Shown here: piece after piece, positions 1 through 64,000 of the stretch
Layout: each line of letters begins with the position of its first letter
Numbering within the stretch: the first letter of the stretch is position 1
NCBI GenBank assembly: GCA_944329425.1
Contig: CALVIG010000002.1
Coordinates: forward strand, 593 to 64,592
Direction: 5' to 3'
DNA from: an uncultured Bacilli bacterium
GTDB lineage: Bacteria; Bacillota_I; Bacilli_A; RF39; UBA660
Length of the DNA: 64,000 bases
Notes under the pieces: generated by a model
Seen by the model: the letters and a program-made list of their open reading frames with translations, nothing else
Told to the model about the DNA's origin: nothing
Databases searched by the model: none
Translations under genes and position numbers: made by a program

Positions 1-117
1 TACTTATCATTCTAAGTTTTTTGTTTTTTTCATCAAGTATTTTTAATTTTTTAAACATAGTACCACTCCAAACTACTAGATATTCTATCATAAAAAAAAA
101 GGAAAGTAAAACTTTCC

Positions 118-294
118 TTAATCTCTGCCAAACCATCTTGCTCCAATAACTATTACTAACAAGATGAATAGTACTAGGATAATAGCAGAACCGTATCCTG
201 CACCTTGATTATATCCATAATATGGGTATCCATATCCTCCTCCACAGCATGGAGAATTATATCCATAGCCACCTTGGTAACCATAATAATACAT
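118..294 (-). CDS. YjcZ-like small Gly/Tyr/Cys-rich protein (58 aa) with C-terminal hydrophobic helix
   Basis: Minus-strand ORF MYYYGYQGGYGYNSPCCGGGYGYPYYGYNQGAGYGSAIILVLFILLVIVIGARWFGRD. An AAGGAGGAA SD lies 9 nt upstream of the ATG, and a hairpin plus T-run follows the stop (plus-strand 91-118). Composition and architecture resemble the Bacillus YjcZ sporulation-protein family. It is absent from the ORF track because it is under 60 aa. Confidence 0.45.
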   Translation of the reverse strand: MYYYGYQGGYGYNSPCCGGGYGYPYYGYNQGAGYGSAIILVLFILLVIVIGARWFGRD

Positions 295-419
295 ATTAAT
301 ATTCCTCCTTTGATATTATCTACTATAGTTTATTATAAACGTAAATAATGTGTTATATAAAATACCTATATATAAAAAAAATTAAAAATGTGTTATTATA
401 TTTATGTTAAGGTGATAAT

Positions 420-1562
420 ATGAGAAAAGTATTAAATAAAATGGATAAACCTTTATTAATCGTAACCATTATATGTTTGATTTTTGGACTGTTAATGGTA
501 GGTAGTGCTTCATCTTTAAAAGCATACATGTCAAAAGGGGATAGCTATTACTATTTTAAAAGACAATTATTATTTATAGGATTAGGATTATTTGCTGCTT
601 ATATTATAATTAGGACACCGATAAAAAAATGGAAGAACCTGATTTATTTAGCGGTTCTTGGTGTTATTGGTGCATTAGTATATGTGTTAATAAGTGAAAA
701 AGTAATGAATGGTATAAGTGGATGGCTTTTCATTGGAGGATTTGGTATTCAGCCAAGTGAGTTTGCAAAAACGGTACTAATTTTGTTTTTTGCCCTTACT
801 TTTGAAAAAATGATGAAAGTAAAATCTTTAAGTAATGTATCTAAAGCTCTTCCTTTTGTTGTGCCTTTAGTTTTTGTGTTTTTAATATTTGAACAACCAG
901 ATTTTGGTACGATGATGATTTTAGCGGGGATTACGGTGGTTATATTTTTGATTGTACCGTATGATAAGAAAACGAAGTTTATCATGACTACTTTCACCAT
1001 TATATCAGTTCTTGTTTTATCACTCGTATTAGTATTAACTGGTAAGGGATTAAGTAGTAGTCAAATGAGTCGTTTTAATTATAAAGATCCGTGTACAAGG
1101 TATCGTGAAAAAACGGGGTATCAAGTGTGTAACGGGTACATAGCAATTAATAGCGGTGGTTTATTTGGCAGTGGTTATGGTAACAGTAAACAAAAATATT
1201 TATATTTGCCGGAAGCTCATACTGACTTTATTTTTGCAATAATAATAGAGGAAATGGGTTTGATAGTAGGTATTTTAATAATTCTTGCGTATTTCATAGT
1301 TATATGGAGAATAATTTTAATAGGAAGAAAATCATATAATTTACAAGGAACCATAATTTGTTATGGGGTTGCTTCTTATATAGCTCTTCACGTTATCGTA
1401 AATTTAGGCGGGGTTTTAGGCGTTATACCACTTACTGGTGTTCCTCTTCCTTTTTATTCGTATGGTGGTTCTTTTATGATAAATTTACTTATATGTTTAG
1501 GTTTGGTTCAAAGGACTTCAATAGAAAACAAAATTTTCGAACAAAAACATTTGGTTAGGTAA
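420..1562 (+). CDS. SEDS-family peptidoglycan glycosyltransferase (FtsW/RodA/SpoVE)
   Basis: 380 aa, about 10 TM segments, conserved SEDS motifs, and typical length. It is not located in a dcw cluster. Confidence 0.85.
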   Translation: MRKVLNKMDKPLLIVTIICLIFGLLMVGSASSLKAYMSKGDSYYYFKRQLLFIGLGLFAAYIIIRTPIKKWKNLIYLAVLGVIGALVYVLISEKVMNGISGWLFIGGFGIQPSEFAKTVLILFFALTFEKMMKVKSLSNVSKALPFVVPLVFVFLIFEQPDFGTMMILAGITVVIFLIVPYDKKTKFIMTTFTIISVLVLSLVLVLTGKGLSSSQMSRFNYKDPCTRYREKTGYQVCNGYIAINSGGLFGSGYGNSKQKYLYLPEAHTDFIFAIIIEEMGLIVGILIILAYFIVIWRIILIGRKSYNLQGTIICYGVASYIALHVIVNLGGVLGVIPLTGVPLPFYSYGGSFMINLLICLGLVQRTSIENKIFEQKHLVR

Positions 1563-1637
1563 AGTAGGCTTAAGCCTGCTTTTTATTTTGAGTGTTTTTT
1601 AATTATACGTTTAATAATAAAATTGAAAGGAGGAAAA

Positions 1638-2342
1638 ATGAGATATTTAAAAATGTACTGGAAACAAATTGCGTCTTTTTCAGTAATAGGACTGATTTTA
1701 ATTTTAGGAGGTTATCTTTATTATGATAATAACAGTATTTCAACTTCTAGTGTTAAAAAACTATCGGTAGATAAAAAACAAGATATAAAAGATGATTTAT
1801 CTACGGTATTTGTTGATGTTAAAGGAGCGGTAAATAGTCCGGGAGTTTATGAATTAGACGAAGGTAAAAGGGTAATAGATGCCATTAATTTAGCAGGTGG
1901 TTTAACTGATAAAGCGGATACCATTAACATAAATTTAAGTAAAAAGTTAACGGATGAAATGTATGTAATAATATACACTAAAGACGAGATATATAATTAC
2001 AAGCAAAATAATGAAAGTGTTAATGACATAAAATGTGCTTCGATGGAATGTGTTTGTCCAGATGTTTCTAACGACGCTTGCATTAATAGTGCTAGTACTG
2101 GTAATTCTTCATCATCAAGTGAAGATGGTAACAAAGTAACTGATGATGATTCTAAAGTATCGATAAATAGCGCTACTAAAGAAGAATTGATGAAGCTTGA
2201 GGGTATAGGTGAAGTTAAAGCGGAAGCCATTATAAAATATAGACAAGAAAATGGTTCGTTTAAAAGCGTTGAAGAATTAAAAAACGTATCCGGTATAGGA
2301 GATGCTGTTTATGACAAAATAAAAGATAATATAATTGTTTAA
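1638..2342 (+). CDS. comEA: Competence protein ComEA (SLBB + tandem helix-hairpin-helix DNA-binding domain, N-terminal TM anchor)
   Basis: Track ORF 1623-2342. I prefer ATG at codon 6, which has an AAAGGAGG SD upstream. SLBB-like segment VFVDVKGAVNSPGVYEL. C-terminal HhH pair EELMKLEGIGEVKAEAII...VSGIGDAVYDKI. comEC follows immediately. Confidence 0.8.
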   Translation: MRYLKMYWKQIASFSVIGLILILGGYLYYDNNSISTSSVKKLSVDKKQDIKDDLSTVFVDVKGAVNSPGVYELDEGKRVIDAINLAGGLTDKADTININLSKKLTDEMYVIIYTKDEIYNYKQNNESVNDIKCASMECVCPDVSNDACINSASTGNSSSSSEDGNKVTDDDSKVSINSATKEELMKLEGIGEVKAEAIIKYRQENGSFKSVEELKNVSGIGDAVYDKIKDNIIV

Positions 2343-4348
2343 TGAATAAAAAATTAAATATAGTATTGTTTTTATTTTGTTTAATTTCTTTGATTAGAAC
2401 TACTATTATAATTATAAATGATAAAAATTTTTACTTAGAAGAGCAAAAGAGTATCGTTGGTGTTATAACTAACATAACAAAAGATGATGATAAAGTAGTT
2501 ATTGATGTAAAGCAAAAAGATAAATATAGAATAACTAAATATGAAAATATAAACTTTGAATTAGGGGATAGAGTAAGGGTAAAAGGAGTTTTTTCTACCC
2601 CAACAAATAATACCGTTTTTAATCTTTTTAATTACCGAAAATATCTTTTATCTAAAAACATAACCATGGTAAGTTATGATGCTAATTTGAATTTAATTTC
2701 TAAAAATAATAACGTTTTATACCGTTTAAAAAATAGTGTCATTAACCACGTGGAAAAGTACGAGTCATCAAATTATTTAAAAGCTTTTATTTTGGCAGAT
2801 ACTTCAGAGATAAGTAATGATGTAAAAGAAAGTTATAATATGATTGGTATAAGTCATCTTTTAGCTATATCAGGGATGCACGTGGGAGTTTTTTTATATA
2901 TTTTAAATTTATTTTTAAAAAAATATAAATTTAAAAACGTAGTAATTATTTTGTTTTTATTATTTTTTCTTTTTTTAACAGGTTTTCCTGAATCCTTATT
3001 GAGATGTGTTACTTTCTTTATTTTAAGTTTAATAAACAAAAAGTTTAAACTTAATGTAAGTGACATTAAATTAATTATTTTTTGTTGTTGTTTATTACTT
3101 TTATTAAACCCATATTTAGTATATAGCGTAGGATTTTTATTTTCTTTTACCATTACCTTTTTTATATTATTAGCTAGACCTTACCTAAAACATAAAAACT
3201 ATTTTAAAAAAATATTTTTTATGTCTTTAATTTGTTTTTTTGCATCACTCCCCATATTAGCAAATTATTTTTTTAAGATTAATTTTTTATCTCCTTTTTT
3301 AAACGTTTTTTTCATTCCTTTAGTTTCTATTATTGTTTTTCCGTTTAGCCTAATAACTTTTTTTATTCCTTTTTTAGATGGATTTTATGTAACAATAATA
3401 AAGTTTTTTGAATTTATTTGCGGACTTATAAGTAAAATAGACGTGTTATCTTTTTCAATTGCTAAACCAAACGTAGTAATGATATTGATTTACTATGTAT
3501 CATTATATTTAACGATTAAGGTTAATAAAAAGTGGATTGTTTTATTTTTAATGATTTTGATTATTAATTTAAATATGAGGTTTTTAATTATTAATCCATC
3601 ACTTACCTTTATAGATGTTGGTCAAGGCGATAGCACTATTATTATATTACCAGGGGGAAAAACGATTTTAATTGATACTGGTGGTAAATATATGAGTAAT
3701 TATTCTATAGCAAAAAATAAAATCATACCATATTTGAATTCCGTTGGAATAAATAAAATAAATGCTTTAGTTTTAACGCACGGAGATTACGACCATATGG
3801 GGGAAGCGGTTAACTTAATTAATAATATTAAGGTAGAAAAGGTAATACTAAATAATGATGAATATAATGATTTGGAATTAAATTTAATTAAACAATTAGA
3901 TAAGAAGCATATTCCTTACTATAAAGAAGTTAGTAAATTAAATATAGGTGAAAACAAATTATATTTTTTAAATGATAAAATACATGATGATGAAAATGAT
4001 AACTCAATTGTTGCTTACTTACAATTAAAAGATGTGAAAATATTGCTGATGGGTGATGCGGGGTTAAAGGTAGAAGAGGAAATTTTAAAAAAATATAATG
4101 TTAAAGATGTTGATGTTTTAAAAGTTGGCCATCATGGTAGTAAAACAAGTTCTGGTAAAACGTTTATAAATAACGTTAATCCTAAGTATGGAATAATATC
4201 GGTAGGTAAAAATAATAGATATGGTCATCCAAATAAAGAAGCATTAGATAATTTAAAAAACAGCACTATTTATAGAACTGATATAGATGGAAGTATTATA
4301 TTTAAAATTAAATATAAAAAAATAAAAATACATACGTGTCCGCCTTAA
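2342..4348 (+). CDS. comEC: DNA internalization competence protein ComEC/Rec2 (competence domain + metallo-beta-lactamase domain)
   Basis: 668 aa, polytopic N-terminal half, C-terminal MBL motif VLTHGDYDHMGE / HHGS. Start overlaps the comEA stop (TAATG). Confidence 0.85.
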   Translation: MNKKLNIVLFLFCLISLIRTTIIIINDKNFYLEEQKSIVGVITNITKDDDKVVIDVKQKDKYRITKYENINFELGDRVRVKGVFSTPTNNTVFNLFNYRKYLLSKNITMVSYDANLNLISKNNNVLYRLKNSVINHVEKYESSNYLKAFILADTSEISNDVKESYNMIGISHLLAISGMHVGVFLYILNLFLKKYKFKNVVIILFLLFFLFLTGFPESLLRCVTFFILSLINKKFKLNVSDIKLIIFCCCLLLLLNPYLVYSVGFLFSFTITFFILLARPYLKHKNYFKKIFFMSLICFFASLPILANYFFKINFLSPFLNVFFIPLVSIIVFPFSLITFFIPFLDGFYVTIIKFFEFICGLISKIDVLSFSIAKPNVVMILIYYVSLYLTIKVNKKWIVLFLMILIINLNMRFLIINPSLTFIDVGQGDSTIIILPGGKTILIDTGGKYMSNYSIAKNKIIPYLNSVGINKINALVLTHGDYDHMGEAVNLINNIKVEKVILNNDEYNDLELNLIKQLDKKHIPYYKEVSKLNIGENKLYFLNDKIHDDENDNSIVAYLQLKDVKILLMGDAGLKVEEEILKKYNVKDVDVLKVGHHGSKTSSGKTFINNVNPKYGIISVGKNNRYGHPNKEALDNLKNSTIYRTDIDGSIIFKIKYKKIKIHTCPP

Positions 4349-4619
4349 AACAACTATTATAAGTATTTAAAAATTAATGAGTATATTTTTTAAAATTGGT
4401 TATATTAAAAGTATGGATTTATAATAATATTATTTTGTCCAAACTTTCTTATTTAAAAATTTAATACGTAAATATTAAATTCTAATTTAAGAAAAATATG
4501 GTTAACAAATTTAATTACAAACCATATATTATTGTAGAACGCTGATGCATGATAAGGCGTTTTTAGATAGATTGGGAAACTAAAAAAAGAGAAACTTTAG
4601 TCTCCCTTTTTTATTAATT

Positions 4620-5231
4620 TTAAAATTTTCTGTATAATCCAATTGCTTTGCCTAAAATAACGCAATTTGGTAATATGATAGGTGACATTGTATCATTTTC
4701 TGGTTGCAACCTTATATGCGTTGGCTCCTTATAAAACGTTTTAAGGGTAACTTCGTTATCTAACGTCATTGCTACTACTATATCACCATTGCGTGCAACG
4801 TTTTGCCTTTGAACAATTACTATATCACCATCATATATTCCGGCATTTACCATGCTTTCTCCACTTACTTTTAAAGTGAATACTTCTTCTTTACTTGGAA
4901 TTAAATAAGCTGGTAAACTAAAAAATTCATTAGGTGTTTCAATGGCCTCTATCGGAGAACCCGCGGTTATTTTCCCAAGAAGTGGAACTTCAACTACGTC
5001 TTCGTTTAAATACTCGTTATTACCAACTATTTCTAAAGATCTGTATTTAGAATTGGTTTTTTTTATATAACCTTTATTTTCTAATGCGTTTATGTGAGAC
5101 TGAATGGTTGCGGGTGAATTAAGCCCAAGAGCACTACCTATTTCTCTTACTGCAGGTGGATATCCGTGCTTTGCAATGTAACTTTTTATGTAATCCAAAA
5201 CATCTTGTTGACGGTTTGTTAGTTTTTCCAT
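4620..5231 (-). CDS. lexA: LexA repressor
   Basis: 203 aa. N-terminal wHTH (RQQDVLDYI...GYPPAVREIG). C-terminal S24 peptidase with Ala-Gly cleavage site and Ser/Lys dyad (GESM...KTFYKE). GGAGG SD. Confidence 0.9.
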   Translation of the reverse strand: MEKLTNRQQDVLDYIKSYIAKHGYPPAVREIGSALGLNSPATIQSHINALENKGYIKKTNSKYRSLEIVGNNEYLNEDVVEVPLLGKITAGSPIEAIETPNEFFSLPAYLIPSKEEVFTLKVSGESMVNAGIYDGDIVIVQRQNVARNGDIVVAMTLDNEVTLKTFYKEPTHIRLQPENDTMSPIILPNCVILGKAIGLYRKF

Positions 5232-5283
5232 AAGTCCTCCTTTTTATTACAATTTAATAATAACACAGTTACTTTACATTGTC

Positions 5284-5334
5284 AAACAAATGTTCTATTA
5301 GATTATTGACACGTACATTTGTTCGTGATAAAAT
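5284..5334. promoter_or_regulatory. Two Cheo/SOS (LexA) boxes plus a consensus sigma-A promoter in the lexA divergent intergenic region
   Basis: AAACAAATGTTC (about 5284-5295) and CGTACATTTGTTCG (about 5312-5325) match the Bacillus LexA box CGAAC-N4-GTTCG with one mismatch each. The second box fills the 17-nt spacer of TTGACA (5306-5311) ... TAAAAT (5329-5334), which points rightwards. Confidence 0.6.
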
Positions 5335-5368
5335 TTAATTGTAAAAAAGCTAAATAAAAGGAGTGATT

Positions 5369-5515
5369 ATGATGAGATTATTAAAAGATTATAAAGGAGT
5401 AGCATTGATTTATATCATTCTTACAGTAGTAAATATTATATGGATAGTTGGTTATGAAAAACCAATCGAAAAGGCTCAGGTTGGAAACGAAAGAAACGTT
5501 GTTATAAATGCTTGA
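5369..5515 (+). CDS. LexA-regulated 48-aa single-pass membrane mini-protein (candidate SOS cell-division inhibitor, YneA/SosA-like role)
   Basis: MMRLLKDYKGVALIYIILTVVNIIWIVGYEKPIEKAQVGNERNVVINA. AAAGGAG SD 7 nt upstream. Sits directly downstream of the SOS-box promoter, divergent from lexA and upstream of tkt, exactly where yneA sits in B. subtilis. Not in the ORF track (<60 aa). Confidence 0.5.
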   Translation: MMRLLKDYKGVALIYIILTVVNIIWIVGYEKPIEKAQVGNERNVVINA

Positions 5516-5578
5516 TATTTTATTGATAAATATCTTTTTTTGTCTTATAATTACTTTATAAGAATAGGAAGGTTTTAT

Positions 5579-7531
5579 ATGAATGATGAAAAAGTTATAA
5601 GTGCTATTAAAGCACTTTCTATCGCAGAAATTTCTAAAGCAAAAAGTGGTCATCCTGGCATTGCTTTGGGAGCTGCTCCATTATTATACACTTTATATTG
5701 TAAGCACATGAATGTAGACGTAACCGATGATAAATGGATAAACAGGGATAAGTTCGTGTTATCAGCAGGACATGGTTCGGCGCTTTTATATGCGGTTTTG
5801 TACATGACCGGTTTTGATATTAGCATAAAGGATTTGAAGGACTTTAGACAGATTGATTCAAAAACACCTGGACATCCAGAAGTAAACGTAACTCCTGGAG
5901 TTGACATTTCAACAGGGCCTTTAGGTCAAGGTATAGCTACCGCGGTTGGAATGGCTGCATCACAAAAATATTTATCCAAAAAATTTAACGGGTTATTAGA
6001 TTATAATGTTTATGTTTTGTGTGGTGAAGGCGATTTGATGGAGGGAATAAGTTATGAGGCTTGTTCTTTAGCGGGAACATTAAAATTAGGTAACTTAATA
6101 GTTTTATATGACTCTAATAAAGTGACTTTAGATGGTAATGCTAACCAAAGTTTTAACGAAGATGTTTTAACGCGTTTTGATGCAATGGGATGGCATACTG
6201 ACGTGGTTTTGGATGGTGATAATTCAACCTTAATTGACATGGTTATTAGTAAGGCAAAGCGTATTACGGATAAGCCTTCGTTTATAGAGGTTAAAACAAC
6301 GATTGGAAAGGGATCAATTTTAGAAGGTACAAATAAAGTTCATGGGTCTTTTTTAACCAAGGAGGATATAAGACAATTAAAAGTTAAGCTTAACATAGAT
6401 ACTGATTTATTTAAAAACATAACAAGCTTAAGGCATGATTTAGCTAACTTTGTTAGAATAAGGGTCAACCATGAAAAGAAAAGATGGGAATCAAAATATA
6501 AGGCATACTTAAATTCTTGTGATGTAGACACAAAAAGATTTTTAGAATCTTTAAGGGAAGATAAAAGGTATGATATAACACGATTATTTAAAGACGTAAT
6601 GTTTGATGATGATGAACTAAGAAACGTAAACGGAAAAATAATGAATGTTATAGCTGATAATTATCCTGCGTTTTTAGGAGGAGCAGCGGATGTTTCTTCC
6701 TCTACAAAAACTTACTTGAAGAATTTTAGTGATTTTAATTCTGATAATTATTCTGGTAAAAATATCTGGTTTGGAGTAAGAGAACATGCTATGGGAGCTT
6801 TTATTAATGGTATGGCTTTGTCCGGGTTAAGACCGTTTGCTTCTACTTTCTTAGCTTTTAGTGATTATCTTAAACCTTCTATTAGAATGGCTAGTTTAAT
6901 GAACGTTCCTTCTGTTTTTGTATTTACTCATGATACTATTATGATTGGAGAAGATGGTCCTACCCATCAACCAGTAGAGCAACTTGCGATGTTAAGAAGT
7001 ATTCCTAATCATTACGTTTATAGACCTTGCGATGCTAACGAAATAATTGGTTCATGGCAAACTATTTTAAACAATGATAAACCATCTTCTATAATAATAT
7101 CTAGAAGTAAGTGTAAGAATTTATCTGTAACGGATGCTTTAAGCGTAAAGAAAGGTGCTTATATCGTAAGAAAAGAAAAGAGAAAGTTATTTGCAATTAT
7201 TATAGCAACTGGTTCAGAAGTTGCGTTAGCTATTGATATTGCGGAAAAATTATCTAAAAAAGGAATGGAAATAAGGGTAGTATCAATGCCTTGTATGGAA
7301 TTGTTCGAGGAGCAATCAAGTAGCTATAAAGAAGAAATACTTCCAATAGGTTATAAAACTTTTGTAATAGAAAGAGCCTCTAAATTTGGTTGGCACAAAT
7401 ACGTTTATAACGATAAATACATAATGGGTACGGATGAATTTGGTTATTCTGGAAAACCTAATGATGTTTTAGAGAAAATGAGATTAGATGATGATAGTAT
7501 TTTAAAAAAGATTGAAAAATTACTTAAATAA
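5579..7531 (+). CDS. tkt: Transketolase
   Basis: Track ORF 5540-7531. Start moved to the internal ATG (MNDEKVISAIKALS), which has a GGAAGG SD. TPP-binding motifs present. Same position relative to lexA as in B. subtilis. Confidence 0.9.
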   Translation: MNDEKVISAIKALSIAEISKAKSGHPGIALGAAPLLYTLYCKHMNVDVTDDKWINRDKFVLSAGHGSALLYAVLYMTGFDISIKDLKDFRQIDSKTPGHPEVNVTPGVDISTGPLGQGIATAVGMAASQKYLSKKFNGLLDYNVYVLCGEGDLMEGISYEACSLAGTLKLGNLIVLYDSNKVTLDGNANQSFNEDVLTRFDAMGWHTDVVLDGDNSTLIDMVISKAKRITDKPSFIEVKTTIGKGSILEGTNKVHGSFLTKEDIRQLKVKLNIDTDLFKNITSLRHDLANFVRIRVNHEKKRWESKYKAYLNSCDVDTKRFLESLREDKRYDITRLFKDVMFDDDELRNVNGKIMNVIADNYPAFLGGAADVSSSTKTYLKNFSDFNSDNYSGKNIWFGVREHAMGAFINGMALSGLRPFASTFLAFSDYLKPSIRMASLMNVPSVFVFTHDTIMIGEDGPTHQPVEQLAMLRSIPNHYVYRPCDANEIIGSWQTILNNDKPSSIIISRSKCKNLSVTDALSVKKGAYIVRKEKRKLFAIIIATGSEVALAIDIAEKLSKKGMEIRVVSMPCMELFEEQSSSYKEEILPIGYKTFVIERASKFGWHKYVYNDKYIMGTDEFGYSGKPNDVLEKMRLDDDSILKKIEKLLK

Positions 7532-7543
7532 CGGTTTAATTCG

Positions 7544-7590
7544 ACACCTTTTTTATAGAAAAAATATTATTCTATAAAAGAGGTGTTTTG
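7544..7590 (+). terminator. Rho-independent terminator after tkt
   Basis: Long hairpin ACACCTTTTTTATAGAA...TTCTATAAAAGAGGTGT followed by a T-run. Confidence 0.5.
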
Positions 7591-7592
7591 TT

Positions 7593-8015
7593 ATGAGAGT
7601 ATATTACTTATTTAAAATTAATGATTCTTTTTCTAAGTTGTATCACAGCAAGACTTATTATTTATATAAGATATTAGAGCAGATTTCTGAATCCAGCAAA
7701 AATGATTTTATAATTTCATACAGGTTGTTTGAACAATTAGCGGTTGCATTTAATAAAGCCGAAGTAAATGGTAACATATATAAGCATTATTCTTCTAGTG
7801 AATATTACCGAAAAACGCTTAATAAGCACGTGTTAGATGATGGGGTGGAAAAAACAAAACTTACCGTTTATAACACTTACGTTAAGATTAGAACTAACAA
7901 AAATATAACGGAATTTTTTAAGATACTAGAAAAAGAAAAAAACGTTTTTGTTTGTGATTTTAATAATAAAGATTATTTTTGGCTTAGTAAAGTAACGTCA
8001 AAAAGTCTTGTATAA
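7593..8015 (+). CDS. sirA: Sporulation inhibitor of replication SirA (YneE) homologue
   Basis: 140 aa. N-terminus [11 protein letters not shown] and C-terminus [14 protein letters not shown] resemble B. subtilis SirA (MERHYYTYLIKEE ... MDFNSKRYGWLNPV). Located right after tkt as in B. subtilis. Confidence 0.6.
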
Positions 8016-8061
8016 AACTAAAAAACATAGTAGAATTATATTAGAAAGGATGATGAATGGT

Positions 8062-8271
8062 ATGTGGGCAAACATTTTATGGTGTTTAATTGGCCTTGTT
8101 GTTGGCGCTATCGTTGGTTTCTTATTAGCTAGGAAATTTATGAAAAAGTATTTAAAGGAAAATCCTCCTATAAATGAAAAAATGATAAAAATAATGATGC
8201 AACAAATGGGAAGGACTCCTAGTCAAAAACAAATAAACCAAATGATGAAAGCAATGAACAAAGTTCAATAG
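8062..8271 (+). CDS. yneF: UPF0154 membrane protein YneF homologue
   Basis: Start chosen at the 3rd in-frame ATG of track ORF 8008-8271 (GAAAGGA SD). [65 protein letters not shown] is near-collinear with B. subtilis YneF. Confidence 0.75.
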
Positions 8272-8440
8272 TTCATTGCTTTGTTTTTTAAATATAAAGT
8301 ATAAGTATGAAAATTTTAATGACAATTAAAAGAAAAACAAAATTCAAACGTGTGTTAAAAAGTGTAAATAATTTTGCACTTTTTTAAGTTGTTATGTTAT
8401 AATGCTTTATAGGTTAAGAAGATAAGGAGATGGTTTTGTT

Positions 8441-10351
8441 ATGGCTAAATATGATGAATCATCAATTAAAATTTTAGAAGGTCTTGAAGCGGTAAGAAAA
8501 AGACCTGGTATGTATATAGGTTCTACTGATAAGAGAGGTTTACATCACCTTGTATGGGAAATAGTGGATAATGGTATAGATGAAGCTATTAATGGTTATG
8601 GAAATTACTTAAAGGTTATAATTCATAAAGATGGGTCTGTTTCCGTTTCGGATGAGGGGCGTGGTATTCCGGTTGGTATGCACGCATCAGGTAAATCTAC
8701 TCCAGAAGTAATTTACACGGTTTTGCACGCTGGTGGTAAGTTTCAAGAAGGTGGATATAAAGTATCTGGTGGACTTCATGGTGTTGGTGCATCAGTTGTT
8801 AACGCTTTATCAAAATGGATGAAAGTAACTACGTATCGTGATGGTGGTAAATACGAAATTTCGTTTAAAGATGGAGGACATTTAGATTCTGATTTAAAAA
8901 AAGTTGGAACAACAAATAAAACGGGTACTACCGTAAGGTTTATGCCGGATGATGCAATTTTTTCAATAACAACTTTTTCCTTTACTACTATTTGTGAAAG
9001 AATGCAGGAATCAGCTTTCTTAATTAAAGGTCTTACCATTGATGTTATCGATGAAGAAGATGAAAAAGAGGCTCATTTTCATTATGAGAAAGGTCTTGAA
9101 GAATTTGTTTCTTATTTAAATGAAGGTAAAAAAACGCTTCATAACGTAGTTGGTTTTGAGGGTATAAAAAATAAAATTGAGGTTGATTGTGCTTTCCAAT
9201 ATACGGATTCTTATAACGAAAACGTTGTGTCATTTGTTAATAACGTAAAAACCTCTGATGGTGGTTCTCATGAAGTGGGATTGAAAAGTGCATTAACCAA
9301 GGTTTTTAATGACTATGCTAAAAATAATGGTTATTTAAAGGCTAAGGATAAGAATTTTGAAGGTAGCGACGTAAGGGAAGGATTAACCGTTATTTTATCT
9401 TTAAAAATTCCGGAAGAATTATTACAGTTTGAAGGACAAACTAAGGGGAAATTAGGTACACCTCTTGCTAAAACGGTTGTTGAGCAAGTTGTTTATGAGA
9501 AAATAGGTTACTTTTTGGAAGAAAATAAACAAGTTGCAACTGACATAATAAACAAAGCTTTAAAGGGCAAAGCAGCGAGGGAAGCCGCAAGAAAGGCAAG
9601 GGAAGAAGCTCGCAAAGGGAAAAGTAAAAATTCAAAAGAAAAGAATATAAGTGATAAACTAGCTCCTGCAACCAAAAAGAATCCTAAGAAAAACGAGTTA
9701 TTTATAGTTGAGGGTGATTCGGCAGGAGGTAGTGCTAAAACAGGTAGGGATAGAGAATACCAAGCAATATTACCACTACGAGGTAAAGTTTTAAATACTG
9801 AAAGATGTACCGTTGATGAGGCTTATAAAAACGCCGAAATTAACACACTTATTTATACGATAGGGGCAGGAGTTGGCCCGGATTTCCATATAGAAGATTG
9901 TAATTATGATAAGATAATTATAATGACCGATGCTGATGATGATGGATGCCATATACAAGTTTTGTTAATTACTTTCTTTTATAGGTACATGAGACCTTTA
10001 ATTGAAGCAGGTAAAATATATATTGCAAACCCTCCTTTATATAAAGTTACTTTTTCTAAAAAAGATGAGGTTTATGTGTATACGGACGAAGAATTAAAAA
10101 AAGTAACCGAAGGTAAAAAAGTAGAAGATTTACAAAGATATAAAGGTTTAGGTGAAATGGATGCAAACCAATTATGGGATACAACCATGGATCCTTTAAA
10201 GCGAAGTTTAATTAAAGTTAAGATAACTGATGTTGCTTTGGCAGAAAAAAGGGTTTCCATTCTTATGGGTGATAAAGTAGAACCAAGAAAAGATTGGATT
10301 GAAGAAAACGTAGATTTTACGTTAGAAGATAATTATGAAATGTTAAAGTAG
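8441..10351 (+). CDS. parE: DNA topoisomerase IV subunit B (ParE)
   Basis: 636 aa GyrB/ParE family with GHKL ATPase, TOPRIM (EGDSAGGSAK) and a short C-terminus. Paired with a ParC-type A subunit. Confidence 0.8.
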   Translation: MAKYDESSIKILEGLEAVRKRPGMYIGSTDKRGLHHLVWEIVDNGIDEAINGYGNYLKVIIHKDGSVSVSDEGRGIPVGMHASGKSTPEVIYTVLHAGGKFQEGGYKVSGGLHGVGASVVNALSKWMKVTTYRDGGKYEISFKDGGHLDSDLKKVGTTNKTGTTVRFMPDDAIFSITTFSFTTICERMQESAFLIKGLTIDVIDEEDEKEAHFHYEKGLEEFVSYLNEGKKTLHNVVGFEGIKNKIEVDCAFQYTDSYNENVVSFVNNVKTSDGGSHEVGLKSALTKVFNDYAKNNGYLKAKDKNFEGSDVREGLTVILSLKIPEELLQFEGQTKGKLGTPLAKTVVEQVVYEKIGYFLEENKQVATDIINKALKGKAAREAARKAREEARKGKSKNSKEKNISDKLAPATKKNPKKNELFIVEGDSAGGSAKTGRDREYQAILPLRGKVLNTERCTVDEAYKNAEINTLIYTIGAGVGPDFHIEDCNYDKIIIMTDADDDGCHIQVLLITFFYRYMRPLIEAGKIYIANPPLYKVTFSKKDEVYVYTDEELKKVTEGKKVEDLQRYKGLGEMDANQLWDTTMDPLKRSLIKVKITDVALAEKRVSILMGDKVEPRKDWIEENVDFTLEDNYEMLK

Positions 10352-10363
10352 GTGATTAAGATA

Positions 10364-12895
10364 ATGAGTGAGTTGTTACAAAAGATATATGATTATTCAT
10401 TAGAAGAGATAATGGGTGAACGTTTTGGAAGGTACTGTAAAACAATTATCTTAGATCGCGCCTTACCTGACGTAAGGGATGGATTAAAACCAGTACAAAG
10501 AAGAATTTTATACGGAATGTATAAAAGTGGTAACACGTATGATAAAAAGTATCGTAAGAGTGCTAAGGCAGTTGGAGAAATAATGGGTAACTATCACCCT
10601 CATGGGGATTCTTCGATTTATGATGCCATGGTAAGAATGAGTCAAGATTGGAAGATGGAAACCCCATACATAGACATGCATGGTAACAATGGTTCTATGG
10701 ATGGTGATGGAGCTGCTGCGATGCGTTATACCGAAGCTAGGTTATCTAAAATAAGTAATGAGTTATTGTTAGACATTAATAAAAATACCGTTGAAATGGC
10801 TCCCAATTATGATGATACTTTAGAGGAACCAACCGTTTTACCCGCAGGATTTCCAAACCTTTTAGTTAACGGGTCTACTGGTATTTCAGCGGGTTATGCA
10901 ACGAATATTCCAACCCATAATTTGGGAGAAGTAATAGATGCAACAATCAAAAGGATTGATTCACCTAACTGCTTGTTGGATACTATAATGAGCGTTATGC
11001 CAGGGCCTGATTTTCCTACTGGTGGGGTGATTGAAGGTGTAAAAGAAATAAAAGAAGCTTATAACACGGGCAAGGGTAAGATTGTTGTAAAGTCTAAGTA
11101 TGAGGTTATAAAAGAAAAAGGAAAGTATCAAATAGTTATAACGGAAATTCCTTATGAAGTCAACAAGGCTTTACTTGTCAAAAAAATGAATGATATAAGA
11201 ATAGATAAAAAAATTGAAGGTATTTTAGATATTAGGGACGAAACTTCTAGGGGAGAACTTAGAATAGTAATTGATCTAAAAAAAGACGCTAACGCTGATT
11301 TGGTTATCAATTATTTATTAAAAAATACTGATATGCAAGTTTCTTATAGTTTTAACATGATTGCAATCGTTAATCACAGGCCAAGACAAATTGGGGTTCT
11401 TGCAATAATTGATTCTTTCATTAAACATCGTACCGAAGTGGTTACAAGAAGAACTAAATTTGATCTAGCACATGATAAGGATAGATATCATATTTTAGAA
11501 GGTTTAATAAAAGCAATTAGTATTCTTGATGAAGTAATTAAGGTTATTAGGGCTTCTAAAAATAAATCAGATGCTATCTTGAATTTAGTAAAGGAATTTT
11601 CGTTTACCGAAAAGCAAGCAACGGCTATAGTTATGTTACAATTATACCGTTTAACTAATACTGACATAACTGATGTTAAAAACGAAATGCAAAGATTAGA
11701 AGAAGAAATAAAAGAATATGAATTAATATTATCTAGTGATGCAGAATTAAAAAAAGTTATTAAAGAAGAATTAAGAAAGATAAAAAAAGAATTTTCTTCA
11801 CCTAGAAAGACACAAATAAAAGAAGAAATAACAGAAATTAAGATTGATGCAACCGCTATGATTCCAAAAGAAGACGTAATAGTAGTCGTGACAAATGAAG
11901 GATACGTAAAAAGGGTTTCTAAAAAATCTTATGGTTCATCTGATGGAGATGAAACGCTACTAAAAGAAAACGATTATGTTTCAGGATTATATGAACAAAA
12001 CACGTTAGATACGCTTCTTATGTTTACTAATAAGGGTAATTACTTATTTATACCGGTTCATGAATTACCAGAATTAAAGTGGAAGGATCTTGGTAAACAC
12101 GTTAGTAATATAGTTCCAATTGGTCAGGATGAAAAGATAATAAAATCTATTCCGGTTAGTAACTTTGATAAAAGGGAAATTGTTATATTTACTAAAAACG
12201 GAATGGTTAAGAAAACGCTTTTAGAAGATTTTAAAGTACAAAGGTATTCTAAACCAATATCGTGCATTAAGCTTAAAGATAACGATGAGGTAATAAACGT
12301 AAGTGATGAAGCTTATAACGAGGTGTTTATCGCAACTAAAAAAGGTTACGGATTATGGTATGATAAATCTGAAATTCCTACGATTGGATTAAAAACAGCA
12401 GGTGTAAAATCAATTAATTTAAAAGATGATGAAGTAGTAAGTGCAAATTTATTTGACGGTTCTTTTGAATACGTTACCGTTATAACTGCTAAAGGTCTTT
12501 CAAAGCGTATTAAGTTAACGGAATTTGAAAAAACTACCAGGGCTAAAAGAGGTTTATTAATTATAAGAGAAGTTAAAAGTAATCCACAGGAAATAATTTC
12601 TGCATTCGTAAGTGATGTAAAACATAACATAGTTATAAAAACGATTAACAAAGACATTAAACTAAAATTATCTGAAATACCAATCATGGATAGGTATTCA
12701 GTAGGAAGCACGTTAACAAAAAGTAAGGTTCAAGTTGTTTATCAACCAACGGAATTAATAAAAAAAGAAGATAAACCGGCCGTAGTATCTAAACCGGTAA
12801 CGAAAGAAGAGTCTAAAGAAAAAAAAGAGGTTTCCTTAAAAGAAATAGATGATAAATTTATGACCATTGATGATTTTTTAGATAATTTTGATTAA
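10364..12895 (+). CDS. parC: DNA topoisomerase IV subunit A (ParC)
   Basis: N-terminus LEEIMGERFGRYCKTIILDRALPDVRDGLKPVQRRILYGM is ParC-like (not GyrA-like). Active-site Tyr region present. Start moved to ATG with a GGTGA SD (track 10352). Confidence 0.8.
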   Translation: MSELLQKIYDYSLEEIMGERFGRYCKTIILDRALPDVRDGLKPVQRRILYGMYKSGNTYDKKYRKSAKAVGEIMGNYHPHGDSSIYDAMVRMSQDWKMETPYIDMHGNNGSMDGDGAAAMRYTEARLSKISNELLLDINKNTVEMAPNYDDTLEEPTVLPAGFPNLLVNGSTGISAGYATNIPTHNLGEVIDATIKRIDSPNCLLDTIMSVMPGPDFPTGGVIEGVKEIKEAYNTGKGKIVVKSKYEVIKEKGKYQIVITEIPYEVNKALLVKKMNDIRIDKKIEGILDIRDETSRGELRIVIDLKKDANADLVINYLLKNTDMQVSYSFNMIAIVNHRPRQIGVLAIIDSFIKHRTEVVTRRTKFDLAHDKDRYHILEGLIKAISILDEVIKVIRASKNKSDAILNLVKEFSFTEKQATAIVMLQLYRLTNTDITDVKNEMQRLEEEIKEYELILSSDAELKKVIKEELRKIKKEFSSPRKTQIKEEITEIKIDATAMIPKEDVIVVVTNEGYVKRVSKKSYGSSDGDETLLKENDYVSGLYEQNTLDTLLMFTNKGNYLFIPVHELPELKWKDLGKHVSNIVPIGQDEKIIKSIPVSNFDKREIVIFTKNGMVKKTLLEDFKVQRYSKPISCIKLKDNDEVINVSDEAYNEVFIATKKGYGLWYDKSEIPTIGLKTAGVKSINLKDDEVVSANLFDGSFEYVTVITAKGLSKRIKLTEFEKTTRAKRGLLIIREVKSNPQEIISAFVSDVKHNIVIKTINKDIKLKLSEIPIMDRYSVGSTLTKSKVQVVYQPTELIKKEDKPAVVSKPVTKEESKEKKEVSLKEIDDKFMTIDDFLDNFD

Positions 12896-12965
12896 GCAAG
12901 AAATTAATTTCTTGCTTTTTTATTTAATATAATTATAATAATATACACGTTTATTAGGAGGAATT

Positions 12966-13802
12966 ATGCAAGAAAAAGTTATTATTTTAAAACTATTAAA
13001 TAATTTTTTGTCATTATTTGATTTAACGATATTAGAGCAAAACCAAAATCAATTGGTTGATTTTGATTATTCTAACAATACTTTTATAATATGCGATAAA
13101 GATAATAACCCAGTGGGTAAGATGTTTATGGATAATAATCAAATACACGTTCAAGCCAACCTTGAAAATGGCCGTCTTAATGCGGATAGTTATGCTAATT
13201 CTGAAAATAATGAGTATGGGTTTAGATATACGATTGGTAATTTTAATTCAAAAAGTAAATTATTAGGTGAATATCAGTTTACAAAAGGAGTTAAATTAGA
13301 TGGTATTTTAATAAAAAACTCTATACGTATATTAAAAAATTACAAATTTGTTGGAAAGTGTACTTTTGATACCTTAAGAAACACTTTTAGAATTTACGAT
13401 GCGGTTAATAATGAAAAAATTAGTTATAGAAATAATGAACTAATTCATGAGTCTTCTGATAAACTTGTTAGTATTTGCAATTATAATGGTATGTATATAT
13501 ATGCTATATTAACTGCTTTAGAAGAAGGAATTGGCGGATGTTCGTTTATTAAAGAGCATACTGATGATCATGATTATACTGCTTGCGAAATTGAATTTAG
13601 AAGGATTTTAGAGGAAATTGATGAAACATATTTTGATTTATTAGATAGCCAAAAGCAAACGGTTAATTGTTTTCAGAATAATTTGTTTGAAAAGTTAGCG
13701 TGTGCTTCACTTAAAAATTATAATAAAACTCAGTTGAGTAGCATGCTAGACATAGATTTTTCTTTAACGGCTGGATATGGTAAGAAAAAAATAAATAAGT
13801 AA
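12966..13802 (+). CDS. Hypothetical protein (278 aa, soluble, no recognisable domain)
   Basis: Long ORF with a GGAGG SD. No motif I recognise. Followed by a strong terminator (about 13818-13848). Confidence 0.45.
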   Translation: MQEKVIILKLLNNFLSLFDLTILEQNQNQLVDFDYSNNTFIICDKDNNPVGKMFMDNNQIHVQANLENGRLNADSYANSENNEYGFRYTIGNFNSKSKLLGEYQFTKGVKLDGILIKNSIRILKNYKFVGKCTFDTLRNTFRIYDAVNNEKISYRNNELIHESSDKLVSICNYNGMYIYAILTALEEGIGGCSFIKEHTDDHDYTACEIEFRRILEEIDETYFDLLDSQKQTVNCFQNNLFEKLACASLKNYNKTQLSSMLDIDFSLTAGYGKKKINK

Positions 13803-13869
13803 GTAACCAATATTAGAAACCACCATAGAATACTATGGTGGTTTTTTGAATGTTATTTTAGATATTATT

Positions 13870-14190
13870 ATGATTAATAACGTTTTAACGAAGTATTTTA
13901 AACGAGATATTTATAGTATGTTTTTAGATGATTATTGTTTTGAATATTATAGAATATTAAAACTTATTTATCCTGATTGTAAGATGGTTATAGAAAACAA
14001 TAAAGATCATTGTGCATCACTTATAATGGGTAATGTTTATGATGTAACCGGAATAAGGGATGGTAGTGATTTTTTTATAGCGGATACTTTTTACGAAAAT
14101 TATGTTTATAGCTTTTATAATAAATTTAACGAAGAAGTAAGAAACGATTTAAATAATTATATTGTTGGAAAAGTAAAAGTAAAAAAATAG
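13870..14190 (+). CDS. Hypothetical protein (about 106 aa)
   Basis: Track ORF 13846-14190, which begins with TTG inside the upstream terminator T-run. The first ATG is at codon 9. No clear SD, so this is a weak call. Confidence 0.3.
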   Translation: MINNVLTKYFKRDIYSMFLDDYCFEYYRILKLIYPDCKMVIENNKDHCASLIMGNVYDVTGIRDGSDFFIADTFYENYVYSFYNKFNEEVRNDLNNYIVGKVKVKK

Positions 14191-14292
14191 ATTAAATATT
14201 ATTTAAGTTTAAAAAACGCAAATATTTTGATATAATGATAAAAGAAGACAATATAGTTATTTTTGTTTTTGTATTATTATGATGGTGATAAT

Positions 14293-14466
14293 ATGAAAAT
14301 AAAAGTTTTTGATTGTGATCATGAAAAAGATCTAGAAGAAAGTGTTAATAATTTTATTGGTGATAAAGAAATAATAGACATTAAATATCAAGTTTCAATC
14401 GCAATAAATGGGGAGGATCAAATATATTGTTTTTCAGCAATGATTATATACGTAGATAAGGGCTGA
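14293..14466 (+). CDS. cse60: Sporulation protein Cse60 (YteV-like)
   Basis: 57 aa from the internal ATG (GGTGA SD). MKIKVFDCDHEKDLEESVNNF...IDIKYQVS...IYCFSAMIIY fits the Cse60 family pattern (KVFDxxHEKDLE...IDIKY...FSA). Confidence 0.6.
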   Translation: MKIKVFDCDHEKDLEESVNNFIGDKEIIDIKYQVSIAINGEDQIYCFSAMIIYVDKG

Positions 14467-14471
14467 TTTAA

Positions 14472-16091
14472 ATGAAGAAAAATAGTTTTATAAATGGTGC
14501 TTTAATTGCAACGATAGGTATTGTGCTTACCAAGTTTTTAGGGGTTATATACGTAATCCCTTTTTATGCTATCATTGGGGAGTCTAGTATTGCGTTATAC
14601 GGTTATGCTTACACCATATATAATTTGTTTTTATCTTTGTCTACCGTTGGAATACCACCTGCAATGAGTAAGTTAATTAGTGAGTATAACACTTTAGGAT
14701 ACAACCATACCAAAGAAAGAGCTTATAAGCTAGGTAAGTATTTATTAATAAGTTTAGGTATAATATTATTTATTATTATGTTTTTTGGAGCACCTTTTAT
14801 TGCAAATCAAATAATGAGAGATAATACAGGAGGTAACTCAAAAGAAAGCATAACCTTTGTTATTAGGGTTATTTCTACGGCTATTTTGGTTGTGCCATAT
14901 TTGAGCGTTACCAAGGGCTATTTACAGGGGCATAAAATAATTACACCTTCATCAGTAAGCCAAGTTTTAGAGCAAGTAGTTAGAATTGCTGTAATTTTAA
15001 TAGGAAGTTACCTTTGCATGAGGGTGTTTAATTTAGGGGTTACTAATGCCGTTGGGGTGGCGGTTTTTGGAGCTACGGTTGGTGCTTTTGTAGCTTTGGT
15101 TTATCTACTTATTAAGATAAGAAAAAACAAAAAGGTATTGTTGGTAGATGAAAAGCAAAAACCAGAAGAAAAAAACATCACAAATAAAAGCATAATAAAG
15201 AAACTTCTTATATATTCTGTTCCTTTTATTTCTTTTGGTCTTGCGTTATCGGTTTACGATTACATTGACATGACAACCTTAATAAATGCACTTACTAATT
15301 TAGGTTTTAAAACGGTAGATGCTGAAAGCGTACTAGGTGTTATTAACACCACTGGTAATAAATTAAACAGTGTCGTTTTAGCTATTTCAACCGGGCTTAT
15401 GACCAGTTTGGTTCCCAACATAACTGCAAGTTTTGTAAAAGGAAACAATAAGGATGTTAAAAGAAAAGTTCATCAATCGTTTTTGATGTTACTTTATGTT
15501 ATTATGCCAATGGCTTTTGGACTTAGTATTTTGGCCGAACCGGTGTTTTATGCGTTTTACGGCCCAAGTAATTGGGGGCCAAAGGTATTTTGCTTCAGTA
15601 TTTTTGTAGCTTTATTTAGATGTATTTTTACAACATCGGTATCAATAACCCAGTCACTTAATAAATTTAAAAACGTTTTTTTAAGTATAGTTGCAGGTAT
15701 ATTAGTTAAATATATATTACAAATACCTTTTATGAGTCTTTATAACAGCATAGGCTTATATCCTTTTTACGGTGCTACAACGGCAACTTTAATAGGACTT
15801 ACCGTGTCTTTTGTTACTAATTTAATTGTTATAAACAAAACCGTTAAATTGGATTTAAAAGAATATTTTAAGAAGATGTTTAAATTTATTTATCCATTAA
15901 TTATAATGGTAATTGTTCTTGTTACAATGAAACATTTTGTTCCTTTTAACATAACAAGTAGGTTTAACGCAATCATGGTAATAGCGGTATATGCTTTGAT
16001 AGGAGCTGTTATATACTTTACAATTACTTTTAAAAATGGTGTTTTTAAATATATATTTGGAGAACGATTTTTGAAAAAAATAAAGAAATAA
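14472..16091 (+). CDS. MOP-superfamily lipid II flippase (MurJ / SpoVB family)
   Basis: 539 aa, about 14 TM segments, typical MurJ/SpoVB length and charged loops. I cannot distinguish MurJ from SpoVB from sequence alone. Confidence 0.75.
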   Translation: MKKNSFINGALIATIGIVLTKFLGVIYVIPFYAIIGESSIALYGYAYTIYNLFLSLSTVGIPPAMSKLISEYNTLGYNHTKERAYKLGKYLLISLGIILFIIMFFGAPFIANQIMRDNTGGNSKESITFVIRVISTAILVVPYLSVTKGYLQGHKIITPSSVSQVLEQVVRIAVILIGSYLCMRVFNLGVTNAVGVAVFGATVGAFVALVYLLIKIRKNKKVLLVDEKQKPEEKNITNKSIIKKLLIYSVPFISFGLALSVYDYIDMTTLINALTNLGFKTVDAESVLGVINTTGNKLNSVVLAISTGLMTSLVPNITASFVKGNNKDVKRKVHQSFLMLLYVIMPMAFGLSILAEPVFYAFYGPSNWGPKVFCFSIFVALFRCIFTTSVSITQSLNKFKNVFLSIVAGILVKYILQIPFMSLYNSIGLYPFYGATTATLIGLTVSFVTNLIVINKTVKLDLKEYFKKMFKFIYPLIIMVIVLVTMKHFVPFNITSRFNAIMVIAVYALIGAVIYFTITFKNGVFKYIFGERFLKKIKK

Positions 16092-16146
16092 TATTTGTTG
16101 AAATAAAATTTTATTTATGATACATTGTAAGAAAGAGGTGAATAGG

Positions 16147-16665
16147 ATGCCAAATAATTTATTAGAAGCTTTAAAAACGGATTTAGAGCAAAATTATAAG
16201 ACAGTAAAAACAAGGGAAAACTGGCAAGCTATATGTAGTAATGTCATTATGACAATTATTCAAGCAGGAAAATTTTATAGCGCAGGTTTTAACAATGTAG
16301 TTGCGTACGTTAACGGTAAACCTAAGCAAATGATAATGGAAGAAATAAAAAGTCATGTTTATAGGGCTGAAAACATCTTGGATTATGGGACGTTATCAAA
16401 GATGGCAGCTACTGCAATAGTAAATAACATCTTTGATTTGGAAAACGTTATGCAACAAGATATTGTTTCAGATATATGTAAAAAAATTGATACCATTAAT
16501 GCCAATTCTAATTTTAAAGAATATGTAAAAAAACAAATTAGGGAAGGCACCGTATCCGACGATGAATTAAGAAGGTATGGGATAATAACCGAAAAAGAAA
16601 TAAATGATTATCATGCTTACTTAAATAGTATTGGTAGTTCTGGAATGACAAATTATTCTAAATAA
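16147..16665 (+). CDS. Hypothetical protein (about 172 aa)
   Basis: Track ORF 16117-16665. ATG at codon 11 has an AGAGGTGA SD. No recognisable domain. Confidence 0.4.
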   Translation: MPNNLLEALKTDLEQNYKTVKTRENWQAICSNVIMTIIQAGKFYSAGFNNVVAYVNGKPKQMIMEEIKSHVYRAENILDYGTLSKMAATAIVNNIFDLENVMQQDIVSDICKKIDTINANSNFKEYVKKQIREGTVSDDELRRYGIITEKEINDYHAYLNSIGSSGMTNYSK

Positions 16666-16690
16666 AAAAGTCTACGTAAAGTAGGCTTTT

Positions 16691-16990
16691 TTACATCATA
16701 TACATTTCGCCATTATAGTTTCCGTTGTTTTGGGTTGTCTGGTAAGGAATGTTATTTTGTGTATTTGATTGTGGAGCTTGATAATTTTGGTTATTATTTT
16801 GATATGGGTTTTCTAACCTTGATATTCTATTTTCTAAAACTTTGATTTTCTTTTCAAGGTTAGTTACTCTATTATCTAAGTTAGAGCAACTATCATTCAT
16901 GTAATTTGGAAACATCATCATGTTTGATGGCATATTGTTAAATCCAGGGAATGGCATTTGTGGCATGAAGGTATTTCTTTCGTTTTTCAT
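16691..16990 (-). CDS. Q/N-, Met- and Pro-rich low-complexity protein with central coiled coil (99 aa)
   Basis: MKNERNTFMPQMPFPGFNNMPSNMMMF...RVTNLEKKIKVLENRISRLEN...NNNQNYQAPQSNTQNNIPYQTTQNNGNYNGEMYMM. GGAGG SD. Convergent with the previous gene and shares a bidirectional hairpin (about 16667-16690). Confidence 0.45.
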   Translation of the reverse strand: MKNERNTFMPQMPFPGFNNMPSNMMMFPNYMNDSCSNLDNRVTNLEKKIKVLENRISRLENPYQNNNQNYQAPQSNTQNNIPYQTTQNNGNYNGEMYMM

Positions 16991-17062
16991 TTTTAATCCT
17001 CCTAATAAAAAGCTTTCATTTAATTATATGTTTCTTTTGGGTTTTGGTGTATAATTATATCG

Positions 17063-17707
17063 GTGATTAATTTGAGATTAAAAAACGTTAAAAACGCATC
17101 TAACATTATAAAAGGATCCGAATACATAATTTTAAATCCAAATGATTATAAGGGGAAATGGAACAAACTATTTGGAAACCAAAATCCAATAAACATTGAA
17201 ATAGGTATGGGGAAGGGTGATTTCATAATAGAAATGGCAAAAAAAAATCCAAACGTTAATTTTATTGGAATCGAAATGTTTGATAGTGTAATGGTAAGAG
17301 CGGTACAAAAGTTAGAAAATCAAAATTTGGATAACTTAAAATTAATAAGAATGGATGCCACTTATATAAATGATGTTTTTGATAGAGAAATTGATACTAT
17401 ATATTTAAATTTTTCTGATCCATGGCCTAAAAAAAGACATGAAAAAAGAAGGCTTACCAGTCATGAATTTTTAAAAAGATATGACTTGATATTTAAGGGT
17501 AGCAAAAACATAATACAAAAGACTGACAATATAGGATTATTTGCTTTTTCTTTGCAATCATTAAGCACCTTTGGATATGTTCTTAATTTTGTTACCTTAG
17601 ATTTACATCAAACGAAAACGGAAGATAACGTTATGACGGAATATGAAAAAAAGTTTGTGTCTAACGGGGTTAAAATCTGTATGCTTAAAGCAACAAAAAA
17701 AGCTTAA
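17063..17707 (+). CDS. trmB: tRNA (guanine46-N7)-methyltransferase TrmB
   Basis: Collinear with B. subtilis TrmB (NPNDYKGKWNKLFGNQNPINIEIGMGKGDF...LNFSDPWPKKRHEKRRLT...MTEYEKKF). Start is GTG or TTG. Confidence 0.85.
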   Translation: MINLRLKNVKNASNIIKGSEYIILNPNDYKGKWNKLFGNQNPINIEIGMGKGDFIIEMAKKNPNVNFIGIEMFDSVMVRAVQKLENQNLDNLKLIRMDATYINDVFDREIDTIYLNFSDPWPKKRHEKRRLTSHEFLKRYDLIFKGSKNIIQKTDNIGLFAFSLQSLSTFGYVLNFVTLDLHQTKTEDNVMTEYEKKFVSNGVKICMLKATKKA

Positions 17708-17724
17708 ATAAAGGATAGTTTTAT

Positions 17725-18918
17725 ATGATAAATAAAAAAATATTAGTTTTGTTTTTGGTGATTTTTATTACTTCTTTTATTTCTCTTGCTATCTATCTTA
17801 ACGTTAGAATAGTTGATGATAATACTGGGTTTATTCTTAAAGATAACCTTGATGTATCAGTATATAGTAATTTAAAAATAAGTGATTTAATAAAAAGTAT
17901 GGATGGTAAATTATTAACTGATGAAATTATTAATACTGATTCATTAGGATTAAAAAAGGTTTCTTTCATCTACGTTAATAAAGAAAATAAGAAAAGAAGA
18001 GGAACTTTTAACGTAACCGTAGTTGATGATGAAAAGCCTTTGGTTTGGTTATCTAATAGCTATAGTATAAAGGTAAATAGCGACGTTAACCTAGAAGATT
18101 CTATTATGTGTGCAGATAATTATGATAGTAATCCTAGTTGTAAAATAATTGGTGATTATGATTTAAACAAGGTTGGTAGTTATGACCTTTCTTATGTTGC
18201 AACTGATTCGAGTAATAATAAAAATAAGGTTGATTTTACTTTATACGTTTATGAACCAAAAGAAGATGGTGATGAAAAAAACGTTAGTGTTACTAATTTT
18301 GATGAGGTTTTATCTAGCTATAAAACTAAAAAAAGTGAGGTTGGCATAGACGTTTCAAAATGGCAAGGCAAAATTGATTTTAATAAGGTAAAAGAAGCAG
18401 GAGCTAGCTTTGTTATGATTAGGGTTGGCTCTCAAAACGGGGTTAATGGTGAGTATGTAATTGATCCTTACTTTGAAACCAACGTTAGCTCTGCTATTAA
18501 AAGTGGATTAAAAGTGGGTGTTTATTTTTATTCATACGCAGACAGTAAAAAAGAAGCTAAAAAACAAGCAAAGTGGGTAATTGAAAAAATTAAGAAATAT
18601 CAAATTACCTTGCCAGTTGCCTTTGATTGGGAATGTTATTCTTCGTTTAACGAAATGGATATTAGTTTGTTTGGGTTAAACGAAATAGCAGATTCATTTT
18701 TAAAAGAGGTAGAAAAAAATGGATATGAAGTTATGTTATACGGAAGTAAAAATTATTTGAATAGTGTATGGAAGTATAATAAAAACGACGTTTGGTTAGC
18801 GCATTATAGTGAAAAAACTGATTACCAAAATGATTTTGTTATGTGGCAGCTATGTCAAAATGGTGTTATTGATGGTATAGAAAAAATGGTTGATATTAAC
18901 GTTTTATATCATGATTAA
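17725..18918 (+). CDS. Membrane-anchored GH25 muramidase (lysozyme) with N-terminal Ig-like repeats
   Basis: N-terminal TM helix. C-terminal GH25 signature (GIDVSKWQGKIDFNKVKEAGASFVMIRVG ... DWECYSS ... NGVIDGIEKMVDINVLY). Confidence 0.75.
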   Translation: MINKKILVLFLVIFITSFISLAIYLNVRIVDDNTGFILKDNLDVSVYSNLKISDLIKSMDGKLLTDEIINTDSLGLKKVSFIYVNKENKKRRGTFNVTVVDDEKPLVWLSNSYSIKVNSDVNLEDSIMCADNYDSNPSCKIIGDYDLNKVGSYDLSYVATDSSNNKNKVDFTLYVYEPKEDGDEKNVSVTNFDEVLSSYKTKKSEVGIDVSKWQGKIDFNKVKEAGASFVMIRVGSQNGVNGEYVIDPYFETNVSSAIKSGLKVGVYFYSYADSKKEAKKQAKWVIEKIKKYQITLPVAFDWECYSSFNEMDISLFGLNEIADSFLKEVEKNGYEVMLYGSKNYLNSVWKYNKNDVWLAHYSEKTDYQNDFVMWQLCQNGVIDGIEKMVDINVLYHD

Positions 18919-18970
18919 TGTTAAAAGGTTTTATTTTTTTTAGTTTTTTGTTATAATATAAAAAGAGTAG

Positions 18971-19717
18971 GTGAAGCTTGTGAAAAAAGGTTTATTAATA
19001 CTTTTGATTTTAATTTTACTATCTGGTTGTACCATAACTAGAATTGATAGTTATAATTATGAACAGGTAATGGATAAAATATTATCATTGGATATAAATG
19101 TATATAATAACGTTGGAAAAGGTTATAAATATTATGCTCCTAAGGGAGTTGTTAGAACGGATGCTAAGGAATATAATGATACTTTAAAAAGAGGTAGTAC
19201 TATATATTATCTATACGTTGATGTTGTAAGCTATTATTACAAGGCAAAAATTGATTATGAAGAAAATGATGATGTGTATTTTTCTAAAAAAATAAAAAAT
19301 AAAGATAAAGAAGGATATATTGAAATACAAGAAGAAAATGATAAATTATATGTTCAAATGCAGTATAATTATGCTAAAATAGAAACATACGTAGATGAAT
19401 CATGCTTAAATGAAGCAATTAGTGATATAAGTTATATTCTATCTAGTATTGATTTTAATGATTCTTTATTAAAAAAAATGTATGAATCAGGTAATTTTGA
19501 TTCTAAAGAAGAAGTTTATAAACTTTTTGATAATAAAGAAAAAGAAGGAAACTTCCTTGAATACGTTAAGGAATACGATAAGTATGATGGTAGTGAAGAA
19601 GAACAAAAAGAAGAAGAAATAATTATTGAGCAAACAACTACTACGACAACAACAACCACTAAGGAGAAAACTACTAGTAAGGCAACTGAAGATAGTCAAA
19701 CAACGGTTGGTGAATAA
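18971..19717 (+). CDS. Lipoprotein (LSGC lipobox) with poly-Thr C-terminal tail
   Basis: Signal peptide plus LLSGC lipobox. Tyr-rich body. C-terminal TTTTTTTTT linker. Confidence 0.5.
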   Translation: MKLVKKGLLILLILILLSGCTITRIDSYNYEQVMDKILSLDINVYNNVGKGYKYYAPKGVVRTDAKEYNDTLKRGSTIYYLYVDVVSYYYKAKIDYEENDDVYFSKKIKNKDKEGYIEIQEENDKLYVQMQYNYAKIETYVDESCLNEAISDISYILSSIDFNDSLLKKMYESGNFDSKEEVYKLFDNKEKEGNFLEYVKEYDKYDGSEEEQKEEEIIIEQTTTTTTTTTKEKTTSKATEDSQTTVGE

Positions 19718-19738
19718 CAGAAAGGTGTGAAAGTTTTT

Positions 19739-20647
19739 ATGGGACTAAGAAGTAAGTTAAATAAAATGAAAAGTTTTTTATTTGATGAAGAGGAAGATGA
19801 AAAAGAAATTAAAAAAACTCCAAAAATTTCTTTAAAAAAAGACGTAAAAAAAGAAAAAATTAAGGAAGAGCAAGATGATTTTTCTAAGACTCAAGAAATA
19901 GAGGAATTATATTTCGAAGATGTTTCCGAAAATAGTATTGAAAAGACTAAAGAAATAAAGTCTAGAGCTACTAAAATAGAACCAGAATTTAAATTTCCTG
20001 AGTTTAACGATGATGATTTTGCGGTTGTAAGAACTAAACCAGAACCAATTATTAAGCCCGTAAGGGAGGAAGTTAAACCGGTTTTATATCAGGGAAGTAA
20101 AAGAAAAGAAGAAACAAAAAAATTTAAGCCTAGCCCTATAATTTCACCTATATACGGATTATTAGATAAAGATGGTAACACGATACAAAATGATTCTAAA
20201 AGTCATGATGGTAGTAGCCAAAAAGAAGAAGTTTCATTAGATATCGTTAGAAAAAAAGCTTATGGAGCCTTAGACGAAGAACTTGAAAACACGATGAAAC
20301 GTTTAAGTAAAAAAACAATAGAAGAAGCAGAAAAAGATATGGAAGTTGAAGAAAAAGAACTTTCTAGAACTAAACAAAAAGCAAAAAAAGTTGAAGAGAC
20401 AAAACCTGTTGTTATTTCAAAAGAGGATTTGGAAGCGGATGACGATGATGATATGATATTACCAAATATCAATTTTAAGGAAATAGACGTTGATAAGGAA
20501 AGATTAAAAAATAATTCTGGTAAAAAAAGTGTAAAAGAAAACATAGAAAAACAATTAGATGACGATGACGATGATGACGACACTAAGGAACAAGATTTAT
20601 TTAATTTAATTGATTCAATGTATCAGAAAGAAGGTAAGGAAGATTAA
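19739..20647 (+). CDS. Hyper-acidic Lys/Glu/Asp-rich protein with SepF-like N-terminal amphipathic helix (about 302 aa)
   Basis: Track ORF 19727-20647. ATG at codon 5. N-terminus MGLRSKLNKMKSFLFDEEEDE resembles the SepF membrane-binding helix, but no SepF core domain is present. Contains poly-Asp runs. Confidence 0.4.
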   Translation: MGLRSKLNKMKSFLFDEEEDEKEIKKTPKISLKKDVKKEKIKEEQDDFSKTQEIEELYFEDVSENSIEKTKEIKSRATKIEPEFKFPEFNDDDFAVVRTKPEPIIKPVREEVKPVLYQGSKRKEETKKFKPSPIISPIYGLLDKDGNTIQNDSKSHDGSSQKEEVSLDIVRKKAYGALDEELENTMKRLSKKTIEEAEKDMEVEEKELSRTKQKAKKVEETKPVVISKEDLEADDDDDMILPNINFKEIDVDKERLKNNSGKKSVKENIEKQLDDDDDDDDTKEQDLFNLIDSMYQKEGKED

Positions 20648-20961
20648 TGCAAGCTTTTTTGGGAGAATATTTACCTATATTAATTTATATATTATTATGT
20701 ATCTTAATAATTTTACTTATAGTAATTTGTGTTAAGGTTATTAAAACAATGAATAGGGTTGAATCCATAGTGGATGACGTTGATGAAAAAGTTAAATCTC
20801 TTAACGGGGTATTTAACATTGTTGATGCGGTAACCGATAAGTTATCGGCTTTAACCGAAGTTATATCTGATTCTATAATTTTATTTGTTAGGGGTATTTT
20901 TAGAAGAAAAAAGAAAAAAATAGAAAAAGAACAGGAGGAAAATCAAGATGAAGAAGAATAA
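20647..20961 (+). CDS. DUF948 membrane protein (YtxG-like)
   Basis: N-terminal TM followed by VESIVDDVDEKVKSLNGVFNIVDAVTDKLSALTEV, typical of YtxG/DUF948. Confidence 0.6.
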   Translation: MQAFLGEYLPILIYILLCILIILLIVICVKVIKTMNRVESIVDDVDEKVKSLNGVFNIVDAVTDKLSALTEVISDSIILFVRGIFRRKKKKIEKEQEENQDEEE

Positions 20962-21355
20962 AAAAAGTGGTGCTGGTAAATTTGTGTTAGGTGCAACTAT
21001 TGGTACTGCTTTAGGACTTTTATTTGCACCTAGAACAGGTAAGGAAACCAGGGCTGCAATTAAAGAAAAAGCAGGGGATTTATTACAAAAAGCAAAGGAA
21101 ATTGATGTTAAAGAAGTAAGGGAAAACATTGAACAAAAAGTTGCTAACATAGTTGAAGAAATGAAAGATTTAGATAAGGAAAAAGTATTAAAGATAGCTA
21201 AGAAGAAAGCTAATGATTTAAAAAATAGTGCTGAAGACTTAGTTTCATATGCTAAAGAAAAAGCAACACCAGTTGTTGAAGAAGCAGCTATCGCTTTAAA
21301 ACAAAAAGCAATTGATGTTACTAAGAAAGTATTAGAAAAATTAGAAGAAAAATAA
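20948..21355 (+). CDS. YtxH-like protein
   Basis: GATIGTALGLLFAPRTGKETR motif of the YtxH family. Adjacent to a ytxG-like gene as in Bacillus. Confidence 0.6.
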   Translation: MKKNKKSGAGKFVLGATIGTALGLLFAPRTGKETRAAIKEKAGDLLQKAKEIDVKEVRENIEQKVANIVEEMKDLDKEKVLKIAKKKANDLKNSAEDLVSYAKEKATPVVEEAAIALKQKAIDVTKKVLEKLEEK

Positions 21356-21400
21356 AGCGTGTTTTAACATGCTTTTTTATTATGTTGTAAGAGGTGTGTT

Positions 21401-22183
21401 ATGAAAAGTGAAAGATATCAATTGGTGGCAATTGATAACGTTACTAAAGAAAAATACGTTATTGAACTTGCTAATGATAATAAGTTTAATAAAGGAAGCT
21501 TAAATTTTATTGATAATGGTACTTGTAGGTTTAAAGATAAACCGCAATTAGCTAAGTATTTTTATGATAAAGGTAAAATACCAACGTTAAAAGTGGATCT
21601 CATAATAACGTACATTAATAATAAAGAAGAAAAGCATTTACCAGTTATATTTAATGATGAGTACATTTATAATGTTTCTAAAACTAAGCATAATGAAAAT
21701 TTTATTTATTATGTAGTAAGACTTCTGCTTAGCAAACTTAGTTATGGTGAATTTTATGATTACCTAATGGAAGAAAACAATTATAATCGTGATTTAAAAA
21801 AATCTGGAAGTTATTTAAACAATATAATTTTAGGTACTATAGCGAATTATTATAGTAATTATGTAATACATAAAAACATTGGTGTTAACATTACTAATAT
21901 TGAGTATACACTTTTTAAAGAACTTAAGCAGTATAAGCAACTTAGAACATTATATTATTTTATGAAAAATTATGATTTAAAAAAAAGAGTTAATTTAAAA
22001 AAAGAAGAATCACTTACTTTTGGTGATTTTTGTAATTCGGATGGAGAGCAAAACCCTAAAATAAAACCCAGTATGCAAGAAGAAGTAGATTTTTTAAGAA
22101 CAACTTATGGTATGGATGAGGTTTATAGCTATTATGATGGTGATCAAGTTTTCGAATCAGGTTGTTTAGATTATAAAAAATAA
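21401..22183 (+). CDS. Hypothetical protein (260 aa), immediately upstream of cotE
   Basis: Long ORF with no recognisable domain. Strong terminator after it (about 22194-22222). Confidence 0.4.
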   Translation: MKSERYQLVAIDNVTKEKYVIELANDNKFNKGSLNFIDNGTCRFKDKPQLAKYFYDKGKIPTLKVDLIITYINNKEEKHLPVIFNDEYIYNVSKTKHNENFIYYVVRLLLSKLSYGEFYDYLMEENNYNRDLKKSGSYLNNIILGTIANYYSNYVIHKNIGVNITNIEYTLFKELKQYKQLRTLYYFMKNYDLKKRVNLKKEESLTFGDFCNSDGEQNPKIKPSMQEEVDFLRTTYGMDEVYSYYDGDQVFESGCLDYKK

Positions 22184-22212
22184 GTAATATTAAAAAAAGT
22201 GCGAATTAATGC

Positions 22213-22240
22213 ACTTTTTTTAGTGTAAACGCATAGATTA
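22213..22240 (+). promoter_or_regulatory. Sigma-K-type promoter candidate upstream of cotE
   Basis: AC-N17-CATAGATTA matches the sigma-K consensus AC-N16/17-CATA---TA. It lies between the terminator and the cotE SD. Confidence 0.3.
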
Positions 22241-22259
22241 AAACGAGGAGGGGATTCTA

Positions 22260-22778
22260 ATGTATAAGGAGATAGTTACTAAAGCTGTTATAGGAAAGGG
22301 TAAAAAATATTTTAAAAACACCTATAATCTTTTAACGGAAAACAACGCTAATACAATTTTGGGCTGCTGGGTAATTAATCACGAATTTAAAGGCACGGTA
22401 AATGGTGATAAGGTTGTTATAGATGGTAATTTTGACGTTAATATATGGTATTCATATGATGATGATAAAAAAACTACCGTAGCTAACAAAAACATATCTT
22501 ATAGTGAAGTTGTTAGCGTAAAAACCAAAACTGGAACTTCTTTGGCTGGAAGTGATATAATCGTAAGAGCGTTAAAGCAACCAAGTTGTAGTAATGTTAC
22601 AGCAAAGGATGATGTAATAGAGTTTGATATAGAAAAAGAGTTAGGAATAGAAGTAGTAAATGATGAAAAAGTAAAAATTGCGATAGAAGAAGATGAGGAA
22701 CCATGGGACACAATCGATGATGATACACAAGAAGTAGAAAAAGCAATTGATGAAGAAGTTAAAGAGGATTTTATTTAG
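22260..22778 (+). CDS. cotE: Outer spore coat morphogenetic protein CotE
   Basis: YKEIVTKAVIGKGKKY..ILGCWVINH..NIWYSY...LKQPSC...acidic C-terminal tail. Collinear with B. subtilis CotE (YREIITKAVVAKGRK..ILGGWIINH..VWYSY..LQQPNC..acidic tail). Confidence 0.75.
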   Translation: MYKEIVTKAVIGKGKKYFKNTYNLLTENNANTILGCWVINHEFKGTVNGDKVVIDGNFDVNIWYSYDDDKKTTVANKNISYSEVVSVKTKTGTSLAGSDIIVRALKQPSCSNVTAKDDVIEFDIEKELGIEVVNDEKVKIAIEEDEEPWDTIDDDTQEVEKAIDEEVKEDFI

Positions 22779-22821
22779 AATCCTTTTTAAATACGATAAT
22801 TTTAATTGTTAACAAAAATGG

Positions 22822-22850
22822 TTGACACTTATATTAAGCTGTGTTAAAAT
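22822..22850 (+). promoter_or_regulatory. Sigma-A promoter of rpsP
   Basis: TTGACA-17 nt-TAAAAT. Confidence 0.5.
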
Positions 22851-22876
22851 TAACTTGTAATGAAGGAGGAATACTA

Positions 22877-23149
22877 ATGGCAGTTAAATTAAGATTAAAA
22901 AGAATGGGAGCTAAAAAACAACCTTTTTATCGTATAGTTGCAGCGGATTCAAGAAGCCCAAGGGATGGACGTTTCATAGAAACAATTGGAACATATAATC
23001 CATTATTAAACCCTGCAGAAACAAAAATTGATGAAGAAGTTGCTATGAAATGGTTAAGGAACGGAGCTACTCCAACGGATACCGTTAAAAACATTTTTTC
23101 AAAAGCTGGTATAATGACTAAATTTGCTAACGAAAAAAAAGGTAAGTAA
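22877..23149 (+). CDS. rpsP: 30S ribosomal protein S16
   Basis: [45 protein letters not shown] (track ORF starts earlier at 22841). Confidence 0.9.
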
Positions 23150-23151
23150 TA

Positions 23152-23400
23152 ATGAAATTAGTAGAGTTAACCGAATTTATAATAAAAGAATTAGTTAATG
23201 ATCCTGATAGCGTTAGCGTAAAAGAATTTCCTAGCGAGAATGAAAATGAAGTTATTATACAAGTTATGGTTCCGGAAGATCAAATGGGAAGAGTAATTGG
23301 AAAAGGTGGTAACTTAGCAAAGGCACTAAGAACCATAGTTCAAGCAAGTTCTTACGTTGATGGTAACAAAAGGGTAAATATTAACATAGATTCTTATTAA
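23152..23400 (+). CDS. KH-domain RNA-binding protein (YlqC-like)
   Basis: 82 aa with GRVIGKGG KH motif. Canonical position after rpsP. Confidence 0.75.
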   Translation: MKLVELTEFIIKELVNDPDSVSVKEFPSENENEVIIQVMVPEDQMGRVIGKGGNLAKALRTIVQASSYVDGNKRVNINIDSY

Positions 23401-23636
23401 GAAAAAAGCTTAGTGTATTATATATTTGCTAATAAAAAATAGACATATAAAAGATCATTTAAATGTTAGTTGAGTTCTATATTCAATAGATGCTTAAATA
23501 AAATCTTTTTACTGTCTATTTTTTTAGTGACAAATACATTAAATAATCAGTCTTTTTAAATGTAAATATGTATTATATTTATTGTTAATTTAATTCATTT
23601 GTATTATAATAAAAATATGGTAAAGGATGTGATTAT

Positions 23637-24410
23637 ATGAAGAAAAGAGTAATTAGTGCCATTGTTGCTCTTGCAATATTTATACCTATAGTTATAGTTG
23701 GAGGTATTTGGTTTAAAGTTGCTGTAACCGTTTTAGCGGTTTTAGGGATGAAAGAATTTTTGAGTTTACCAGGTGGTGAAAAAAGACCTAAGTACGTAGA
23801 CGTTATTTTATATGCGTTAGTTATTTTACTTGTATTTATGGATGAAAATAGGCAAGTATATTACTTTTTAACGTTTTTATTACCAATGCTAGCAGTTATA
23901 TATTGTAATAATAATAAAAAATATAACGCTGATGATGCTTTTAAACTAATTGGTATGACTTTCCTTGTAGGGGTAATATTTCATGAGTTTGTTACCATAA
24001 GGGAAGATAATATAATGAAATTTATATACTTGTTCTTAATTACGATGCTTACTGATACTTATGCTCATTTAGGAGGTTCTTTAATAGGAAAACATAAGCT
24101 AGCACCTAAAATTTCTCCAAATAAAACCTGGGAAGGTAGTATAATTGGAGGCATATTTGGTACTTTATGTGCTGCCACTTTCTATTATATATGTGTTGAT
24201 TCTAGTGTTAGCGTACTAGGACTTCTAATTATTACCCTTTTACTTTCAAGTCTAGGGCAACTTGGAGATTTATTCTTTAGTGCGGTAAAAAGAAATCATG
24301 ACATTAAAGATTTTTCTAACATAATGCCTGGTCATGGGGGAGTATTAGACAGGTTAGATAGTATTATTTTGGTTATTATTGGATATATTTTATTAGCAGG
24401 AATAATTTAG
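23637..24410 (+). CDS. cdsA: Phosphatidate cytidylyltransferase CdsA
   Basis: 257 aa polytopic protein with the CTP-transferase C-terminal signature (SxxKRxxxxKDxSxxxPGHGGxxDRxDS). Confidence 0.8.
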   Translation: MKKRVISAIVALAIFIPIVIVGGIWFKVAVTVLAVLGMKEFLSLPGGEKRPKYVDVILYALVILLVFMDENRQVYYFLTFLLPMLAVIYCNNNKKYNADDAFKLIGMTFLVGVIFHEFVTIREDNIMKFIYLFLITMLTDTYAHLGGSLIGKHKLAPKISPNKTWEGSIIGGIFGTLCAATFYYICVDSSVSVLGLLIITLLLSSLGQLGDLFFSAVKRNHDIKDFSNIMPGHGGVLDRLDSIILVIIGYILLAGII

Positions 24411-24419
24411 GAGGTCCTA

Positions 24420-25460
24420 ATGACATTAATATATTTTATTTTAATGCTTGGAATAATAGTTTTTATTCATGAACTTGGCCATTTTATTTGGGCTAAAAAG
24501 TTTGGGGTTTATTGTTATGAGTTTTCCCTTGGCTTTGGTCCAAAACTCTTTTCTTTTAGAAGAAAAAATGATGAAACATTGTATTGCCTAAGATTAATTC
24601 CGATTGGTGGATACGTTGCTATGGCCGGAGAAGAAGTAGATGATGATAAGTCTGTTTCGAAAGATAAAAAGCTATACAATAAGCCATGGTATAAGAAATT
24701 AATAATAATTCTAGCTGGTATTATAAATAATTTTATTTTAGGCTTTTTAATACTTTTTTTAATAGCGTTAATATATGGTTCTTATACCACTGAACCGATT
24801 ATTGGTGTTGTTACAAAAGATTCTTCTAGTCAGAAAGCAGGTATTAAAGAGGGGGATAAAATAATCTCAATAAATGGAGAAAAAACAAGAACTTGGGATG
24901 ATGTCACTTTAAAACTTGTGTTATCAAATAACGATAAGGCTCAAGAATTTTTATTAGAAACTTCGGATGGTGAAAAAAAAGTTTCGGTAAAACCTGAAAA
25001 AATAACCGATGAAGATGGTAACGTTTCTTACTCTTATGGTATTGGATTAGATGATACAAAGTATCATGGTTTTGGCAATGCCTTTAAATATTCAACTAGT
25101 AAGTTTGGATCAATATTTAATTCAATGATTGTTACCATTAAAGCTTTATTTACTGGTAAAGTAGGTTTGGATTCGTTATCTGGACCAGTTGGTATATATT
25201 CTATTGTTGGATCCCAAAGTAAAGCTGGGTTATCTGGTTTGTTATATTTATTAGCTTATTTATCAATTAACGTTGGTTTTATAAACTTAATACCATTTCC
25301 GGCGTTTGATGGATATCGAGCTGTAATAATATTAATTGAACGTATAACAAGAAAAAAAGTAAACGCTAAGGTAGATGCAATCGTAAATCAAGTCGGTTTG
25401 TTTTTACTTTTTGCATTAATGATATATATAACGATTAAAGATGTATTAAGACTTTTCTAG
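24420..25460 (+). CDS. rseP: Site-2 protease RseP/RasP (M50 metalloprotease with PDZ)
   Basis: HELGHF zinc motif in the first TM. PDZ region. LDG motif near the C-terminus. Follows cdsA. Confidence 0.8.
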   Translation: MTLIYFILMLGIIVFIHELGHFIWAKKFGVYCYEFSLGFGPKLFSFRRKNDETLYCLRLIPIGGYVAMAGEEVDDDKSVSKDKKLYNKPWYKKLIIILAGIINNFILGFLILFLIALIYGSYTTEPIIGVVTKDSSSQKAGIKEGDKIISINGEKTRTWDDVTLKLVLSNNDKAQEFLLETSDGEKKVSVKPEKITDEDGNVSYSYGIGLDDTKYHGFGNAFKYSTSKFGSIFNSMIVTIKALFTGKVGLDSLSGPVGIYSIVGSQSKAGLSGLLYLLAYLSINVGFINLIPFPAFDGYRAVIILIERITRKKVNAKVDAIVNQVGLFLLFALMIYITIKDVLRLF

Positions 25461-25493
25461 GAAAAGTCTCTTTTGATAGAAAGAGGAATAAAG

Positions 25494-26429
25494 ATGAAAG
25501 ATTTAAAAGTAATATTTATGGGAACACCTGATTTTTGTGTACCCATTCTTAAAGCGTTAAGCGAAAAATGTAACGTTATAGCGGTTGTAACGCAGCCTGA
25601 TAAAGAAGTTGGAAGAAAAAAAGAAATAAGTTATTCTCCCATAAAAAAAACTGCTATTGGCTTGGGTATTAAAGTTTTACAACCTGTTAAAATAAAGGAA
25701 GAATATAAGGAAATAATTGATCTTAATCCTGATATTATAATTACTTGTGCATATGGTCAAATAGTTCCTGAAGTGATTTTAAATTACCCTAAATATGGCT
25801 GTATTAACGTTCATGCTTCTTTACTTCCTAAATTACGTGGTGGGGCTCCTATTCATAAGGCTATTATATATGGTTATGATGTTACTGGAATAACCATTAT
25901 GTACATGGATAAAGGTATGGATACAGGCGACATGATTTCAAAAAAAGAAGTTAAAATAGAAGATAATGATACGGCAGAAACTCTTCATGATAAGCTTCAA
26001 AAAATTTCGGTTACGTTACTTCTTGAAACTTTACCTAAAATAATAAGTGGTACTAATAAAAGAGAAAAGCAAGATGATAATTGTGCAACTTATGCATATA
26101 ACATCTCAAGGCAAGAAGAACACGTGGATTTTAATAAGACGTCCAAAGAAGTGTTTAACCAAATAAGGGGACTTAATTCATGGCCTGGAGCTTACGCTGT
26201 ATTGGATGATAAAAACATCAAATTATGGTTATCAAAAATAAGTGAGAATCATTATGATGCTAAGCCTGGAACGATAGTAAATTTAGATAAAAATGGGATG
26301 GAAATTGTAACAAAAGATGGTAGTGTTTTAATAACTGAATTACAACTTCCTGGTAAGCGAAAAACAAACATTAAGGATTTTATAAATGGTGTAAAAAAAG
26401 AAGATTACTTAGACAAACGATTTAGGTAA
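25494..26429 (+). CDS. fmt: Methionyl-tRNA formyltransferase
   Basis: MKDLKVIFMGTPDF... start with AAGAGGAA SD (track 25473). Formyltransferase N-domain plus C-terminal domain. Confidence 0.85.
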   Translation: MKDLKVIFMGTPDFCVPILKALSEKCNVIAVVTQPDKEVGRKKEISYSPIKKTAIGLGIKVLQPVKIKEEYKEIIDLNPDIIITCAYGQIVPEVILNYPKYGCINVHASLLPKLRGGAPIHKAIIYGYDVTGITIMYMDKGMDTGDMISKKEVKIEDNDTAETLHDKLQKISVTLLLETLPKIISGTNKREKQDDNCATYAYNISRQEEHVDFNKTSKEVFNQIRGLNSWPGAYAVLDDKNIKLWLSKISENHYDAKPGTIVNLDKNGMEIVTKDGSVLITELQLPGKRKTNIKDFINGVKKEDYLDKRFR

Positions 26430-26525
26430 TCTTTTTTATTTTGTAAATAATTGTAAATAAATAAAAAAAATATGAGTAGCCAATAATTTATGTGTTAAAA
26501 TACATAAATAGGAGGAAGTAAAAAG

Positions 26526-27158
26526 ATGAAAAAGAAAAACATGATAATAATAGGAGTAATAGCTCTAATACTTGTAGTAGCGGTAGGATATGCGTTATTT
26601 TCAGACACGTTAACTATAAATGGAACAGCAACCGCTAAAGGTGATTTTAATTTAAGTTATGCATGTGAGTTTGTTGATGAAGATATTAGTTGGGGAGAAG
26701 GTCAAAAAACATCAGCATCAACTGGAACGGGTTCATGCCAAGTTGAAGGTAATGAAATAACAACAACTAGTAAACTATCTAAGCCAACTGATTTTTCAAT
26801 TTTCAAGGTAACGGTAACAAATAACGGATCAATACCAGCAGTATTAAAGACGGTTGATTCATCAAATAATGTAGCTTCAAATATGACTGATGTAGGTGAC
26901 GTATTTTATTTAGATAAAACAACTGCATTATTTGGATATTACGAAGTTCGTAAAAATAATGAATTAATTTCCGCTAACGGTGATGGAGCATTAGAAGAAG
27001 CAACTATAACTTTACAAACTGGAGAATCTGTAGATTTTTATATCTATAACATGTGGATGGATTCAGATATGTTAGGTTTAGCATCACAACCTGAGTTATC
27101 AAATGGGCAAGCAACAATGCAGTATAATATGATCCTTGGTTTTCAGCAAGCATCATAA
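26526..27158 (+). CDS. TasA/CalY (camelysin, peptidase M73)-family secreted protein with SipW-cognate-type signal peptide
   Basis: The N-terminus MKKKNMIIIGVIALILVVAVGYALFSDTLTINGTATAKGDF matches the SipW-cognate signal class (..GGTxAxFSD..). FKVTVTNNGSIPAVLKTV resembles TasA FQFENNGSLAIKEVL. No sipW gene lies within the window. Confidence 0.6.
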   Translation: MKKKNMIIIGVIALILVVAVGYALFSDTLTINGTATAKGDFNLSYACEFVDEDISWGEGQKTSASTGTGSCQVEGNEITTTSKLSKPTDFSIFKVTVTNNGSIPAVLKTVDSSNNVASNMTDVGDVFYLDKTTALFGYYEVRKNNELISANGDGALEEATITLQTGESVDFYIYNMWMDSDMLGLASQPELSNGQATMQYNMILGFQQAS

Positions 27159-27264
27159 TTGATAAAGAATTAGAACTTCAGGTTCTAATTTTTTTAATAT
27201 ATAAAGTCAAATGCTTAACCTTTATTAGTTATTTTGGTATAATTATAAACATAAGGAGTTTATT

Positions 27265-28296
27265 ATGAACAGTATTTATAATTATACTTTAAATGATTTA
27301 CAAGCGTATTTTGAAGAAATAGGTGAGTCTAAATATAGGGCGAGTCAAGTTTTTGACTGGCTTTACGTTAAAAGGGTTAAATCTTTTGATGATATGACTA
27401 ATTTGAAGAAACCTTTGATTAAATATTTAAAAAAAAATTTCTCTTTTGATACCTTAAAATTAATAAAGGTTCAAAAAGACGTGGATGTAAAAAAATACTT
27501 ATTTGAATTATATGATGGAAATAAGATTGAAGCGGTGTTAATGAACCATGATTATGGTAATAGTTTGTGTGTGTCATCTCAAGTTGGATGTAACATGGGG
27601 TGTAGGTTTTGTGAAAGCGGAAGGCTAAAAAAAGTAAGAAATCTTTTTGCTTTTGAGTTGGTTCTTCAGGTTTTAAAAGTTGAAGAAGAAACTAATGAAA
27701 GAATAAGTCACATAGTATTAATGGGAATAGGAGAACCTTTTGATAATTATGATAACGTTATGAAATTTATTAATATAATTAATGACCCTAAGGGAATAAA
27801 TATTGGAATAAGGCACATTACCATATCTACTTGTGGCATTGTTCCAAAAATAAAACAATTTATGGAAGAAAAAACCGGTGTTAATTTGGCGATAAGTTTA
27901 CATGCTCCTAACGATATAATTAGAAATGAAATAATGCCCATAAATAAGGCATATAACATTGAGAATGTTATATCAACGGTTAAAGAATACATAGATAAAA
28001 CAAATAGAAGGGTAACTTTTGAATACATTTTATTAGATGGTGTTAATGATAGTGAAAAATGTGCACTTGAGCTATCCAGATTGCTAAAGGGAATAAACTG
28101 TTACGTTAATTTGATTCCGTATAATGAAACTAGTCATATTGAATATAAAAGTAGTAAAAAAGTGACAATTAATAAATTTTATGATATATTAAAAAGGAAT
28201 AATATAAATGTTACAATAAGACGCGAGTTTGGTTCTAAAGTATCAGCGGCATGTGGCCAGCTTAGAAGTGAACAAGCAACCGAAAGTGAGCGATAA
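27265..28296 (+). CDS. rlmN: 23S rRNA/tRNA (adenine2503-C2)-methyltransferase RlmN (radical SAM)
   Basis: CxxxCxxC (CNMGCRFC) radical-SAM motif. Typical RlmN N-terminus. Canonical position before prpC-prkC. Confidence 0.85.
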   Translation: MNSIYNYTLNDLQAYFEEIGESKYRASQVFDWLYVKRVKSFDDMTNLKKPLIKYLKKNFSFDTLKLIKVQKDVDVKKYLFELYDGNKIEAVLMNHDYGNSLCVSSQVGCNMGCRFCESGRLKKVRNLFAFELVLQVLKVEEETNERISHIVLMGIGEPFDNYDNVMKFINIINDPKGINIGIRHITISTCGIVPKIKQFMEEKTGVNLAISLHAPNDIIRNEIMPINKAYNIENVISTVKEYIDKTNRRVTFEYILLDGVNDSEKCALELSRLLKGINCYVNLIPYNETSHIEYKSSKKVTINKFYDILKRNNINVTIRREFGSKVSAACGQLRSEQATESER

Positions 28297-28297
28297 T

Positions 28298-29041
28298 ATG
28301 AAGGCGTATTACATAACTGATACTGGAAAAGTTAGAACTCATAATGAGGATTCAGTAATGATTGTTCAAAACTTATCTGGAGAATATTTAATGGTAGTTG
28401 CGGATGGTATGGGTGGTCATAAAGCAGGTGAAGTAGCTTCTTCAATCGTGGTTAACGGACTTACTGAAAAGTTTAAGAAACTAGAGACCATCGGCGAAAA
28501 ACAAGATGCGGTTAATTGGATTAGGAAAAATGCTAATGAATTAAATGAAGCCATATTTAAATACACAGATGAATTTGAAGAAAGCAAAGGTATGGGAACA
28601 ACCCTTGTTTTAGCTATCGTAACTAATAATTATATACTTTTTGGAAACGTTGGCGATTCTTCCGGTTTTGTAATGAAAAAGGGAGTTTTATATAAAGTTA
28701 CAAAAGATCATACTTTAGTTAATTTATTAGTTGAAACTGGTGAACTTACTCCAGAGGAAGCTGAAAATCATCCTAGAAAAAACGTATTAATGAGAGCACT
28801 TGGAGCTAACAACCCAATAGATGTTGATATTTTTGACGTTGATATGGGAAGTGATGCAATACTTTTGTGTAGTGATGGGCTAACTAACATGCTTACAAAC
28901 GCTCAAATAGAAAAGGTTTTAAATAGTGATTTGAGCTTGGAAGAAAGAATAGTTAAATTGATAAGAAAGAGTAATTTAAGGGGTGGTACAGATAATGTTT
29001 CCATTGCTTATTTAGAAAAAGAAAGTGGTGAAGACAAGTGA
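28298..29041 (+). CDS. prpC: PP2C-family Ser/Thr phosphatase (PrpC/Stp)
   Basis: MKAYYITDTGKVRTHNED...VADGMGGH...CSDGL motifs. Start immediately after the rlmN stop (track ORF 28229 is an upstream extension). Confidence 0.8.
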   Translation: MKAYYITDTGKVRTHNEDSVMIVQNLSGEYLMVVADGMGGHKAGEVASSIVVNGLTEKFKKLETIGEKQDAVNWIRKNANELNEAIFKYTDEFEESKGMGTTLVLAIVTNNYILFGNVGDSSGFVMKKGVLYKVTKDHTLVNLLVETGELTPEEAENHPRKNVLMRALGANNPIDVDIFDVDMGSDAILLCSDGLTNMLTNAQIEKVLNSDLSLEERIVKLIRKSNLRGGTDNVSIAYLEKESGEDK

Positions 29042-30798
29042 TTGCAAAAGGTCAAAAAATAAATGATCGTTATGAAATCGAAAAATTAATTGGTGAAGGT
29101 GGAATGGCTAACGTATATTTAGCTCATGATACCATTTTGGATAGAAAAGTAGCTGTTAAGGTGTTAAGAGGTGATCTAGCAGGTGATGAAAAGTTTGTTA
29201 GACGCTTTCAAAGAGAAGCTTTATCTGCTTCATCTTTATCTCATCCTAACATAGTTGAAATATATGACGTTGGTGAAGATGATGGAAACTTTTACATAGT
29301 AATGGAGTTTATTGAAGGAAAAACCTTAAAACAATTAATAAAAAAAAGAGGGGTTTTATCCCTTTCAGAAACAATTGATATTATGCTTCAATTACTAGAT
29401 GCACTTGCAACGGCTCATGATTCATACATAATTCATAGGGATATTAAGCCTCAAAACATTATGATAAAGGAAAGTGGCTTAGTAAAGATAACGGATTTTG
29501 GTATTGCAATGGCACTTAATAGTGTTGAACTTACCCAAACAAATTCAGTTATGGGTTCGGTTCACTATTTGCCTCCTGAGCAAGCTAGTGGTAAGGGCTC
29601 AACCATTAGAAGTGATATTTATTCACTTGGAATATTAATGTTTGAAATGCTTACTGGTAAAATGCCTTTTAAGGGTGATAGTGCGGTTGAAATAGCCTTA
29701 AAACACATGAAGGAACCATTACCTAGCGTAAGGGAACTTAATCCGGTTGTTCCGCAGTCAGTTGAAAACATAATAATAAAAGCAGCGGCTAAAAATCCTA
29801 AAAATAGATATCGTGATGTAAGAGAAATGGCAGCTGATATTAAAACTTGCTTAGATGCTGATAAACAAAATGAAAATAAAATTGTATTTAAGTATCCAGA
29901 AACCGATTTTTCTGATACTAAAACGGTTAATGTATTAAAAAAAGAAACAAAAGAAGAAAAAGAACAAAAACCAGTAGTAAAGCAAATAACCGATGATGAT
30001 AAAATAGAAAAAAGTAATAAAAAGAAAATGATTGTTATAGGAAGTATAATAGCGGTTTTTGCATTTATTATGGCACTTATTGTTATAATTATTCCTAAAG
30101 TAACCGAGTCTAAGGAAATTAAAATTCCTGACGTATATGGTATGGAAATCTCAAAAGCAGAAGACATGTTAAAGAAAGCTGGCTTTAAGATTGAATCCAA
30201 ATCAAAATCCAGTGATGAAGTGGATGAAAACTTGGTAATTGAAACTGAACCAACTAAAAATAGGTACGCTAAAAAGGGAAGTACCGTTACAATTTATTAT
30301 TCATCAGGAACTAAGAAAATAGAGATTGAAGATTATGTGGGACAAAATGTTTATGAAGTCAAAGCAAAGCTAGAGTTAAGCGGAATTGTCGTTGTAATAG
30401 AAGAAAAAGAAGTTACGGATTCTGAAAAATATGAAGGTAAAGAACAATTAATAATAGAGCAAAGCGTTAGTAGCGGAGAAAAAATTGCTTCTGGTGAAAA
30501 AATAGTTTTATACATACCTAAAATATTAACGACGTATCCAGATATGGTAACTGATGCTTGGAGCCTTGATAGGGCTACGGAATTTTGTGAAAAATATGGA
30601 TTAACCATTAAGGTTGTTTATATGGAAACGGCTAGTGTGGAAGAAAATACCATTTTAGCACAATCTCCAAAAGCAGGTGAAGAAGTATTTGAAAATGATG
30701 TTTTTAAGGTTACGGTTGCAAAGAAACCAACAACAACCACAACTACTAGCGAACAGGAAACAGACACTCAAGAACCTGGTGATGAGCAAGGTGAATAA
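29038..30798 (+). CDS. prkC: Ser/Thr protein kinase PrkC with three extracellular PASTA domains
   Basis: Hanks kinase motifs (GxGxxA, HRDIKPQN, DFG), TM segment, then 3 PASTA repeats and a poly-Thr tail. GTG start overlapping the prpC stop. Confidence 0.85.
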   Translation: MIAKGQKINDRYEIEKLIGEGGMANVYLAHDTILDRKVAVKVLRGDLAGDEKFVRRFQREALSASSLSHPNIVEIYDVGEDDGNFYIVMEFIEGKTLKQLIKKRGVLSLSETIDIMLQLLDALATAHDSYIIHRDIKPQNIMIKESGLVKITDFGIAMALNSVELTQTNSVMGSVHYLPPEQASGKGSTIRSDIYSLGILMFEMLTGKMPFKGDSAVEIALKHMKEPLPSVRELNPVVPQSVENIIIKAAAKNPKNRYRDVREMAADIKTCLDADKQNENKIVFKYPETDFSDTKTVNVLKKETKEEKEQKPVVKQITDDDKIEKSNKKKMIVIGSIIAVFAFIMALIVIIIPKVTESKEIKIPDVYGMEISKAEDMLKKAGFKIESKSKSSDEVDENLVIETEPTKNRYAKKGSTVTIYYSSGTKKIEIEDYVGQNVYEVKAKLELSGIVVVIEEKEVTDSEKYEGKEQLIIEQSVSSGEKIASGEKIVLYIPKILTTYPDMVTDAWSLDRATEFCEKYGLTIKVVYMETASVEENTILAQSPKAGEEVFENDVFKVTVAKKPTTTTTTSEQETDTQEPGDEQGE

Positions 30799-31640
30799 TG
30801 GTAGGTAAAGTAATTAAATTAATAAGTAATAAATGGACGGTACAGGTAGAAGAACATTATTATGAATGTTCTTCTATTGGTAAGTTTAAATATTTAAAAG
30901 TATCACCTTTAGTTGGTGATGTCGTAGAAATAGATATAAATAATAAAGTAATAACAAAGATTTATCCAAGGAAAAATGAACTTGTGAGACCACCAATTGC
31001 AAACGTTGATCAAGCAATCATATTAACTAGTTGTAAAGAACCTGATTTTTCTAGTAATTTATTAGATAAGATGTTAGTTATCATTGAATATAATAACGTA
31101 AAACCAATAATATGCTTTACAAAGTATGATTTACTTAAAGATACTAAGGAAATAGATGAAATTATAAATTATTATAAAAAGGTTGGTTATGAGGTATATA
31201 TCAATAGTGATGTTGAAAAAATAAAATCTGTTTTTAAAGGGAAAATCACGGTTTTAACCGGGCAAACCGGCGTTGGTAAATCTTCTTTGTTAAACAGTTT
31301 AAAAAAGGATCTTAATTTACCTACTGGTGAAATATCAAAAGCTTTAGGTAGAGGAAGACACACCACAAGGCACGTTGAATTGTTGGAGATAGAAGATGGT
31401 TTGGTAGCGGATACCCCAGGTTTTTCATCGCTTGATTTTATTGGGATGGATAAAAATGATATAAAAGATAATTTCGTTGAGTTTTATGAAAACCAAGATA
31501 AGTGTAAATATAAGGATTGTTTACATTTAAAAGAAGATGGTTGTTACATAAAAAAAATGGTTGAAGAAGGAAAAATTAGAAGTACAAGGTATGATAATTA
31601 TAAAAAGTTTATTGAAAGTGTTGTTGAAAAAAAGAGGTAA
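30798..31640 (+). CDS. rsgA: Ribosome small-subunit-dependent GTPase A (RsgA/YloQ)
   Basis: Circularly permuted GTPase with G4 NKxD (TKYD), G1 GQTGVGKSS and zinc-finger cysteines. Confidence 0.85.
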   Translation: MVGKVIKLISNKWTVQVEEHYYECSSIGKFKYLKVSPLVGDVVEIDINNKVITKIYPRKNELVRPPIANVDQAIILTSCKEPDFSSNLLDKMLVIIEYNNVKPIICFTKYDLLKDTKEIDEIINYYKKVGYEVYINSDVEKIKSVFKGKITVLTGQTGVGKSSLLNSLKKDLNLPTGEISKALGRGRHTTRHVELLEIEDGLVADTPGFSSLDFIGMDKNDIKDNFVEFYENQDKCKYKDCLHLKEDGCYIKKMVEEGKIRSTRYDNYKKFIESVVEKKR

Positions 31641-31643
31641 CGT

Positions 31644-32264
31644 ATGAAAGTTTCAGTATCGGTATTAAGTGAGTATGATAGGTTAATTGCAGCGGTAAAA
31701 AAAGTAAATGAATCAACCGCGGATTTTATTCATGTTGATGTCATGGATGGTAAGTTTGTTGATAACGAAAAGTTTTCGGTTGAAGTAGTAAAAGACATAA
31801 TTAGTATTAGTAAAAAACCACTAGATGTACATTTGATGGTAAAAGATTTAGAAACAATAAAAAAATATGCATTATTAAAACCAGAATACCTAACTTTTCA
31901 CGTTGAGGTATTAAATGACCGTGGAATTATAGATTATGTAAAAAAACTAGGTATAAAAGTTGGGCTTGCGATAAATCCAGAAACTTCAATAAACGAACTT
32001 TATCCATACATAGATGACGTTGATTTAATATTGTTCATGAGCGTTAAACCAGGTTATGGAGGTCAACCTTTTAAGGAAGAAGTTATAGATAAAATAAAAA
32101 GTTTTAAAAAAATGGCACCATCTGATTTAGTTATCAGCGTTGATGGGGGTATAAATGATAAAACCATAAGTTTATGTAAGTATGCTGGATGTGATATGGT
32201 TGTAGCGGGTTCTTTTATCACTAATTCAGATAATTATGATGAAAAAATAAGGGAATTAAGATAA
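31644..32264 (+). CDS. rpe: Ribulose-phosphate 3-epimerase
   Basis: 206 aa. VHVDVMDG...HLMV motifs. Canonical position after rsgA. Confidence 0.85.
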   Translation: MKVSVSVLSEYDRLIAAVKKVNESTADFIHVDVMDGKFVDNEKFSVEVVKDIISISKKPLDVHLMVKDLETIKKYALLKPEYLTFHVEVLNDRGIIDYVKKLGIKVGLAINPETSINELYPYIDDVDLILFMSVKPGYGGQPFKEEVIDKIKSFKKMAPSDLVISVDGGINDKTISLCKYAGCDMVVAGSFITNSDNYDEKIRELR

Positions 32265-32289
32265 ATAATAGTTATAAAGTAATAAAATG

Positions 32290-32462
32290 CTTTACAAATC
32301 ATAAAAATTATTGTATACTTATAAAGTAATTTTGATATGAAGGAAAGAAGATTGTATTTATCTCACCCGATTACTAAAGTAATGGGTTAAACGCCAAACT
32401 ATAAATAAATTATGTTTTATATGCGTTTTTAGGGTAAATACAACTTTGTATTTGCTTTTTTT
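32290..32462 (+). ncRNA. L20-binding autoregulatory leader of the infC-rpmI-rplT operon (with intrinsic terminator/attenuator)
   Basis: About 170-nt structured leader upstream of infC. Ends in hairpin AAATACAA..TTGTATTT plus T7 (about 32436-32462) immediately before the infC SD, as in the Bacillus L20 leader. Confidence 0.5.
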
Positions 32463-32477
32463 ATGGAGGTGCTTAAC

Positions 32478-33005
32478 ATAGCAAAAGAAAAAGACATGCC
32501 AATTAATGATCAGATTAGGGTAAAACAAATGTTGGTAATAGGTCCTAATGGTGAACAATTGGGAATTAAATCAAAGGATGAAGCTTTAACTTTAGCTTCT
32601 TATGCTGGGTTTGATTTGGTTTTAATCAATGATAAGGGTGAAAATCCAGTTTGTAAATTAATGGATTATAACAAGTTTAAGTATGAGAAGAAAAAGAAGT
32701 TAAAGGAATCTCAAAAGAAACAAAAAGAAAATAATGCAGAAACAAAAGAATACCGATTATCACCAAACATTGATGTACATGATTTTAATACCAAACTTAC
32801 AAATGCTAGAAAGTATTTGGAAAAGGGACATAAAATCAAGTTATCAATTCGTTTTAGGGGGCGTGAAATGCAATTTACCGACAAAGGTAAAGAAGTTTTA
32901 CTAAGGTTTGCAGATGAATTAAAAGAAGTTGGTGCACTAGAAAGTGCTCCGGTTCTTGATGGAAGAAACATGATGGCTATGCTTAGCCCGGTAAAGAATA
33001 AGTAA
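32478..33005 (+). CDS. infC: Translation initiation factor IF-3, probably initiated at AUA
   Basis: Track ORF starts at ATG 32463, but that ATG is part of the SD (ATGGAGGTG). In-frame ATA lies 6 nt after GGAGGTG, whereas the next ATG is 24 nt away. The protein from ATA (IAKEKDMPINDQIRVKQMLVIGPNGEQLGIKSKDEAL...) is collinear with B. subtilis IF3. Non-AUG (AUU/AUA) initiation is a known IF3 autoregulatory feature. Confidence 0.8.
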   Translation: MAKEKDMPINDQIRVKQMLVIGPNGEQLGIKSKDEALTLASYAGFDLVLINDKGENPVCKLMDYNKFKYEKKKKLKESQKKQKENNAETKEYRLSPNIDVHDFNTKLTNARKYLEKGHKIKLSIRFRGREMQFTDKGKEVLLRFADELKEVGALESAPVLDGRNMMAMLSPVKNK

Positions 33006-33027
33006 TCTTAAGGTAGGAGGATATATA

Positions 33028-33231
33028 ATGGCAAAAAAAACACAAAAAACTCATAAAGGAACTAAGAAAGTATTAAACGTTAGACAAAGTGGTACTATCA
33101 CAATCGGAAGACCAGGATCAAGACATAATACTGGTTCTAAGAACGCTGCTTATAACAGAAAAAACAGAGCAGGATCTAAATTAAGTAAAGCTGATTCTAA
33201 TAGATTAAAGAGAATTATTGACACATTATAA
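33028..33231 (+). CDS. rpmI: 50S ribosomal protein L35
   Basis: 67 aa, very basic. Position between infC and rplT. Confidence 0.75.
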   Translation: MAKKTQKTHKGTKKVLNVRQSGTITIGRPGSRHNTGSKNAAYNRKNRAGSKLSKADSNRLKRIIDTL

Positions 33232-33258
33232 TAACGGGTAAAGAAGGAGGATTTAAAG

Positions 33259-33825
33259 ATGGCAAGAGTAAAAAATGGTGCTGTAACTAAAGCACGTCAT
33301 AAAAAAGTATTAAAGGAAGCTAAAGGATATTTTGGAAGTAAACATCGTTTATATAAAACTGCAAAAGAACAATTAATGCATTCTAGAGTTTATGCATACA
33401 GGGATAGAAGACAAAATAAACGTAATTTTAGAAAATTATGGATTGTACGTATTAACGCTGCATGTCGTGAAAACGAAATTAGTTATTCAAGGTTTATTAA
33501 TGGTTTATCAAAAGCAGGTATTACCGTTAACCGTAAAATGCTTGCTGAAATAGCAATTGATTCACCAAAGGCTTTTACTGATTTAGTTATAATAGCTAAG
33601 GATGCTTTAGAAGGAAAAATGCCAAAGGAAGCAAAAGCTTCAGTAGCTAAAGCTGACTCAAAAAAAGAAGTTAAACAAGAAACTAAAAAAACTCCAGCAA
33701 AAAAAGAAGAAAAAGAAGATATATCAAAATTAACCGTAGCTGAGTTAAAGAAAATGGCTAAAGAAAAAGGTATCGAAGGATATACTTCTATGAAAAAGGC
33801 TGAATTATTAGAGAAACTAGCATAG
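33259..33825 (+). CDS. rplT: 50S ribosomal protein L20 with about 70-aa C-terminal extension ending in a Rho-N/SAP-like motif
   Basis: The first ~118 aa are canonical L20 ([26 protein letters not shown]...). They are followed by a K/E/A-rich linker and [31 protein letters not shown], which fits the Rho termination factor N-terminal (SAP-like) helix-extension-helix motif. Single uninterrupted ORF. Confidence 0.8.
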
Positions 33826-33862
33826 TTTCTTTTTTTATTGTATAATTGTTGTAGGTGGTAAC

Positions 33863-34798
33863 ATGAACGTTTATTTAATATATGGAAATGATTATAGTTT
33901 AATTAAAAGAGAAGTGAATAAAATCTCTTTAAATGCTAATGACGTTGTTAAATATGATTTATCCGTGGATAAAGTTGATAACTTGTTAGATGATGCTTCT
34001 TGTATGTCACTTTTAGATGAAAAGAAAGTAATTATTGGTGAAAATGCTTTATTTTTAACAACGTTAAATACTAACGTAAATCACAACTTAGAATATTTAT
34101 TTAATTATGTTAATGCCGAAAACCATGATAACATTATTGTATTAACGGTGGTAACTGATAAATTAGATGAAAGAAAAAAAATAGTTAAACTTTTAAAACA
34201 AAAGGCGAAAGTTATCCATAAATATCTAATAGAAGATAAAAATTTAAATGGTTTCGTGATGGATGAATTTAAAAACGCTGGATATAAAATGGATTTAAAA
34301 ACAGCTAATTATTTTGTTTCATACGTTGGTAAAAACGTTGATATTTTAGTTAGCGAAATAGAAAAAATGATTGTTTATAAAGATAATAATAAAATAGTTA
34401 CAATAAACGATATTAATGAAATTTCATCTAGGGGGTTTAAGGATAATGTTTTTGATTTAACTGATGCTATTACTAAAAGGGATTTTAAAAAAATGTATGA
34501 GTGTTATAATGATTTAATGGTTTTAGGAGAAGAACCGGTTAAAATAATAGCTCTTTTAGGTAATCAATTTTTGCTTATATATCAGGTTAAATTATTAAAT
34601 GAAAAAGGGAAGTCTAACACGGAAATATCACAAATTTTAAACGTTCATCCATACAGGGTTAAACTTGCTTTAGAAACTGATTTTTTAACTTATGAGTTAA
34701 AAGATATCTTAAAAAAATTACATGACCTTGATTTTGGAATTAAAAGTGGTAGTTTAGATAAAAACCATGCTTTGGAAGATTTTCTTTTACACCTTTAA
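33863..34798 (+). CDS. holA: DNA polymerase III delta subunit HolA
   Basis: 311 aa with delta-subunit N-domain architecture. Weak similarity but typical size. Confidence 0.6.
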   Translation: MNVYLIYGNDYSLIKREVNKISLNANDVVKYDLSVDKVDNLLDDASCMSLLDEKKVIIGENALFLTTLNTNVNHNLEYLFNYVNAENHDNIIVLTVVTDKLDERKKIVKLLKQKAKVIHKYLIEDKNLNGFVMDEFKNAGYKMDLKTANYFVSYVGKNVDILVSEIEKMIVYKDNNKIVTINDINEISSRGFKDNVFDLTDAITKRDFKKMYECYNDLMVLGEEPVKIIALLGNQFLLIYQVKLLNEKGKSNTEISQILNVHPYRVKLALETDFLTYELKDILKKLHDLDFGIKSGSLDKNHALEDFLLHL

Positions 34799-34855
34799 TG
34801 TTGAAGTTTTAAACACTATATGCTAAAATAAGTGTATAATACGGAGGATTAATTA

Positions 34856-34957
34856 TGAATGAGCTTGATGATAACGAAAAGAAAAAAATAATAATAAAAG
34901 TAGCAGTTTGTATAATTGCTTTGTTAATCGTAATGATAATAGGTATATTAATTTAAA
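34856..34957 (+). CDS. Possible 33-aa single-TM mini-protein
   Basis: MNELDDNEKKKIIIKVAVCIIALLIVMIIGILI. GGAGGA SD. Followed by a bidirectional terminator (about 34958-34985). Speculative. Confidence 0.2.
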
Positions 34958-34990
34958 AAAATTCCTAAAGAAGGAATTTTTTTTGTTTAT

Positions 34991-35803
34991 TTATAAGAAT
35001 AAAATAACAAGTATACCCGCAATTAAACAATATAACGAAAAATAACCAAGTTTTCCTTTTTTCATTATATCAATAAACCATTTAGCACTAAAATAAGTGA
35101 TTATTGCACTAGCTATCATACCGAAAGTATAAGGTAATACGAGTTGTCCAATACCTGGGGTTTCAATTAAATCTTTTACTCCTAAAACCATTGTGGCAAC
35201 ACTTATCGGTAAGTAAAGCATGAATGAGTAGTTAACGGCTGCTGGCCTTTTAAAATCTCTTGTCATGGCACCAACAACCGTTGCTCCACTTCTTGAAATT
35301 CCAGGGAAGAGCGCTACGGCTTGAAATAAACCAACCACTAAAGCATCAACGTACGTTAACTCTTTTTTTTCTTTTTTTCCTTTCATGTCTTTTATTAAGA
35401 AAAGTGCACATGCTGTTATTAAAAGGGCTATACCTACTAATTTTACGTTATCAGATATAAGATCTATTTTATCCTTTAACAATAGACCTAAAATTCCAGC
35501 AGGAATCGTACCAATAACGATTAACCAAGCATAATTATAATTTTCTTTGTAGCATTGTTTTTTTGTTTTTATAAATCCAAAAAAATCAGTAATTATTTTT
35601 ATAATTTCCTTTCTATATAAAAACAATATAGCTAAGAAAGAACCAAAATTAACAATTATTTCAAAGTTAATATCATTTAACATATCAAAGTTAAAAAGCT
35701 TTTTAAATATTAATAAATGACCACTTGAAGATATCGGAATAGGTTCGGTAAACCCTTGTATTATTCCTAAAAAAACATACTCTAATATTTTTATTACGTT
35801 CAT
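34991..35803 (-). CDS. uppP: Undecaprenyl-diphosphate phosphatase UppP/BacA
   Basis: 270 aa polytopic protein with BacA motifs (SRSGATV, PGISRSG). Confidence 0.85.
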   Translation of the reverse strand: MNVIKILEYVFLGIIQGFTEPIPISSSGHLLIFKKLFNFDMLNDINFEIIVNFGSFLAILFLYRKEIIKIITDFFGFIKTKKQCYKENYNYAWLIVIGTIPAGILGLLLKDKIDLISDNVKLVGIALLITACALFLIKDMKGKKEKKELTYVDALVVGLFQAVALFPGISRSGATVVGAMTRDFKRPAAVNYSFMLYLPISVATMVLGVKDLIETPGIGQLVLPYTFGMIASAIITYFSAKWFIDIMKKGKLGYFSLYCLIAGILVILFL

Positions 35804-35870
35804 ATTATCTCTCCTTACTATCTATTACATTATATACTAAAATTAAAACAAAATAAATAGTATTTAGTAG

Positions 35871-36101
35871 GTGATAGAAATGCTTATTAAAATTTTTTTA
35901 TTTTTATTAGGTTTTGGTTTAATGACTATTGGTTTTTCGACACTTATTTTGTACATAAATTTATTTAGTTTTGGGTATAATTTTAAAGAATACGTTAGTT
36001 ATGTAGTGAAAATTCCAGAATTTTATTATTTGTTAATTGGCTTTTTGTTACTTAATGTTTCAATTTTGTTAAAAGGAGAAAAAGATGAAAAACACATTTG
36101 A
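35871..36101 (+). CDS. Small two-TM membrane protein (76 aa)
   Basis: ORF with two hydrophobic helices. Overlaps the next gene by 17 nt (operonic). Confidence 0.35.
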   Translation: MIEMLIKIFLFLLGFGLMTIGFSTLILYINLFSFGYNFKEYVSYVVKIPEFYYLLIGFLLLNVSILLKGEKDEKHI

Positions 36102-36723
36102 TATTTTGGTTAATTTTAAAAAATATGCATATGAGTTTTATGAATGGGAAAAAGATGATGATATAAAACACGTTAAAACAATACCTACTTTTAGGGTTTC
36201 ACTAGGTTGTTTGCGTGATTTTATGAATTGTAACTTAGTTGTAGAAAAAAGTTTTTTAGACGTAATACGCGGAAAAACTGAAGTATTTTGTAAAGGCATA
36301 ATAAAGGTATTAGACTATTGTTGTATATTGTTTTGTGGAGAAAAAGTTGTAGCGGTTGTTTTTGATAACGATGGTAATTTAATTGGTAAAAGTAACTTAT
36401 TATTTGATGAGGCTGATGACGTTGTTTTGTCTTGTAATGATTTAACAGAAACAAAAATAAATTATAAAATAATTTCTAAAACAAGTCATAATTATAATTG
36501 TACTAGAAAAGAAAGTAAGAAGATTAATTATTTATTAAATTACGTTAATGATATTTACGGTAATAACAGTGATTATGAAATTAGGTACGTATATTTTGAA
36601 TGCTTTAATAAAATGTTAGAAAATAACGAAGAAGCCTATTTAGAATTGAAAAAACAAATTGAAAATTATAATTTTGATATTATAGAAAAATTAACTGCGT
36701 TAATTAAAGTTTTAAAAAAATAG
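36085..36723 (+). CDS. Hypothetical Cys-rich protein (212 aa)
   Basis: Long ORF with no recognisable domain. Translationally coupled to the upstream mini-membrane protein. Confidence 0.4.
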   Translation: MKNTFDILVNFKKYAYEFYEWEKDDDIKHVKTIPTFRVSLGCLRDFMNCNLVVEKSFLDVIRGKTEVFCKGIIKVLDYCCILFCGEKVVAVVFDNDGNLIGKSNLLFDEADDVVLSCNDLTETKINYKIISKTSHNYNCTRKESKKINYLLNYVNDIYGNNSDYEIRYVYFECFNKMLENNEEAYLELKKQIENYNFDIIEKLTALIKVLKK

Positions 36724-36770
36724 TATAAAAAATTTCGTCCTTGCCAAATTATTATTGAAGGAGGATGAAT

Positions 36771-37307
36771 ATGAAGAAAATATTAGTTGTATTATTAGCG
36801 GTTTTTCTTTTTGCTGGATGTAGTTGTAGTTTAAACGATAATAAACCGGAAGAAGCTATTGAAACGTTTTTTGAAAAATATCGTGCCAAAGATGATGATA
36901 TAATTACTCAATTAAAAGATACCATAGATAACGAAGATTTAACTGATGATGCTAAGGAAAAATATCAAGAGTTAATGGAAAAACAGTATGATCAATTTGC
37001 ATACGTAATAAAGGACGTAAATGAAGAAAACGATTCAGCAACTGCAACGGTAGAACTTACGGTACTTAATTATAGAAGCGCGGTTTTAAAGGCAGAAGAA
37101 GAGCTAAAAAATAATCAGGAAAAGTTTAACGACGAAGAAGGAAATTTCTCTGAGGAAAAGTACATGGAATATAAAATAGAAAAAATGTCAGAAGTAACTG
37201 AAACTACAACGCATACAATTGATTTATCCTTAACCAAGGAAAATGGTATGTGGAAAGTTAATCAACTAAGTAGTGACGATATTTCTAAGCTTCATGGATT
37301 ATATTAA
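36771..37307 (+). CDS. Lipoprotein (AGCSCS lipobox), NTF2-like/DUF4878-type
   Basis: Signal peptide plus lipobox. C-terminal ENGMWKVNQ is typical of NTF2-fold lipoproteins. Start moved to the 2nd ATG for SD spacing. Confidence 0.5.
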   Translation: MKKILVVLLAVFLFAGCSCSLNDNKPEEAIETFFEKYRAKDDDIITQLKDTIDNEDLTDDAKEKYQELMEKQYDQFAYVIKDVNEENDSATATVELTVLNYRSAVLKAEEELKNNQEKFNDEEGNFSEEKYMEYKIEKMSEVTETTTHTIDLSLTKENGMWKVNQLSSDDISKLHGLY

Positions 37308-37347
37308 AATTAGGAACATACGTTCTTAATTTTTTTTAATAAAATAA

Positions 37348-37390
37348 TTAGCACTATATACTTGACAGTGCTAATTATCGGTACTATAAT
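37348..37390 (+). promoter_or_regulatory. CIRCE-like operator overlapping a consensus sigma-A promoter upstream of htpG
   Basis: TTAGCACT-atatacttgac-AGTGCTAA (about 37348-37374) is a perfect 8-bp inverted repeat with CIRCE half-sites (consensus TTAGCACTC-N9-GAGTGCTAA). It overlaps TTGACA (37362-37367)-17 nt-TATAAT (37385-37390). Confidence 0.55.
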
Positions 37391-37419
37391 CATAATAGTA
37401 ATTATAAGGAGATGATTAT

Positions 37420-39279
37420 ATGTCTAAAAGACAATTTAAAGCGGAATCTAAAAAATTATTAGATTTAATGGTTAATTCTATTTATACTAACAAAGATATT
37501 TTTTTAAGGGAGCTAATATCAAACGCTAATGATGCATTAGATAAATTATATTATGAATCATTAACTAATAAAAAATTAAAAGTAGATAAAAAAGAATTAA
37601 AAATAGTACTTGATATTGATAAAGAAAAAAGATTACTTACGATAGAAGATAATGGTATTGGTATGAGCAAAGAAGAGCTTTGTGAAAACTTAGGTACCAT
37701 TGCAAAAAGTGGTTCTTTAGCGTTTAAAGAGGCTTTAGAAAAAAAAGATAAAGTTAATATTATTGGGCAATTTGGTGTTGGTTTTTACTCATCGTTTATG
37801 GTTGCAGATAAAGTAATTGTTGAAAGTAAAAAAGCTGGTAGCGAAGAAGCTTATAAATGGGTATCAGAAGGCGCTGATGGCTATGAAATTACAAAGTCTA
37901 ATAAAGATACTTACGGAACTAAAATAACGCTTCATATTAAAGAAAAAACAAAGGATGATGATTTTGATAAGTACTTAGAAGAATTTAGCATAATGGGTCT
38001 TGTTAAAAAATATTCTGATTACGTAAGTTATCCAATAACCATATTTAATTATGATGAAGAAAAAAAGGAAAAGAAAGAATCAGATCCAATAAATAGTATG
38101 ATACCTTTATGGAAGAAAAATAAAAACAAAATAAAAGAGGAAGATTATTATAATTTCTATCAAGAAAAATTCTTTGATTATGCAAAACCACTTAAAGTTA
38201 TTCATACTAAAGCAGAAGGGTTAGTAAGTTATGACGCACTTTTATTTATTCCATCTAATCCACCATATGATTTTTATACAAAGGAATATAAAAAGGGGCT
38301 TGAATTATATTCAAATGGAGTATTAATAATGGATAAGTGTGAAGATTTACTTCCTGATTATTTAAGTTTTGTAAAGGGTGTTGTTGATTCTCCAGATTTA
38401 TCTCTTAATATATCAAGAGAAATATTACAACAAAGTAAACAGCTAAAACTTATTGCTAAAAACATAGAAAAGAAAATATTAAAAGAATTAAATGATATGC
38501 TAGAAAACGAAAGAGATAAGTATGAAGAATTCTTTAAGACGTTTGGTGTTAATATAAAATATGGTGTTTATGATAACTATGGAGCTAAAAAAGATGATCT
38601 AAAAGATTTAATTATATTTTATTCTTCTAAAGAAAAGAAAATGGCTACTTTAAAAGAATACGTATCAAGAATGAAAAAAGATGATGATACAATTTATTAT
38701 GCATGTGGTGAAACAACGGATAAGATAGATATGATGCCACAAGTTGAAAGTCTAAAGGAAAGAAAAAAAGAAGTGCTATATTTAACTGATTATGTTGATG
38801 AATTTGTTTTAAAAATGCTTGATAAATATGATGATAAGAAATTTGTTAACGTATCATCTAACGACTTTGATTTATCAAGTGAAGAAGAAAAAGAAGAGTT
38901 AAAGAAGAAAAACGAAGATTCTAAAGAAATGTTCGATCTAATGAAAAAAGAATTGGGTGAAGAAGTTTCTTCTATAAGATTTACAAACAAACTAAAGAAT
39001 CATCCTTTATGCTTAACAAGTGAAGGTAATATTACCGTTGAAATGCAAAAAGTAATTAACGCAATGCCAACTGATGAACACGTTGATGCTAAGTTAGTAT
39101 TAGAAATAAATGAGAACCATCCAATAGCACAAAAGATAAAAGATTTATATCAAAATGATAAAGATACATTAAAAAAATATACAAAAATTTTATATGATGA
39201 AGCAAGACTAATTGAAGGGTTACCAGTTAATAATCCAACTGAATTAAGTTCATTAGTATGTGAAATCTTATCTAAATAA
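37420..39279 (+). CDS. htpG: Chaperone HtpG (Hsp90)
   Basis: 619 aa. GHKL N-domain (LISNANDALDK, GTIAKSG). Typical HtpG length. Confidence 0.9.
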   Translation: MSKRQFKAESKKLLDLMVNSIYTNKDIFLRELISNANDALDKLYYESLTNKKLKVDKKELKIVLDIDKEKRLLTIEDNGIGMSKEELCENLGTIAKSGSLAFKEALEKKDKVNIIGQFGVGFYSSFMVADKVIVESKKAGSEEAYKWVSEGADGYEITKSNKDTYGTKITLHIKEKTKDDDFDKYLEEFSIMGLVKKYSDYVSYPITIFNYDEEKKEKKESDPINSMIPLWKKNKNKIKEEDYYNFYQEKFFDYAKPLKVIHTKAEGLVSYDALLFIPSNPPYDFYTKEYKKGLELYSNGVLIMDKCEDLLPDYLSFVKGVVDSPDLSLNISREILQQSKQLKLIAKNIEKKILKELNDMLENERDKYEEFFKTFGVNIKYGVYDNYGAKKDDLKDLIIFYSSKEKKMATLKEYVSRMKKDDDTIYYACGETTDKIDMMPQVESLKERKKEVLYLTDYVDEFVLKMLDKYDDKKFVNVSSNDFDLSSEEEKEELKKKNEDSKEMFDLMKKELGEEVSSIRFTNKLKNHPLCLTSEGNITVEMQKVINAMPTDEHVDAKLVLEINENHPIAQKIKDLYQNDKDTLKKYTKILYDEARLIEGLPVNNPTELSSLVCEILSK

Positions 39280-39335
39280 AGATGATTAAATTTACGATCA
39301 TCTTTTTTTATGCTATAATCGTCTTGGTGAAGTAA

Positions 39336-40541
39336 ATGATAGGCAAAGAAAAAAGAATTAAAACAAGCTTGAAGGTTTATCCATTTTATTATGGTTTATC
39401 AGCGGATTTAATGTTTTGGGCTGCTATTAATACACTTTTCTTAACGGTTGTAAAGAAGTTTAGTGCACAAGAAGTTAACTCACTTGTTTCTTTTTCAATT
39501 TTAATAAGTATAGTTGGTTACTTTATAATACTAAAGCTAATTAAAAAAATAGGAGAATTAAACGCAGTTAAAATAGGTAATATTATGCTTTTATTATCTA
39601 GCGTTTTTATAACTTTTTTAAAAACATATAACGGGGTACTTTTAGGATTGACTTTATATGAAATAGCATTTATATTTAAAAGCATGGATCATGTAATATT
39701 AAGAAAGAATTTAGAAAGTTTAAATGAAAAAGAAAAGTTTTTTAACTATGAAACTAAAGGGACATTAATATATTCTATTATTACCATGGTCATTTCTTTT
39801 GTATCTGGTTTTATCTTCAACATAAATAATTACTTGCCAATGTATATATGTATTTTCTTTTGCGTTTTAAACTGTATTATATCAGGTTTTTTATATTGTC
39901 CAAAAGAAGATTATAAGTTAATAAAACAAGAAAATAATAAAATAAAATTTAATAAAACAATAATCTTTATTTTGCTATTTTATTTACTTATCTATTCGGT
40001 GATAGAAAACTCACAAACTAACACTCAATTAATACTGCAATATAACATGCAGGATTTCTTAAATGAAAAAAACGTTGCCTTAATACTTTCGTTTATAGTT
40101 TTTATATCGCGGATTATACGCACTTTATCAAACATGGCTTTTAATAAAACTTATAATAAAGTAAAAAATAATTTATCTATTATTTTAAACGTTTTATTAA
40201 TTGTTTCTCTATGTTTAATTTTATTAGGTGATTTTATAAGAAATGGTTTTATTGGCATTGTCATAGTTTCCTTGGGATTTTTTATCTTGCTTTTATTAAG
40301 GGATCCAACGGAAAATTATGGAAGAACGATTTTATTTGATAATACTCCAAGAACGTTTCATGATGAATTATCTTTATATTATTCAGTATCTAGAAAAATA
40401 GGAAAATTTTTTATAAGTCTTATAATAAGCATAATATTATTTGATTTAGATCTTAAATACGTGTTCATATTTTTGCTTGTTATTACTATTATAACCTTAT
40501 ATATAACAAGCAATATAGTAAAAATGCTTAAAAAGAGATGA
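39336..40541 (+). CDS. Polytopic membrane transporter (MFS-like, about 12 TM)
   Basis: 401 aa. 11-12 hydrophobic helices in a 6+6 arrangement with a central loop. Confidence 0.4.
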   Translation: MIGKEKRIKTSLKVYPFYYGLSADLMFWAAINTLFLTVVKKFSAQEVNSLVSFSILISIVGYFIILKLIKKIGELNAVKIGNIMLLLSSVFITFLKTYNGVLLGLTLYEIAFIFKSMDHVILRKNLESLNEKEKFFNYETKGTLIYSIITMVISFVSGFIFNINNYLPMYICIFFCVLNCIISGFLYCPKEDYKLIKQENNKIKFNKTIIFILLFYLLIYSVIENSQTNTQLILQYNMQDFLNEKNVALILSFIVFISRIIRTLSNMAFNKTYNKVKNNLSIILNVLLIVSLCLILLGDFIRNGFIGIVIVSLGFFILLLLRDPTENYGRTILFDNTPRTFHDELSLYYSVSRKIGKFFISLIISIILFDLDLKYVFIFLLVITIITLYITSNIVKMLKKR

Positions 40542-40578
40542 AAGTGTTTTAAAATTGAATTTAAGGATATGATATATT

Positions 40579-41424
40579 ATGGAAAGTATAATACTATTAA
40601 CATTTTTAACGGCGTTGATAAGCTCTATTGCATCATACGTCGATAAACATTTAATGAATTTGGGAATTAGTAGAAAAGACTATTTTTATTATATGTGTCT
40701 TTCGATGGTTCCGTTTTCGGTTTTTATGATTGTAATAGAATGCATTACTGGAAATTTCAAACTCGAAATGTCGATTATTCCAATTATTGCTTTAATATTC
40801 GCGATGGCAACAAGATATTTTAAGCAGATGTCTTTAGCTAAAATGGGGCAAAAACTTGAGGTTTTTGAGAATTTGTCTTATATGTCTCTTGGAATAATAT
40901 TATCATATATAGTAGACATTTTAATTGGCATAAGAGACTTTAACATTTGGTACGTATGCTTTATAATCATTGTTTTAATCGGAGTATTTAGTTTATCAAA
41001 CGTAAAATTAAGGTTAAAAAATTTAAAAAAGGATTTAATAATAAGAATAATTGGTGAAGTAGCATTAGGATTTATTGCAAATATCATTCTTAGATACTGG
41101 TCGAACGCGTTTTACATATTTATTTTAAACGCTCTATTAACAATTGTTTTTTCTAAGAATTATTCTTTTAATTATCATAAAAAACATAAAAAGATAATAA
41201 AATGGGTATTTATTCAACAATCATTCGGCTTTTTTTACATATATTTATATAATTATTTATCAAGTATTTCTGTTACAACAAGCAACCTTGTAAAGCCAAT
41301 AACACTTGTATTATCATTTATATTTGCATATTTTGTTAGAGAAAACAAAAGAAAACCAAAAGCTAAAGATTTTGCATCATTATGTCTTATAGTTTTAGGT
41401 GTTGTATTACTAAATATGATATAA
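40579..41424 (+). CDS. Polytopic membrane protein (DMT/EamA-like, about 9-10 TM)
   Basis: 281 aa with two similar halves of hydrophobic helices. Confidence 0.35.
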   Translation: MESIILLTFLTALISSIASYVDKHLMNLGISRKDYFYYMCLSMVPFSVFMIVIECITGNFKLEMSIIPIIALIFAMATRYFKQMSLAKMGQKLEVFENLSYMSLGIILSYIVDILIGIRDFNIWYVCFIIIVLIGVFSLSNVKLRLKNLKKDLIIRIIGEVALGFIANIILRYWSNAFYIFILNALLTIVFSKNYSFNYHKKHKKIIKWVFIQQSFGFFYIYLYNYLSSISVTTSNLVKPITLVLSFIFAYFVRENKRKPKAKDFASLCLIVLGVVLLNMI

Positions 41425-41446
41425 TCTATTTAAAGGAGGTATAACA

Positions 41447-41917
41447 ATGTTAGAAAAATTAGAAGGTAAATACGTGTTTTTTGATGTGGATGGGACTTTA
41501 AGCGAATACAGGTTTAATGACAAACTTTATGCTAGTTTAAAGCCAGAACTAGGTTGTCAAACCTTAGAAGACTTTTTGTTTGGTAATTTATTTTTAAAAG
41601 CAAGACCACTTAAAACGATGCAGCGTGTTATAGAAAAACTCGATAAAGATAGAATATTTGTTTTAGGAACAATAGTTTCTAATAACGAAATAAATCAAAA
41701 GTATACGTGGCTAAAAGAAAACTATCCAAACATAAAAAAAGAAAACATAATTTTCATATCATCTACCATGTTAAAACCAGAAGTTATAATAGAGTATTCT
41801 AAAAAATACAAAATTGATTTAAAAGATATGGTTTTCGTAGATGATAGATTAGACGTTTTAAGAAAAGCAGAAGAAATGGGAATAACGGCATACCATCCAA
41901 GTTCATTCACTGAATAA
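41447..41917 (+). CDS. HAD-superfamily 5'(3')-deoxyribonucleotidase-like hydrolase
   Basis: N-terminal FFDVDGTL HAD motif I. About 156 aa NT5C-like. Confidence 0.5.
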   Translation: MLEKLEGKYVFFDVDGTLSEYRFNDKLYASLKPELGCQTLEDFLFGNLFLKARPLKTMQRVIEKLDKDRIFVLGTIVSNNEINQKYTWLKENYPNIKKENIIFISSTMLKPEVIIEYSKKYKIDLKDMVFVDDRLDVLRKAEEMGITAYHPSSFTE

Positions 41918-41968
41918 AAAGGCAAATATTTATTGTCTTTTTTTCATACATTTATATAGGTGGTATGA

Positions 41969-43030
41969 ATGAAAAAAGCATTTTTAATATTTATCTTGAT
42001 GTTAATTATTCCTTTAAAAATAGAAGCTTATAACCTTGGAGAATCAGCAATTTTAATGGAAGAAGATACCAAAAGGGTACTTGTGTCCAAAAACATGAAT
42101 AAGAAAAAGTTAATAGCTTCAACTACCAAAATTATGACAGCGGTAATCGCAATAGAGTCAGGTAAGACGGATAAAACCGTTAAGGTAACAGATAAGGTTT
42201 TAGAAGCATATGGGTCATCTATATACTTAAGTGTAGGAGAAAAAATGAAACTTGAAGACATGCTATATGGTCTTATGATGCAAAGTGGAAATGACGCAGC
42301 GTTAATGATTGCGGATTATTTGGGTGGAGAAGAAAAGTTTGTTAAAAAAATGAATGATAAAGCTAAAGAAATAGGAATGAAAAATACCTCTTTTAAAAAT
42401 CCACACGGATTAGATGAAAAAACACAAAATTATTCCACGGCTTATGATATGGCATTATTAATGAGGTATGCTAATAGTTTTCCTTTATTTAAAAAAATAA
42501 CTGGGTGTAAAAAGCATACGGTAAAAACAGATGAAAAAACCTATCAATGGACAAATAAAAACAAACTTTTATACACGTATAAATATACAACTGGAGGTAA
42601 AACTGGATACACTGATAAGGCTCATCGCACGTTAGTTACGTCAGCTAGTAAAGATGGGTTAAACCTTATTGTAGTAACTTTAAATGATGGTAATGATTTT
42701 GAAAATCATAAAGAATTATATGAATATGGTTTTAATAATTACGAAATGGTAAAAGTTTTTGATAAAGATAACATGAATCTTCCTAACAAAAAAATATACG
42801 CATTAGATGATTATTTTTATCCGCTTACAAGCCAAGAGAAAAAATTAATTACGATTGATTATAAGATAAAGGAAAAAGACAATTATAAAAACGAAGAAGA
42901 AGTTGGTAGCGCAATTGTAAAACTAAGTGGTAAAACAATTCACGAAGAAAAATTATATATAAGTGTGAAAGAAAACTCAACTAAGAAAAATAGTTGGTTT
43001 TCAAAGTTAATTGACAAGTTATTTAGTTAG
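41969..43030 (+). CDS. D-alanyl-D-alanine carboxypeptidase (PBP5-type, DacB/DacF-like)
   Basis: Signal peptide. STTKIMT (SxxK), SGN and KTG motifs. C-terminal beta-sandwich domain. Confidence 0.75.
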   Translation: MKKAFLIFILMLIIPLKIEAYNLGESAILMEEDTKRVLVSKNMNKKKLIASTTKIMTAVIAIESGKTDKTVKVTDKVLEAYGSSIYLSVGEKMKLEDMLYGLMMQSGNDAALMIADYLGGEEKFVKKMNDKAKEIGMKNTSFKNPHGLDEKTQNYSTAYDMALLMRYANSFPLFKKITGCKKHTVKTDEKTYQWTNKNKLLYTYKYTTGGKTGYTDKAHRTLVTSASKDGLNLIVVTLNDGNDFENHKELYEYGFNNYEMVKVFDKDNMNLPNKKIYALDDYFYPLTSQEKKLITIDYKIKEKDNYKNEEEVGSAIVKLSGKTIHEEKLYISVKENSTKKNSWFSKLIDKLFS

Positions 43031-43151
43031 TTTTTTTGAAAATAATTAATTTTACGTTAATTATTTTTTATTTGTTACTTTTCTTGACAATGAACAAGAT
43101 AAATTTTACAATATAAGTGTATATTAATTATACATAATAAGGAGGATTAAA

Positions 43152-44705
43152 ATGGGAAATGTTTTGATTCCTGTTTTACTTCTAATAATTGGATTATTTG
43201 TTGGAGCGATTATCGCTTTTGTAATAACTGCATTAAAAAAGAAAAATGAAGAACATAAGGCTTCTAACATAATTGAAAAAGCAAAGAAGGAAGCAGAAAA
43301 AGCTAAAAGGGATGCTCTTTTGGAAGCTAAAGAAGAAGCTTATAAGTTAAAACTTGAGACTGACAAAGAAATTAAAGAGAAAAAAAGTGAAATAAAAGAG
43401 AACGAAGAGCGTCTTTTACAACGTGAAGGAAGTATTGATAGAAGGGATGCTTTACTACAGAATCGTGAACAAATGTTAGACGAAAAAGAAAACGGGATTA
43501 TTCAAAAACAAAAAGATATTCAAAAATTAGAAGAAAAAGCAGAAAACATAATAAAAGAACAAATAGAAAAGCTAGAAAAAATATCTGGTTTTTCAAAAAA
43601 ACAAGCAAAAGAAGAAATAATGAAACAAGTTGAAATATCAATGAGTTCGGAAATTTCGGCTTATATTAAAGAAAAAGAAGCGGAGGCTAAATTAGAAGTT
43701 GATAAAAAAGCCAAGGGGTTGCTTGTTGAATCAATGCAAAAATATGCATCAGACGTAGCTAATGAGCAAACCGTTAGTGTTGTTACTTTACCAAATGATG
43801 ACATGAAAGGAAGAATAATAGGTAGGGAAGGTAGAAACATAAGAACGATTGAAGCCGTAACTGGGGTTGATCTTATAATTGATGATACTCCTGAAGCTAT
43901 CGTGTTATCAAGTTTTGATCCATTAAGAAGGGAAATAGCTAAGCAAACAATCGAATCTTTGATTAAGGATGGTAGAATACATCCTTCTAGAATAGAAGAA
44001 ATATATGATAAGACATGTAAAGAGTTAAATATAAAGATAAGAGAGTATGGCGAAGAAGCGATGTTTGATCTTGGAATAACTAAGTTAGATCCAGAATTAG
44101 TTACCATTATAGGAAAATTAAATTTTAGAACCAGTTATGGGCAAAATGCTTTACAGCATTCTAAAGAAGTTGCTCATTTAGCGGGAATTATGGCATCCGA
44201 GTTAGGAGAAAACGTAGCCCTTGCTAAAAGAGCAGGTTTGCTTCATGATATTGGAAAAGCAATCGATTTTGAAACGGAAGGTTCACACGTTGAAATAGGA
44301 GCTAATTTAGCTAAAAAATATGGTGAGGATAGTGTTGTTATTAATGCTATAGAATCACATCATGGAGATAAAAATCCTAGTTCTATTATATCAGTTTTGG
44401 TTTCTATCGCGGACAGTTTATCGGCAGCAAGACCTGGGGCTAGAAATGATTCTTTAGAAAATTACGTAAAAAGGTTAGAGCAATTAGAATCAATCGCAAA
44501 AGATTTTAATGGTGTAGAAAAAGCTTACGCAATGCAAGCAGGTAGAGAATTAAGGGTTATCGTAGAACCAGAAAAAATAGATGACGTTGGAAGTTATAAA
44601 ACCGCTCGTGATATTAAAGATAGAATAGAAAAAGAAATGCAGTATCCAGGTACGGTTAAGGTTACCGTTATAAGGGAAACTAGGGCAATAGAAGAAGCTA
44701 AGTAA
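43152..44705 (+). CDS. rny: Ribonuclease Y
   Basis: N-terminal TM, coiled coil, KH domain, HD domain (HDIGK). 517 aa. Confidence 0.9.
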
Positions 44706-44755
44706 GGCTTCTTTTTTTTAAGTTCATACATAGAATTTAATAGGAGGTTTTTTAA

Positions 44756-45685
44756 ATGAAAAACATACTTGGTTATTATTATGGTCTTCATCCGGAAGAA
44801 ATATCTTATAAAGATAATAAATATTTTTTTGAGTACCGTGATCGTAAGTATGTTTTTGAACCATTTGAAAGACCTTTAGGAGATATTGAATGTTTATATA
44901 AGATAAATAAACAAATGATAGAAAGAAATATCTTAGTGCATGAAATAATTCCTAATAATGAAAATAACGTAATAACCTACGTTAACAACGTTGGTTATAT
45001 ATTAATGGAAATATACATAAATAAAGATGCTAGAATAAATTTACCTGAAGTGTGTTATATTAATAATAATTCTATAGGAGTGGAATGTAATAAGACTTTA
45101 AATAGATATGATTGGGTAAATCTGTGGGAAATAAAAAATGATTTTTTGGAAGCTCAAATAAACGAGATAGGAAAGAAGTATCCTAACTTGTGTAATTATG
45201 CTAATTATTATATAGGTTTATCTGAAAATGCTATTTTATATGTAAAAGAAGCTAGTAAATTAGATGATGTTGCACTTGTTAGTATTTGTCATAAAAGGAT
45301 TGATTCAAAAGATAACCTATTCGAATTATATAATCCACTTAGGTATATATATGATTATAGGGTTAGGGATATAAGTGAATACATAAAATCAGCGTTTTTT
45401 AATGATGAAGATGTATATGGTATCGTTAAAGAATATTTTCTAAATAATTATATAAGCTATAAAGAAGCTTTATTATTTTATGGAAGATTGTTATATCCAT
45501 CATATTTTTTTGACTTATATGATAACATAGTTAAAAACGAATTAAATGAAAATTTAATTGATGGTTTAGTTTCAAAATCAGAAGCCTATGAAAAATTTTT
45601 AACTAACATTCATTTATACTTAAGTAAATTGTATAATAGGTATATACCTTCTATAGATTGGTTAATAAAAAGAAGCTACATTTAA
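44756..45685 (+). CDS. CotS/YutH-family spore coat protein (kinase-like fold)
   Basis: 309 aa. Convergent and adjacent to a NifU-like gene, as yutH-yutI are in B. subtilis. Low-level CotS-family resemblance. Confidence 0.5.
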   Translation: MKNILGYYYGLHPEEISYKDNKYFFEYRDRKYVFEPFERPLGDIECLYKINKQMIERNILVHEIIPNNENNVITYVNNVGYILMEIYINKDARINLPEVCYINNNSIGVECNKTLNRYDWVNLWEIKNDFLEAQINEIGKKYPNLCNYANYYIGLSENAILYVKEASKLDDVALVSICHKRIDSKDNLFELYNPLRYIYDYRVRDISEYIKSAFFNDEDVYGIVKEYFLNNYISYKEALLFYGRLLYPSYFFDLYDNIVKNELNENLIDGLVSKSEAYEKFLTNIHLYLSKLYNRYIPSIDWLIKRSYI

Positions 45686-45927
45686 GCTTCTTTAACGTTT
45701 ACTACTTTAATTATTTCGGGAATCTGAGATATTAACATTTCTTCAATGGTATCTTGAATGGTAATATCCGAAAAAACGCATCCAGCGCAAGCACCTTTAA
45801 GTTTAACGTAACAAATATTATCTTCATATTTTACAAATTCTACGTCACCACCATCATTGTTTAGGTATGGCCTTATTTTTTCTAATATTTGTATAATTTT
45901 ATCTTCAATTTCGTTCATCATTATCAC
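45682..45927 (-). CDS. NifU-like Fe-S cluster scaffold domain protein (YutI-like)
   Basis: 81 aa. Nfu/NifU C-terminal domain motif GACAGC (KGACAGCVFSDITIQ). Confidence 0.7.
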   Translation of the reverse strand: MIMMNEIEDKIIQILEKIRPYLNNDGGDVEFVKYEDNICYVKLKGACAGCVFSDITIQDTIEEMLISQIPEIIKVVNVKEA

Positions 45928-46017
45928 CAGTTAAATTATACACCATGAATTTTTTAAAGTAAAGTTTGATTGTAAAGTCTATAATTTGTGTTATAATAGC
46001 ATTGGAAGGTGCTAATT

Positions 46018-46377
46018 ATGACTAAATATAAGGAAGGAGACGTTGTTAAAGCAAGGATAACAGCTATAGAAAAGTATGGTGCTTTTGCAGCCATTGATGA
46101 TGAATATAGTGGTCTTATTCACATATCAGAAATAACCGAAAAATTTGTTCGAGATATAACTGATTTCGTTGAAATAGGGGATATAATTAACGTTAAAATA
46201 CTTTTAATTCCACATGAACACAATCAATTGAGGTTATCCGCAAAGGGTGTAAATGAAGAGCTTCATAAAAGTAAAAGAAAAAAGATTAAAGAAACGGTAT
46301 TTGGTTTTTATTTACTTAAAACGGCGTTACCTAATTGGATTGAAGAAAAAATGGAAGAGATTAACAAAAAATCTTGA
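46018..46377 (+). CDS. S1 RNA-binding domain protein (general stress protein 13/YugI-like)
   Basis: S1 domain (EGDVVKARITAIEKYGAFAAI..GLIHISEI). About 120 aa. AAGGTG SD. Confidence 0.65.
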   Translation: MTKYKEGDVVKARITAIEKYGAFAAIDDEYSGLIHISEITEKFVRDITDFVEIGDIINVKILLIPHEHNQLRLSAKGVNEELHKSKRKKIKETVFGFYLLKTALPNWIEEKMEEINKKS

Positions 46378-46437
46378 AACTTACTTGACAATATTACAAA
46401 ATACTGATATATTTATATACGTTCTCACGTATATTTT

Positions 46438-46514
46438 GGATGCTTAGCTCAGTTGGTTAGAGCACCTGCCTTACAAGCAGGGGGTCATAGGTTCGAGTCC
46501 TATAGCGTCCACCA
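46438..46514 (+). tRNA. tRNA-Val (TAC)
   Basis: Cloverleaf with GGATGCT/AGCGTCC acceptor, anticodon loop CTTACAA, encoded CCA. Confidence 0.85.
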
Positions 46515-46519
46515 TTATT

Positions 46520-46595
<76 letters not shown>

Positions 46596-46598
46596 CTT

Positions 46599-46682
46599 GG
46601 GGAGATAGCGAAGTGGTTAAACGCGGCAGACTGTAAATCTGTTCCTTCGGGTTCGGTGGTTCGAATCCACCTCTCCCCACCA
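46599..46682 (+). tRNA. tRNA-Tyr (GTA)
   Basis: GGGGAGA/TCTCCCC acceptor, anticodon loop ACTGTAAAT, long variable arm, CCA. Confidence 0.85.
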
Positions 46683-46690
46683 CTTAAGAT

Positions 46691-46765
46691 TGCCTCGTCG
46701 CCAAGTGGTAAGGCATCAGACTTTGACTCTGACATGCGCAAGTTCGAATCTTGCCGAGGCAACCA
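46691..46765 (+). tRNA. tRNA-Gln (TTG)
   Basis: U1-A72 acceptor (TGCCTCG/CGAGGCA) typical of bacterial tRNA-Gln, anticodon loop CTTTGAC, CCA. Confidence 0.8.
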
Positions 46766-46782
46766 AAATTTATTTGTAGTAT

Positions 46783-46858
46783 GTCCTGTTAGCTCAGTAG
46801 GTAGAGCATTTGACTTTTAATCAAAGGGTCATGCGTTCGAGTCGCATACAGGACACCA
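46783..46858 (+). tRNA. tRNA-Lys (TTT)
   Basis: GTCCTGT/ACAGGAC acceptor, anticodon loop CTTTTAA, CCA. Confidence 0.85.
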
Positions 46859-46860
46859 TT

Positions 46861-46949
46861 GCCCGAGTGGCGGAATTGGTAGACGCACAGGACTTAAAAT
46901 CCTGCGAGATTCAACCCTCGTGCCGGTTCAAGTCCGGCCTCGGGCACCA
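46861..46949 (+). tRNA. tRNA-Leu (TAA)
   Basis: GCCCGAG acceptor, anticodon loop CTTAAAA, long variable arm, CCA. Followed by a terminator hairpin CTAACC..GGTTAG plus T-run (about 46960-46985). Confidence 0.85.
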
Positions 46950-47054
46950 CTGGAAATTAGCTAACCTTTTGGTTAGTTTTTTTGTTTTAATAAACTTTAA
47001 TAAAAATAACACAATAATTTAATAATATTCATTTATACTTAAAGTAGAAAGTGA

Positions 47055-47288
47055 GGTGAATATTATACGAGAATAAAAATAATAGGATTTAACTGTAGCA
47101 ATGGAATAAAATTAAGAAAAATGGTAGAAAGGGCTATAGAACAATATGATGGTTCTGTAGAAATAGAATTACAAGATAATAAAGATAATAAAATAAAAAA
47201 CGTTCCTGGCTTGGTTATTAATGGTAATTTAGTAAGCGAAGGAAAAGTTTTAACGGTAAGAGAAATAACAAAACTTATGAATTGTTAA
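47055..47288 (+). pseudogene. Degenerate TM0996/MTH895-type thioredoxin-fold mini-protein ORF (no AUG start, CxxC replaced by CSNG)
   Basis: In-frame peptide after TGA: GEYYTRIKIIGFNCSNGIKLRKMVERAIEQYDGSVEIELQDN..NVPGLVINGNLVSEGKVLTVREITKLMNC. It is collinear with about 77-aa TM0996-family redox proteins (MKIxILGTGCxKC...PALVINGxVKxxGxVPxxEEI). The only ATG is at codon 28 (47121). The second Cys of CxxC is Gly. Confidence 0.35.
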
Positions 47289-47423
47289 ATATAGATATTA
47301 TATGAAAAGGCGGTGAATAATATGTAGTTGGTTTAAAGGATATCAAACTTTTTGATATACCAAGTGACCAACGAATTATATTTCTATTAGCAAGTACTTT
47401 TGTTACTTGCTTTTATTTTGGTG

Positions 47424-47452
47424 TTGACAAATAAAAAGTTCGATGCTATAAT
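47424..47452 (+). promoter_or_regulatory. Consensus sigma-A promoter for the tRNA-Ser/tRNA-fMet pair
   Basis: TTGACA-17 nt-TATAAT, about 55 nt upstream of tRNA-Ser. Confidence 0.6.
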
Positions 47453-47509
47453 TTTATTGCTATTTAATTGTTATACATGTTGTTTTATAGCATATAATAA
47501 TTATGTCAT

Positions 47510-47602
47510 GGAGGAATACCCAAGTCTGGTTGAAGGGACCGGTCTTGAAAACCGGGAGGTCGGGCAACCGGCGCGGGGGTTCGAATCCCTCTTCCTCCGC
47601 CA
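47510..47602 (+). tRNA. tRNA-Ser (TGA)
   Basis: GGAGGAA/TTCCTCC acceptor, anticodon loop CTTGAAA, long variable arm, CCA. Confidence 0.85.
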
Positions 47603-47612
47603 CTTATAATAT

Positions 47613-47689
<77 letters not shown>

Positions 47690-47808
47690 AGAAATCAGAA
47701 CATAAGCTTGTCTTATGTTTTTTTAATACACTAGATAAATTAAAATTCTGAGATAAAAATTGAATAGTAATATAATAAAGTCACCATGATATTAATGGTG
47801 ATTTTATT

Positions 47809-49308
47809 ATGAAAAAAAGCTTGTGGCAAAAGTATAATGATATGAAAAAATTAAATTCTATAAACGAAAACATGAGTACGGACGTATTAATAATAGGAGC
47901 TGGGATAACAGGTGTTAGTGTTGCTTATAACCTAATTAACCATAAAGAAAACGTTATTTTAATAGACAGAAACAAGTGCTGTGATGGTGTTACTTCCAAA
48001 AGTACGGGAAAACTTACATATTTACAAGATTTAATGTACCAAAAAATAGTAAATACATGTGGGATGGATGCTGCAAAATTATACTATGATGCCCAAAAAG
48101 AGGCTATAAGAATAGTTAAAAAGAACGTTAAAAACGAAAACATAGATTGTGATTTAAAGCAAAGTGAATCAATTGTTTTTACCAAAGATTTAAAAGAATT
48201 ACCTAAGTTTGAAGTAGAAAGAAGAATATTAGACGAGCTAGACGTTAATTATTCTAATTTACATAATAAATTTTTATTAAATGATGTAAAAGATGTTATT
48301 AAAGTAAAAAACACTTATGTTTTTAATCCGATAAAATACGTAATATCTTTATTAAAAAAAGTGATAAATAGTTCTAATATATTAGTTTATGAAAACAGTA
48401 TTGCAACAAAAATAAAGAAAGAAAATGATTTTTTTATTGTTATGGTAAATGGTTTTGAAATAAAAACTAAGAAGGTGGTTATAGCGTGTAATTATCCTTT
48501 TTTTACCATACCAGGACTCATACCATTTAAGACTTACGTTGAAAAATCATACATATGTGCTTCCAAGACTGATGAAACACAAAATTTAAACGCTATAAGT
48601 AGTAATTATCCTTGTGAATCATTTAGGCATTATGATGATGGTAAGGATAAATATTTTATATATTTAAATAACTCTTCTAAAATATGTGATAAACTTAATT
48701 ACGAAAAGAATTATAAGCAATGTGCAAAAAAAATTAAAGAGATAACTAATAACAAGCCTCTTTATAAGTGGGAAAATATGGATGTTTTAACCAATGACAA
48801 TTTACCATTAATAGGACGTATATCTTCTTATGAGAAAAACGTTTTTATTGCAACAGGATATAATACTTGGGGAATGACTAATGGGGTAATAGCAGGTAAA
48901 ATTATATCTGATTTAATTTTGAATAAAAAAAATAAATACGTTGATTTGTTTAATCCGTCTAGATCAATAAATTTTAGTAAGTTTAAAAATTTTATTACCA
49001 ATACTATGATAAGTAACGTTAAAGCGTATACTTTTAACTTGATTAGGAAAAACCCATCATGGTATAAAAATAAAGCTATCGTAACTAAAATAAATGGAAA
49101 AAGGGTAGGAGTTTATTTTGATAGTAAAGGAGAAAAACACGTAGTATCAAATATATGTCCTCATTTAAAATGCTTCTTAACTTTTAACGAAGTTGATAAA
49201 ACTTGGGATTGCCCATGCCATGGATCTAGGTTTGACGTGGATGGTAACTGTGTTAAAGGCCCTAGTGTATATGATATAAAAATAGATGAAACTAATATTT
49301 CAAACTAG
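47809..49308 (+). CDS. FAD-dependent oxidoreductase fused to C-terminal Rieske [2Fe-2S] domain (YhfW-like)
   Basis: N-terminal GAGITG dinucleotide-binding motif. C-terminal CPHLKC...CPCHGSRFD Rieske motifs. 499 aa, matching the B. subtilis YhfW architecture. Confidence 0.7.
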   Translation: MKKSLWQKYNDMKKLNSINENMSTDVLIIGAGITGVSVAYNLINHKENVILIDRNKCCDGVTSKSTGKLTYLQDLMYQKIVNTCGMDAAKLYYDAQKEAIRIVKKNVKNENIDCDLKQSESIVFTKDLKELPKFEVERRILDELDVNYSNLHNKFLLNDVKDVIKVKNTYVFNPIKYVISLLKKVINSSNILVYENSIATKIKKENDFFIVMVNGFEIKTKKVVIACNYPFFTIPGLIPFKTYVEKSYICASKTDETQNLNAISSNYPCESFRHYDDGKDKYFIYLNNSSKICDKLNYEKNYKQCAKKIKEITNNKPLYKWENMDVLTNDNLPLIGRISSYEKNVFIATGYNTWGMTNGVIAGKIISDLILNKKNKYVDLFNPSRSINFSKFKNFITNTMISNVKAYTFNLIRKNPSWYKNKAIVTKINGKRVGVYFDSKGEKHVVSNICPHLKCFLTFNEVDKTWDCPCHGSRFDVDGNCVKGPSVYDIKIDETNISN

Positions 49309-49480
49309 TTTCATCTATTGTATCAATTAAAAAATCTTTGTTAGTGGCTTTATTTTGCAAGAAAAGAACTATCATAAATTCGTTATAATTAATTGTTTTC
49401 AAAATACCACCTGCTTTTGTAATATGCTTGATATTTTAACATAAAATATAAATATGTAAAGAAAATTAATTAAAAAGTTG

Positions 49481-49509
49481 TTGACAAAGATATTTAATTA
49501 ATATATAAT
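49481..49509 (+). promoter_or_regulatory. Consensus sigma-A promoter for tRNA-Asn
   Basis: TTGACA-17 nt-TATAAT, about 35 nt upstream of the tRNA. Confidence 0.55.
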
Positions 49510-49543
49510 TTGTTTGTACCTTGAAAAAGGAAACCGACGTAAT

Positions 49544-49619
49544 GCTTCAATAGCTCAGTCGGTAGAGCATCCGGCTGTTAACCGGCAGGTCGTAGGTTCG
49601 AGTCCTACTTGAAGCGCCA
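49544..49619 (+). tRNA. tRNA-Asn (GTT)
   Basis: GCTTCAA/TTGAAGC acceptor, anticodon loop CTGTTAA, CCA. Hairpin terminator follows (about 49625-49655). Confidence 0.85.
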
Positions 49620-49744
49620 TTTTTAAAAATTAAGTAGCAATTGCTACTTTTTTTGTTTTTTAAATAATTATTTATTATGTTAAAGAATAAAATATAATTA
49701 AATGTTGTAAAATAATAAAAATATGATATAATTTAACTATATTG

Positions 49745-49995
49745 TCTTTATGAGCGAAGAAAAGGAAAAGTAATTAAACAAAACTTTAAAGAGAGCTGAT
49801 GGTGGTGAAATATCAGTAAGATAGTTTAATGAAAGAACACCTTGGAGCTTCTTACCGAAAGTTTTAATTAGTAGGCTAAGACGGAAGATAACCCGTTAAA
49901 GTATCTTAAAGTGACTATTTTATAAATAGTAAACTGGGTGGTACCACGGATATTAACAGTTATTCGTCCCTATGGGATGGATAGCTGTTTTTTAA
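49745..49995 (+). ncRNA. T-box riboswitch leader of aspS
   Basis: AGAGA/GNUGG stem I elements (aaagAGAGctgatGGTGGtgaaa). Conserved T-box sequence AAACTGGGTGGTACCACGG (about 49931-49949). Terminator hairpin plus T-run just before the aspS SD. Confidence 0.7.
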
Positions 49996-50021
49996 TTAAA
50001 AAAAGAAAGGAATGATAAATA

Positions 50022-51764
50022 ATGAGTACGTATAGAACAAATACATGTGGGGAACTAACAATAAAAGATTTAGATAAGAAGGTTGTATTAGCTGGTTTTG
50101 TATCAACAATAAGAGACCATGGTGGTGTTATGTTCGTGGACTTAAGAGATCATTATGGAACAACACAAATAGTAGTTCATGATGATTCAATGCTAAAAGG
50201 AGTATCAAAAGAAACCGTAATTAAGGTTACTGGTACGGTTGTTAAAAGAGATGAAGAAACAATTAATAAAAAGCTTTCAACAGGAGAAATAGAAGTAGTA
50301 ATAGACTCTCTTGAGTTATTATCTGATACTGCTAAAGCATTGCCATTTGAAGTAGATGAATCTAAAAAAGTATCAGAGGATGTTAGATTAAAATATAGAT
50401 TCTTGGATTTAAGAAATCCAAAAGTTCACGAAAACATTGTTTTAAGATCAAAGGCATTTAACTTTTTAAGAAACATGATGCAAGAATTAGGATTCTTAGA
50501 AGTACAAACTCCAATTCTTACATCATCATCTCCAGAAGGTGCTAGAGACTTTATAATTCCATCAAGAAAACATAAGGGAAAGTTTTACGCACTTCCTCAA
50601 GCACCACAACAATTTAAACAACTTTTAATGGCATCAGGTTTTGATAGATATTTCCAGTTAGCTCCATGTTTTAGAGATGAAGATGGAAGAGCTGATAGAT
50701 TAGTTGGTGAATTTTATCAATTAGATATGGAAATGGCTTTTGCAGACCAAGAAGATATAATGGAAGTTGCTGAAAAAGTATATCCAGCTTTCTTTAAAGA
50801 ATTTGGTAAAAGACGAGTAACCGAAGGTCATTTTAAAAGAATCCCTTATAATGAGTCAATGCTTAAATATGGCACTGATAAACCAGATTTAAGAAACCCA
50901 CTTGAAATAATTGATATTAGTGAAGTATTTACTGAAACAGAATTTAAACCATTTAGAGGTGCAATTGTTCGTGCAATTAAAGTTGATGACATCGCATCTA
51001 AACCAAATAGTTGGTTTAATGAAGTAGTTGATTATGCTAAATCAATTGATATGCCAGGTATTGGGTATATTAGCGTAATGGAAGATAAAACACTTAAAGG
51101 TCCAATTGATAAGTTCTTAACAGAAGAAGATAGAACGGCTTTATTTGAAAAAGCAGACTTGAAAGTTGGTAGCGTATTATTCTTTATCGCAGATAAAAGA
51201 CGTGATGTAGTAACTCGTAATGCTGGTTTAATAAGAACAGAATTAGGACGTAAGTTAGATTTAATGGATCATAATTTATTTGAATTTTGCTTTATAACAG
51301 ATATGCCAATGTATGAAATAAGTGAAATAACAGGAAAACTTGATTTTATGCATAATCCATTTAGTATGCCAAGAGGTGGAATGAAGGCTTTGGAAAACGA
51401 AGACCCATTATCTATTTATGCAGATCAATTTGACGTTGTATGTAATGGTGTTGAATTAGTATCAGGAGCTGTTAGAAATAACAGACCAGAAGTACTTTTA
51501 AAAGCATTTGAACTTGCTGGTTATACTGAAGAAGATATTAAAAAGAAATTTAGTGCTTTATATACAGCATTTAAATATGGTTGCCCACCACACGTAGGTA
51601 TGGCTTTAGGTATTGATCGTGCACTTATGATGTTGTTAGAAGAAGATAACGTAAGAGAAACCGTTGCGTTCCCATTAAACCAAAATGGTGAAGATGTACT
51701 TACTGGTACTCCAAACGAAGTTACTGAATTACAATTAAGAGAAACTCATATTAAGTTAAGATAG
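50022..51764 (+). CDS. aspS: Aspartyl-tRNA synthetase (bacterial type)
   Basis: 580 aa. Class II motifs (FRDE, QLDME, GxGxDR), with GAD insertion domain. Confidence 0.9.
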   Translation: MSTYRTNTCGELTIKDLDKKVVLAGFVSTIRDHGGVMFVDLRDHYGTTQIVVHDDSMLKGVSKETVIKVTGTVVKRDEETINKKLSTGEIEVVIDSLELLSDTAKALPFEVDESKKVSEDVRLKYRFLDLRNPKVHENIVLRSKAFNFLRNMMQELGFLEVQTPILTSSSPEGARDFIIPSRKHKGKFYALPQAPQQFKQLLMASGFDRYFQLAPCFRDEDGRADRLVGEFYQLDMEMAFADQEDIMEVAEKVYPAFFKEFGKRRVTEGHFKRIPYNESMLKYGTDKPDLRNPLEIIDISEVFTETEFKPFRGAIVRAIKVDDIASKPNSWFNEVVDYAKSIDMPGIGYISVMEDKTLKGPIDKFLTEEDRTALFEKADLKVGSVLFFIADKRRDVVTRNAGLIRTELGRKLDLMDHNLFEFCFITDMPMYEISEITGKLDFMHNPFSMPRGGMKALENEDPLSIYADQFDVVCNGVELVSGAVRNNRPEVLLKAFELAGYTEEDIKKKFSALYTAFKYGCPPHVGMALGIDRALMMLLEEDNVRETVAFPLNQNGEDVLTGTPNEVTELQLRETHIKLR

Positions 51765-51774
51765 GAGGATAAAA

Positions 51775-52080
51775 ATGCAAAAGATAACTAAAGAAAACAT
51801 TCAAGATTATGCATTAAAATTAATGTTTAAAATGAAAGATGAAGAATTTGATGCTTTCGAAAAAGAGTTTGAAACAATTTTAAAGCATATGGATTTAATA
51901 GGACAAATAGATGGAATAGAAAAAGTAGAACCTATGACTTTCCCTTTCAAAAACAAAGATGTTAAGTTAAGAAAAGATGTTGCAACATCAACGCTTACCA
52001 CTGATGATGCGGTAAAAAATGCTCATGAAACAATCTATGATGAAGTTAAGGTTCCAAAAGTAGTTGGAGGTGAGTCTTAA
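51775..52080 (+). CDS. gatC: Asp/Glu-tRNA amidotransferase subunit C
   Basis: 101 aa in the gatC-gatA-gatB operon position. Typical GatC size. Confidence 0.7.
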   Translation: MQKITKENIQDYALKLMFKMKDEEFDAFEKEFETILKHMDLIGQIDGIEKVEPMTFPFKNKDVKLRKDVATSTLTTDDAVKNAHETIYDEVKVPKVVGGES

Positions 52081-53519
52081 TGAGTTATTTAGATAAAAGT
52101 TTAAAAGAAATTCATCAAGCTTTACAAGAAGGAAAAGTAACTAGTAAAGAATTAACAGAAGAAGCTTTAAAAAGAGCTCATGAATATCAAGAAGAATTAA
52201 ATAGTTTTGTTACTATCCTAGATGATGCTAAGGAAGAAAAAGTAACTGATAATGTTTTATCAGGAATTCCATGTGCTATTAAAGATAACTTCTCAACTAA
52301 AGGAGTTTTAACTACTGCATCATCTAACATATTATCTGATTATGTTCCAGTGTTTGATGCAACTGCAGTTGCTAAATTAAAAGATGCTGGTATGGTTATG
52401 ATAGGTAAAACGGTACTTGATGAACTTGCTATGGGTGGAACAGGAACTACTGGTCATACTGGTATAGTAAAAAATCCATGGGACCCTACAAGAATGATTG
52501 GTGGTTCATCAGCTGGATCTGCTGCAGCTGTAGCCCGTGGTATCGTTCCTTATGCGCTAGGTTCTGATACAGGTGATTCTATTCGTAAACCTGCTGGATA
52601 TGGTGGTGTAGTTGGTTATAAGCCTACTTACGGATTAGTATCAAGATGGGGATTATTTGCATTTGCTTCTTCATTAGATCACGTAGGATGCTTTGCTAAA
52701 ACGGTAGAAGATGCTGCTTATGTAATTGACAACATCAAAGGAATAGATGAAAAAGATATGACTTCTTTTGATTCATCAAATGTTAATATAGTTGATAATT
52801 TAAATAATGATGTAGCTGGCAAAAAATTATTTTATATAAAAGAAATAGTAGATGAATTAAAAGAAGATAAAAAGTACTATGATAATTTTTTAAAAGTATT
52901 AGATTATGCTAAAGAATTAGGTATGGAAGTTAAAGAAGAAAGTATAGATGGAAATATTTTAAGAGGAATATATCCTTCATATATGGCTATATCTTGCGCT
53001 GAGGCAACAAGTAATAACTCAAACTTAACTGGTATTCCTTTTGGTAATAGAAAAGATGGGTCTACTCCAGATGAAGTTATGATAAATACTAGAACTGAAG
53101 GATTTTCTGAATTAATAAGAAGAAGATTTGTTATTGGTTCGTTTATCCTTCAAAAAGAAAACCAAGAAAAATTATTCTTAAATGCCCAAAGAATTAGAAG
53201 ATTAATCGTTGATAAGGTGACTGATTTATTTAAAACATATGATGGTTGCATAATGCCAAACGCTGGTTCTATAGCACCTAAATTTGATGAAGAACATGAT
53301 CGTTTATCTGATAAATATTTACTTTTAGAAAACCATTTAGGAATTGGTAACTTTGGTGGTTTTCCATCTATTACAATACCATCAGGTCTTGTTGATAATA
53401 TGCCTGTTGCAATTAATATAACAGGTCCTATAATGACTGATGACGTTGTATTTAATATTGCTAATAAATTAGAAGAAAAAATAGGATTTGTACCATTATC
53501 TAAAAAGGAGGAAAAATAA
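52080..53519 (+). CDS. gatA: Asp/Glu-tRNA amidotransferase subunit A (amidase signature)
   Basis: Amidase signature GGSSAGSAAAVA. 479 aa. Confidence 0.9.
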   Translation: MSYLDKSLKEIHQALQEGKVTSKELTEEALKRAHEYQEELNSFVTILDDAKEEKVTDNVLSGIPCAIKDNFSTKGVLTTASSNILSDYVPVFDATAVAKLKDAGMVMIGKTVLDELAMGGTGTTGHTGIVKNPWDPTRMIGGSSAGSAAAVARGIVPYALGSDTGDSIRKPAGYGGVVGYKPTYGLVSRWGLFAFASSLDHVGCFAKTVEDAAYVIDNIKGIDEKDMTSFDSSNVNIVDNLNNDVAGKKLFYIKEIVDELKEDKKYYDNFLKVLDYAKELGMEVKEESIDGNILRGIYPSYMAISCAEATSNNSNLTGIPFGNRKDGSTPDEVMINTRTEGFSELIRRRFVIGSFILQKENQEKLFLNAQRIRRLIVDKVTDLFKTYDGCIMPNAGSIAPKFDEEHDRLSDKYLLLENHLGIGNFGGFPSITIPSGLVDNMPVAINITGPIMTDDVVFNIANKLEEKIGFVPLSKKEEK

Positions 53520-53520
53520 T

Positions 53521-54945
53521 ATGTATAAAGTAACAATTGGATTAGAAGTTCACTGTGAACTTCAGTCAAACTCAAAAGTTTTTTCTCCTGCTATAAATGG
53601 TTATACAGAAGCTCCAAATAGCCACGTAGCATACCAAGATTTAGGTTTCCCTGGAATTCTTCCAGTAGCTAACGAGGAAGCTGTTAAAAGAGCTTTAAAG
53701 GTGTCTATGGCGATGAACTGTAAAACACCTGATGAAATAATTTTTGACCGTAAAAACTATTATTATCCAGATTTACCAAAAGGTTACCAAATAACTCAAA
53801 TGACTAAACCAGTAGGTATTAATGGATATGTAGATATTGATGTAAATGGAGAAATAAAAAGAGTTGACATTCATGATACACACTTAGAAGAAGATACTGC
53901 TTCACTAGATCACTATGATACTTATTCATTAATTGATTATAACCGTAGTGGTATTCCTTTATTAGAAACCGTAACAGAGCCTTGTTTACATTCTAAAGAA
54001 GAAGCTTTAACTTTTTTGGAAACGTATCGTTCTTTAATCGTTTACTGTGGTGTTTCAGAAGCAAGAAGTGATAAAGGACAAATGCGTTGTGATGTTAACG
54101 TATCACTTTCTGAAACTGATGAATTGGGTAGTAAAGTAGAAATTAAAAACATTAACTCATTTTATAATGTTGGCCGTGCAATTGATTTTGAAATTGAAAG
54201 ACAAACAGAAATTCTTCAAAATGGTGGAGTAGTTGAACAAGAAACAAGAAGATTAGATGATGAAACGGGAGAGACTTTCCATATGAGAAGTAAAGTTGAT
54301 GCGGTTGATTATAAATATTTTATTGAACCAAACATTGCACCAACGCCTGTTACCGATGAAATGTTAGAAGAAATAAGAAAGACGATTCCTATGCTTCAAT
54401 TAGATAGAAAAAGAAAGTATATGGAAGAATATGGTCTTTCTGAATATGATTCTGATGTTTTAGTTAAGGTAAAAGAAAACTCTGATTTCTTCCAAGAATG
54501 TGTTGATTTAGGCACTGATCCTAAAAAAGCATGTAACTGGGTTACTGGAATGCTTATGGGATATTTGAATGAAAATGAAATAAAAATAGAAGAAGTGCCT
54601 ATAAAACCAATTATGATAAAAGAATTAGTTGATTTAGTAGATGCTAAAACCATATCTTCAAAACAAGCTAAAGAAGTATTTGAATGTATGATAGAATCTG
54701 GTAAAGAACCAAATGTTATCGTTAAAGAAAAAGGTATGATGCAAATAAGTGACGATTCTGCTATTCATGATATTGTTATGGAAGTATTAAAAGAAAATGA
54801 TGAACAAGCAAGAAGCTATAATCCAGAAAAAACAAGAATGATAGACTTCTTTGTAGGACAAGTTATGAAAAAGACTCGTGGTAAAGCAAATCCTGCTAAG
54901 ACAATGGAAATGTTAAAAGAAGAACTTTCAAAGTATGGTAAATAA
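53521..54945 (+). CDS. gatB: Asp/Glu-tRNA amidotransferase subunit B
   Basis: MYKVTIGLEVHCEL start (track 53488 is an upstream extension). AAGGAGGA SD. About 474 aa. Terminator hairpin after the stop (about 54948-54985). Confidence 0.9.
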   Translation: MYKVTIGLEVHCELQSNSKVFSPAINGYTEAPNSHVAYQDLGFPGILPVANEEAVKRALKVSMAMNCKTPDEIIFDRKNYYYPDLPKGYQITQMTKPVGINGYVDIDVNGEIKRVDIHDTHLEEDTASLDHYDTYSLIDYNRSGIPLLETVTEPCLHSKEEALTFLETYRSLIVYCGVSEARSDKGQMRCDVNVSLSETDELGSKVEIKNINSFYNVGRAIDFEIERQTEILQNGGVVEQETRRLDDETGETFHMRSKVDAVDYKYFIEPNIAPTPVTDEMLEEIRKTIPMLQLDRKRKYMEEYGLSEYDSDVLVKVKENSDFFQECVDLGTDPKKACNWVTGMLMGYLNENEIKIEEVPIKPIMIKELVDLVDAKTISSKQAKEVFECMIESGKEPNVIVKEKGMMQISDDSAIHDIVMEVLKENDEQARSYNPEKTRMIDFFVGQVMKKTRGKANPAKTMEMLKEELSKYGK

Positions 54946-54981
54946 AAAAACTCGTAAGCATTTGCTTACGGGTTTTCTTTT

Positions 54982-55596
54982 TTAAAAAATTCGGTTTATA
55001 GAAACGCATGCGGAATATAAGTCATTTGGTACGAAATCAAAGTCAACATCAGAAGTGTTAATTAGTCTATAGCTTGCGCCAGGAAGGGCTTCAAAGATTG
55101 CGTTACCGCTAATTGTACCAGTATCACAACAAGTTAGTTTATTATGAGTAGATGAATGAGCAATTAACACATCTTCAGGTGAAACTTGGTGAAGTTCTAT
55201 TCCAAGAGCTATAGGCTCACAATCGTTTTCAACTATTTTTTTACTTCTTACGTTGATCCACCAATGCATTGTATATATACCGTTTTCCGGGATAAAGAAA
55301 TCACCAGTGGCTGGATTATATGATATTTTATTTGAAATGTTGGTGTTTTGAAATAATAATGGTGTTTGTTTTGGTACCGTTGTATTAGTTTCGTCATGAA
55401 CCATTGCATAACTATCTAAAGCGGCTCCAGGTCCTTGAGGTCCGGTAGCTCCAGTTGCTCCTTTTGGCCCCGTTGGCCCAGTAGGACCAGTATGGCCAGT
55501 GCAGTCGTTTATTAAACATTTAATTACTGCACATAGACAATCATCATTGCATGTGTTTTCGGCAACTTAATTTAATTTTTCTTGGATGTTGTTCAT
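54982..55596 (-). pseudogene. BclA/C1q-like collagen-repeat (exosporium-type) protein gene interrupted by an in-frame TAA after codon 9
   Basis: Minus-strand ATG at about 55596 with AAAGGAAAAAA SD gives MNNIQEKLN, then TAA (55567-55569). The same frame continues VAENTCNDDCLCAVIKCLINDCTGH-TGPTGPTGPKGATGATGPQGPG (GXX collagen triplets). It then runs into the 140-aa C1q/BclA-C-like domain, which the track lists from an internal Met (54982-55404). Confidence 0.5.
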
Positions 55597-55772
55597 TAAT
55601 AATTTTTTCCTTTCGTTATCATAATATGTCGGTAACAAAAAGTTGCTAGAGCGAATATAATATAGGTTATAGCATGATGATTATATAACATAGATAAGTT
55701 CGTTTTATCTAATTGACATTTAATAATTAAACAAGTTAAAATAAGATTAGAAAAAAATATGGAGGTGCTAAT

Positions 55773-56516
55773 ATGTTAGAAGGTAAAATTGCTGTTGTAA
55801 CCGGTGGAACAAGAGGGATTGGTTTTGCAACGGTTAAGAAGTTTTTAGAAAACAATGCTAAAGTAGTTCTTTTTGGTTCTAAAGAAGAAAGTGTAAAAAA
55901 AGCAGTAGAAGAATTAAAGAAAATTGATGAAAGTTATGATGTTATGGGGTTTTATCCTAATTTAAACGATTTAGGTGAGTTAGAAAAAGTATTTAACGAT
56001 ATAAAAGAACGTTATGGAAGGATTGATATTTTGGTAAATAACGCTGGCATAAGTGCAAGAGATAGTATCTATGATTATAAGCAAGAAGATTTTAACAAGA
56101 TTATTAACTTAAACGTTAACGCGGTATTCAACTGTACTAAAGCGGTTTGTAAAATCATGAAAGAGCAAGGCGGAGGTGTTATTTTAAATACTAGTTCAAT
56201 GGTTAGTATATATGGTCAAGCAACAGGTTGTGGATATCCTGCTAGTAAATTTGCCGTAAATGGTCTTACTAAATCCTTAGCAAGGGAACTAGGACCTGAT
56301 AACATTAGGGTAAATGCTGTTGCCCCGGGTGTTATTTATACTGACATGATGAAAGACGTACCAGAAGAATTAATAAAACCAGTTATTGCTGGAATACCAC
56401 TTGGAAGAATAGGTCAGCCAGAAGATATTGCAAACGCATTTTTGTTTTTAGCAAGTGACATGGCAAGCTACGTAACCGGAGAGATTTTATCGGTTGATGG
56501 AGCGGCAAGGAGTTAA
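55773..56516 (+). CDS. Short-chain dehydrogenase/reductase (FabG-like 3-oxoacyl-ACP / hydroxysteroid dehydrogenase family)
   Basis: TGGTRGIG Rossmann motif, NNAG, and catalytic S...YxxxK (YPASK). Confidence 0.75.
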   Translation: MLEGKIAVVTGGTRGIGFATVKKFLENNAKVVLFGSKEESVKKAVEELKKIDESYDVMGFYPNLNDLGELEKVFNDIKERYGRIDILVNNAGISARDSIYDYKQEDFNKIINLNVNAVFNCTKAVCKIMKEQGGGVILNTSSMVSIYGQATGCGYPASKFAVNGLTKSLARELGPDNIRVNAVAPGVIYTDMMKDVPEELIKPVIAGIPLGRIGQPEDIANAFLFLASDMASYVTGEILSVDGAARS

Positions 56517-56518
56517 AA

Positions 56519-57163
56519 ATGAATAAGAATGTTTTAAGAAATTTATCATACGGTGTATACGTTGCAACAAGTAAAGATGATGATAGAAACGTAGGTTGTG
56601 TTGCAAACAGCATAATGCAAGTAACCTCAAATCCAATGACGGTTGCGGTAAGTATAAATCATGATAATTACACTAATTCTTGTATTAAAAAAAGTGAAAA
56701 ACTTGCTATTTCAATTCTAAAAGAAGATAGTGATACAAAAATAATTGGTGAATTTGGTTTTAAAACTAGCCGTGATACTGATAAATTTGAAAATATAAGT
56801 TATAGTATAGTAGATGATCTTGCGGTAATTGATGATTCTTGTGGGTACCTTATTTGTGAAGTAATAGATAAAATGGAAACAGATACTCATACTGTGTTTT
56901 TAGCAAAAATAACAAATGCTGATGGATACACTACCAATAATCCAATGACTTATAAATACTATCATGAAAAGTTAAAAGGAACGTCTCCTAAAAACGCTCC
57001 TACTTATCAAGAAGAGCCTAAAACTGAAGATGTTTCTAAAAAAAAGGTTCAAAGATGGCGCTGTAAAGTGTGCGGTTACATCTACGAAGGAGAAGAACTT
57101 CCTTCTGATTTTATCTGTCCAATTTGCGGACAACCAGCAAGTGAGTTTGAAAGAATAGATTAA
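56519..57163 (+). CDS. Flavin reductase-like domain fused to C-terminal rubredoxin (high-molecular-weight rubredoxin, Hrb-type)
   Basis: Flavin_Reduct domain N-terminus. C-terminal CKVCGYIYEG...CPICG rubredoxin cysteine knuckles. Confidence 0.7.
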   Translation: MNKNVLRNLSYGVYVATSKDDDRNVGCVANSIMQVTSNPMTVAVSINHDNYTNSCIKKSEKLAISILKEDSDTKIIGEFGFKTSRDTDKFENISYSIVDDLAVIDDSCGYLICEVIDKMETDTHTVFLAKITNADGYTTNNPMTYKYYHEKLKGTSPKNAPTYQEEPKTEDVSKKKVQRWRCKVCGYIYEGEELPSDFICPICGQPASEFERID

Positions 57164-57226
57164 CTGGCCTTGGGCTAGTTTTTTTAAATTTAAAATGGTA
57201 TATTAATAAAGAGGTGATTACTTTAT

Positions 57227-58465
57227 ATGTATGATGTTACTATAATAGGTGCTGGAGCATCAGGAGTTATGTGCGCGTTAGCACTAAAAGAAAAAGATAA
57301 AAACTTAAAAGTATTATTACTTGAAAAAAATGATAAATTAGGTAAGAAACTTTCCATAACGGGAAACGGACGTTGTAATTTAGGAAACATAAACACCGAT
57401 ATTTCTAACTTTAATAGCAAGTCAGATTTAAGTAATTTTAAAAAAAACTTAGAAACCAGAAATTTTGAATTTTTAAATAAATTAGATAATCTAAACAATT
57501 TAGAAAGCTATTATGATTATTTAATTCGCTTTGGCGTTTTGTTAACAAAAGAAAAAGAGTATTTATATCCATACTCGATGCAGGCAGTAAGTGTTTGTAA
57601 GTCCTTTGAAAGATGTTTAAATCCTTTGAACGTAGAAATAAAGTATAATTATGATGTTTCAAAAGTTTCTAAAAAAGCTGATGTTTTTACTATAAATGAT
57701 GATATAAAAAGTAAGGTAGTTGTTGTTGCAACAGGTGGTAAATCATATCCTAAAACGGGGTCTACTGGGAAAGGTTATAATATATTAAAAAGTTTTGGTC
57801 ATACCATTACGGATTTATACCCAAGCCTTACTCAACTTAAAACCAATTATAAATATATTAAAGATTTACAAGGAGTAAGAGTAAACGCTAAAGTTAGCTT
57901 ATGTGTTAATGAAAAAATAGAAACAAAAGAGAATGGTCAGGTTCAATTTACCAAAGAAGCATTATCAGGTATATGCATATTTAATTTATCAAGGAACGTA
58001 GGAAAATATATAAAAGAAAATAAAAAAGTTAAGATAATTATTGATTTAATACCTAATTATGACCAGTTTGGATTAGTAGAATACTTAAAAAGTTTTTCTT
58101 CATATTCAATTGTTGATGCATTATCATGCGTGATAAATAATAAATTATCTTTTGTTATTTCAAAAGAATTAGGATTTGCTAATAAAAAAATGGAAGATTT
58201 AACAAAAGTACAACTTGAAAATGTTTGTTTTGCTTTGAAAAACATGTGTTTTAACATTACTGGTACGGGAGATTTTGAGACTGCTCAGGTAACAAATGGA
58301 GGGGCAAGCCTTGACGAATTTGATTGTAACTTACAGTCAATTAAATGTAAAGATTTATATGCTATTGGTGAAGTCATTGACGTAGATGGTAAATGTGGAG
58401 GATATAACCTTTCCTGGGCTTTTACTAGTGCAATAATTGTTTCAGATGGTATTTTAAAAAAATAA
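57227..58465 (+). CDS. HI0933/BaiN-family FAD-dependent flavoprotein (aminoacetone oxidase family)
   Basis: MYDVTIIGAGASGVMCA...GNGRCNL signature of the HI0933-like family. 412 aa. Confidence 0.75.
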   Translation: MYDVTIIGAGASGVMCALALKEKDKNLKVLLLEKNDKLGKKLSITGNGRCNLGNINTDISNFNSKSDLSNFKKNLETRNFEFLNKLDNLNNLESYYDYLIRFGVLLTKEKEYLYPYSMQAVSVCKSFERCLNPLNVEIKYNYDVSKVSKKADVFTINDDIKSKVVVVATGGKSYPKTGSTGKGYNILKSFGHTITDLYPSLTQLKTNYKYIKDLQGVRVNAKVSLCVNEKIETKENGQVQFTKEALSGICIFNLSRNVGKYIKENKKVKIIIDLIPNYDQFGLVEYLKSFSSYSIVDALSCVINNKLSFVISKELGFANKKMEDLTKVQLENVCFALKNMCFNITGTGDFETAQVTNGGASLDEFDCNLQSIKCKDLYAIGEVIDVDGKCGGYNLSWAFTSAIIVSDGILKK

Positions 58466-58546
58466 ATGATTAATAAACATTTATTTTTTTGTTGTTTAAT
58501 AAATTAATTGATAGTATAATAAAATTATAAAGATAGGAGAAGTAAG

Positions 58547-59617
58547 ATGCATAAAGAAAAGAAGAGAAAAAGAAAATTAAGTAAGAAAGCTAAAATTATA
58601 ATCGTAGTATTTTTATTGATCGTTATTGGTGTGCTATCATGTGTTTTATTGATGCAAGATAAAGAAAAAAAAGAAGCACCACAAAAGAAAAAAGAAATAA
58701 CAAAAGAGGAAAAGAAAATCCAAATAGTTGATTTATCATCTAATTCTAGGCCATATGCCGTTATGATAAATAATAATAAAGCAGTATGGGGATATCAAGC
58801 AGGCTTACAAGATGCGTACATAACTTATGAAATGATCGTTGAAGGCGGAATAACCCGTATGATGGCTCTGTTTAGGGATAAAGATACAGCTAGAATAGCA
58901 TCAGTTAGAAGTTCAAGACATTATTATTTAGATTACGTACTAGAAAATGATGCGATATACGCTCATATAGGATGGAGTCCGCAAGCTCAAAGTGATATAA
59001 AAAGTCTTGGTATAAACAACATAAGTGCTGATAATAGTAGTGCGTTTACGTGGGATAAGTCACTAAGAAATATAGCAACTGAGCACAGGGCTTATACTAC
59101 GATGGAAAAATTAAAGCAAGCAGCAGAAAAAAAAGGATATAGAACGACATCAGATAAAGACCTTTTGTTAACTTATCAAGCTGAACCTTTGGATTTGGTT
59201 AGTTATGAAGGAGCAATACCAGCTAATACCGTTAGGATACCTTATTCATCAGGTCACTTAACAAGTTATGGTTATGATGCGGAAAATAAAGTTTATAAAA
59301 GATATCAGAATAACACGGAACATAAAGACTACGTAACTGGTCAGCAATATACTGCAAAAAACATAATTACTTATAAAGTTCATAATTATACTTTAAATGA
59401 TGGTTATGCAGGTGGAAGACAAGGATTAAATAATATCGGTAGTGGGGAAGGTTATTATATTTCTGAAGGTTATGCAATTCCAATAACTTGGAAAAAAACT
59501 TCTCGTTCTTCTCAAACCGAATATAGGGTAAAAGCTACTGGCGAAGAGTTGGTAGTAAATGATGGTAATACCTTTATACAGATTCAACCCGATAGCCAAA
59601 GCTTAACAATTGAATAA
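58547..59617 (+). CDS. DUF3048 (YerB-like) secreted/lipoprotein
   Basis: N-terminal TM/signal. PYAVMINN... core resembles the DUF3048 N-domain. 356 aa. Confidence 0.55.
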   Translation: MHKEKKRKRKLSKKAKIIIVVFLLIVIGVLSCVLLMQDKEKKEAPQKKKEITKEEKKIQIVDLSSNSRPYAVMINNNKAVWGYQAGLQDAYITYEMIVEGGITRMMALFRDKDTARIASVRSSRHYYLDYVLENDAIYAHIGWSPQAQSDIKSLGINNISADNSSAFTWDKSLRNIATEHRAYTTMEKLKQAAEKKGYRTTSDKDLLLTYQAEPLDLVSYEGAIPANTVRIPYSSGHLTSYGYDAENKVYKRYQNNTEHKDYVTGQQYTAKNIITYKVHNYTLNDGYAGGRQGLNNIGSGEGYYISEGYAIPITWKKTSRSSQTEYRVKATGEELVVNDGNTFIQIQPDSQSLTIE

Positions 59618-59654
59618 TAAAGCGGTAAAAACATACAATTAAATTGGTGATTGT

Positions 59655-60479
59655 ATGTTTTTTATTAACCTTTTTCTTATAGGCATACTAATAGGTACGG
59701 CAATGATTATCCCTGGTGTTAGTGGTGGAGTTATAGCAGTTATTTTTAACGTGTATGATAAAATGATTTACTCATTGACTAATTTATTTAAAAATTTTAA
59801 AAAGAATTTTATTTTTCTTTTTATATTGGGAATGGGTATAATCATAGGAGCGGTATGGTTTAGTAAAATAATGATGTTTTTATATACGTATCACGAGTTA
59901 CCAACAAAGTTTGCGTTCATAGGGCTCATTCTTGGGGGAGTACCTTTTCTTTTTAATCAAATAAGACTTAATACTAATAAAAAAGTTAATTATATAGCTT
60001 TATTAATTAGTTTTTTAATATCTATTATTTTATTTTTTATATCCAAGAACATTTATAATATTGATTTAGATAATGATTCTAATAGTTTAATAATAAACGT
60101 ATTTAAACTTTTTTTAGCGGGAATAATTTATTCGGTAGGTAAAATAGTCCCTGGAATAAGTGGTTCCTTTCTTTTAATCATAATTGGCATGTATGAATAT
60201 GTTTTAAAGGTAATATCAAACCCTTTTTCAATCGGGTTAAATGATGTTTTTAAGCTAATACCATTTGTTTTGGGATTAGTATTTGGTATTATCGTACTGT
60301 TAAAGATTATGGATAAAATGTTAAAAAAAAGATATAGATTGGTATATAGCGTAATTATTGGTTTTGTTATTGGTTCCATTCCTGCTATAATACCATCTAT
60401 AAATGATTTTAAAGATTTATTATCTGGTTTAATCATTACGATTATTGGTTTTATATTCTCATATAAAATGTCAAAGTAG
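59655..60479 (+). CDS. DUF368 family membrane protein (PopT-type polyprenyl-phosphate transporter family)
   Basis: Two repeats containing PGVSGG / PGISGS motifs characteristic of DUF368. 274 aa polytopic. Confidence 0.7.
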   Translation: MFFINLFLIGILIGTAMIIPGVSGGVIAVIFNVYDKMIYSLTNLFKNFKKNFIFLFILGMGIIIGAVWFSKIMMFLYTYHELPTKFAFIGLILGGVPFLFNQIRLNTNKKVNYIALLISFLISIILFFISKNIYNIDLDNDSNSLIINVFKLFLAGIIYSVGKIVPGISGSFLLIIIGMYEYVLKVISNPFSIGLNDVFKLIPFVLGLVFGIIVLLKIMDKMLKKRYRLVYSVIIGFVIGSIPAIIPSINDFKDLLSGLIITIIGFIFSYKMSK

Positions 60480-60565
60480 TTAAAAACTAAAAAAAAACTA
60501 CAATGATACTTGACAACGTACTATTTTTTTTAGTATACTTAAAGAGCTTTAAGCAAAAATTAAGT

Positions 60566-60641
60566 GGTTCCGTGGTGTAGGGGTTAACACGTCTGCCTGT
60601 CACGCAGAAGATCGCGGGTTCAAATCTCGTCGGAACCGCCA
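60566..60641 (+). tRNA. tRNA-Asp (GTC)
   Basis: GGTTCCG/CGGAACC acceptor, anticodon loop CTGTCAC, CCA. Confidence 0.85.
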
Positions 60642-60654
60642 TTTTTTTTTAATT

Positions 60655-60730
60655 GGCTCTGTAGCTCAGTCGGTAGAGCACAGGACTGAAAATCCTGGTG
60701 TCGGCAGTTCGATCCTGCCCGGAGCCACCA
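60655..60730 (+). tRNA. tRNA-Phe (GAA)
   Basis: GGCTCTG acceptor, anticodon loop CTGAAAA, CCA. Terminator hairpin follows (about 60743-60775). Confidence 0.85.
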
Positions 60731-60868
60731 TTTATAAAAAAGGCAAAAGATTACGTGGTTAATCTTTTTTTAATAGGAAGATTGTAACGGTAACTTAAAT
60801 AATTTAATATAATAGTATTGAAAAATAATTTTTAAAGTGTTATAATTAGCCATGTCAAACGAAAGTTT

Positions 60869-60945
60869 GCGCTCGTAGCTCAGCTGGATAGAGCACTTGG
60901 CTACGAACCAAGGGGTCAGGGGTTCGAATCCCTTCGAGCGCGCCA
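60869..60945 (+). tRNA. tRNA-Arg (ACG)
   Basis: GCGCTCG/CGAGCGC acceptor, anticodon loop CTACGAA, CCA. Confidence 0.85.
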
Positions 60946-60995
60946 CTTTATGTATTGACTTTATTTTGGTTAGTATGATATAATCATATTGCTTT

Positions 60996-61072
60996 CGGAA
61001 AGTAGCACAATTTGGTAGTGCACGCGGTTTGGGACCGTGAGGTTGCAGGTTCAAATCCTGTCTTTCCGACCA
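60996..61072 (+). tRNA. tRNA-Pro (TGG)
   Basis: CGGAAAG/CTTTCCG acceptor, anticodon loop TTTGGGA, CCA. Own promoter TTGACT-18 nt-TATAAT (about 60955-60984). Terminator hairpin after it (about 61084-61112). Confidence 0.8.
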
Positions 61073-61142
61073 TTTGAAATTAACTATTCATTAATTTGAA
61101 TAGTTTTTTATTTATGTATGTTATAATATAGTAGGTGGTTTT

Positions 61143-61667
61143 ATGAATGCTGTTAAACTTGATACTCTTAGTCTTTGTAGATATGAACCGCGTTATACCG
61201 ATTTTAAAAATTCATTCAAAAACGATTCGAAATCAAGGTTCATTAATTCAGTTGCCGAAAGATTAGAATCTTCTATGTATGGTGATGGTTTTACTTTTCA
61301 AAGTGCATACGTAGTTCTAGATGAAAATATTCCTGTTGGATACGTTTATTTATCTTCGGTACATGATGATGAGGTCTTCTTGGAGGTTTCCGTTTTAAAG
61401 GAGTGCAGAGGCAAGAGGATAACTAATGAAATATGCGATTACTTGTTTACTAATCATAACATTAAGAGCGTAAAACTAGACATTGATCCAAGTAATAAGG
61501 CAAGTCTTATGAACGCGGAATCTTGTGGGTTTGAATTTGATGAAGAGGATTTTGAATCAAGAAATTTTATTGGGGAAATGGTTTTTTATAAAGAAAGTGA
61601 TTGTTATGTTTCAAAAAGGGAGGAAGTAAACAATGAAGCTTGTTTCTTGGAACGTTGCGGGTTTTAG
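61143..61667 (+). CDS. GNAT-family N-acetyltransferase (putative)
   Basis: 174 aa. Motif-A-like CRGKRIT. 3' end overlaps the xth start by about 35 nt. Confidence 0.4.
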   Translation: MNAVKLDTLSLCRYEPRYTDFKNSFKNDSKSRFINSVAERLESSMYGDGFTFQSAYVVLDENIPVGYVYLSSVHDDEVFLEVSVLKECRGKRITNEICDYLFTNHNIKSVKLDIDPSNKASLMNAESCGFEFDEEDFESRNFIGEMVFYKESDCYVSKREEVNNEACFLERCGF

Positions 61668-62391
61668 AGCTTGTTTAAAAAAAGGTTTTGAAGATTTTTT
61701 TTATGAGTGTGATGCTGATATATACTGTTTACAGGAAGTTAAAGCAGAGTTATCACAAATAGACTTTAATCCAAAGGATTATTATTGTTATGTTAATTCT
61801 GCTGAAAAAAAAGGATATTCTGGTACTTTGATTTATACTTTATATAAACCGCTTAATGTGTCATATGGTTTAGGTATAGATGAACACGATCATGAAGGTA
61901 GGGTAATAACTTTAGAGTTCGAAGAATATTATCTAGTTAACCAGTACGTTCCTAACGTAAAAAGGGATTTATCAAGACTAGATTATAGAATGACCTGGGA
62001 AGATGATTTAAGAAAGTATTTAAAACGTTTAGAAGAAAAAAAGCCGGTCGTGGTTTGTGGTGATTTTAACGTTGCCCATACTGAAATGGACATAAAAAAC
62101 GCTAAAGCAAACGTAGGTAACGCGGGTTTTACTTATGAAGAAAGAAACAAGTTCTCACTTTTGTTAGAAAGTGGATTTATAGATACTTATAGGTATTTTA
62201 ACCCAGATAAAAAAGACGCTTATTCTTGGTGGAGTTACATGGGAAAAGCAAGGGAAAATAACGTTGGATGGAGGATAGATTATTTTTTAGTTTCAAAAAG
62301 TATTATTGATAAGGTATCTAATCCAATTATTTATAGTGATGTTTACGGAAGTGATCATTGTCCTATCGGGATAGATTTGAAGCTTAAATAG
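61633..62391 (+). CDS. xth: Exodeoxyribonuclease III (Xth/ExoA, AP endonuclease)
   Basis: MKLVSWNVAGFRA start, QEVK, catalytic SDHCP near the C-terminus. 252 aa. Confidence 0.9.
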   Translation: MKLVSWNVAGFRACLKKGFEDFFYECDADIYCLQEVKAELSQIDFNPKDYYCYVNSAEKKGYSGTLIYTLYKPLNVSYGLGIDEHDHEGRVITLEFEEYYLVNQYVPNVKRDLSRLDYRMTWEDDLRKYLKRLEEKKPVVVCGDFNVAHTEMDIKNAKANVGNAGFTYEERNKFSLLLESGFIDTYRYFNPDKKDAYSWWSYMGKARENNVGWRIDYFLVSKSIIDKVSNPIIYSDVYGSDHCPIGIDLKLK

Positions 62392-62402
62392 TTTCTTTTT
62401 AT

Positions 62403-62479
62403 GCTCACGTAGCTCAGTTGGATAGAGTGTTACCCTCCGAAGGTAAAGGTCATGAGTTCGACTCTCATCGTGAGCGCCA
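62403..62479 (+). tRNA. tRNA-Arg (CCG)
   Basis: GCTCACG/CGTGAGC acceptor, anticodon loop CTCCGAA, CCA. Confidence 0.85.
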
Positions 62480-62483
62480 TTAT

Positions 62484-62560
62484 CGGGAAATAGCTTAATT
62501 TGGTAGAGCACTACGTTCGGGACGTAGAGGTTGCAGGTTCAAATCCTGTTTTCCCGACCA
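62484..62560 (+). tRNA. tRNA-Pro (CGG)
   Basis: CGGGAAA/TTTCCCG acceptor, anticodon loop TTCGGGA, CCA. Confidence 0.85.
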
Positions 62561-62651
62561 TTTATTAAAAAATTATTTTGCTTGATATTATCCGACATAA
62601 TTCTACTTGGTGTTGGTATTATTATAAAAAAACACAACAAGGAGGAAAGTT

Positions 62652-63089
62652 ATGGATATAAATCAAGAAAACGTACAAGAATTATTTAATTTTATAGAAA
62701 CAAAATATTTAGTTAGAAAAACCCGTAATAGTAATAAATTCGTTGAGTTAGAAGTTTATGGGTTTAGTGGTACTTATATGGTGCCAACGGGGTGCCTAAT
62801 AATTAGGTATGATAAGGTTAATGAGCAGCTAGAAGTTGATGATTTTAATTCAAAAAATGATGAAGTTGTAAAAGAATTGATTAGTGATATTAAAACAATA
62901 TTAAATGATGAATATGTTAGAAAATATAGTTTTAGAAAAAATCCAAAAATGATAATAACACATTTTAGTTTAACTGATAAGGATGAATATGTTAAATTTT
63001 TTGATGATTCTATAAAAGAAGGTTCCATATTAGAAGTAGATGATTCGAATAAGTCTTTAGTTAAAATAGGAAAACAATGGCAAAAATAA
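62652..63089 (+). CDS. Hypothetical protein (145 aa)
   Basis: ORF with GGAGGA SD between two tRNA blocks. No recognisable domain. Confidence 0.4.
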   Translation: MDINQENVQELFNFIETKYLVRKTRNSNKFVELEVYGFSGTYMVPTGCLIIRYDKVNEQLEVDDFNSKNDEVVKELISDIKTILNDEYVRKYSFRKNPKMIITHFSLTDKDEYVKFFDDSIKEGSILEVDDSNKSLVKIGKQWQK

Positions 63090-63176
63090 TGCCATTGTTT
63101 TTTTATTTGAATATTATATTAGTAAAGATGCATCTTTTAAATATGGGGGAGATTTGGCTTGAGTGATATCTTTAGT

Positions 63177-63470
63177 ATGGTTTCTGATAATATTATTCAA
63201 ATTTTAACTGCAACAATTACTGGTATAGTTGGGTATTTGGGAATAAAAATCAAGAAGATAATTGAAGATTATCTTCAAACAAAATTAAAAAAGGAAATAA
63301 TAGAAAGAACGGTTGTTTATGTAGAACAAATTGGAGAAGAGCTTACTTGTGATGAAAAAAAGAAAAAAGCAACCGAAAAAGCATTGGAATGGATGAAGGA
63401 GAAAAAGATAAACATAAGTGATACCGAACTTGAGATTTTGGTAGAAAGTGCGGTTAAGTGTTTTAAGTAA
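63177..63470 (+). CDS. LL-H-type (holin superfamily 6)-like small membrane protein
   Basis: 98 aa from the first ATG (track ORF begins at TTG 63159). N-terminal TM IIQILTATITGIVGYLGIKI. Charged helical tail VVYVEQIGEE..KKKATEKALEWMKEKKINISDTELEILVESAVKCF resembles Phage_holin_6_1 (VxYAEQ..G..KK..A....L...GI......I...IEAAVK). Hairpin terminator after the stop. Confidence 0.45.
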   Translation: MVSDNIIQILTATITGIVGYLGIKIKKIIEDYLQTKLKKEIIERTVVYVEQIGEELTCDEKKKKATEKALEWMKEKKINISDTELEILVESAVKCFK

Positions 63471-63583
63471 AAAGAGCTTTAGCTCTTTTTATAATAATTA
63501 AATTAAAAAAATTAAATTAGGTATTGCTTTTTTATTTATATTTTGATATTATTAATATGCATTTAAACAAATGCATAATTTTT

Positions 63584-63660
63584 GGGGCTTTAGCTCAGCT
63601 GGCTAGAGCGCCTCGCTTGCACCGAGGAGGTCAAGGGTTCGAATCCCTTAAGCTCCACCA
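63584..63660 (+). tRNA. tRNA-Ala (TGC)
   Basis: G3-U70 identity pair in the GGGGCTT/AAGCTCC acceptor, anticodon loop CTTGCAC, CCA. Confidence 0.85.
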
Positions 63661-63810
63661 AAAATGTGAATAATCACTTACTTATGTAGGTGATTTTTAA
63701 ATTTTATATAAATTTATGTTCATAAAAAATAAGTTTTTATAAAAAATATATTGATTTTTTAGATTTTATATAGTAGAATTAAATAGTCAGTTTTACCAGT
63801 ATTATGAAAT

Positions 63811-63887
<77 letters not shown>

Positions 63888-63902
63888 TTTTATATTTAAA
63901 CT

Positions 63903-63979
63903 GGCGCGTTGGTGAAGTGGTTTAACACACCGCCCTTTCACGGCGGCATTCATGGGTTCAAATCCCATACGCGTCACCA
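63903..63979 (+). tRNA. tRNA-Glu (TTC)
   Basis: GGCGCGT/ACGCGTC acceptor, anticodon loop CTTTCAC, CCA. Confidence 0.8.
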
Positions 63980-64000
63980 TTATGTTATTAAAAAGCCTAA

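Follow-up and report, generated by a model that had tools for sequence, protein, structure and literature searches.

Analysis of a 64-kb stretch of DNA from an uncultured gut bacterium (hereafter the window, meaning the stretch at its full length) revealed a mini-gene that lies divergent from lexA, is preceded by a promoter with a LexA-type box in its spacer and encodes a peptide of about 47 residues. The gene itself, its conservation, the layout of promoters and operators, the build of the product (one transmembrane (TM) helix plus a tail) and the link to lexA are established by the sequence and by comparison with relatives. LexA control of the mini-gene is well supported in silico, and this regulatory half of the account is regarded as highly probable: LexA would bind the boxes and DNA damage would induce the gene. 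Inhibition of division by the peptide is suggested by analogy of position and architecture, and the account as a whole, in which the product would be an SOS-induced small membrane division inhibitor and a functional analogue of YneA and SosA, is favoured with moderate confidence. The sequence family is new, and its most likely role, a pause of cell division, is already known from YneA and SosA. A literature search found no paper describing the lexA-adjacent mini-peptide.

The lexA gene (4620-5231, minus strand) encodes a protein of 203 amino acids with the Pfam domains LexA_DNA_bind (E 6.8e-26) and Peptidase_S24 (E 3.3e-32). Read directly from the translation, the Ala90-Gly91 cleavage site lies in GKITAGSP, Ser126 in GESM and Lys164 in TLKTFY, and the cleavage site and the Ser and Lys residues needed for RecA-stimulated self-cleavage are all present in the predicted protein. 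The intergenic stretch between lexA and the first possible start codon of the mini-gene (ATG 5369) measures 137 nt and contains two back-to-back promoters of the sigma-A type. The lexA promoter (5257-5285, minus strand; 11/12 plus TG in the promoter scan) is composed of a -35 TTGACA (5285-5280), a 17-nt spacer and a -10 TGnTATTAT (5262-5257). The mini-gene promoter (5306-5334, plus strand), conserved in relatives, consists of TTGACA (5306-5311), a 17-nt spacer and TGaTAAAAT ending at 5334. The original prediction termed it perfect; TTGACA, 17 nt and TAAAAT are indeed there, but the word overstates a match of 11/12 with an extended -10.

Two LexA boxes of the Cheo type, neither assigned to a strand, are located in this shared region, as had been claimed together with the divergent arrangement of lexA and the short ORF. 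Box 1 (CAAACAAATGTTCT, 5283-5296) differs from CGAAC-N4-GTTCG by two mismatches and overlaps the lexA -35, its imperfect half-site sharing bases with the minus-strand TTGACA; it is presumed to be the autoregulatory operator of lexA. Box 2 (CGTACATTTGTTCG, 5312-5325) has one mismatch and, exactly as predicted, occupies the 17-nt spacer between TTGACA and TGaTAAAAT. Their earlier description as near-consensus is generous, since each box has one mismatch within the GAAC-N4-GTTC core and sites of this quality are about as frequent in the window as chance predicts. CGAAC-N4-GTTCG sites with at most two mismatches number 11 in the window against 7.1 expected, and the 12-mer core with at most one mismatch occurs 13 times against 12.3 expected. 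Judged from the window alone, LexA-type boxes are not significant and are indistinguishable from chance, and the case for them therefore rests on their position and on their conservation in relatives.

In the control-region alignment of 20 distinct relatives, 11 of the 14 columns of box 1 and 8 of the 14 of box 2 are invariant, compared with none of the nine linker columns between the boxes and none of the 21 columns of the 5'UTR leader. Both -35 hexamers are invariant or nearly so; within box 2 the right half, GTTCG, is invariant and the left half reads C-R-W-A-C. Boxes, promoters and ORF are kept in 20/20 distinct relatives examined. The two boxes have the sequence ACAWWTGTTC in common, the third occurrence of which in the window is inside rny. 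Better or perfect boxes are found at the equivalent position in related lineages, for example CGAACAAGTGTTCG and CGAACATTGGTTCG. The LexA motif of Firmicutes is well defined, and autoregulation of lexA via such sites is the rule (PMC3998124). A second SOS promoter that would define the LexA motif of this organism was sought in the 64 kb and none was found; recA, uvr and dinB genes are likewise absent from the window.

The mini-gene (5369-5515, plus strand; stop codon TGA at 5513-5515) is preceded by a Shine-Dalgarno (SD) sequence, AAAGGAG (5357-5363, plus strand), of which AAGGAG is conserved in the alignment of relatives. The SD-preceded ORF is thus present as predicted, though its length of 48 aa, counted from ATG 5369, probably has to be revised: most homologues start at a Met aligned with ATG 5372, 8 nt after GGAG, and the product is therefore probably 47 aa. 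Databases hold 21 homologues of 62-98% identity, all of 46-48 aa except for start or stop miscalls, and a profile search that covered 1.84 billion representative proteins gave 23 clusters, every one of 42-66 aa. With a median pairwise dN/dS of 0.28, indels that are all in frame and an ORF that is open in 20/20 variants, the coding sequence indicates that the peptide is under purifying selection. It is at the same time far faster-evolving than its neighbours, with 37-72% identity to the window peptide where LexA shows 85-93% and Tkt 73-84%. An identical peptide occurs on 150 contigs, the largest of 1.07 Mb, in records that name it just "hypothetical protein". The mRNA is predicted to be unstructured (folding z = +0.49; 135/200 shuffles fold at least as well), with the SD exposed after a leader of about 30 nt.

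The downstream gene tkt (5579-7531) has its own conserved promoter, TTGATA, 17 nt and TATAAT (5523-5551, plus strand; promoter scan), which is context rather than part of the switch. No plus-strand terminator-like site was found between the mini-gene stop and tkt, and SOS transcripts may therefore read into tkt; such read-through is possible but secondary.

The predicted TM helix (residues 10-28, GVALIYIILTVVNIIWIVG; codons 5396-5452, plus strand) has a Kyte-Doolittle mean of 2.42. AlphaFold2, run with the family alignment, models a single helix over residues 2-28, the block-mean pLDDT being 94 in residues 11-20 and 88 in 21-30, and leaves the last 20 residues without regular structure. These correspond to the polar tail (YEKPIEKAQVGNERNVVINA; codons 5453-5512, plus strand), predicted to be extracytoplasmic. 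The model agrees with the single helix and short polar tail initially proposed. K/R and D/E residues number 3 and 1 in the N-terminal flank and 3 and 3 in the tail; by the positive-inside rule the basic flank predicts an N-in, C-out topology. In the close family (alignment A1) the invariant positions are K6-Y15 (KDYKGVALIY), T19, W25 and V38..E41-R42-N43.V45.N47, the tail motif being KQV..ERNVV.N[AV], and at least 90% of the sequences agree at N22 and Y29. With a helical rotation of 100 degrees per residue, Y15, T19, N22, W25 and Y29 span an arc of about 120 degrees, a single helix face such as would be expected for a specific helix-helix contact.

No match to the peptide was obtained among Pfam (E<=1), NCBIfam or PHROG families, and scanning viral contigs (IMG/VR) with A1 gave no relative. 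The PDB returned nothing meaningful; one hit, 9hjm_I (E 0.021), was disregarded as a match to a TM-like stretch.

Conservation of the ORF beside lexA in relatives, the check that accompanied the original prediction, was found at all 33 loci examined, where the peptide gene is divergent from lexA with both boxes. Thirty-one of these loci belong to the window family (20 distinct peptides, 13 GTDB species genomes) and show a near-fixed distance between lexA and the peptide gene. The remaining two (L032, L033) carry 44-aa relatives; the same design is seen in lineages with a LexA of 74-75% identity, and the peptide there has 44 aa (MTFIKAYKE...VVYLK). Locus L029 lacks tkt and has sirA and yneF downstream of the peptide gene, with lexA and both boxes retained. 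At locus L034 (GCA_016648615.1, recovered by the metagenome scan) the neighbourhood is wholly different, with a glycosyltransferase downstream, and a 48-aa TM peptide follows TTGACA-CGAACATATATTCG-TAT-TAGAAT, an identical layout of promoter and box in which the box is a better match. The peptide gene is tied to lexA and not to tkt: lexA and the boxes stay where tkt is missing; lexA alone is its constant neighbour, and no partner gene is conserved beside it.

In the window the mini-gene is followed by tkt, SirA/YneE and UPF0154/YneF, the gene order tkt, sirA/yneE, yneF being that of the B. subtilis yneA region; the placement in the yneA slot claimed beforehand is thereby borne out. No yneA-like gene was found elsewhere within the 64 kb, nor was a Peptidase_S41 gene, the class of CtpA, the C-terminal processing protease by which SosA is turned over. 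Genes for competence (comEA, comEC) and of sporulation type (SirA, CotE) are found close by, and wall machinery is represented in the window by a SEDS protein (420-1562) together with a carboxypeptidase resembling PBP5, a protein resembling MurJ and a PASTA kinase. One carrier genome is Candidatus Aphodocola excrementigallinarum, whose LexA is 91% identical to that of the window and which has been placed in order RF39, family CAG-433 (PMC8035907). RF39 is predicted to retain peptidoglycan and sporulation (PMC10868615), and this fits the SEDS, PBP5-like, MurJ-like, PASTA-kinase, CotE and SirA genes of the window.

A wider survey of related uncultured Bacilli was based on a metagenome scan with a LexA 74% identical to that of the window as query. 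It yielded 80 lexA loci, of which 72 had enough upstream DNA to be assessed. At 48 of the 72 a complete, SD-preceded ORF with a single TM segment was detected divergent from lexA; these ORFs comprise 42 distinct sequences and measure 26-62 aa, with a median of 47. A box, defined as GAAC-N4-GTTC with at most one core mismatch, lies 30-75 nt before the start codon in 34 of these 48 loci, mostly at 43-53 nt, and several boxes are perfect. Common to nearly all the peptides are a basic N-terminus, a single helix, a stretch of polar or acidic residues and, close to the C-terminus, a hydrophobic-x-hydrophobic motif. The window family appears to be one branch of widespread, unnamed lexA-adjacent mini-peptides in uncultured gut Bacilli. 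Some related lineages have no peptide (lexA faces polA or another gene; polA is directly divergent at 9/72 loci) or only a TM stub of 26 aa, and the function is therefore dispensable or replaceable. Three of the most distant among the 72 loci, with a LexA that shares about 50-53% identity with the query, encode YneA-like TM+LysM proteins of 101-131 aa; as a positive control, LysM was detected at L108, L112 and L109 in the proteins divergent from lexA.

The window family (A1) was compared by hhalign with a second and a third peptide group (A4, A5) and with the alignment of YneA-like TM+LysM proteins (A6). Probabilities of 90.6% for A1-A4, 93.2% for A4-A5 and 28% for A1-A5 are only suggestive, because short TM-rich profiles can inflate such scores; the 2-3% obtained when A1, A4 and A5 were set against the TM regions of the YneA-like proteins are a partial control. 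Common ancestry of the mini-peptide groups is possible, and the profiles give no detectable relation to YneA. The claim that the ORF has no LysM domain and no similarity to YneA or SosA holds in the light of these values, of the missing Pfam and NCBIfam matches and of the 42-66 aa range of the profile search.

The proposed mechanism is as follows. In the undamaged cell, LexA dimers would sit on box 1, over the lexA -35, and on box 2, in the spacer of the mini-gene promoter, keeping both divergent promoters shut. DNA damage would activate RecA, LexA would cleave itself at Ala90-Gly91 and both promoters would open. The short, unstructured, SD-led mRNA would then be translated into a 47-aa bitopic peptide with its basic N-terminus inside, one TM helix and the 20-residue tail outside. 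The helix may dock, through the conserved face Y15-T19-N22-W25-Y29, on the septal peptidoglycan synthase (FtsW-type SEDS protein plus class B PBP), by analogy with YneA, SosA and SidA, and the docked peptide would delay septation until repair is finished. The conserved tail, which ends in hydrophobic-x-N-A/V, might disturb the complex on its extracytoplasmic side, or might be the degron by which a C-terminal processing protease recognises the peptide and resets the checkpoint. Both the target and the topology in this scheme are those we infer. The TM helix of YneA binds TM7 of FtsW, and FtsW is the predicted target of SosA, ChiZ and SidA as well (PMC13396833). The YneA TM domain alone reaches the division site without blocking division, for which the LysM domain is required (PMC13396833), and inhibitory activity is therefore not to be taken for granted in a peptide that lacks an extracytoplasmic domain. 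The inhibitory activity would have to be supplied by the 20-residue tail, a possibility illustrated by SidA (29 aa), a peptide without an extracytoplasmic domain that can block late division (PMC6851548, PMC13396833).

Other explanations bear either on the promoter region or on the product. The conserved 14-mers might be sites of another factor, or plain promoter sequence, and the gene might then not be SOS-regulated. This would be in line with the core mismatch in each box, with the chance-level counts and with a perfect GAAC-N4-GTTC core at 37314, about 37 nt upstream of the htpG -35, which places perfect matches outside obvious SOS genes (the other perfect core, at 23330, is inside a KH-protein gene). 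It is nevertheless considered very unlikely, since the two sites share one sequence, occupy typical repressor positions over a -35 and within a spacer, stay invariant while their flanks drift and have better or perfect counterparts in related lineages, the Firmicutes motif and lexA autoregulation being as described above. Equally improbable is that the LexA promoter serves to boost tkt (and sirA and yneF) after damage, with the ORF as leader or bystander: the missing terminator-like site makes read-through likely, but tkt has its own conserved promoter, the amino acid sequence of the peptide is under selection, and peptide and boxes persist without tkt at L029 and L034. The order of basic N-terminus, hydrophobic segment and polar C-terminal part would also suit a secreted signalling peptide whose hydrophobic stretch is a signal sequence and whose tail is released. 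This reading is the least probable of all, as the stretch has TM length (19 residues), is followed by no small-x-small cleavage motif (IVGY-EKP) and contains helix residues conserved beyond the need of a signal peptide.

Small TM peptides that are induced by SOS but serve other roles are known, for example TisB and DinQ. The mini-gene resembles these E. coli type I toxins in being LexA-controlled, shorter than 50 aa and limited to a single TM helix, and its product might perturb the membrane, lowering proton-motive force and promoting dormancy or tolerance, instead of acting on the divisome. DinQ is an SOS-regulated single-TM peptide (PMC3567139). Against this possibility, judged unlikely, stand several differences: (i) no antisense RNA was found, there being no Rfam match in 5150-5700 and no conserved promoter on the minus strand within the ORF or beyond it, where just the plus-strand tkt promoter is conserved downstream, although an sRNA of an undescribed kind may be encoded; (ii) the leader is not structured and the SD is exposed; (iii) a 20-residue polar tail with a conserved motif is unexpected in a pure pore-forming or depolarising peptide; and (iv) the gene has a core chromosomal position beside lexA, that used by division inhibitors. 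Somewhat less unlikely is a LexA-controlled small membrane protein acting on another partner, such as a transporter, a protease, a kinase or a competence or sporulation function. Many bacterial small membrane proteins regulate larger membrane proteins (review PMC12648545); the conserved helix residues T19, N22 and W25 point to a specific helix-helix partner while leaving its identity unspecified, and comEA, comEC, SirA and CotE are close by. However, no partner gene is conserved alongside, lexA is the sole constant neighbour, and every characterised gene in this Gram-positive position is a division inhibitor (PMC6851548).

If the division inhibitor reading is confirmed, a new and very small family would be added to the SOS division inhibitors, and a large group of reduced-genome uncultured gut Bacilli would be seen to keep a lexA-adjacent checkpoint while dropping the peptidoglycan-binding domain needed by YneA. 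A natural inhibitor of 47 residues would, if real, offer a small tool for studying the shutdown of FtsW-type synthases, bearing directly on the 2026 proposal of FtsW as the common target of such inhibitors. Genes below 60 aa beside lexA are overlooked or left unnamed in databases. A broader and decidedly speculative picture, which we consider doubtful as a whole, is the following. One fast-evolving superfamily of LexA-controlled, TM-only checkpoint effectors of about 47 aa would have replaced LysM-type YneA across RF39 and neighbouring uncultured Bacilli. Its members would be natural minimal SEDS inhibitors, acting on the FtsW-type synthase by helix-helix contact and a short tail, and the shared hydrophobic-x-hydrophobic C-terminus would act as a degron, with proteolysis resetting the checkpoint. 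With no terminator behind the mini-gene, the SOS transcript may also raise SirA, coupling the division block to a block of replication initiation.

The known Gram-positive SOS division inhibitors are small single-TM proteins with the C-terminus outside, encoded beside lexA and showing little mutual homology (PMC6851548). The original prediction regarded the Listeria YneA as unrelated to that of B. subtilis; the two are in fact related (PMC6851548). Like YneA of B. subtilis and L. monocytogenes, the mini-gene is divergent from lexA, controlled by LexA boxes and set in the same neighbourhood (tkt, sirA/yneE, yneF), and its product has a single N-terminal TM helix with the C-terminus predicted outside. 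In contrast to the YneA-like proteins of about 100 aa, the mini-peptide has no LysM (PF01476) and only a 20-residue tail, its groups score 2-3% in hhalign against the TM+LysM proteins of distant lineages, and yneB and ynzC are absent here. DivS of Corynebacterium glutamicum and ChiZ (Rv2719c) of Mycobacterium tuberculosis are likewise lexA-adjacent, LexA-regulated single-TM division inhibitors, and DivS, like the mini-peptide, is without LysM (PMC6851548). Both differ from it in being actinobacterial, larger and unrelated in sequence, and ChiZ has LysM. SidA of Caulobacter crescentus is similar in being very small, essentially TM-only and SOS-induced, and it binds FtsW; it belongs to another phylum, is not encoded beside lexA, has no sequence relation to the mini-peptide and is predicted to bind FtsW TM7 on the other side (PMC13396833). 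The staphylococcal SosA is longer (77 aa, against 47 for the mini-peptide), and an indirect check for homology to it gave no match above 66 aa at E<=0.001 among public proteins and no NCBIfam match. The two share several features: SosA is likewise divergent from lexA, has a single TM helix close to its N-terminus, and carries no LysM in its extracellular C-terminal part (PMC6851548). SosA also diverges rapidly between species, as the mini-peptide does, with 25-60% identity among staphylococci (PMC6851548). Set against the description of SosA (PMC6851548), the mini-peptide alignments A1 and A3 show the same two zones of conservation, one directly behind the helix and one at the very C-terminal end.

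Comparison of the lexA loci of related uncultured Bacilli, collected in a metagenome scan with LexA as the query, revealed that the usual neighbour of lexA is a divergent open reading frame of about 47 residues with one transmembrane (TM) helix and predicted control by a LexA box. Such a frame was found at 48 of the 72 metagenome loci (L034-L107), in 42 distinct sequences. In sister lineages, where a polA or glycosyltransferase gene faces lexA, the mini-ORF has been lost. Only a TM stub of 26 residues remains divergent from lexA at loci L070, L073 and L075, and the box is absent from the stub promoter in L070 and L075.

The genes just upstream of lexA encode a SEDS protein of the FtsW/RodA/SpoVE family (window 420-1562), ComEA (1623-2342) and ComEC (2342-4348), the first of which is a candidate target of the mini-peptide. 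Within the lexA promoter, the spacer segment TTACTTTACATTG (5264-5279), situated just past box 1 and belonging to neither box nor hexamer, is nearly invariant across 20 species.

A perfect GAAC-N4-GTTC palindrome, GGAACATACGTTCT (37313-37326), is located immediately 3' of the stop codon of the gene upstream of htpG (37420-39279). Some 37 nt separate it from the -35 element of the downstream htpG promoter, a perfect TTGACA-17-TATAAT, which is an odd position for a site of repression.

The sporulation inhibitor of replication SirA (7593-8015; E 2.7e-12) and the outer spore coat protein CotE (22260-22778; E 2.8e-41) are encoded by this RF39-type bacterium with a small genome of 29% GC. Their presence fits published work in which RF39 is predicted to be capable of sporulation (PMC10868615). 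The sirA gene is located downstream of the SOS promoter, predicted to be LexA-controlled, and no terminator was detected between the two.

Elsewhere in the window, ribosomal protein L20 (33259-33825; 188 aa) ends in a C-terminal extension whose residues 157-186 match the Rho_N domain with E 2.7e-8, and a T-box leader (49748-49974) lies 5' of the aspartyl-tRNA synthetase gene (50022-51764). At the Rfam gathering score 18 tRNAs were identified in several clusters, including 46438-47686 and 60566-63976. Housekeeping genes surround both a phage YunG-like protein (13846-14190) and a 397-aa protein (17725-18918), in which a GH25 lysozyme domain follows an uncharacterised N-terminal stretch of about 200 residues.

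At loci L108, L110 and L112, where LexA is more distant, the mini-gene position is occupied by canonical YneA-like genes encoding a TM helix and a LysM domain, and the control region holds three to five Cheo boxes. The corresponding 53-aa ORF of L109 ends within the LysM motif and may be a yneA that has been truncated. The YneA-like proteins terminate in VAVNQ or VAIEQ, similar to the VVINA-type ends of the mini-peptides.

Follow-up and report, generated by a model that had tools for sequence, protein, structure and literature searches.

Fibres of the TasA superfamily are donor-strand biofilm filaments that occur across domains of life; they have been recognised as a class only recently, and in bacteria other than Bacillus their diversity has hardly been explored. 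For TasA of the B. subtilis tapA-sipW-tasA operon, dependence on an ER/archaeal-type Ser/His signal peptidase has been shown. The feature that requires SipW in TasA is a Phe at P2' (PMC10269814). In proteins of the AbpX family, residue 2 is aromatic and residue 4 acidic, the pI is ~4, Asp/Glu make up about 15%, and two proximal Cys form a disulfide; AbpX loci encode a ~10-TM signal peptidase I (SPase I), a DUF5305 accessory protein and minor subunits, and AbpX-like homologs have been reported in Bacillota, with an example locus in Clostridium amylolyticum (bioRxiv 10.64898/2026.01.04.697558). Archaeal clusters of the tafi/DUF1102 type encode the peptidase TafD and the DUF5305 protein TafG (PMC11821415, PMC12337348).

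A gene that bears comparison with these systems lies in a 64-kb stretch of DNA from an uncultured Bacilli bacterium (GCA_944329425.1, contig CALVIG010000002.1), the whole of which is referred to here as the window. It is a solo gene, an ORF of 210 aa on the + strand (26526-27158), between fmt and rlmN (Table 1). The product is probably a secreted, acidic, Cys-bridged beta-sandwich subunit of a TasA-like fibre, from a so far un-modelled family of the TasA superfamily that is nearest to the AbpX-like proteins in architecture.

Table 1. The solo gene, its parts and its immediate flanks, in window coordinates.
Feature	Position	Strand	Remarks
fmt (methionyl-tRNA formyltransferase)	25494..26429	+	upstream flank; TIGR00460 326 bits vs cutoff 201.5
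Upstream intergenic region	26430..26525	+	RBS AGGAGG 26510-26515, 10 nt before ATG
Signal peptide, residues 1-23 (MKKKNMIIIGVIALILVVAVGYA)	26526..26594	+	predicted SipW-type cleavage after Ala23
Predicted mature N-terminus / putative donor strand, residues 24-42 (LFSDTLTINGTATAKGDFN)	26595..26651	+	most conserved superfamily segment
Beta-sandwich body, residues 43-210, and stop codon	26652..27158	+	body-only AF2 model
Variable cassette A, ~residues 55-127	26688..26906	+	two allele types within species
Variable cassette B, ~residues 136-186	26931..27083	+	two allele types within species
Intrinsic terminator of solo gene	27164..27195	+	AT-rich 14-bp hairpin, 3' arm into U-tract
Promoter-like site for rlmN	27215..27243	+	TTAACC, 17 nt, TATAAT, TG extension
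rlmN	27265..28296	+	downstream flank; TIGR00048 422.6 bits vs cutoff 290

The fmt product contains both Formyl_trans_N and Formyl_trans_C of Pfam; a TTG at 25473 is an alternative start, and fmt of relatives is called at 311 aa. Upstream of the solo gene, an extended -10-like sequence (TGnTAAAAT, 26493-26501) was picked out by eye and may be part of a promoter; the consensus promoter scan listed no + strand site in 26430..26525. RNA folding gave the terminator hairpin (27164-27194) a dG of -12.8 kcal/mol and a z of -3.19, with 2/200 shuffles folding as well. The simple terminator scan had missed this AT-rich structure, which direct folding detected; the hairpin was also picked up as inverted repeat I7. 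The promoter-like site ahead of rlmN is a consensus match only, at 10/12 positions. Downstream of rlmN, with Pfam support, are prpC (PP2C phosphatase), prkC (PASTA kinase), rsgA and rpe. The motif ...AVGYALFSD... occurs once within the window, and no flanking repeats or signs of a mobile element were found around the gene. An origin from a mobile element, a phage or a defence system was considered and rejected: the only PHROGs match was insignificant (E 0.049, 14.8 bits), PADLOC gave none, IMG/VR held no relatives, and flanking repeats were lacking.

Genomes of the Bacillus type carry rsmB between fmt and rlmN, within the block def-fmt-rsmB-rlmN-prpC-prkC-rsgA-rpe. A sequence-only reading of this DNA had described the block as intact from rlmN to rpe, rsmB as missing, the solo gene as having its own terminator, and sipW and tapA as absent from the vicinity, and this description holds. 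The TIGR00048 match of rlmN is followed by the PP2C, PASTA kinase, RsgA and Rpe genes; neither Pfam annotation nor a search for the motifs DxCAAPGGK and DAPCS revealed rsmB anywhere in the window; the gene has its own RBS as well as the 14-bp hairpin; and no S26 signal peptidase or tapA-like gene lies within the 64 kb, where LexA is the only S24/S26-superfamily match. The same reading went on to treat the gene as a recent TasA/CalY-family insertion that had replaced rsmB in a translation/cell-cycle operon, with an unusual functional coupling implied. The gene does sit exactly at the rsmB site of Bacillus-type genomes, from which rsmB is absent, but a replacement of this kind is highly unlikely and is already contradicted by the arrangement across the lineage. 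Relatives whose Fmt is about 78-100% identical were sampled, and rsmB is absent from the slot in every one with a readable slot (Fmt 79-100% identical; L001, L088, L084, L085, L057 and L086), even where no member of the gene's family is present; m5C methyltransferase motifs were found nowhere in 1.12 Mb (the window plus ~1.06 Mb of the relatives' fetched loci). What occupies the slot differs by species (any of three subtypes of the gene's superfamily, a DUF1540 gene, or a membrane protein of no relation), and in relatives the same family appears as solo genes between many other, unrelated housekeeping genes. Also against replacement are the separate RBS and terminator of the solo gene, the promoter-like site of rlmN itself, the lack of flanking repeats and mobile-element signs, and the lack of any phage or defence affiliation. 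The rsmB-less slot is thus lineage-wide across the relatives sampled, and for that reason the solo gene is no recent replacement of rsmB. With slots lacking rsmB in relatives, slot content that varies, and the family found solo elsewhere, the arrangement is common in the lineage, which the earlier reading had itself set as the refutation of an unusual insertion. We regard the slot as an intergenic landing site with variable content, in which the gene lies incidentally. The absence of rsmB matters little here, and its lineage-wide absence from the slot fits genome reduction.

Residues 2-25 of the product form a TM helix in the full-length model, and the n-region is Lys-rich and Sec-type, with no twin arginine. 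The predicted cleavage motif, GYA|LFSD, parallels TWA|AFND of TasA: residue -1 is small, P2' is Phe and P3'-P4' are acidic or polar, and the logic shared with TasA/CalY extends to an aromatic -2, Ala at -1 and an acidic P4'. Across 128 superfamily members, G21, Y22, A23 and F25 are conserved at 98-99% (91-99% with S26), and Y-A|x-F-S-[DE] is near-invariant. The predicted mature protein begins L-F-S-D-T-L-T-I-N-G-T-A-T-A, with F2 present in 50/51 members and D/E4 in about 47/51. Through residues 24-42 the mean top-residue fraction in the superfamily is 0.80-0.85, and the conserved positions of this N-terminal strand alternate (I31, G33, A35, A37, G39, F41). Profile matches to the known SipW substrates center on this region and are faint. 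The target scores 15.9 bits with TIGR04088 (E 0.011, residues 7-37), below the cutoff of 19, and 10.6 bits with PF12389, Peptidase_M73 (E 0.51, residues 6-45 only), below the threshold of 22.5. TIGR04088 matches 15/128 superfamily members, all at E >= 1.1e-3, and PF12389 matches 5/128, the best at E 0.017; none passes a cutoff. Even so, TIGR04088, TIGR04090 and TIGR04089 are three of the top seven recurring NCBIfam families over the 128 members, TIGR04088 being first. TIGR04090 describes BsaA of Clostridium perfringens, a clostridial/Bacillota SipW substrate, as is proposed here; 5/128 superfamily members match it weakly (best E 0.003, below threshold), and the target itself has no TIGR04090 match.

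The body of the protein is more confidently modelled than its N-terminus. The body-only AF2 model has a pLDDT of 96.1 and a pTM of 0.91, whereas residues 24-42 are a low-confidence coil in the monomer model (pLDDT 58-63), such that the most conserved segment of the protein (residues 21-41) is unstructured there. Features of the body include a KPTD...TNNGSIPAVLKTV strand, a C-terminal ...NMILGFQQ strand, and Cys47 and Cys71, which do not vary among 51 sequences; conservation across the superfamily extends to the C-terminal strand and to the KPxD...NxGS strand. The mature protein is acidic (pI 4.05, 12.8% D/E), close to the family medians (pI 4.06, 13.6% D/E). Among 350,542 chains, the top Foldseek match of both the full-length and the body-only model is the TasA fibre, 8aur_A; the match is weak (TM 0.34), with an E of 5.7e-4 for the body-only model, from which the signal peptide is absent. 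The AbpX entries 9SJ2/9RHP were not among the Foldseek matches of either model, and a profile search of PDB sequences returned nothing even at E<=10. With hhalign, profile A1 against 36 PF12389 proteins gave 59.7% probability (P 8.8e-5) over 88 columns of the N-terminal half only, and A2 against the same 36 gave 47.9%; the alignment with TasA/CalY brings together the cleavage site, the N-terminal strand and the KPxD...NxGS strand.

By the cutoffs of PF12389 and TIGR04088, then, the solo gene is not a member of the TasA/CalY family or of TIGR04088. The sequence-only reading was broadly right to call the product secreted and related to TasA, and the motif ...GYALFSD... that it took as a SipW-cognate signal is indeed present; family membership is borne out by neither model, and the description of that signal as diagnostic is not borne out by TIGR04088. 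Its TasA/camelysin-like body likewise survives as a remote likeness to TasA, by hhalign and Foldseek, with no significant Peptidase_M73 match. Metalloprotease ('camelysin') function was rejected, because the protein contains neither a histidine nor HExxH. A beta-sandwich body, as modelled for the target, is common to it and TasA/CalY; the target is ~50 residues shorter, shows no similarity over the C-terminal half, has two invariant Cys, lacks an accompanying tapA, and belongs to a multi-copy, dispersed family. Since every direct HMM match is below threshold and the TM-scores to TasA are low, one might take the product for a secreted protein of no special kind, whose signal peptide is of the generic SPase I type and whose likeness to TasA is coincidental. 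That is very improbable: Y-A|x-F-S-[DE] is near-invariant, members repeatedly match three independent SipW-substrate HMMs, TasA came first in both structural searches, one of them with the model that lacks a signal peptide, and paralogs share operons with a SipW/archaeal-type peptidase and a DUF5305 protein in at least 23 loci.

A single-sequence scan of GTDB with the target returned nothing; the alignment-based scan succeeded. The family numbers 898 representatives at E<=1e-3 (50% identity), and the word index yields 264 homologs, none with a Pfam domain. This is a sizeable family without a Pfam or NCBIfam model, probably within the TasA superfamily and closest, by locus architecture, to the AbpX-like branch.

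That architecture is seen in the operons of relatives. In one of them (L036) the order is three paralogs, a 398-aa protein, another paralog and a DUF5305 protein (PF17231, 62.5 bits). The 398-aa protein scores 93.9 bits with TIGR02228 (cutoff 51.85) and 60 against a cutoff of 190 with NF046067 (SipW). The operon is widely sampled. At least 23 of the fetched loci contain it, each from a different genome except for one pair. Its peptidase carries SNSMAP...HRVV...GDNN, with His (not Lys) in 21/21 loci, and has ~8 hydrophobic segments by crude hydropathy. Operon subunits A and B show 41-47% identity to the first ~115 residues of the target, with a near-identical signal peptide and N-terminal strand. 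The operon neighbors a polysaccharide deacetylase and a GH25/LysM cell-wall enzyme; no LPXTG/SLH anchor, histidine kinase or c-di-GMP gene adjoins it in the loci examined. The window contains no such peptidase operon, and contigs with P0112, the operon subunit sampled most widely, derive from other samples and gave no link to the window's species. In the nearest genome with both locus types, Fmt is only 80% identical to that of the window. We infer that the operon is present in this particular genome as well.

As judged from locus descriptions rather than sequence, the relatives' operon resembles AbpX-like loci in its small paralogs, polytopic SPase I and DUF5305 protein. The target shares the aromatic residue 2, acidic residue 4 and alternating hydrophobics of the AbpX N-terminus, along with a mature pI of ~4, richness in Asp/Glu and two conserved Cys. 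The peptidase here, however, has ~8 hydrophobic segments by crude hydropathy compared with ~10 TM in AbpX loci, and the target stands alone at a distance from any peptidase, the shared architecture being that of the relatives' operons. The tafi clusters, again likened by locus description, also combine a multi-TM Ser/His(-Arg) peptidase, a DUF5305 protein and 2-3 small (150-200 aa) subunit paralogs, and donor-strand exchange has been proposed for their assembly, as it is for the target; they are archaeal and Tat-exported, whereas the target has a Sec-type n-region. Compared with the ~190-aa SipW of B. subtilis, the relatives' peptidase is a ~400-aa polytopic fusion, and their operon has a DUF5305 accessory.

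A plausible course of events for the solo gene product would begin with Sec export through its N-terminal signal peptide. Cleavage after Ala23 (GYA|LFSD) would be carried out by a dedicated polytopic Ser/His (SipW/archaeal-type) signal peptidase I, both the position and the dependence being predicted; the gene for this enzyme would lie at another site in the genome, in one operon with those for the DUF5305 accessory protein and several small paralogs. The exposed, invariant N-terminal strand (LFSDTLTINGTATAKGDF) could then be donated into the fold of a neighboring subunit (donor-strand complementation), and the subunit might in this way polymerise into, or join, extracellular fibres with the operon-encoded subunits. 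The solo paralogs, of which relatives have at least 14-17 per genome, would be independently transcribed; all of them share the processing site and the putative donor strand, and their bodies are divergent.

Relatives carry at least 14-17 distinct paralogs per MAG (a lower bound), dispersed over the genome; neither this dispersal nor the intraspecific mosaic was expected, and neither is described for AbpX. Many of the paralogs are alike only in the N-terminal ~110 residues, with unrelated C-terminal parts. This pattern, and bodies that are hypervariable within the species, would also be expected if the proteins were non-polymerising surface or secreted proteins (variable adhesins, lectins or decoy antigens) processed by a SipW-type peptidase and sharing nothing more than the export and processing module. 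Such a reading is unlikely, although it retains some weight: past the cleavage site lie 18 conserved alternating residues, beyond what a processing signal alone would need, and the C-terminal and KPxD...NxGS strands are conserved, as expected if donor and acceptor elements are being maintained. A place in the spore coat or exosporium, resembling the CotN role of TasA, in preference to a vegetative matrix fibre, is distinctly improbable. The relatives' core operon stands beside a deacetylase and a GH25/LysM enzyme and not beside coat genes, and a set of at least 14-17 hypervariable paralogs is easier to reconcile with a surface exposed to host or phage than with a layer of the coat, even though the window encodes CotE-like (22260-22778) and YutH (44756-45685) proteins, the equivalent stretch of a relative's contig has SirA and Cse60, and 'spore coat-associated protein N' is a frequent annotation of TasA homologs.

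The fibre-subunit reading adds to the superfamily a family of 898 representatives together with what is probably its processing apparatus, namely a polytopic Ser/His SPase I with DUF5305. It is conceivable, though on present evidence doubtful, that this gut Bacilli lineage with its ~1.2 Mb genome possesses a pilin-variation system on a TasA/SipW scaffold, in which dispersed, interchangeable subunits with recombining bodies give combinatorially or antigenically variable fibres; as all paralogs keep one invariant processing site and one donor strand, any of them could then plug into the same fibre. Two behaviours seen here are unreported: solo subunit genes massively dispersed through a reduced genome, and recombinational hypervariability that is sharply localised and occurs within a species. 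Should the fibres be real, a prevalent uncultured lineage of the animal and human gut probably presents them to host or phage as a major surface structure, and nature would thereby offer a case of subunits that vary in a chaperone-free, non-type-IV filament.

Within its species the solo gene is a recombinant mosaic, in which two cassettes at 70-82% identity are set in flanks at ~99%. Recombination exchanges the segments that form its surface, which points to selection in the gut for diversity of surface or antigen. Between the window and L001, DNA identity is 98.85% outside the gene and falls to 73-82% in the core of cassette A (93% in the first-base bin); between the window and L088 it is 98.4% outside the gene and 70-81% in cassette B. 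The two cassettes assort independently, and all four combinations of their allele types are found among the window, P0002, P0003 and P0004.

The gene between fmt and rlmN, in a window of 29.3% G+C, is a self-contained unit, having its own ribosome binding site (AGGAGG, 10 nt 5' of the ATG), a hairpin with U-tract after its stop, and a promoter-like site ahead of rlmN. The hairpin (dG -12.8 kcal/mol, z = -3.2 in RNA folding against shuffles) bears out the sequence-only reading, which had given the gene its own terminator and had also, correctly, described the downstream block as intact: rlmN is followed in order by the PP2C phosphatase, the PASTA Ser/Thr kinase, RsgA and Rpe. We lean toward the view that the gene encodes a solo, independently transcribed fibre subunit of the TasA superfamily, cut by signal peptidase I and incorporated by donor strand, with a diversifying body. 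The points of note are paralog expansion and localised hypervariability, rather than operon context.

Positions of the features discussed, in the window unless a locus fetched from a relative (L numbers) is named
Feature	Position	Strand	Remark
Candidate fibre-subunit gene	26526-27158	+	ORF of 210 codons, read from sequence
fmt			upstream neighbour; TIGR00460, 326 bits
rlmN			downstream neighbour; TIGR00048, 423 bits; ATG at 27265
AT-rich 14-bp hairpin entering U-tract	27164-27195		directly after the candidate gene's stop
Promoter-like site, TG-extended -10	27215-27243		just 5' of rlmN
Perfect 13-nt inverted repeat, GTATAATTATAAA / TTTATAATTATAC	27237-27249 / 27275-27287		
prpC, start region of the mechanical ORF	28229-28298		TTG start; 68-nt overlap with rlmN
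prpC start as called in relatives	28298		ATG (247 aa), immediately past rlmN stop
Divergent cassettes	26688-27083		70-82% DNA identity; L001 8001-8633 and L088 6001-6639 compared
Signal peptidase operon, example	L036 8001-12887		also L038, L039, L047, L052, L056, L058, L059, L063, L075, L089-L096
CotE-like, SirA, YutH spore coat and Cse60 genes	22260-22778, 7593-8015, 44756-45685; L082 15829-16026		sporulation-associated
def (peptide deformylase)	1-136	-	identified via L082 1070-1696
Contig ends past fmt	L087 5548; L026 12603		
Lys/Glu/Asp-rich ORF, 306 aa	19727-20647		also L001 1214-2122
ORF with C1q-domain match, 140 aa	54982-55404	-	
Phage-type holin	63159-63470		3' end of window

The inverted repeat encloses the -10-like element, ribosome binding site and start codon of rlmN, and could be an operator or a hairpin that sequesters the binding site. 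For prpC, the ATG used in relatives is probably the true start.

Assignment to a family was approached with both profiles and structures. The protein scored below cutoff with TIGR04088 (SipW-dependent-type signal peptide; 15.9 bits against 19) and with Peptidase_M73 (TasA/camelysin; 10.6 against 22.5, over residues 6-45 only), and a search of all PDB sequences with the family profile gave no match. Alignment by hhalign of the family profile with 36 genuine PF12389 proteins gave 59.7% probability (P 8.8e-5, 88 columns), through the cleavage site, the N-terminal strand, and the pairs KPTD~KPGD and TNNGS~ENNGS. Among 350,542 chains compared with Foldseek, the TasA fibre 8aur_A came out on top with the full-length model (E 1.8e-3) and again with a body-only model (E 5.7e-4; signal peptide and N-terminal strand removed, pLDDT 96.1), where it was the sole match at E<=1e-3; TM-scores were low, at only 0.30-0.34 for both models. 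The NCBIfam family matched by most superfamily members was TIGR04088 (15 of 128), with the other SipW-substrate models TIGR04090 (5/128) and TIGR04089 (1/128) in the top seven, all sub-threshold. Taken as a whole, the hhalign, Foldseek and NCBIfam results assign the protein to the TasA superfamily, broadly understood, and leave it outside the TasA/CalY family itself. Of the original description as a TasA-like, SipW-type secreted protein, the superfamily level stands and TasA/CalY membership does not. By system architecture it appears closest to the AbpX-like branch, AbpX being compared by description. Camelysin-like metalloprotease function is excluded because the protein has no histidine.

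Cleavage is predicted between GYA and LFSD, parallel to TWA and AFND in TasA, where Phe at P2' is the reason that SipW is required instead of a LepB-type enzyme (PMC10269814). Cut there, the mature chain would have Phe as its second residue, Asp as its fourth, and conserved residues that alternate, a pattern also reported for AbpX donor strands (W2, L6, L8, A10, I12; bioRxiv 10.64898/2026.01.04.697558). The mature protein is acidic (pI 4.05, D/E 12.8%; family median pI 4.06), and AbpX-like proteins are reported to have a pI of ~4 and D/E of ~15% (same preprint). Conservation across 128 members of the superfamily is highest at residues 21-41 (0.80-0.85), whereas residues 111-160 and 181-200 reach no more than 0.2. 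The AF2 monomer (pLDDT 89.6) renders residues 21-41 as low-confidence coil between the transmembrane helix and a confident beta body; as modelled, such coil at the most conserved segment is the behaviour expected of a strand that would complete another subunit's fold.

A processing enzyme is suggested by a second type of locus in relatives, kept in at least 23 fetched loci whose genomes differ for all but one pair. Its gene order is two or three small paralogs, a gene for a polytopic membrane protein of ~398 aa, one more paralog, and the gene of a DUF5305 protein (PF17231, 62.5 bits). The 398-aa protein clears the curated TIGR02228 cutoff (signal peptidase I of the archaeal/ER/SipW type; 93.9 against 51.85 bits), has about 8 hydrophobic segments, and carries SNSMAP...HRVV...GDNN, with His, not Lys, in 21 of 21 loci; orthology with Bacillus SipW is rejected (NF046067, 60 bits against 190). 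Two operon paralogs, subunits A and B, share 41-47% identity with the window protein over the first ~115 residues, the signal peptide and N-terminal strand being near-identical. This architecture matches TasA-superfamily filament loci: haloarchaeal tafi, with TafD as the pilin-processing peptidase and TafG as the DUF5305 member (PMC11821415), and the AbpX-like locus, Bacillota homologs included, where minor subunits accompany a ~10-TM signal peptidase I and a DUF5305 "SPase accessory" (bioRxiv 10.64898/2026.01.04.697558). Upstream of the operon usually lie polysaccharide deacetylase and GH25-LysM muramidase genes. The 64-kb window itself lacks an S26 signal peptidase and a tapA-like gene, as first noted, and we infer that this genome, too, has the operon. 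Likewise inferred are the cut position, the need for this peptidase and polymerisation, whereas the gene's anatomy and family, the type of peptidase, its operon in relatives, the changing slot and the mosaic alleles are shown. The subunit would then leave the cell through Sec, the operon-encoded Ser/His polytopic peptidase would cut after Ala23, probably with DUF5305 help, and the invariant donor strand would place the subunit in fibres while the exposed body diversifies.

Homologs numbered 264 in a 5.8-billion-protein set, none with a Pfam domain, and an exhaustive representative library gave 898 matches at E<=1e-3. Full-length members (~200 aa) have a signal peptide ending ...AVGYA, strictly conserved LFS[DE]TxTINGTATAKGDF, two invariant Cys (the pair in AbpX is proximal), KPTD...TNxGSIPAVLKTV and a C-terminal NYNxTLGFEQ; many further paralogs resemble the window protein over the first ~110 residues only. 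Scanning the species representatives of GTDB with an alignment found 75 loci in uncultured gut Bacilli, labelled Bacilli, "Mollicutes", "Clostridium sp. CAG:594" or Candidatus Aphodocola, one of them from a circular 1.2-Mb genome. Counted in the fetched loci, and therefore as a minimum, distinct paralogs number at least 14-17 in single MAGs, and most copies are solo genes amid unrelated housekeeping genes (e.g., tyrS-X-rnj, fic-X-ppdK). The lineage also carries CotE-like, SirA, YutH, Cse60 and SpoVS (in L004) genes, so this small-genome, 29% G+C group is probably spore-forming despite MAG labels of "Mollicutes" or "Mycoplasma".

Absence of rsmB between fmt and rlmN was confirmed by Pfam annotation and by the missing motifs DxCAAPGGK and DAPCS, in the slot and in the whole 64 kb. 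The reading as a recent replacement is not supported. In relatives sampled at graded Fmt identity, the slot contains the same gene (L001, L088; 98-100%), an oppositely oriented DUF1540 gene of 54 aa (L084; 84%), superfamily members of a second subtype (232 aa; L085; 82%) and a third (~249 aa; L057; 80%), or an unrelated 171-aa membrane protein (L086; 79%). With rsmB missing from the slot in all six, its absence there is old and lineage-wide, the significance first attached to the position was mistaken, and the slot serves as a landing site whose content varies. The 1.12 Mb covered (window and relatives' loci) contains no m5C-RNA-methyltransferase signature, and flanking repeats, phage or defence affiliation and viral relatives were looked for at the gene and not found. 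Two further contigs (L087, Fmt 78%; L026, 76%) break off ~110-230 bp past fmt, consistent with repeated or paralogous sequence in the slot breaking assemblies. Unlike in Bacillus, def is not next to fmt but on the other strand, ~25 kb upstream; the def-fmt-rsmB arrangement is thus broken at both ends.

Within the species, the window matches two conspecific contigs (L001, L088) outside the gene at 98.4-98.9% identity across 12-16 kb. Inside the gene the agreement falls steeply: identity to L001 is 93% at 26550-26700 and 73-82% at 26700-27000; to L088 it is 70-81% at 26850-27150. Two segments of the protein, roughly residues 55-127 and 136-186, vary between alleles as cassettes of two types each, and all four combinations occur (window, P0002, P0003, P0004), which demonstrates recombination. 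Differing codons are abundant in both classes (30 synonymous and 26 nonsynonymous against L001, 27 and 26 against L088), and the cassettes are therefore old imported alleles, not recent point mutations. None of the alleles differs in the signal peptide, N-terminal strand, central NxGS strand or C-terminal strand. Such a mosaic is typical of exposed surface antigens. The main alternative to the fibre subunit with a diversifying body, the reading we prefer, is a variable surface protein that is SipW-processed but does not polymerise; we consider it unlikely.

Elsewhere in the window, the 140-aa ORF gives a C1q-domain match near threshold (22.7 against 23.7 bits), and the holin (Phage_holin_6_1, 48 bits) may be the sign of a prophage or of a lysis cassette past the window end. 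The 306-aa ORF, extremely Lys/Glu/Asp-rich and of low complexity, has no family match, yet is conserved in relatives.

Follow-up and report, generated by a model that had tools for sequence, protein, structure and literature searches.

Canonical bL20 proteins (B. subtilis, S. aureus, E. coli, M. pneumoniae) are encoded in an infC-rpmI-rplT operon, and their solved chains have no C-terminal extension. On the ribosome, the C-terminal globular domain of L20 lies on the surface, where it touches L21 and L13, and the N-terminal extension is buried between H25 and H40/41 (PMC2672003). The closest functional parallel for the domain described below comes from another kingdom: gel shifts with Arabidopsis RHON1 show that its C-terminal Rho-N motif of 40 aa is sufficient to bind fragments of 16S and 23S rRNA as well as mRNA UTRs, at 80 to 800 nM (PMC3458557). 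The L20 described here, from RF39, an order of gut Bacilli, shares the core fold (45 to 70% identity) and the operon with canonical bL20, and a probable leader-like element lies upstream; unlike the canonical proteins, it continues past the core into a linker and a terminal helix-extended-helix (HeH) domain.

A Rho_N-type domain at the C terminus of L20

The window, i.e., the whole 64-kb stretch of DNA that was analyzed, has a GC content of 29.3%. Its rplT gene comes third in an infC-rpmI-rplT operon, with rsgA and rpe upstream and holA downstream. The features of this region are as follows.

32339..32469, plus strand: probable L20-leader-like 5' UTR of infC-rpmI-rplT (sub-threshold RF00558; terminator stem and U-run reaching the infC Shine-Dalgarno sequence)
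32478..33005, plus strand: infC (IF3; IF3_N and IF3_C domains), most likely with a noncanonical ATA start
33028..33231, plus strand: rpmI (bL35; Ribosomal_L35p, 31.5 bits, gathering cutoff 28.9)
33259..33825 including the stop codon, plus strand: rplT, complete bL20 with a C-terminal extension (ATG start, 188 aa, single ORF)
33259..33618, plus strand: bL20 core, residues 1 to 120 (PF00453, 154 bits)
33619..33720, plus strand: Lys/Glu-rich polyampholyte linker, residues 121 to 154, disordered as judged by pLDDT
33721..33822, plus strand: HeH (Rho_N/SAP-like) domain, residues 155 to 188, the extreme C terminus

A sequence-only reading of this DNA had described rplT as a single 188-aa ORF in which L20 runs on into a Lys/Glu-rich linker and a Rho_N/SAP-like C-terminal motif. 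Both quoted segments are present verbatim at 33259..33825, and the part that it singled out (33613-33825) corresponds to residues 119 to 188 plus the stop codon. The Pfam family Ribosomal_L20 (PF00453) covers residues 3 to 109 at 154.3 bits and is matched over its full length (profile positions 1 to 107 of 107). Foldseek pairs the rplT model with more than 50 solved L20 chains at a probability of 1.00 and 45 to 70% identity; the solved bacterial L20 chains in the PDB are all 113 to 124 aa long and lack a C-terminal extension.

At the other end of the protein, Rho_N (PF07498) matches residues 157 to 186 at 34.1 bits when the whole sequence is scanned, and it matches the isolated 35-aa tail at 38.1 bits (E = 1.5e-9); the gathering cutoff is 24.9. 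SAP (PF02037) attains its cutoff only on the isolated fragment and not within the whole protein, and HeH/LEM (PF12949) stays below its cutoff on the L20 tail (20.4 to 25.4 bits versus 28.9). The sequence-only reading had named both Rho_N and SAP for an HMM check: the former passes its cutoff on the intact protein, and the latter reaches its cutoff on the fragment alone. The Pfam scan of the rplT product found only L20 and HeH-type families, with no Rho OB-fold (Rho_RNA_bind) and no RecA-type ATPase, and the stop codon directly follows the tail; the product is therefore not a Rho factor.

In the AlphaFold2 model of the full protein, pLDDT drops below 50 for residues 124 to 152, and helices are predicted at residues 160 to 170 and 180 to 187. 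A Foldseek search of the PDB with this whole model returned L20 cores only and no match to the tail, so the HeH fold was tested on a model of the tail alone. The tail-only model has a mean pLDDT of 82.5 (∼90 over the HeH) and finds its closest superposition in the N-terminal bundle of the E. coli Rho protein, followed by SAP domains; LEM domains are also similar. When the PDB was searched with a sequence profile of the tail, the only matches were Rho N termini (8hsj, E = 7.6e-5; 7oqh; 3l0o), the SAP domain of Ku70, and FluMu gp35; no ribosomal chain was among them, and no solved structure has such a tail. We conclude that the L20 tail is a bona fide Rho_N-type HeH domain. The tail profile, the PDB matches, and the confident HeH model show that the motif had been read correctly, with Rho_N above its cutoff (34.1 versus 24.9 bits) and the fold superposing on the Rho bundle.

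The start of the operon also differs from its listing. The ATG listed for infC (32463) overlaps the Shine-Dalgarno sequence GGAGGTG, and an in-frame ATA lies at 32478. An ATA, ATC, or ATT occurs 8 to 9 nt after the infC GGAGGTG in 69 of 69 related loci, and in one relative (L002) the upstream "ATG" frame runs into a stop. We consider the ATA at 32478 most likely to be the true start of infC; a noncanonical start codon is a classic trait of IF3 genes.

The covariance model of the L20 leader (RF00558) matches positions 32339-32469 at 30.9 bits (E = 0.0026), below its gathering score of 58.7. Matches at the same position in relatives reach 52.8 bits (L013:2070-2206) and 37.6 bits (L041:2113-2234), again below 58.7. 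The recurrence of the leader-like element at this position in relatives makes a divergent L20 leader probable, though not established, and these matches suggest that RF39 has a version overlooked by the curated Rfam model. The infC leader that the sequence-only reading placed just upstream is thus a sub-threshold Rfam match (30.9 versus 58.7 bits) at a conserved position.

Conservation in RF39 and exchange with uS2

Ca. Aphodocola (L011), whose L20 is 87% identical to that of the window, is placed in GTDB order RF39, family CAG-433 (PMC8035907). The window belongs to the same order. As relatives, we used 80 species-level genomes of RF39 from the GTDB representatives, so that alignments comprise 81 sequences including the window. 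All 80 related loci contain one continuous rplT ORF of 172 to 208 aa that includes the tail. The best 120 protein clusters all combine PF00453 with PF07498 at 77 to 99% identity and a length of 178 to 205 aa, save two length outliers (P0008 and P0026) that are assembly duplications of the L20 core. The exact 188-aa protein of the window was found on 127 public contigs. The L20-plus-tail architecture is far above chance. A frameshift or assembly artifact is rejected on the 80 of 80 continuous ORFs and the 127 contigs; the rplT lengths in relatives agree with the earlier judgment, made from the open frame alone, that a frameshift was unlikely.

The three parts of the protein evolve differently. 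Among the 81 sequences, the core has a constant length of 120 aa, a mean identity of 0.79, and a pN/pS of 0.26; the terminal 34 to 35 aa have a mean identity of 0.65 and a pN/pS of 0.41, both pN/pS figures being rough because synonymous sites are near saturation. The linker is 18 to 54 aa long (median, 34), is composed of K (31%), E (20%), T (11%), V (11%), and A (9%), has a mean net charge of ∼+2.6, and, unlike the tail, is essentially unconserved in sequence. With further loci included, linker length spans 10 to 54 aa in L20, and it is 37 to 69 aa in the ten metagenome uS2 carriers measured. The tail consensus opens with D-[LI] and closes with [ML]-A-K-E-K-G-[IV]-E-G-Y-[ST]-[ST]-M-K-K-A-E-L-[LIV]-x-x-L, in which the Gly and the Lys-Lys pair are invariant; its net charge is only ∼+3. 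These patterns indicate that the L20 tail is under purifying selection and that the linker drifts freely.

An HMM built from the 81 L20 tails was run on six-frame ORFs from the window and from all 80 related loci. In the 64-kb window, it detected no carrier except L20, and bS16 and the S1-domain protein encoded there are tail-less. In about 40 (39) of the more distant RF39 loci, it matched a second gene, which lies directly downstream of rplT and encodes uS2. Like L20, this uS2 ends in a K/E linker of its own followed by the HeH domain (Pfam S2, 329.9 bits; Rho_N, 37.7 bits). Tailed uS2 was found at L017:3660-4580 and ∼38 other loci (L019-L080) and also in L083, L087, L090, L091, L101, L102, L106, L111, and L129. 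The gene order rplT-rpsB-tsf, seen in many RF39 genomes, is unusual; in the sub-lineage of the window, holA follows rplT instead.

Thirty-nine RF39 genomes carry the tail on both L20 and uS2. Within one such genome, the two tails share 75.6% amino acid identity, compared with 63.5% (L20-L20), 61.3% (uS2-uS2), and 60.3% (L20-uS2) between genomes. The nucleotide identity of the tails is 0.798 within and 0.679 between genomes, and even at identical residues the identity of synonymous codons is 0.77 within versus 0.63 between (permutation P ≤ 2e-4). In individual genomes, the tail DNAs of L20 and uS2 are 93 to 98% identical and share perfect matches as long as 69 nt; homogenized rplT and rpsB 3' ends are seen in L017, L027, L030, L034, L058, and L076. 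Since synonymous sites are homogenized too, these data point to gene conversion, and coevolution with a partner is ruled out as the cause of the within-genome likeness. Thus, we conclude from the sequence comparisons that the two tails are homogenized by gene conversion between direct repeats ∼1 kb apart. The L20 and uS2 tails are therefore functionally interchangeable, and the greater likeness of same-genome tails than of orthologous tails indicates that the function of the module is independent of the carrier protein.

Carriers in a second phylum and unrelated substitutes

When 1.84 billion representative proteins were searched with the 44-aa tail, 908 hits were significant; of the top 150, all but one (149) match Rho_N. 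Most of the hits are nonribosomal proteins with 2 to 8 HeH repeats that are 30 to 60% identical to the tail. Among single-copy hits at 66 to 85% identity, most are assembly chimeras or pieces of L20 or uS2, and one is a bL21 (P0220); many short "carriers" among the representatives were judged to be such fragments or chimeras and were not counted as architectures.

In many cultivated Flavobacteriaceae, including Leeuwenhoekiella, Mesonia, Salegentibacter, Christiangramia, Zunongwangia, and Psychroflexus, the standard bL21 consists of the core, a linker, and an HeH domain (157 to 172 aa; PF00829 plus PF07498). Examples are P0275, P0282, ∼115 further clusters, and metagenome loci such as L096-L160. 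A scan of metagenomes seeded with L20, bL21, and uS2 tails recovered 87 tail-bearing ORFs (37 bL20, 35 bL21, 10 uS2, 1 bL27, 1 six-domain bS1, and 3 fragments), in all of which the tail lies 0 to 5 residues from the stop codon. Since ribosomal protein tails served as the seed, it is partly expected that L20, bL21, and uS2 predominate; bL27 and bS1 tails were not part of the seed. HeH-tailed bL27 (PF01016 plus PF07498; Rho_N, 38.1 bits) accounts for ∼65 clusters, such as P0399-P0462, and for L107:3385-3876. The named members are Crocinitomicaceae, in which the bL21 adjoining the tailed bL27 has a normal length of 103 aa. The bS1 case comes from a single 71-kb marine contig: L144:3195-5132 encodes a bS1 with six S1 domains, 645 aa from the first ATG, that ends in an HeH tail (Rho_N, 37.4 bits). 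The tail is thus conserved in RF39 and occurs on several ribosomal proteins, which supports the proposal that it marks a lineage-specific decoration of the ribosome.

RF39 L20 tails share 64% identity with the bL21 tails of flavobacteria, as much as among themselves (65%), whereas their identity to nonribosomal HeH repeats is 42 to 45%. The likeness between the RF39 and flavobacterial tails may have arisen by horizontal transfer, may stem from a common ligand, or may mean that both lie near a generic Rho_N consensus.

At the same position, other lineages have unrelated modules. Some Bacteroidota (Maribellus mangrovi and related organisms) have a bL27 of 183 to 226 aa in which a helix-hairpin-helix (HhH) domain follows an A/P/K/E-rich linker; HHH_5 scores 33.7 to 36.7 bits on these proteins (clusters P0483, P0490, P0466, and P0505) against a cutoff of 27. 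In two RF39-like loci (L101:3416-3982 and L102:3475-4065), L20 is 188 and 196 aa long, and its extension of 68 to 76 aa is a low-complexity sequence of KKTTTKK and AKKPAAK repeats with net charges of +12 and +11, respectively. No HeH was found at rplT of these two loci in any frame, and the adjacent uS2 retains it. HeH, HhH, and the histone H1-like basic tail are three unrelated solutions on the C termini of surface-exposed ribosomal proteins, and their sole common property is generic nucleic acid binding.

Several further observations concern the spread of the tail sequence in databases. Tandem Rho_N/SAP-type repeats (2 to 8) occur in many nonribosomal proteins, e.g., P0121-P0152, and among the top 150 tail hits are six protein kinases, five proteins with ADP-ribosyltransferase exoenzyme domains, and five phage VG15 proteins. 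Public metagenomes also contain chimeras in which identical linker-plus-tail strings follow unrelated N termini, such as a PolC-like piece, uS2 pieces, and signal peptides. Examples of chimeras or duplications are P0008, P0026, P0186, P0188, P0189, and P0196, and single-contig "novel architectures" with this tail need caution. In the window, a 306-aa ORF at 19727-20647 has neither a Pfam match nor the tail; its N terminus (MGLRSKLNKMKSFLFDEEEDEKE...) resembles that of P0245, a 191-aa representative that ends in an HeH tail and may be a chimera.

A putative nucleic acid-binding arm and its relation to known systems

What might such a tail do? By analogy with RHON1, and with moderate confidence, we lean toward the L20 tail being a flexibly tethered, low-specificity nucleic acid-binding arm on the solvent surface of the ribosome, with RNA as its preferred ligand. 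Since the C-terminal domain of L20 lies on the 50S solvent surface beside bL21 and uL13, the HeH would be displayed as on a leash; polymer scaling predicts that a 34-residue linker typically reaches ∼4 nm and can extend to ∼13 nm, its contour length. The near-neutral linker should avoid collapse onto rRNA and leave the HeH free. The HeH could then act as a "hand" of low specificity that favors RNA (nascent or neighboring rRNA, or mRNA), and so concentrate RNA locally at the ribosome surface or the ribosomal protein on RNA. The surface contacts of L20 also mean that bL20 and bL21, the most frequent 50S carriers of the tail, are direct neighbors, and the wide spread of linker lengths argues against docking at one fixed site.

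Some observations weigh against an RNA-binding arm. SAP, LEM, and HhH domains are best known as binders of double-stranded DNA (dsDNA), which makes the preference for RNA a weak one, and the N-terminal bundle of Rho itself is not the primary RNA-binding site. The charge of the tail is low, and K/E-rich extensions arise easily in AT-rich genomes. The likeness of the tails across phyla could also stem from their nearness to a general Rho_N consensus and not from a common ligand. Because the carriers sit on different faces of the ribosome (the 50S solvent side and the 30S platform/mRNA exit side), no single geometric role is obvious.

The resemblance to SAP and HhH domains and the AT-rich genomes would also fit a tether to DNA, in which the HeH binds AT-rich dsDNA as eukaryotic SAP domains do and holds ribosomes, or free L20 and uS2, near the nucleoid; this could, for example, favor cotranscriptional translation or assembly on nascent rRNA. 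We consider this unlikely. The sole isolated C-terminal Rho-N motif tested experimentally, that of RHON1, binds RNA (PMC3458557); the surroundings of the ribosome are dominated by RNA, so a low-specificity binder would be mostly RNA occupied; and low GC content may merely ease the evolution of K/E-rich linkers.

It is decidedly improbable, in our estimate, that the HeH serves as a protein adaptor. In this reading, it would dock a particular protein, e.g., an RNase, a helicase, RNA polymerase/NusA, or a hibernation factor, or else a second ribosome, and thereby bring it to both subunits. The concerted evolution of the tails extends to synonymous sites, which is the mark of gene conversion and not of selection-driven coevolution, and no candidate partner was identified. 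The replacement of HeH elsewhere by an unrelated HhH domain or a plain basic tail is hard to square with a specific interface and easy to square with generic nucleic acid binding.

The sequence-only reading had suggested that the tail could alter assembly or autoregulation. In such a role specific to L20, the tail would modify binding to the infC leader or to H25/H40-41 of 23S rRNA and thereby change autoregulation or early 50S assembly. This proposal can draw on the L20-leader-like element upstream (sub-threshold RF00558), on the double role of L20 as an early assembly protein and autoregulator (PMC1865079; PMC2672003), and on the binding of 23S rRNA fragments by the RHON1 Rho-N motif (PMC3458557), but the same module is present on uS2, bL21, bL27, and bS1, none of which is linked to the infC leader, and the L20 and uS2 tails are interchangeable through gene conversion. 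A linker of 10 to 54 aa argues against a fixed docking geometry, and some RF39 L20 proteins are entirely without HeH. We now regard an L20-specific role as very unlikely; the multiple carriers and the gene conversion with uS2 disfavor an effect on infC-leader autoregulation in particular.

Hardly any weight falls on a nonfunctional tail, whether a neutral low-complexity expansion with a hitchhiking domain or an assembly or frameshift artifact: K/E-rich runs do arise readily in AT-rich genomes and the tail does produce assembly chimeras in public data (the duplicated cores of P0008 and P0026), but the ORF is continuous in 80 of 80 genomes and the exact protein recurs on 127 contigs, the tail is far better conserved than the linker (pN/pS, ∼0.41), and the same architecture is found independently in cultivated organisms of a second phylum whose genomes are complete.

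Returning to the nucleic acid-binding arm, the presence of several tailed ribosomal proteins and of unrelated substitutes in sister lineages implies selection for linking the ribosome exterior to RNA or DNA, a task that, to our knowledge, is normally ascribed to bS1 alone. We tentatively suggest, as a possibility that falls short of a likely conclusion, that a single mobile "ribosomal HeH tail" module on at least five ribosomal proteins (bL20 and uS2 in RF39; bL21, bL27, and bS1 in Flavobacteriales), kept uniform within genomes via gene conversion and functionally replaced by HhH or histone H1-like basic tails in sister lineages, constitutes an unrecognized class of appendages coupling the ribosome surface to nucleic acid. 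If so, it could supplement bS1 in capturing mRNA, tether the ribosome to nascent transcripts or to the nucleoid, or bridge one ribosome to another.

This pattern of multiple carriers in two phyla, with gene conversion and analogous replacements, is of more interest than L20 alone. Bacterial ribosomal proteins are usually deemed nearly invariant; here, a tethered folding domain is conserved on both subunits and in two distant phyla. It would bear on mRNA recruitment where Shine-Dalgarno use is weak or absent (Bacteroidota) or bS1 is possibly reduced (small-genome Bacilli), as well as on transcription-translation coupling and ribosome assembly. Because carriers of the bL21 tail (Leeuwenhoekiella, Christiangramia, and Salegentibacter) are cultivated, the function of the tail is directly testable. 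On the practical side, the repeated tail leads to chimeric protein predictions in metagenome assemblies and to inflated lengths of L20, uS2, and bL21 in marker gene pipelines.

Full-text literature searches, in which subscription journals are poorly covered, returned no account of bacterial ribosomal proteins with Rho_N/HeH tails. Combinations of L20, L21, or L27 with Rho_N are visible in precomputed Pfam annotations, where the source names the proteins only "50S ribosomal protein L20/L21/L27." The bL21 of F. johnsoniae (PDB 7jil_R) is 147 aa long and aligns with HeH-bearing bL21 only up to residue 126; an extended bL21 is not discussed in the F. johnsoniae ribosome literature examined.

Among known systems, the tail is related in fold to the Rho terminator (Rho_N, PF07498; PDB 1a62 and 8hsj), but it comprises only the ∼35-aa subdomain, placed C-terminally and not N-terminally, and its carrier is a ribosomal protein and not a termination factor. 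The HeH domains of eukaryotic SAP and LEM proteins (PIAS1, Ku70, THO1, DEK, and emerin) bind dsDNA, chromatin, or BAF in nuclei. RHON1 offers the best functional analogue, and the L20 tail may work most like its C-terminal motif: in both proteins, a Rho-N/HeH motif at the extreme C terminus follows a charged low-complexity stretch. The carrier of that motif is a chloroplast RNase E partner from another kingdom, and the likeness is confined to the motif, with no homology of the carriers claimed. The L20 tail is a lineage-specific ribosomal protein extension made from a known domain. Like the clade-specific additions already described, it is added to a universal ribosomal protein; whereas those are short and packed onto rRNA, the RF39 addition is a domain that folds on its own at the end of a long disordered tether and that is common to and exchanged among several ribosomal proteins.

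Follow-up and report, generated by a model that had tools for sequence, protein, structure and literature searches.

Can a gene whose frame closes at its tenth codon, and then reads on without interruption through a complete collagen-like surface protein, still make that protein? The question is raised by a minus-strand locus in the window, the whole stretch of 64,000 nucleotides that was analysed. The best explanation overall, to which we give a probability of about 0.8, is that the locus is a polymorphic nonsense pseudogene, a null allele of a single-gene, BclA-like spore-surface fibre.

The interrupted frame and its origin

On the minus strand the ATG at 55596-55594 is followed by AAC AAC ATC CAA GAA AAA TTA AAT and then by TAA at 55569-55567. 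This stop is codon 10, preceded by nine sense codons including the start. Beyond it the frame remains open for 194 codons, with no further stop before the TAA at 54984-54982, and its translation (VAENTCNDDCLCAVIKCLINDC-TGHTGPTGPTGPKGATGATGPQGPG-AALDSYAMVHDE...SINRIF) comprises a Cys-rich segment, eight G-X-Y triplets and a C-terminal head domain of ~146 residues. A preliminary description of this DNA had reported an in-frame TAA at codon 10 within an otherwise continuous frame, and about eight G-X-X triplets; minus-strand translation bears out the first point, and exactly eight triplets are counted (55497-55426). It had also described the Shine-Dalgarno sequence and ATG as well placed. This holds for the ATG, but the letters directly 5' of it (AAAGGAAAAAATTATTA) contain only a weak Shine-Dalgarno sequence (AAAGGAAAAAA, with 11-nt spacing), compared to the family consensus GAAAGGAGG. 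The gene is monocistronic, convergent with gatB and divergent from an SDR gene. Its parts are as follows.

54947-54976, both strands: bidirectional intrinsic terminator common to the gene and the convergent gatB (hairpin and T-run on both strands)
54982-54984, minus strand: the gene's normal stop, TAA (reading of the open frame)
54985-55425, minus strand: C1q/TNF-like jelly-roll head, resembling the BclA C-terminal domain (alignment, profiles, predicted structure)
55402-55404, minus strand: internal ATG, which encodes the Met in the conserved SYAMVHD and is taken by gene callers as the start of a spurious 140-aa ORF
55426-55497, minus strand: collagen-like region of eight G-X-Y triplets, GHTGPTGPTGPKGATGATGPQGPG (sequence reading and allele comparison)
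55501-55551, minus strand: Cys-rich N-terminal motif C-NDD-CLC-AVIKCL-IND-C, CNDDCLCAVIKCLINDC (C20, L21, C22 and C27 conserved in the family alignment)
55567-55569, minus strand: premature TAA at codon 10, from GAA (Glu) by G>T (GAA in the intact alleles L001, L002 and L007)
55570-55596, minus strand: start codon and eight sense codons, MNNIQEKLN (the same peptide as the N-terminus of the intact homologue P0001)
55608-55613, minus strand: weak Shine-Dalgarno sequence AAAGGA, 11 nt 5' of the ATG (sequence reading)
55620-55628, minus strand: putative mother-cell (sigma-K/E-type) -10 element CATATTATG, one base off the orthologues' CATAnnnTA

The list of open reading frames shows solely a 140-aa ORF here (54982-55404, from the internal ATG at 55404), because no in-frame ATG, GTG or TTG lies between the codon-10 TAA and the Met of SYAMVHD (Met83). 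No Shine-Dalgarno sequence precedes this internal ATG, and an out-of-frame TTG at the codon-10 stop opens a short ORF only.

Database searches with the post-stop frame returned 633 homologues. The best of these, P0001, is a protein of 219 aa with 92% identity; its N-terminus is MNNIQEKLN-E-VAENTCNDDCLC, so that it has Glu at the position of the stop and reads straight through. The frame beyond the stop exceeds what chance would produce, because it has so many homologues, the best of which reads through the position. P0001 comes from loci L001 and L002, which have GAA at codon 10 and the same gene order as the window, with an SDR gene ~99% identical to that of the window; L007 likewise has GAA. 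Since an intact orthologue of the same species and synteny has GAA, the stop in the window is, on comparison of the sequences, a single G>T nonsense change, GAA to TAA. A nonsense pseudogene was one of the options named in the preliminary description, and the orthologue comparison favours it. Phase variation at a simple sequence repeat was considered and rejected: the sequence around the stop (AAATTAAATTAAG) has no slippery tract, and the intact allele differs by a substitution rather than an indel.

The collagen-like region is also altered. Its eight triplets compare with 13 in L001, L003 and L090 and 11 in L093, and with a family median of 23 (range 3–51), in keeping with an earlier hint of triplet contraction. 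Relative to its closest alleles, the region has thus lost five triplets (45 bp). The 45-bp deletion lies between copies of GGTCCTACTGG, with its junction near 55477-55488, where slippage or unequal recombination would be expected to place it. Broken alleles have more than their share of the shortest stalks (L079, three triplets; L094, six; the window, eight), and short intact stalks also exist (for example L076, five triplets).

Expression and decay of the broken alleles

From the sequence, MNNIQEKLN is predicted to be the entire translation product of the window allele. The codon-10 stop is one of several lesions in this gene, and sequence comparison shows its inactivation to be recurrent. 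Within the same species, L003 (SDR ~99% identical) has CAA changed to TAA at codon 5 and retains GAA at codon 10, on a haplotype nearly identical to that of L090, which carries the codon-10 TAA; L094 has a 1-bp frameshift within the head domain. In other species, GAA has become TAA at codon 19 of L079, the 5' half of the gene is deleted in L075, and exactly at the start position, behind AAGGAGG, L019 and L030 have ATA and L082 has ACG. L084 (P0098, 82 cluster members) is frameshifted. Among ~75 complete loci of other species, L079 is the only one with an in-frame stop, and at a different codon. That the null allele is one of several independent knockouts is new relative to the preliminary description.

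The broken alleles also differ in the coding sequence that remains. Paired null alleles have five nonsynonymous and one synonymous differences, compared to two and 31 in intact sister species (Fisher p = 2e-4), an excess which rests on six substitutions and is to be read against the rise in pN/pS that within-species polymorphism brings anyway. Private changes at columns otherwise invariant in the family are found in null alleles (G179R in L003, H166Y in L093 and S>F in the LIAHSSTHN motif of L084), and because of these the sequences suggest that null alleles are under relaxed constraint. The window allele itself is identical to the intact L001 over all 423 nt from AMVHD to the last codon (141 codons), so in the window haplotype the stop and the 45-bp deletion are the only signs of decay.

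The codon-10 TAA also occurs on other haplotypes (L090, L092 and L093). Among alleles carrying it, pS in the head reaches 0.42 with a pN/pS of 0.14; their 5' ends are nearly identical and their flanks 99% identical. We read the locus in these alleles as a mosaic, in which recombination, probably in or near the collagen repeats, would shuffle head types. An old pseudogene kept open by function was considered as the source of this pattern and rejected in favour of such a mosaic, given the same combination of low pN/pS, near-identical 5' ends and conserved flanks.

The alternative that survives best, an unlikely one in our view, is that the allele is still expressed, through read-through of the TAA, a hop from AAT9 to AAT17 or re-initiation, so that the stop would act as a dimmer. 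The positions of the lesions lend this some support. The nonsense alleles, at codons 5, 10 and 19, all three fall 5' of the conserved Cys motif, in the first 19 codons, where conservation is poor; these codons hold 7–11% of nonsense-mutable sites, giving a post-hoc P of 0.005 for two events and 0.0013 for three. The near-cognate ATA and ACG codons lie at the start, behind a perfect Shine-Dalgarno sequence, in three other species, and the ORF downstream of the stop is open in four diverged TAA-10 haplotypes. The open frame of those haplotypes, however, with its pN/pS of 0.14 at a pS of 0.42, is better explained by recombinational exchange with intact alleles than by long persistence downstream of a stop, and null alleles are substituted at residues invariant elsewhere. 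Nor does the site itself favour leakage: TAA is the tightest stop and the main stop codon of this organism, and the base that follows it is G. The 18 tRNAs of the window include no suppressor, and no stimulatory RNA structure is found near the stop (fold z = -0.74 versus shuffles); translational bypass, another option in the preliminary description, finds no backing in either. The AAT...AAT pair is present in the intact allele too and is therefore no specialised bypass signal. As for re-initiation, there is no canonical in-frame start before Met83, and initiation at the first near-cognate codon (ATT, codon 25) would yield a protein that lacks the CLC motif. A null allele remains the preferred reading. 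Reassignment of the stop codon was also rejected, as TAA ends 40 of the 54 long ORFs in the window.

A spore-surface protein or a phage fibre

The architecture proposed earlier for the protein, a Cys-rich segment followed by collagen and a BclA/C1q-type head, is upheld by sequence profiles, whose signals are weak but consistent, and more clearly by the predicted structure. In Pfam searches the window protein scores 22.5 bits against C1q (cut-off 23.7), 16.8 against Collagen and 12.7 against BclA_C. The head alone reaches 23.3 bits against C1q (PF00386; gathering threshold 23.7), and many close homologues have a precomputed PF00386 match; a precomputed Collagen match is present in most homologues. 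BclA_C (PF18573) remains below threshold at 12.7–13.5 bits (curated cut-off 38). Weak matches to both C1q and BclA_C are nevertheless found in 16 of 16 head domains of the family (best E 5.6e-6 and 4.9e-5, respectively). In a profile search of the PDB, the full-length alignment was swamped by collagen matches, and the head domain alone was used; adiponectin C1q domains were then the sole non-collagen match.

An AlphaFold2 model of an intact orthologue predicts an all-beta head with a pLDDT of ~90. The top Foldseek match of this head in the PDB is the C-terminal domain of F-BclA (9h38), the tip fibrillum of the Bacillus thuringiensis endospore appendage, with an E of 2.7e-9 and a TMt of ~0.8. 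Other matches include the TNF-family protein 4-1BBL, C1QL3, Caprin-2, C1q heads (1pk6, TMt up to 0.83), ExsFA and B. anthracis BclA (1wck, E 4e-7, TMt 0.67). The predicted structure thus supports a TNF/C1q-like all-beta jelly-roll of the BclA type, in which the motifs LIAHSSTHN and VPNDxYS are invariant.

The N-terminal module, by contrast with the head, differs from that of BclA, a point absent from the preliminary description. The likeness to BclA filaments drawn there holds for the collagen and head plan and fails for the exosporium-leader motif: an NCBIfam scan of three intact members (E<=10) returned collagen-adhesin models only. The N-terminus (MNNIQEKLNEVAENTCNDDCLC...) is without a proline-rich leader, and in place of an ExsFA-binding leader it has a CLCxVIxC motif conserved in the family alignment. 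Neither a signal peptide nor an LPXTG motif is present in the intact protein sequence. Cys-rich connectors have been described in the tip fibrillum proteins of ENAs (PMC12357932), and by analogy the Cys-rich N-terminus is presumed to be an anchoring or cross-linking segment; the likeness to those connectors is only a lead.

The region upstream of the gene also bears on where the protein is made. CATAnnnTA is the textbook -10 element of sigma-K promoters and resembles that of sigma-E. A perfect copy lies upstream in 60 of 69 orthologous loci, and in 58 of the 69 the box stands 6–7 nt before the Shine-Dalgarno sequence; its background rate is 0.015 per 25 nt. The window allele and its closest relatives have a box with one mismatch (CATATTATG, 55628-55620), and cotE, also in the window, has the box CATAGATTA in the same arrangement before its Shine-Dalgarno sequence. 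No sigma-70-like promoter was found on the gene's strand. A mother-cell promoter of the sigma-K/E type therefore seems the probable driver of the gene, judged from these sequence elements.

The surroundings are those of an organism with spore genes. Their presence nearby had been claimed before, and the window does encode CotE (22260-22778, E 3e-41) and a SirA-like protein (7593-8015); an FtsW/SpoVE protein is also encoded, and the remainder is housekeeping. We know of no cultured representatives of RF39 and related reduced-genome gut Bacilli. Relatives of the gene occur in ~177 species-representative genomes of one clade. The relatives listed are gut MAGs of uncultured ‘Bacilli bacterium’, ‘Tenericutes’ or ‘Mycoplasmatota’, Candidatus Aphodocola, Avacholeplasma, Onthousia, Faecimonas and Coprosoma among them, and two of those listed are closed genomes of 1.26–1.31 Mb. 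Compared with Ca. Aphodocola excrementigallinarum, the window's SDR gene is 96% identical and its flavin-reductase gene 98.6%. By sequence, the host is an RF39-group member of the Bacilli near Candidatus Aphodocola, neither Bacillus nor Clostridium, an assignment that adds to the preliminary description. Aphodocola corresponds to GTDB CAG-594 in the order RF39 (PMC8035907), and gene content has led to the prediction that RF39 bacteria sporulate (PMC10868615).

Within the species the gene order is SDR and flavin reductase, then the gene, then gatB-gatA-gatC-aspS. When flank ORFs from 80 loci were clustered, no recurrent neighbour family emerged (the commonest was present in 15 of 80), and no operon partner, such as a glycosyltransferase or Ena subunit, was found in those flanks. 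The window ORFs scanned gave no Ena-like Pfam match. The gene occurs once per fetched locus, and a tblastn search for a paralogue in the window found only the locus itself. In some orthologous loci there is a further collagen-like gene, distinct from this one.

Phage fibres, too, can combine a collagen stalk with a C1q/TNF-like head. It is conceivable, though unlikely and slightly less probable than residual expression, that the gene encodes no spore protein but is left over from a phage tail fibre or specifies a different collagen-like adhesin that is secreted. PHROG tail-fibre families match the protein with E down to 4.5e-14, and the NCBIfam models of the Scl and Lcl adhesins match it too. 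These PHROG and adhesin matches cover the G-X-Y repeats only (residues ~32–74), however, and the head alone gives marginal matches to PHROGs of unknown function only, while its top structural match is the BclA head of a spore appendage. The gene lies between housekeeping genes, in an order conserved within the species, and no phage genes adjoin it; its presence as one copy per locus throughout a single clade is unlike a phage remnant. The lack of a signal peptide or LPXTG motif speaks against a secreted adhesin, and the conserved CATAnnnTA box is shared with cotE.

For a spore-surface fibre the following course of events is proposed. The intact protein, of ~220 aa and without a signal peptide, would probably be made in the mother cell from the sigma-K/E-type promoter. 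It would trimerise, as its fold suggests, through the C1q/TNF-like head and the short collagen stalk, and would be attached to the outer spore layers by way of its Cys-rich N-terminus; we infer the surface location, the sigma factor and the mode of anchoring. The spore genes of the host and the CATAnnnTA box lend the surface location indirect support. With codon 10 changed to TAA, ribosomes would release a peptide of nine residues and no fibre would form, so that the allele would be null. Five collagen triplets would have been lost through slippage or recombination between GPT repeats.

Frequency of the null allele and its parallels

The codon-10 TAA was found in the window and in L004–L006, L008, L009, L090, L092 and L093. 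In L004, L005, L006, L008 and L009, which come from two projects with different assemblers, both the TAA and the short collagen region are identical to those of the window. Sources of the TAA allele are ONAT22-1, BRZ and a third project (ERZ13617167). At least 29 contigs (NCBI, ENA and Logan) carry its 140-aa product, P0122, for which the assembly collection has index entries in 39 blocks; the intact forms are on fewer contigs, namely two for P0001, one for P0121, five for P0123 and two for P0126. The 140-aa calls of L007 and L091 were set aside, since gaps in the scaffolds, within the collagen repeats, account for them. The null allele is thus commoner than intact alleles in the collection, being the commonest allele sampled and present on several haplotypes. 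Its commonness is new relative to the preliminary description, and the lesion called recent there is not private to one genome.

A sequencing or assembly error, the remaining option of that description, with GAA as the true codon at 55567-55569, is effectively refuted: a single base separates the window from the intact allele and the nearby collagen repeats are hard to assemble (hence the N gaps in L007 and L091), but the TAA recurs with identical flanks in at least nine fetched contigs that differ in sample, project and assembler, its 140-aa ORF is as widespread as described, and the site lies outside any homopolymer or repeat prone to substitution error.

Because a common null allele segregates with intact alleles, and because independent knockouts exist besides, the fibre appears from these sequences to be dispensable in the gut, or sometimes disadvantageous. 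The early clustering of the stops could be due to chance, to intolerance of later truncations that remain competent for anchoring, or to residual expression. A more specific view, which we hold only tentatively and consider doubtful, is that selection, recurrent and possibly balancing, acts in the RF39 group to turn the spore-surface fibre off or down. Most of the lesions found are point mutations at the very 5' end of the gene, and they arose independently both within one species and across species. Under such selection only very early lesions would persist, since a protein truncated further on could still anchor and would do harm as a fragment, and the null allele would predominate if loss of an immunogenic or phage-targeted fibre paid in the host.

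A precedent exists in C. difficile, where inactivation has been documented for bclA1–3; in bclA1 of clades 2/3 (R20291) a stop at codon 49 prevails, and the sequence downstream keeps its canonical structure (PMC13188886). In both cases one nonsense change has struck a gene of the BclA type, and the null allele is the one that prevails. They differ in what is left: in C. difficile, an N-terminal anchoring peptide of 48 aa as well as two paralogues; in the window allele, nine residues. Here, moreover, intact and null alleles coexist in one species, and the taxon is unrelated.

Like BclA of B. anthracis/cereus, the glycoprotein of the exosporium nap, the intact protein has a short N-terminus, GXT-rich collagen of polymorphic length, a TNF/C1q-like head, no signal peptide and a mother-cell-type promoter box. 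Unlike BclA, it has no exosporium leader, its N-terminus is Cys-rich, its stalk is much shorter (8–13 triplets) and its head is only ~12% identical, and the host is an RF39 bacterium with a genome of ~1.3 Mb. F-BclA and L-BclA, which form the ENA tip fibrilla of the B. cereus group, likewise combine collagen with C1q and have no exosporium leader, and L-BclA and a related candidate have Cys-rich N-terminal connectors (PMC12357932). Their docking motifs are an IILPH hook and a CC connector, compared to CLCxVIxC here, and no Ena/F-ENA subunit gene adjoins the gene or was found among the window ORFs scanned. F-BclA also has ~700 collagen residues, compared to the 8–13 triplets of the window species. 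Eukaryotic C1q and adiponectin (PF00386) are likewise built from a collagen stalk and, after it, a globular jelly-roll of the C1q type, whereas the window protein is bacterial, non-secreted and probably spore-associated, and its C1q score falls just under the cut-off.

As a natural knockout of a non-essential surface protein, the single locus matters little, and only its population genetics might reward further study. Coexisting intact and broken alleles would offer a natural comparison for the contribution of spore-surface fibres to gut transmission, given cultured strains or spore proteomes from stool. The conserved BclA-like family and its sigma-K-type box give sequence-level support for the predicted, decorated spores of RF39 relatives. 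Gene callers, for their part, turn the locus into a spurious 140-aa protein, which is now on record for all of the contigs counted above.

Frameshifted and ATG-less copies of the collagen-like gene

Damage to the gene family recurs beyond the copy in the window. The copy at locus L084, which comes from another species, is frameshifted and nearly devoid of collagen repeats; its protein, P0098, is represented by 82 member sequences and carries a serine-to-phenylalanine substitution within LIAHSSTHN, the motif of the C1q/TNF-like head domain that is otherwise invariant in the family. By all appearances the family thus has a further widespread pseudogene in this copy. In three further species the start-codon position is occupied by ATA (L019 and L030) or ACG (L082), in each case preceded by a perfect AAGGAGG at a distance of 8 nt and followed by an otherwise intact gene. 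These are either start-loss pseudogenes or cases of near-cognate initiation.

At one of these loci the family member adjoins a second, different collagen-like gene:

L019:2720-3823, minus strand, second collagen-like gene, 367 aa, N-terminus ...CSGLEQPCCCYGPTGPTG

The collagen cluster comprises 94 ORFs from 80 loci. Several collagen-like ORFs may therefore be present at some loci, although part of the 94 could stem from reading the repeats on the reverse strand.

In some metagenome scaffolds with the same locus, nearby genes are called as truncated or are lacking; the anomalous calls in the flanks of L005, L006 and L007 are an aspS of 429 aa, a missing gatA and an HI0933-like gene of 91 aa. 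Since L007 has an N-filled scaffold gap within its collagen repeats, the flank anomalies of these three loci may have a similar, non-biological origin in gaps of the assembly.

Upstream elements and candidate coat genes

Orthologous loci of many genera (e.g. L025, L036, L054) have a second conserved element, TAGTTATTAGCTCA, approximately 19–20 nt upstream of the putative sigma-K/E-type -10 box, CATAnnnTA. This element differs from the canonical sigma-K -35 ('AC'); it may be bound by a regulator or serve as an unusual -35.

The window sequence also has a perfect CATAnnnTA box, CATAGATTA, at 22232-22240 (plus strand), directly 5' of the cotE Shine–Dalgarno sequence, the same box-then-SD layout as in the collagen-like family. 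Several window ORFs of 150–300 aa lack a Pfam match, and some of them adjoin cotE; as a group, these unmatched ORFs might encode lineage-specific spore coat proteins.

22232-22778 (including the upstream box), plus strand, cotE homologue, Pfam CotE, E = 3e-41
18971-20647, 21401-22183, 36085-37307 and 40579-41917, plus strand, ORFs without Pfam match

Strand layout and other genes of the window

Strand bias is strong throughout the window, with nearly all long ORFs on the plus strand, and GC skew is positive along its whole length. Besides the collagen-like gene, the only credible minus-strand genes are:

4620-5231, minus strand, lexA
34991-35803, minus strand, bacA/uppP

At 7593-8015 (plus strand) this reduced-genome RF39-type organism encodes a protein resembling SirA, the sporulation inhibitor of replication (E = 2.7e-12), with gyrB/gyrA (8441-12895) shortly downstream. 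The ORF for ribosomal protein L20 (33259-33825, plus strand) is 188 aa long, and its C-terminal extension matches the Rho_N domain at residues 157–186 (E = 2.7e-8), an extension unusual for L20.
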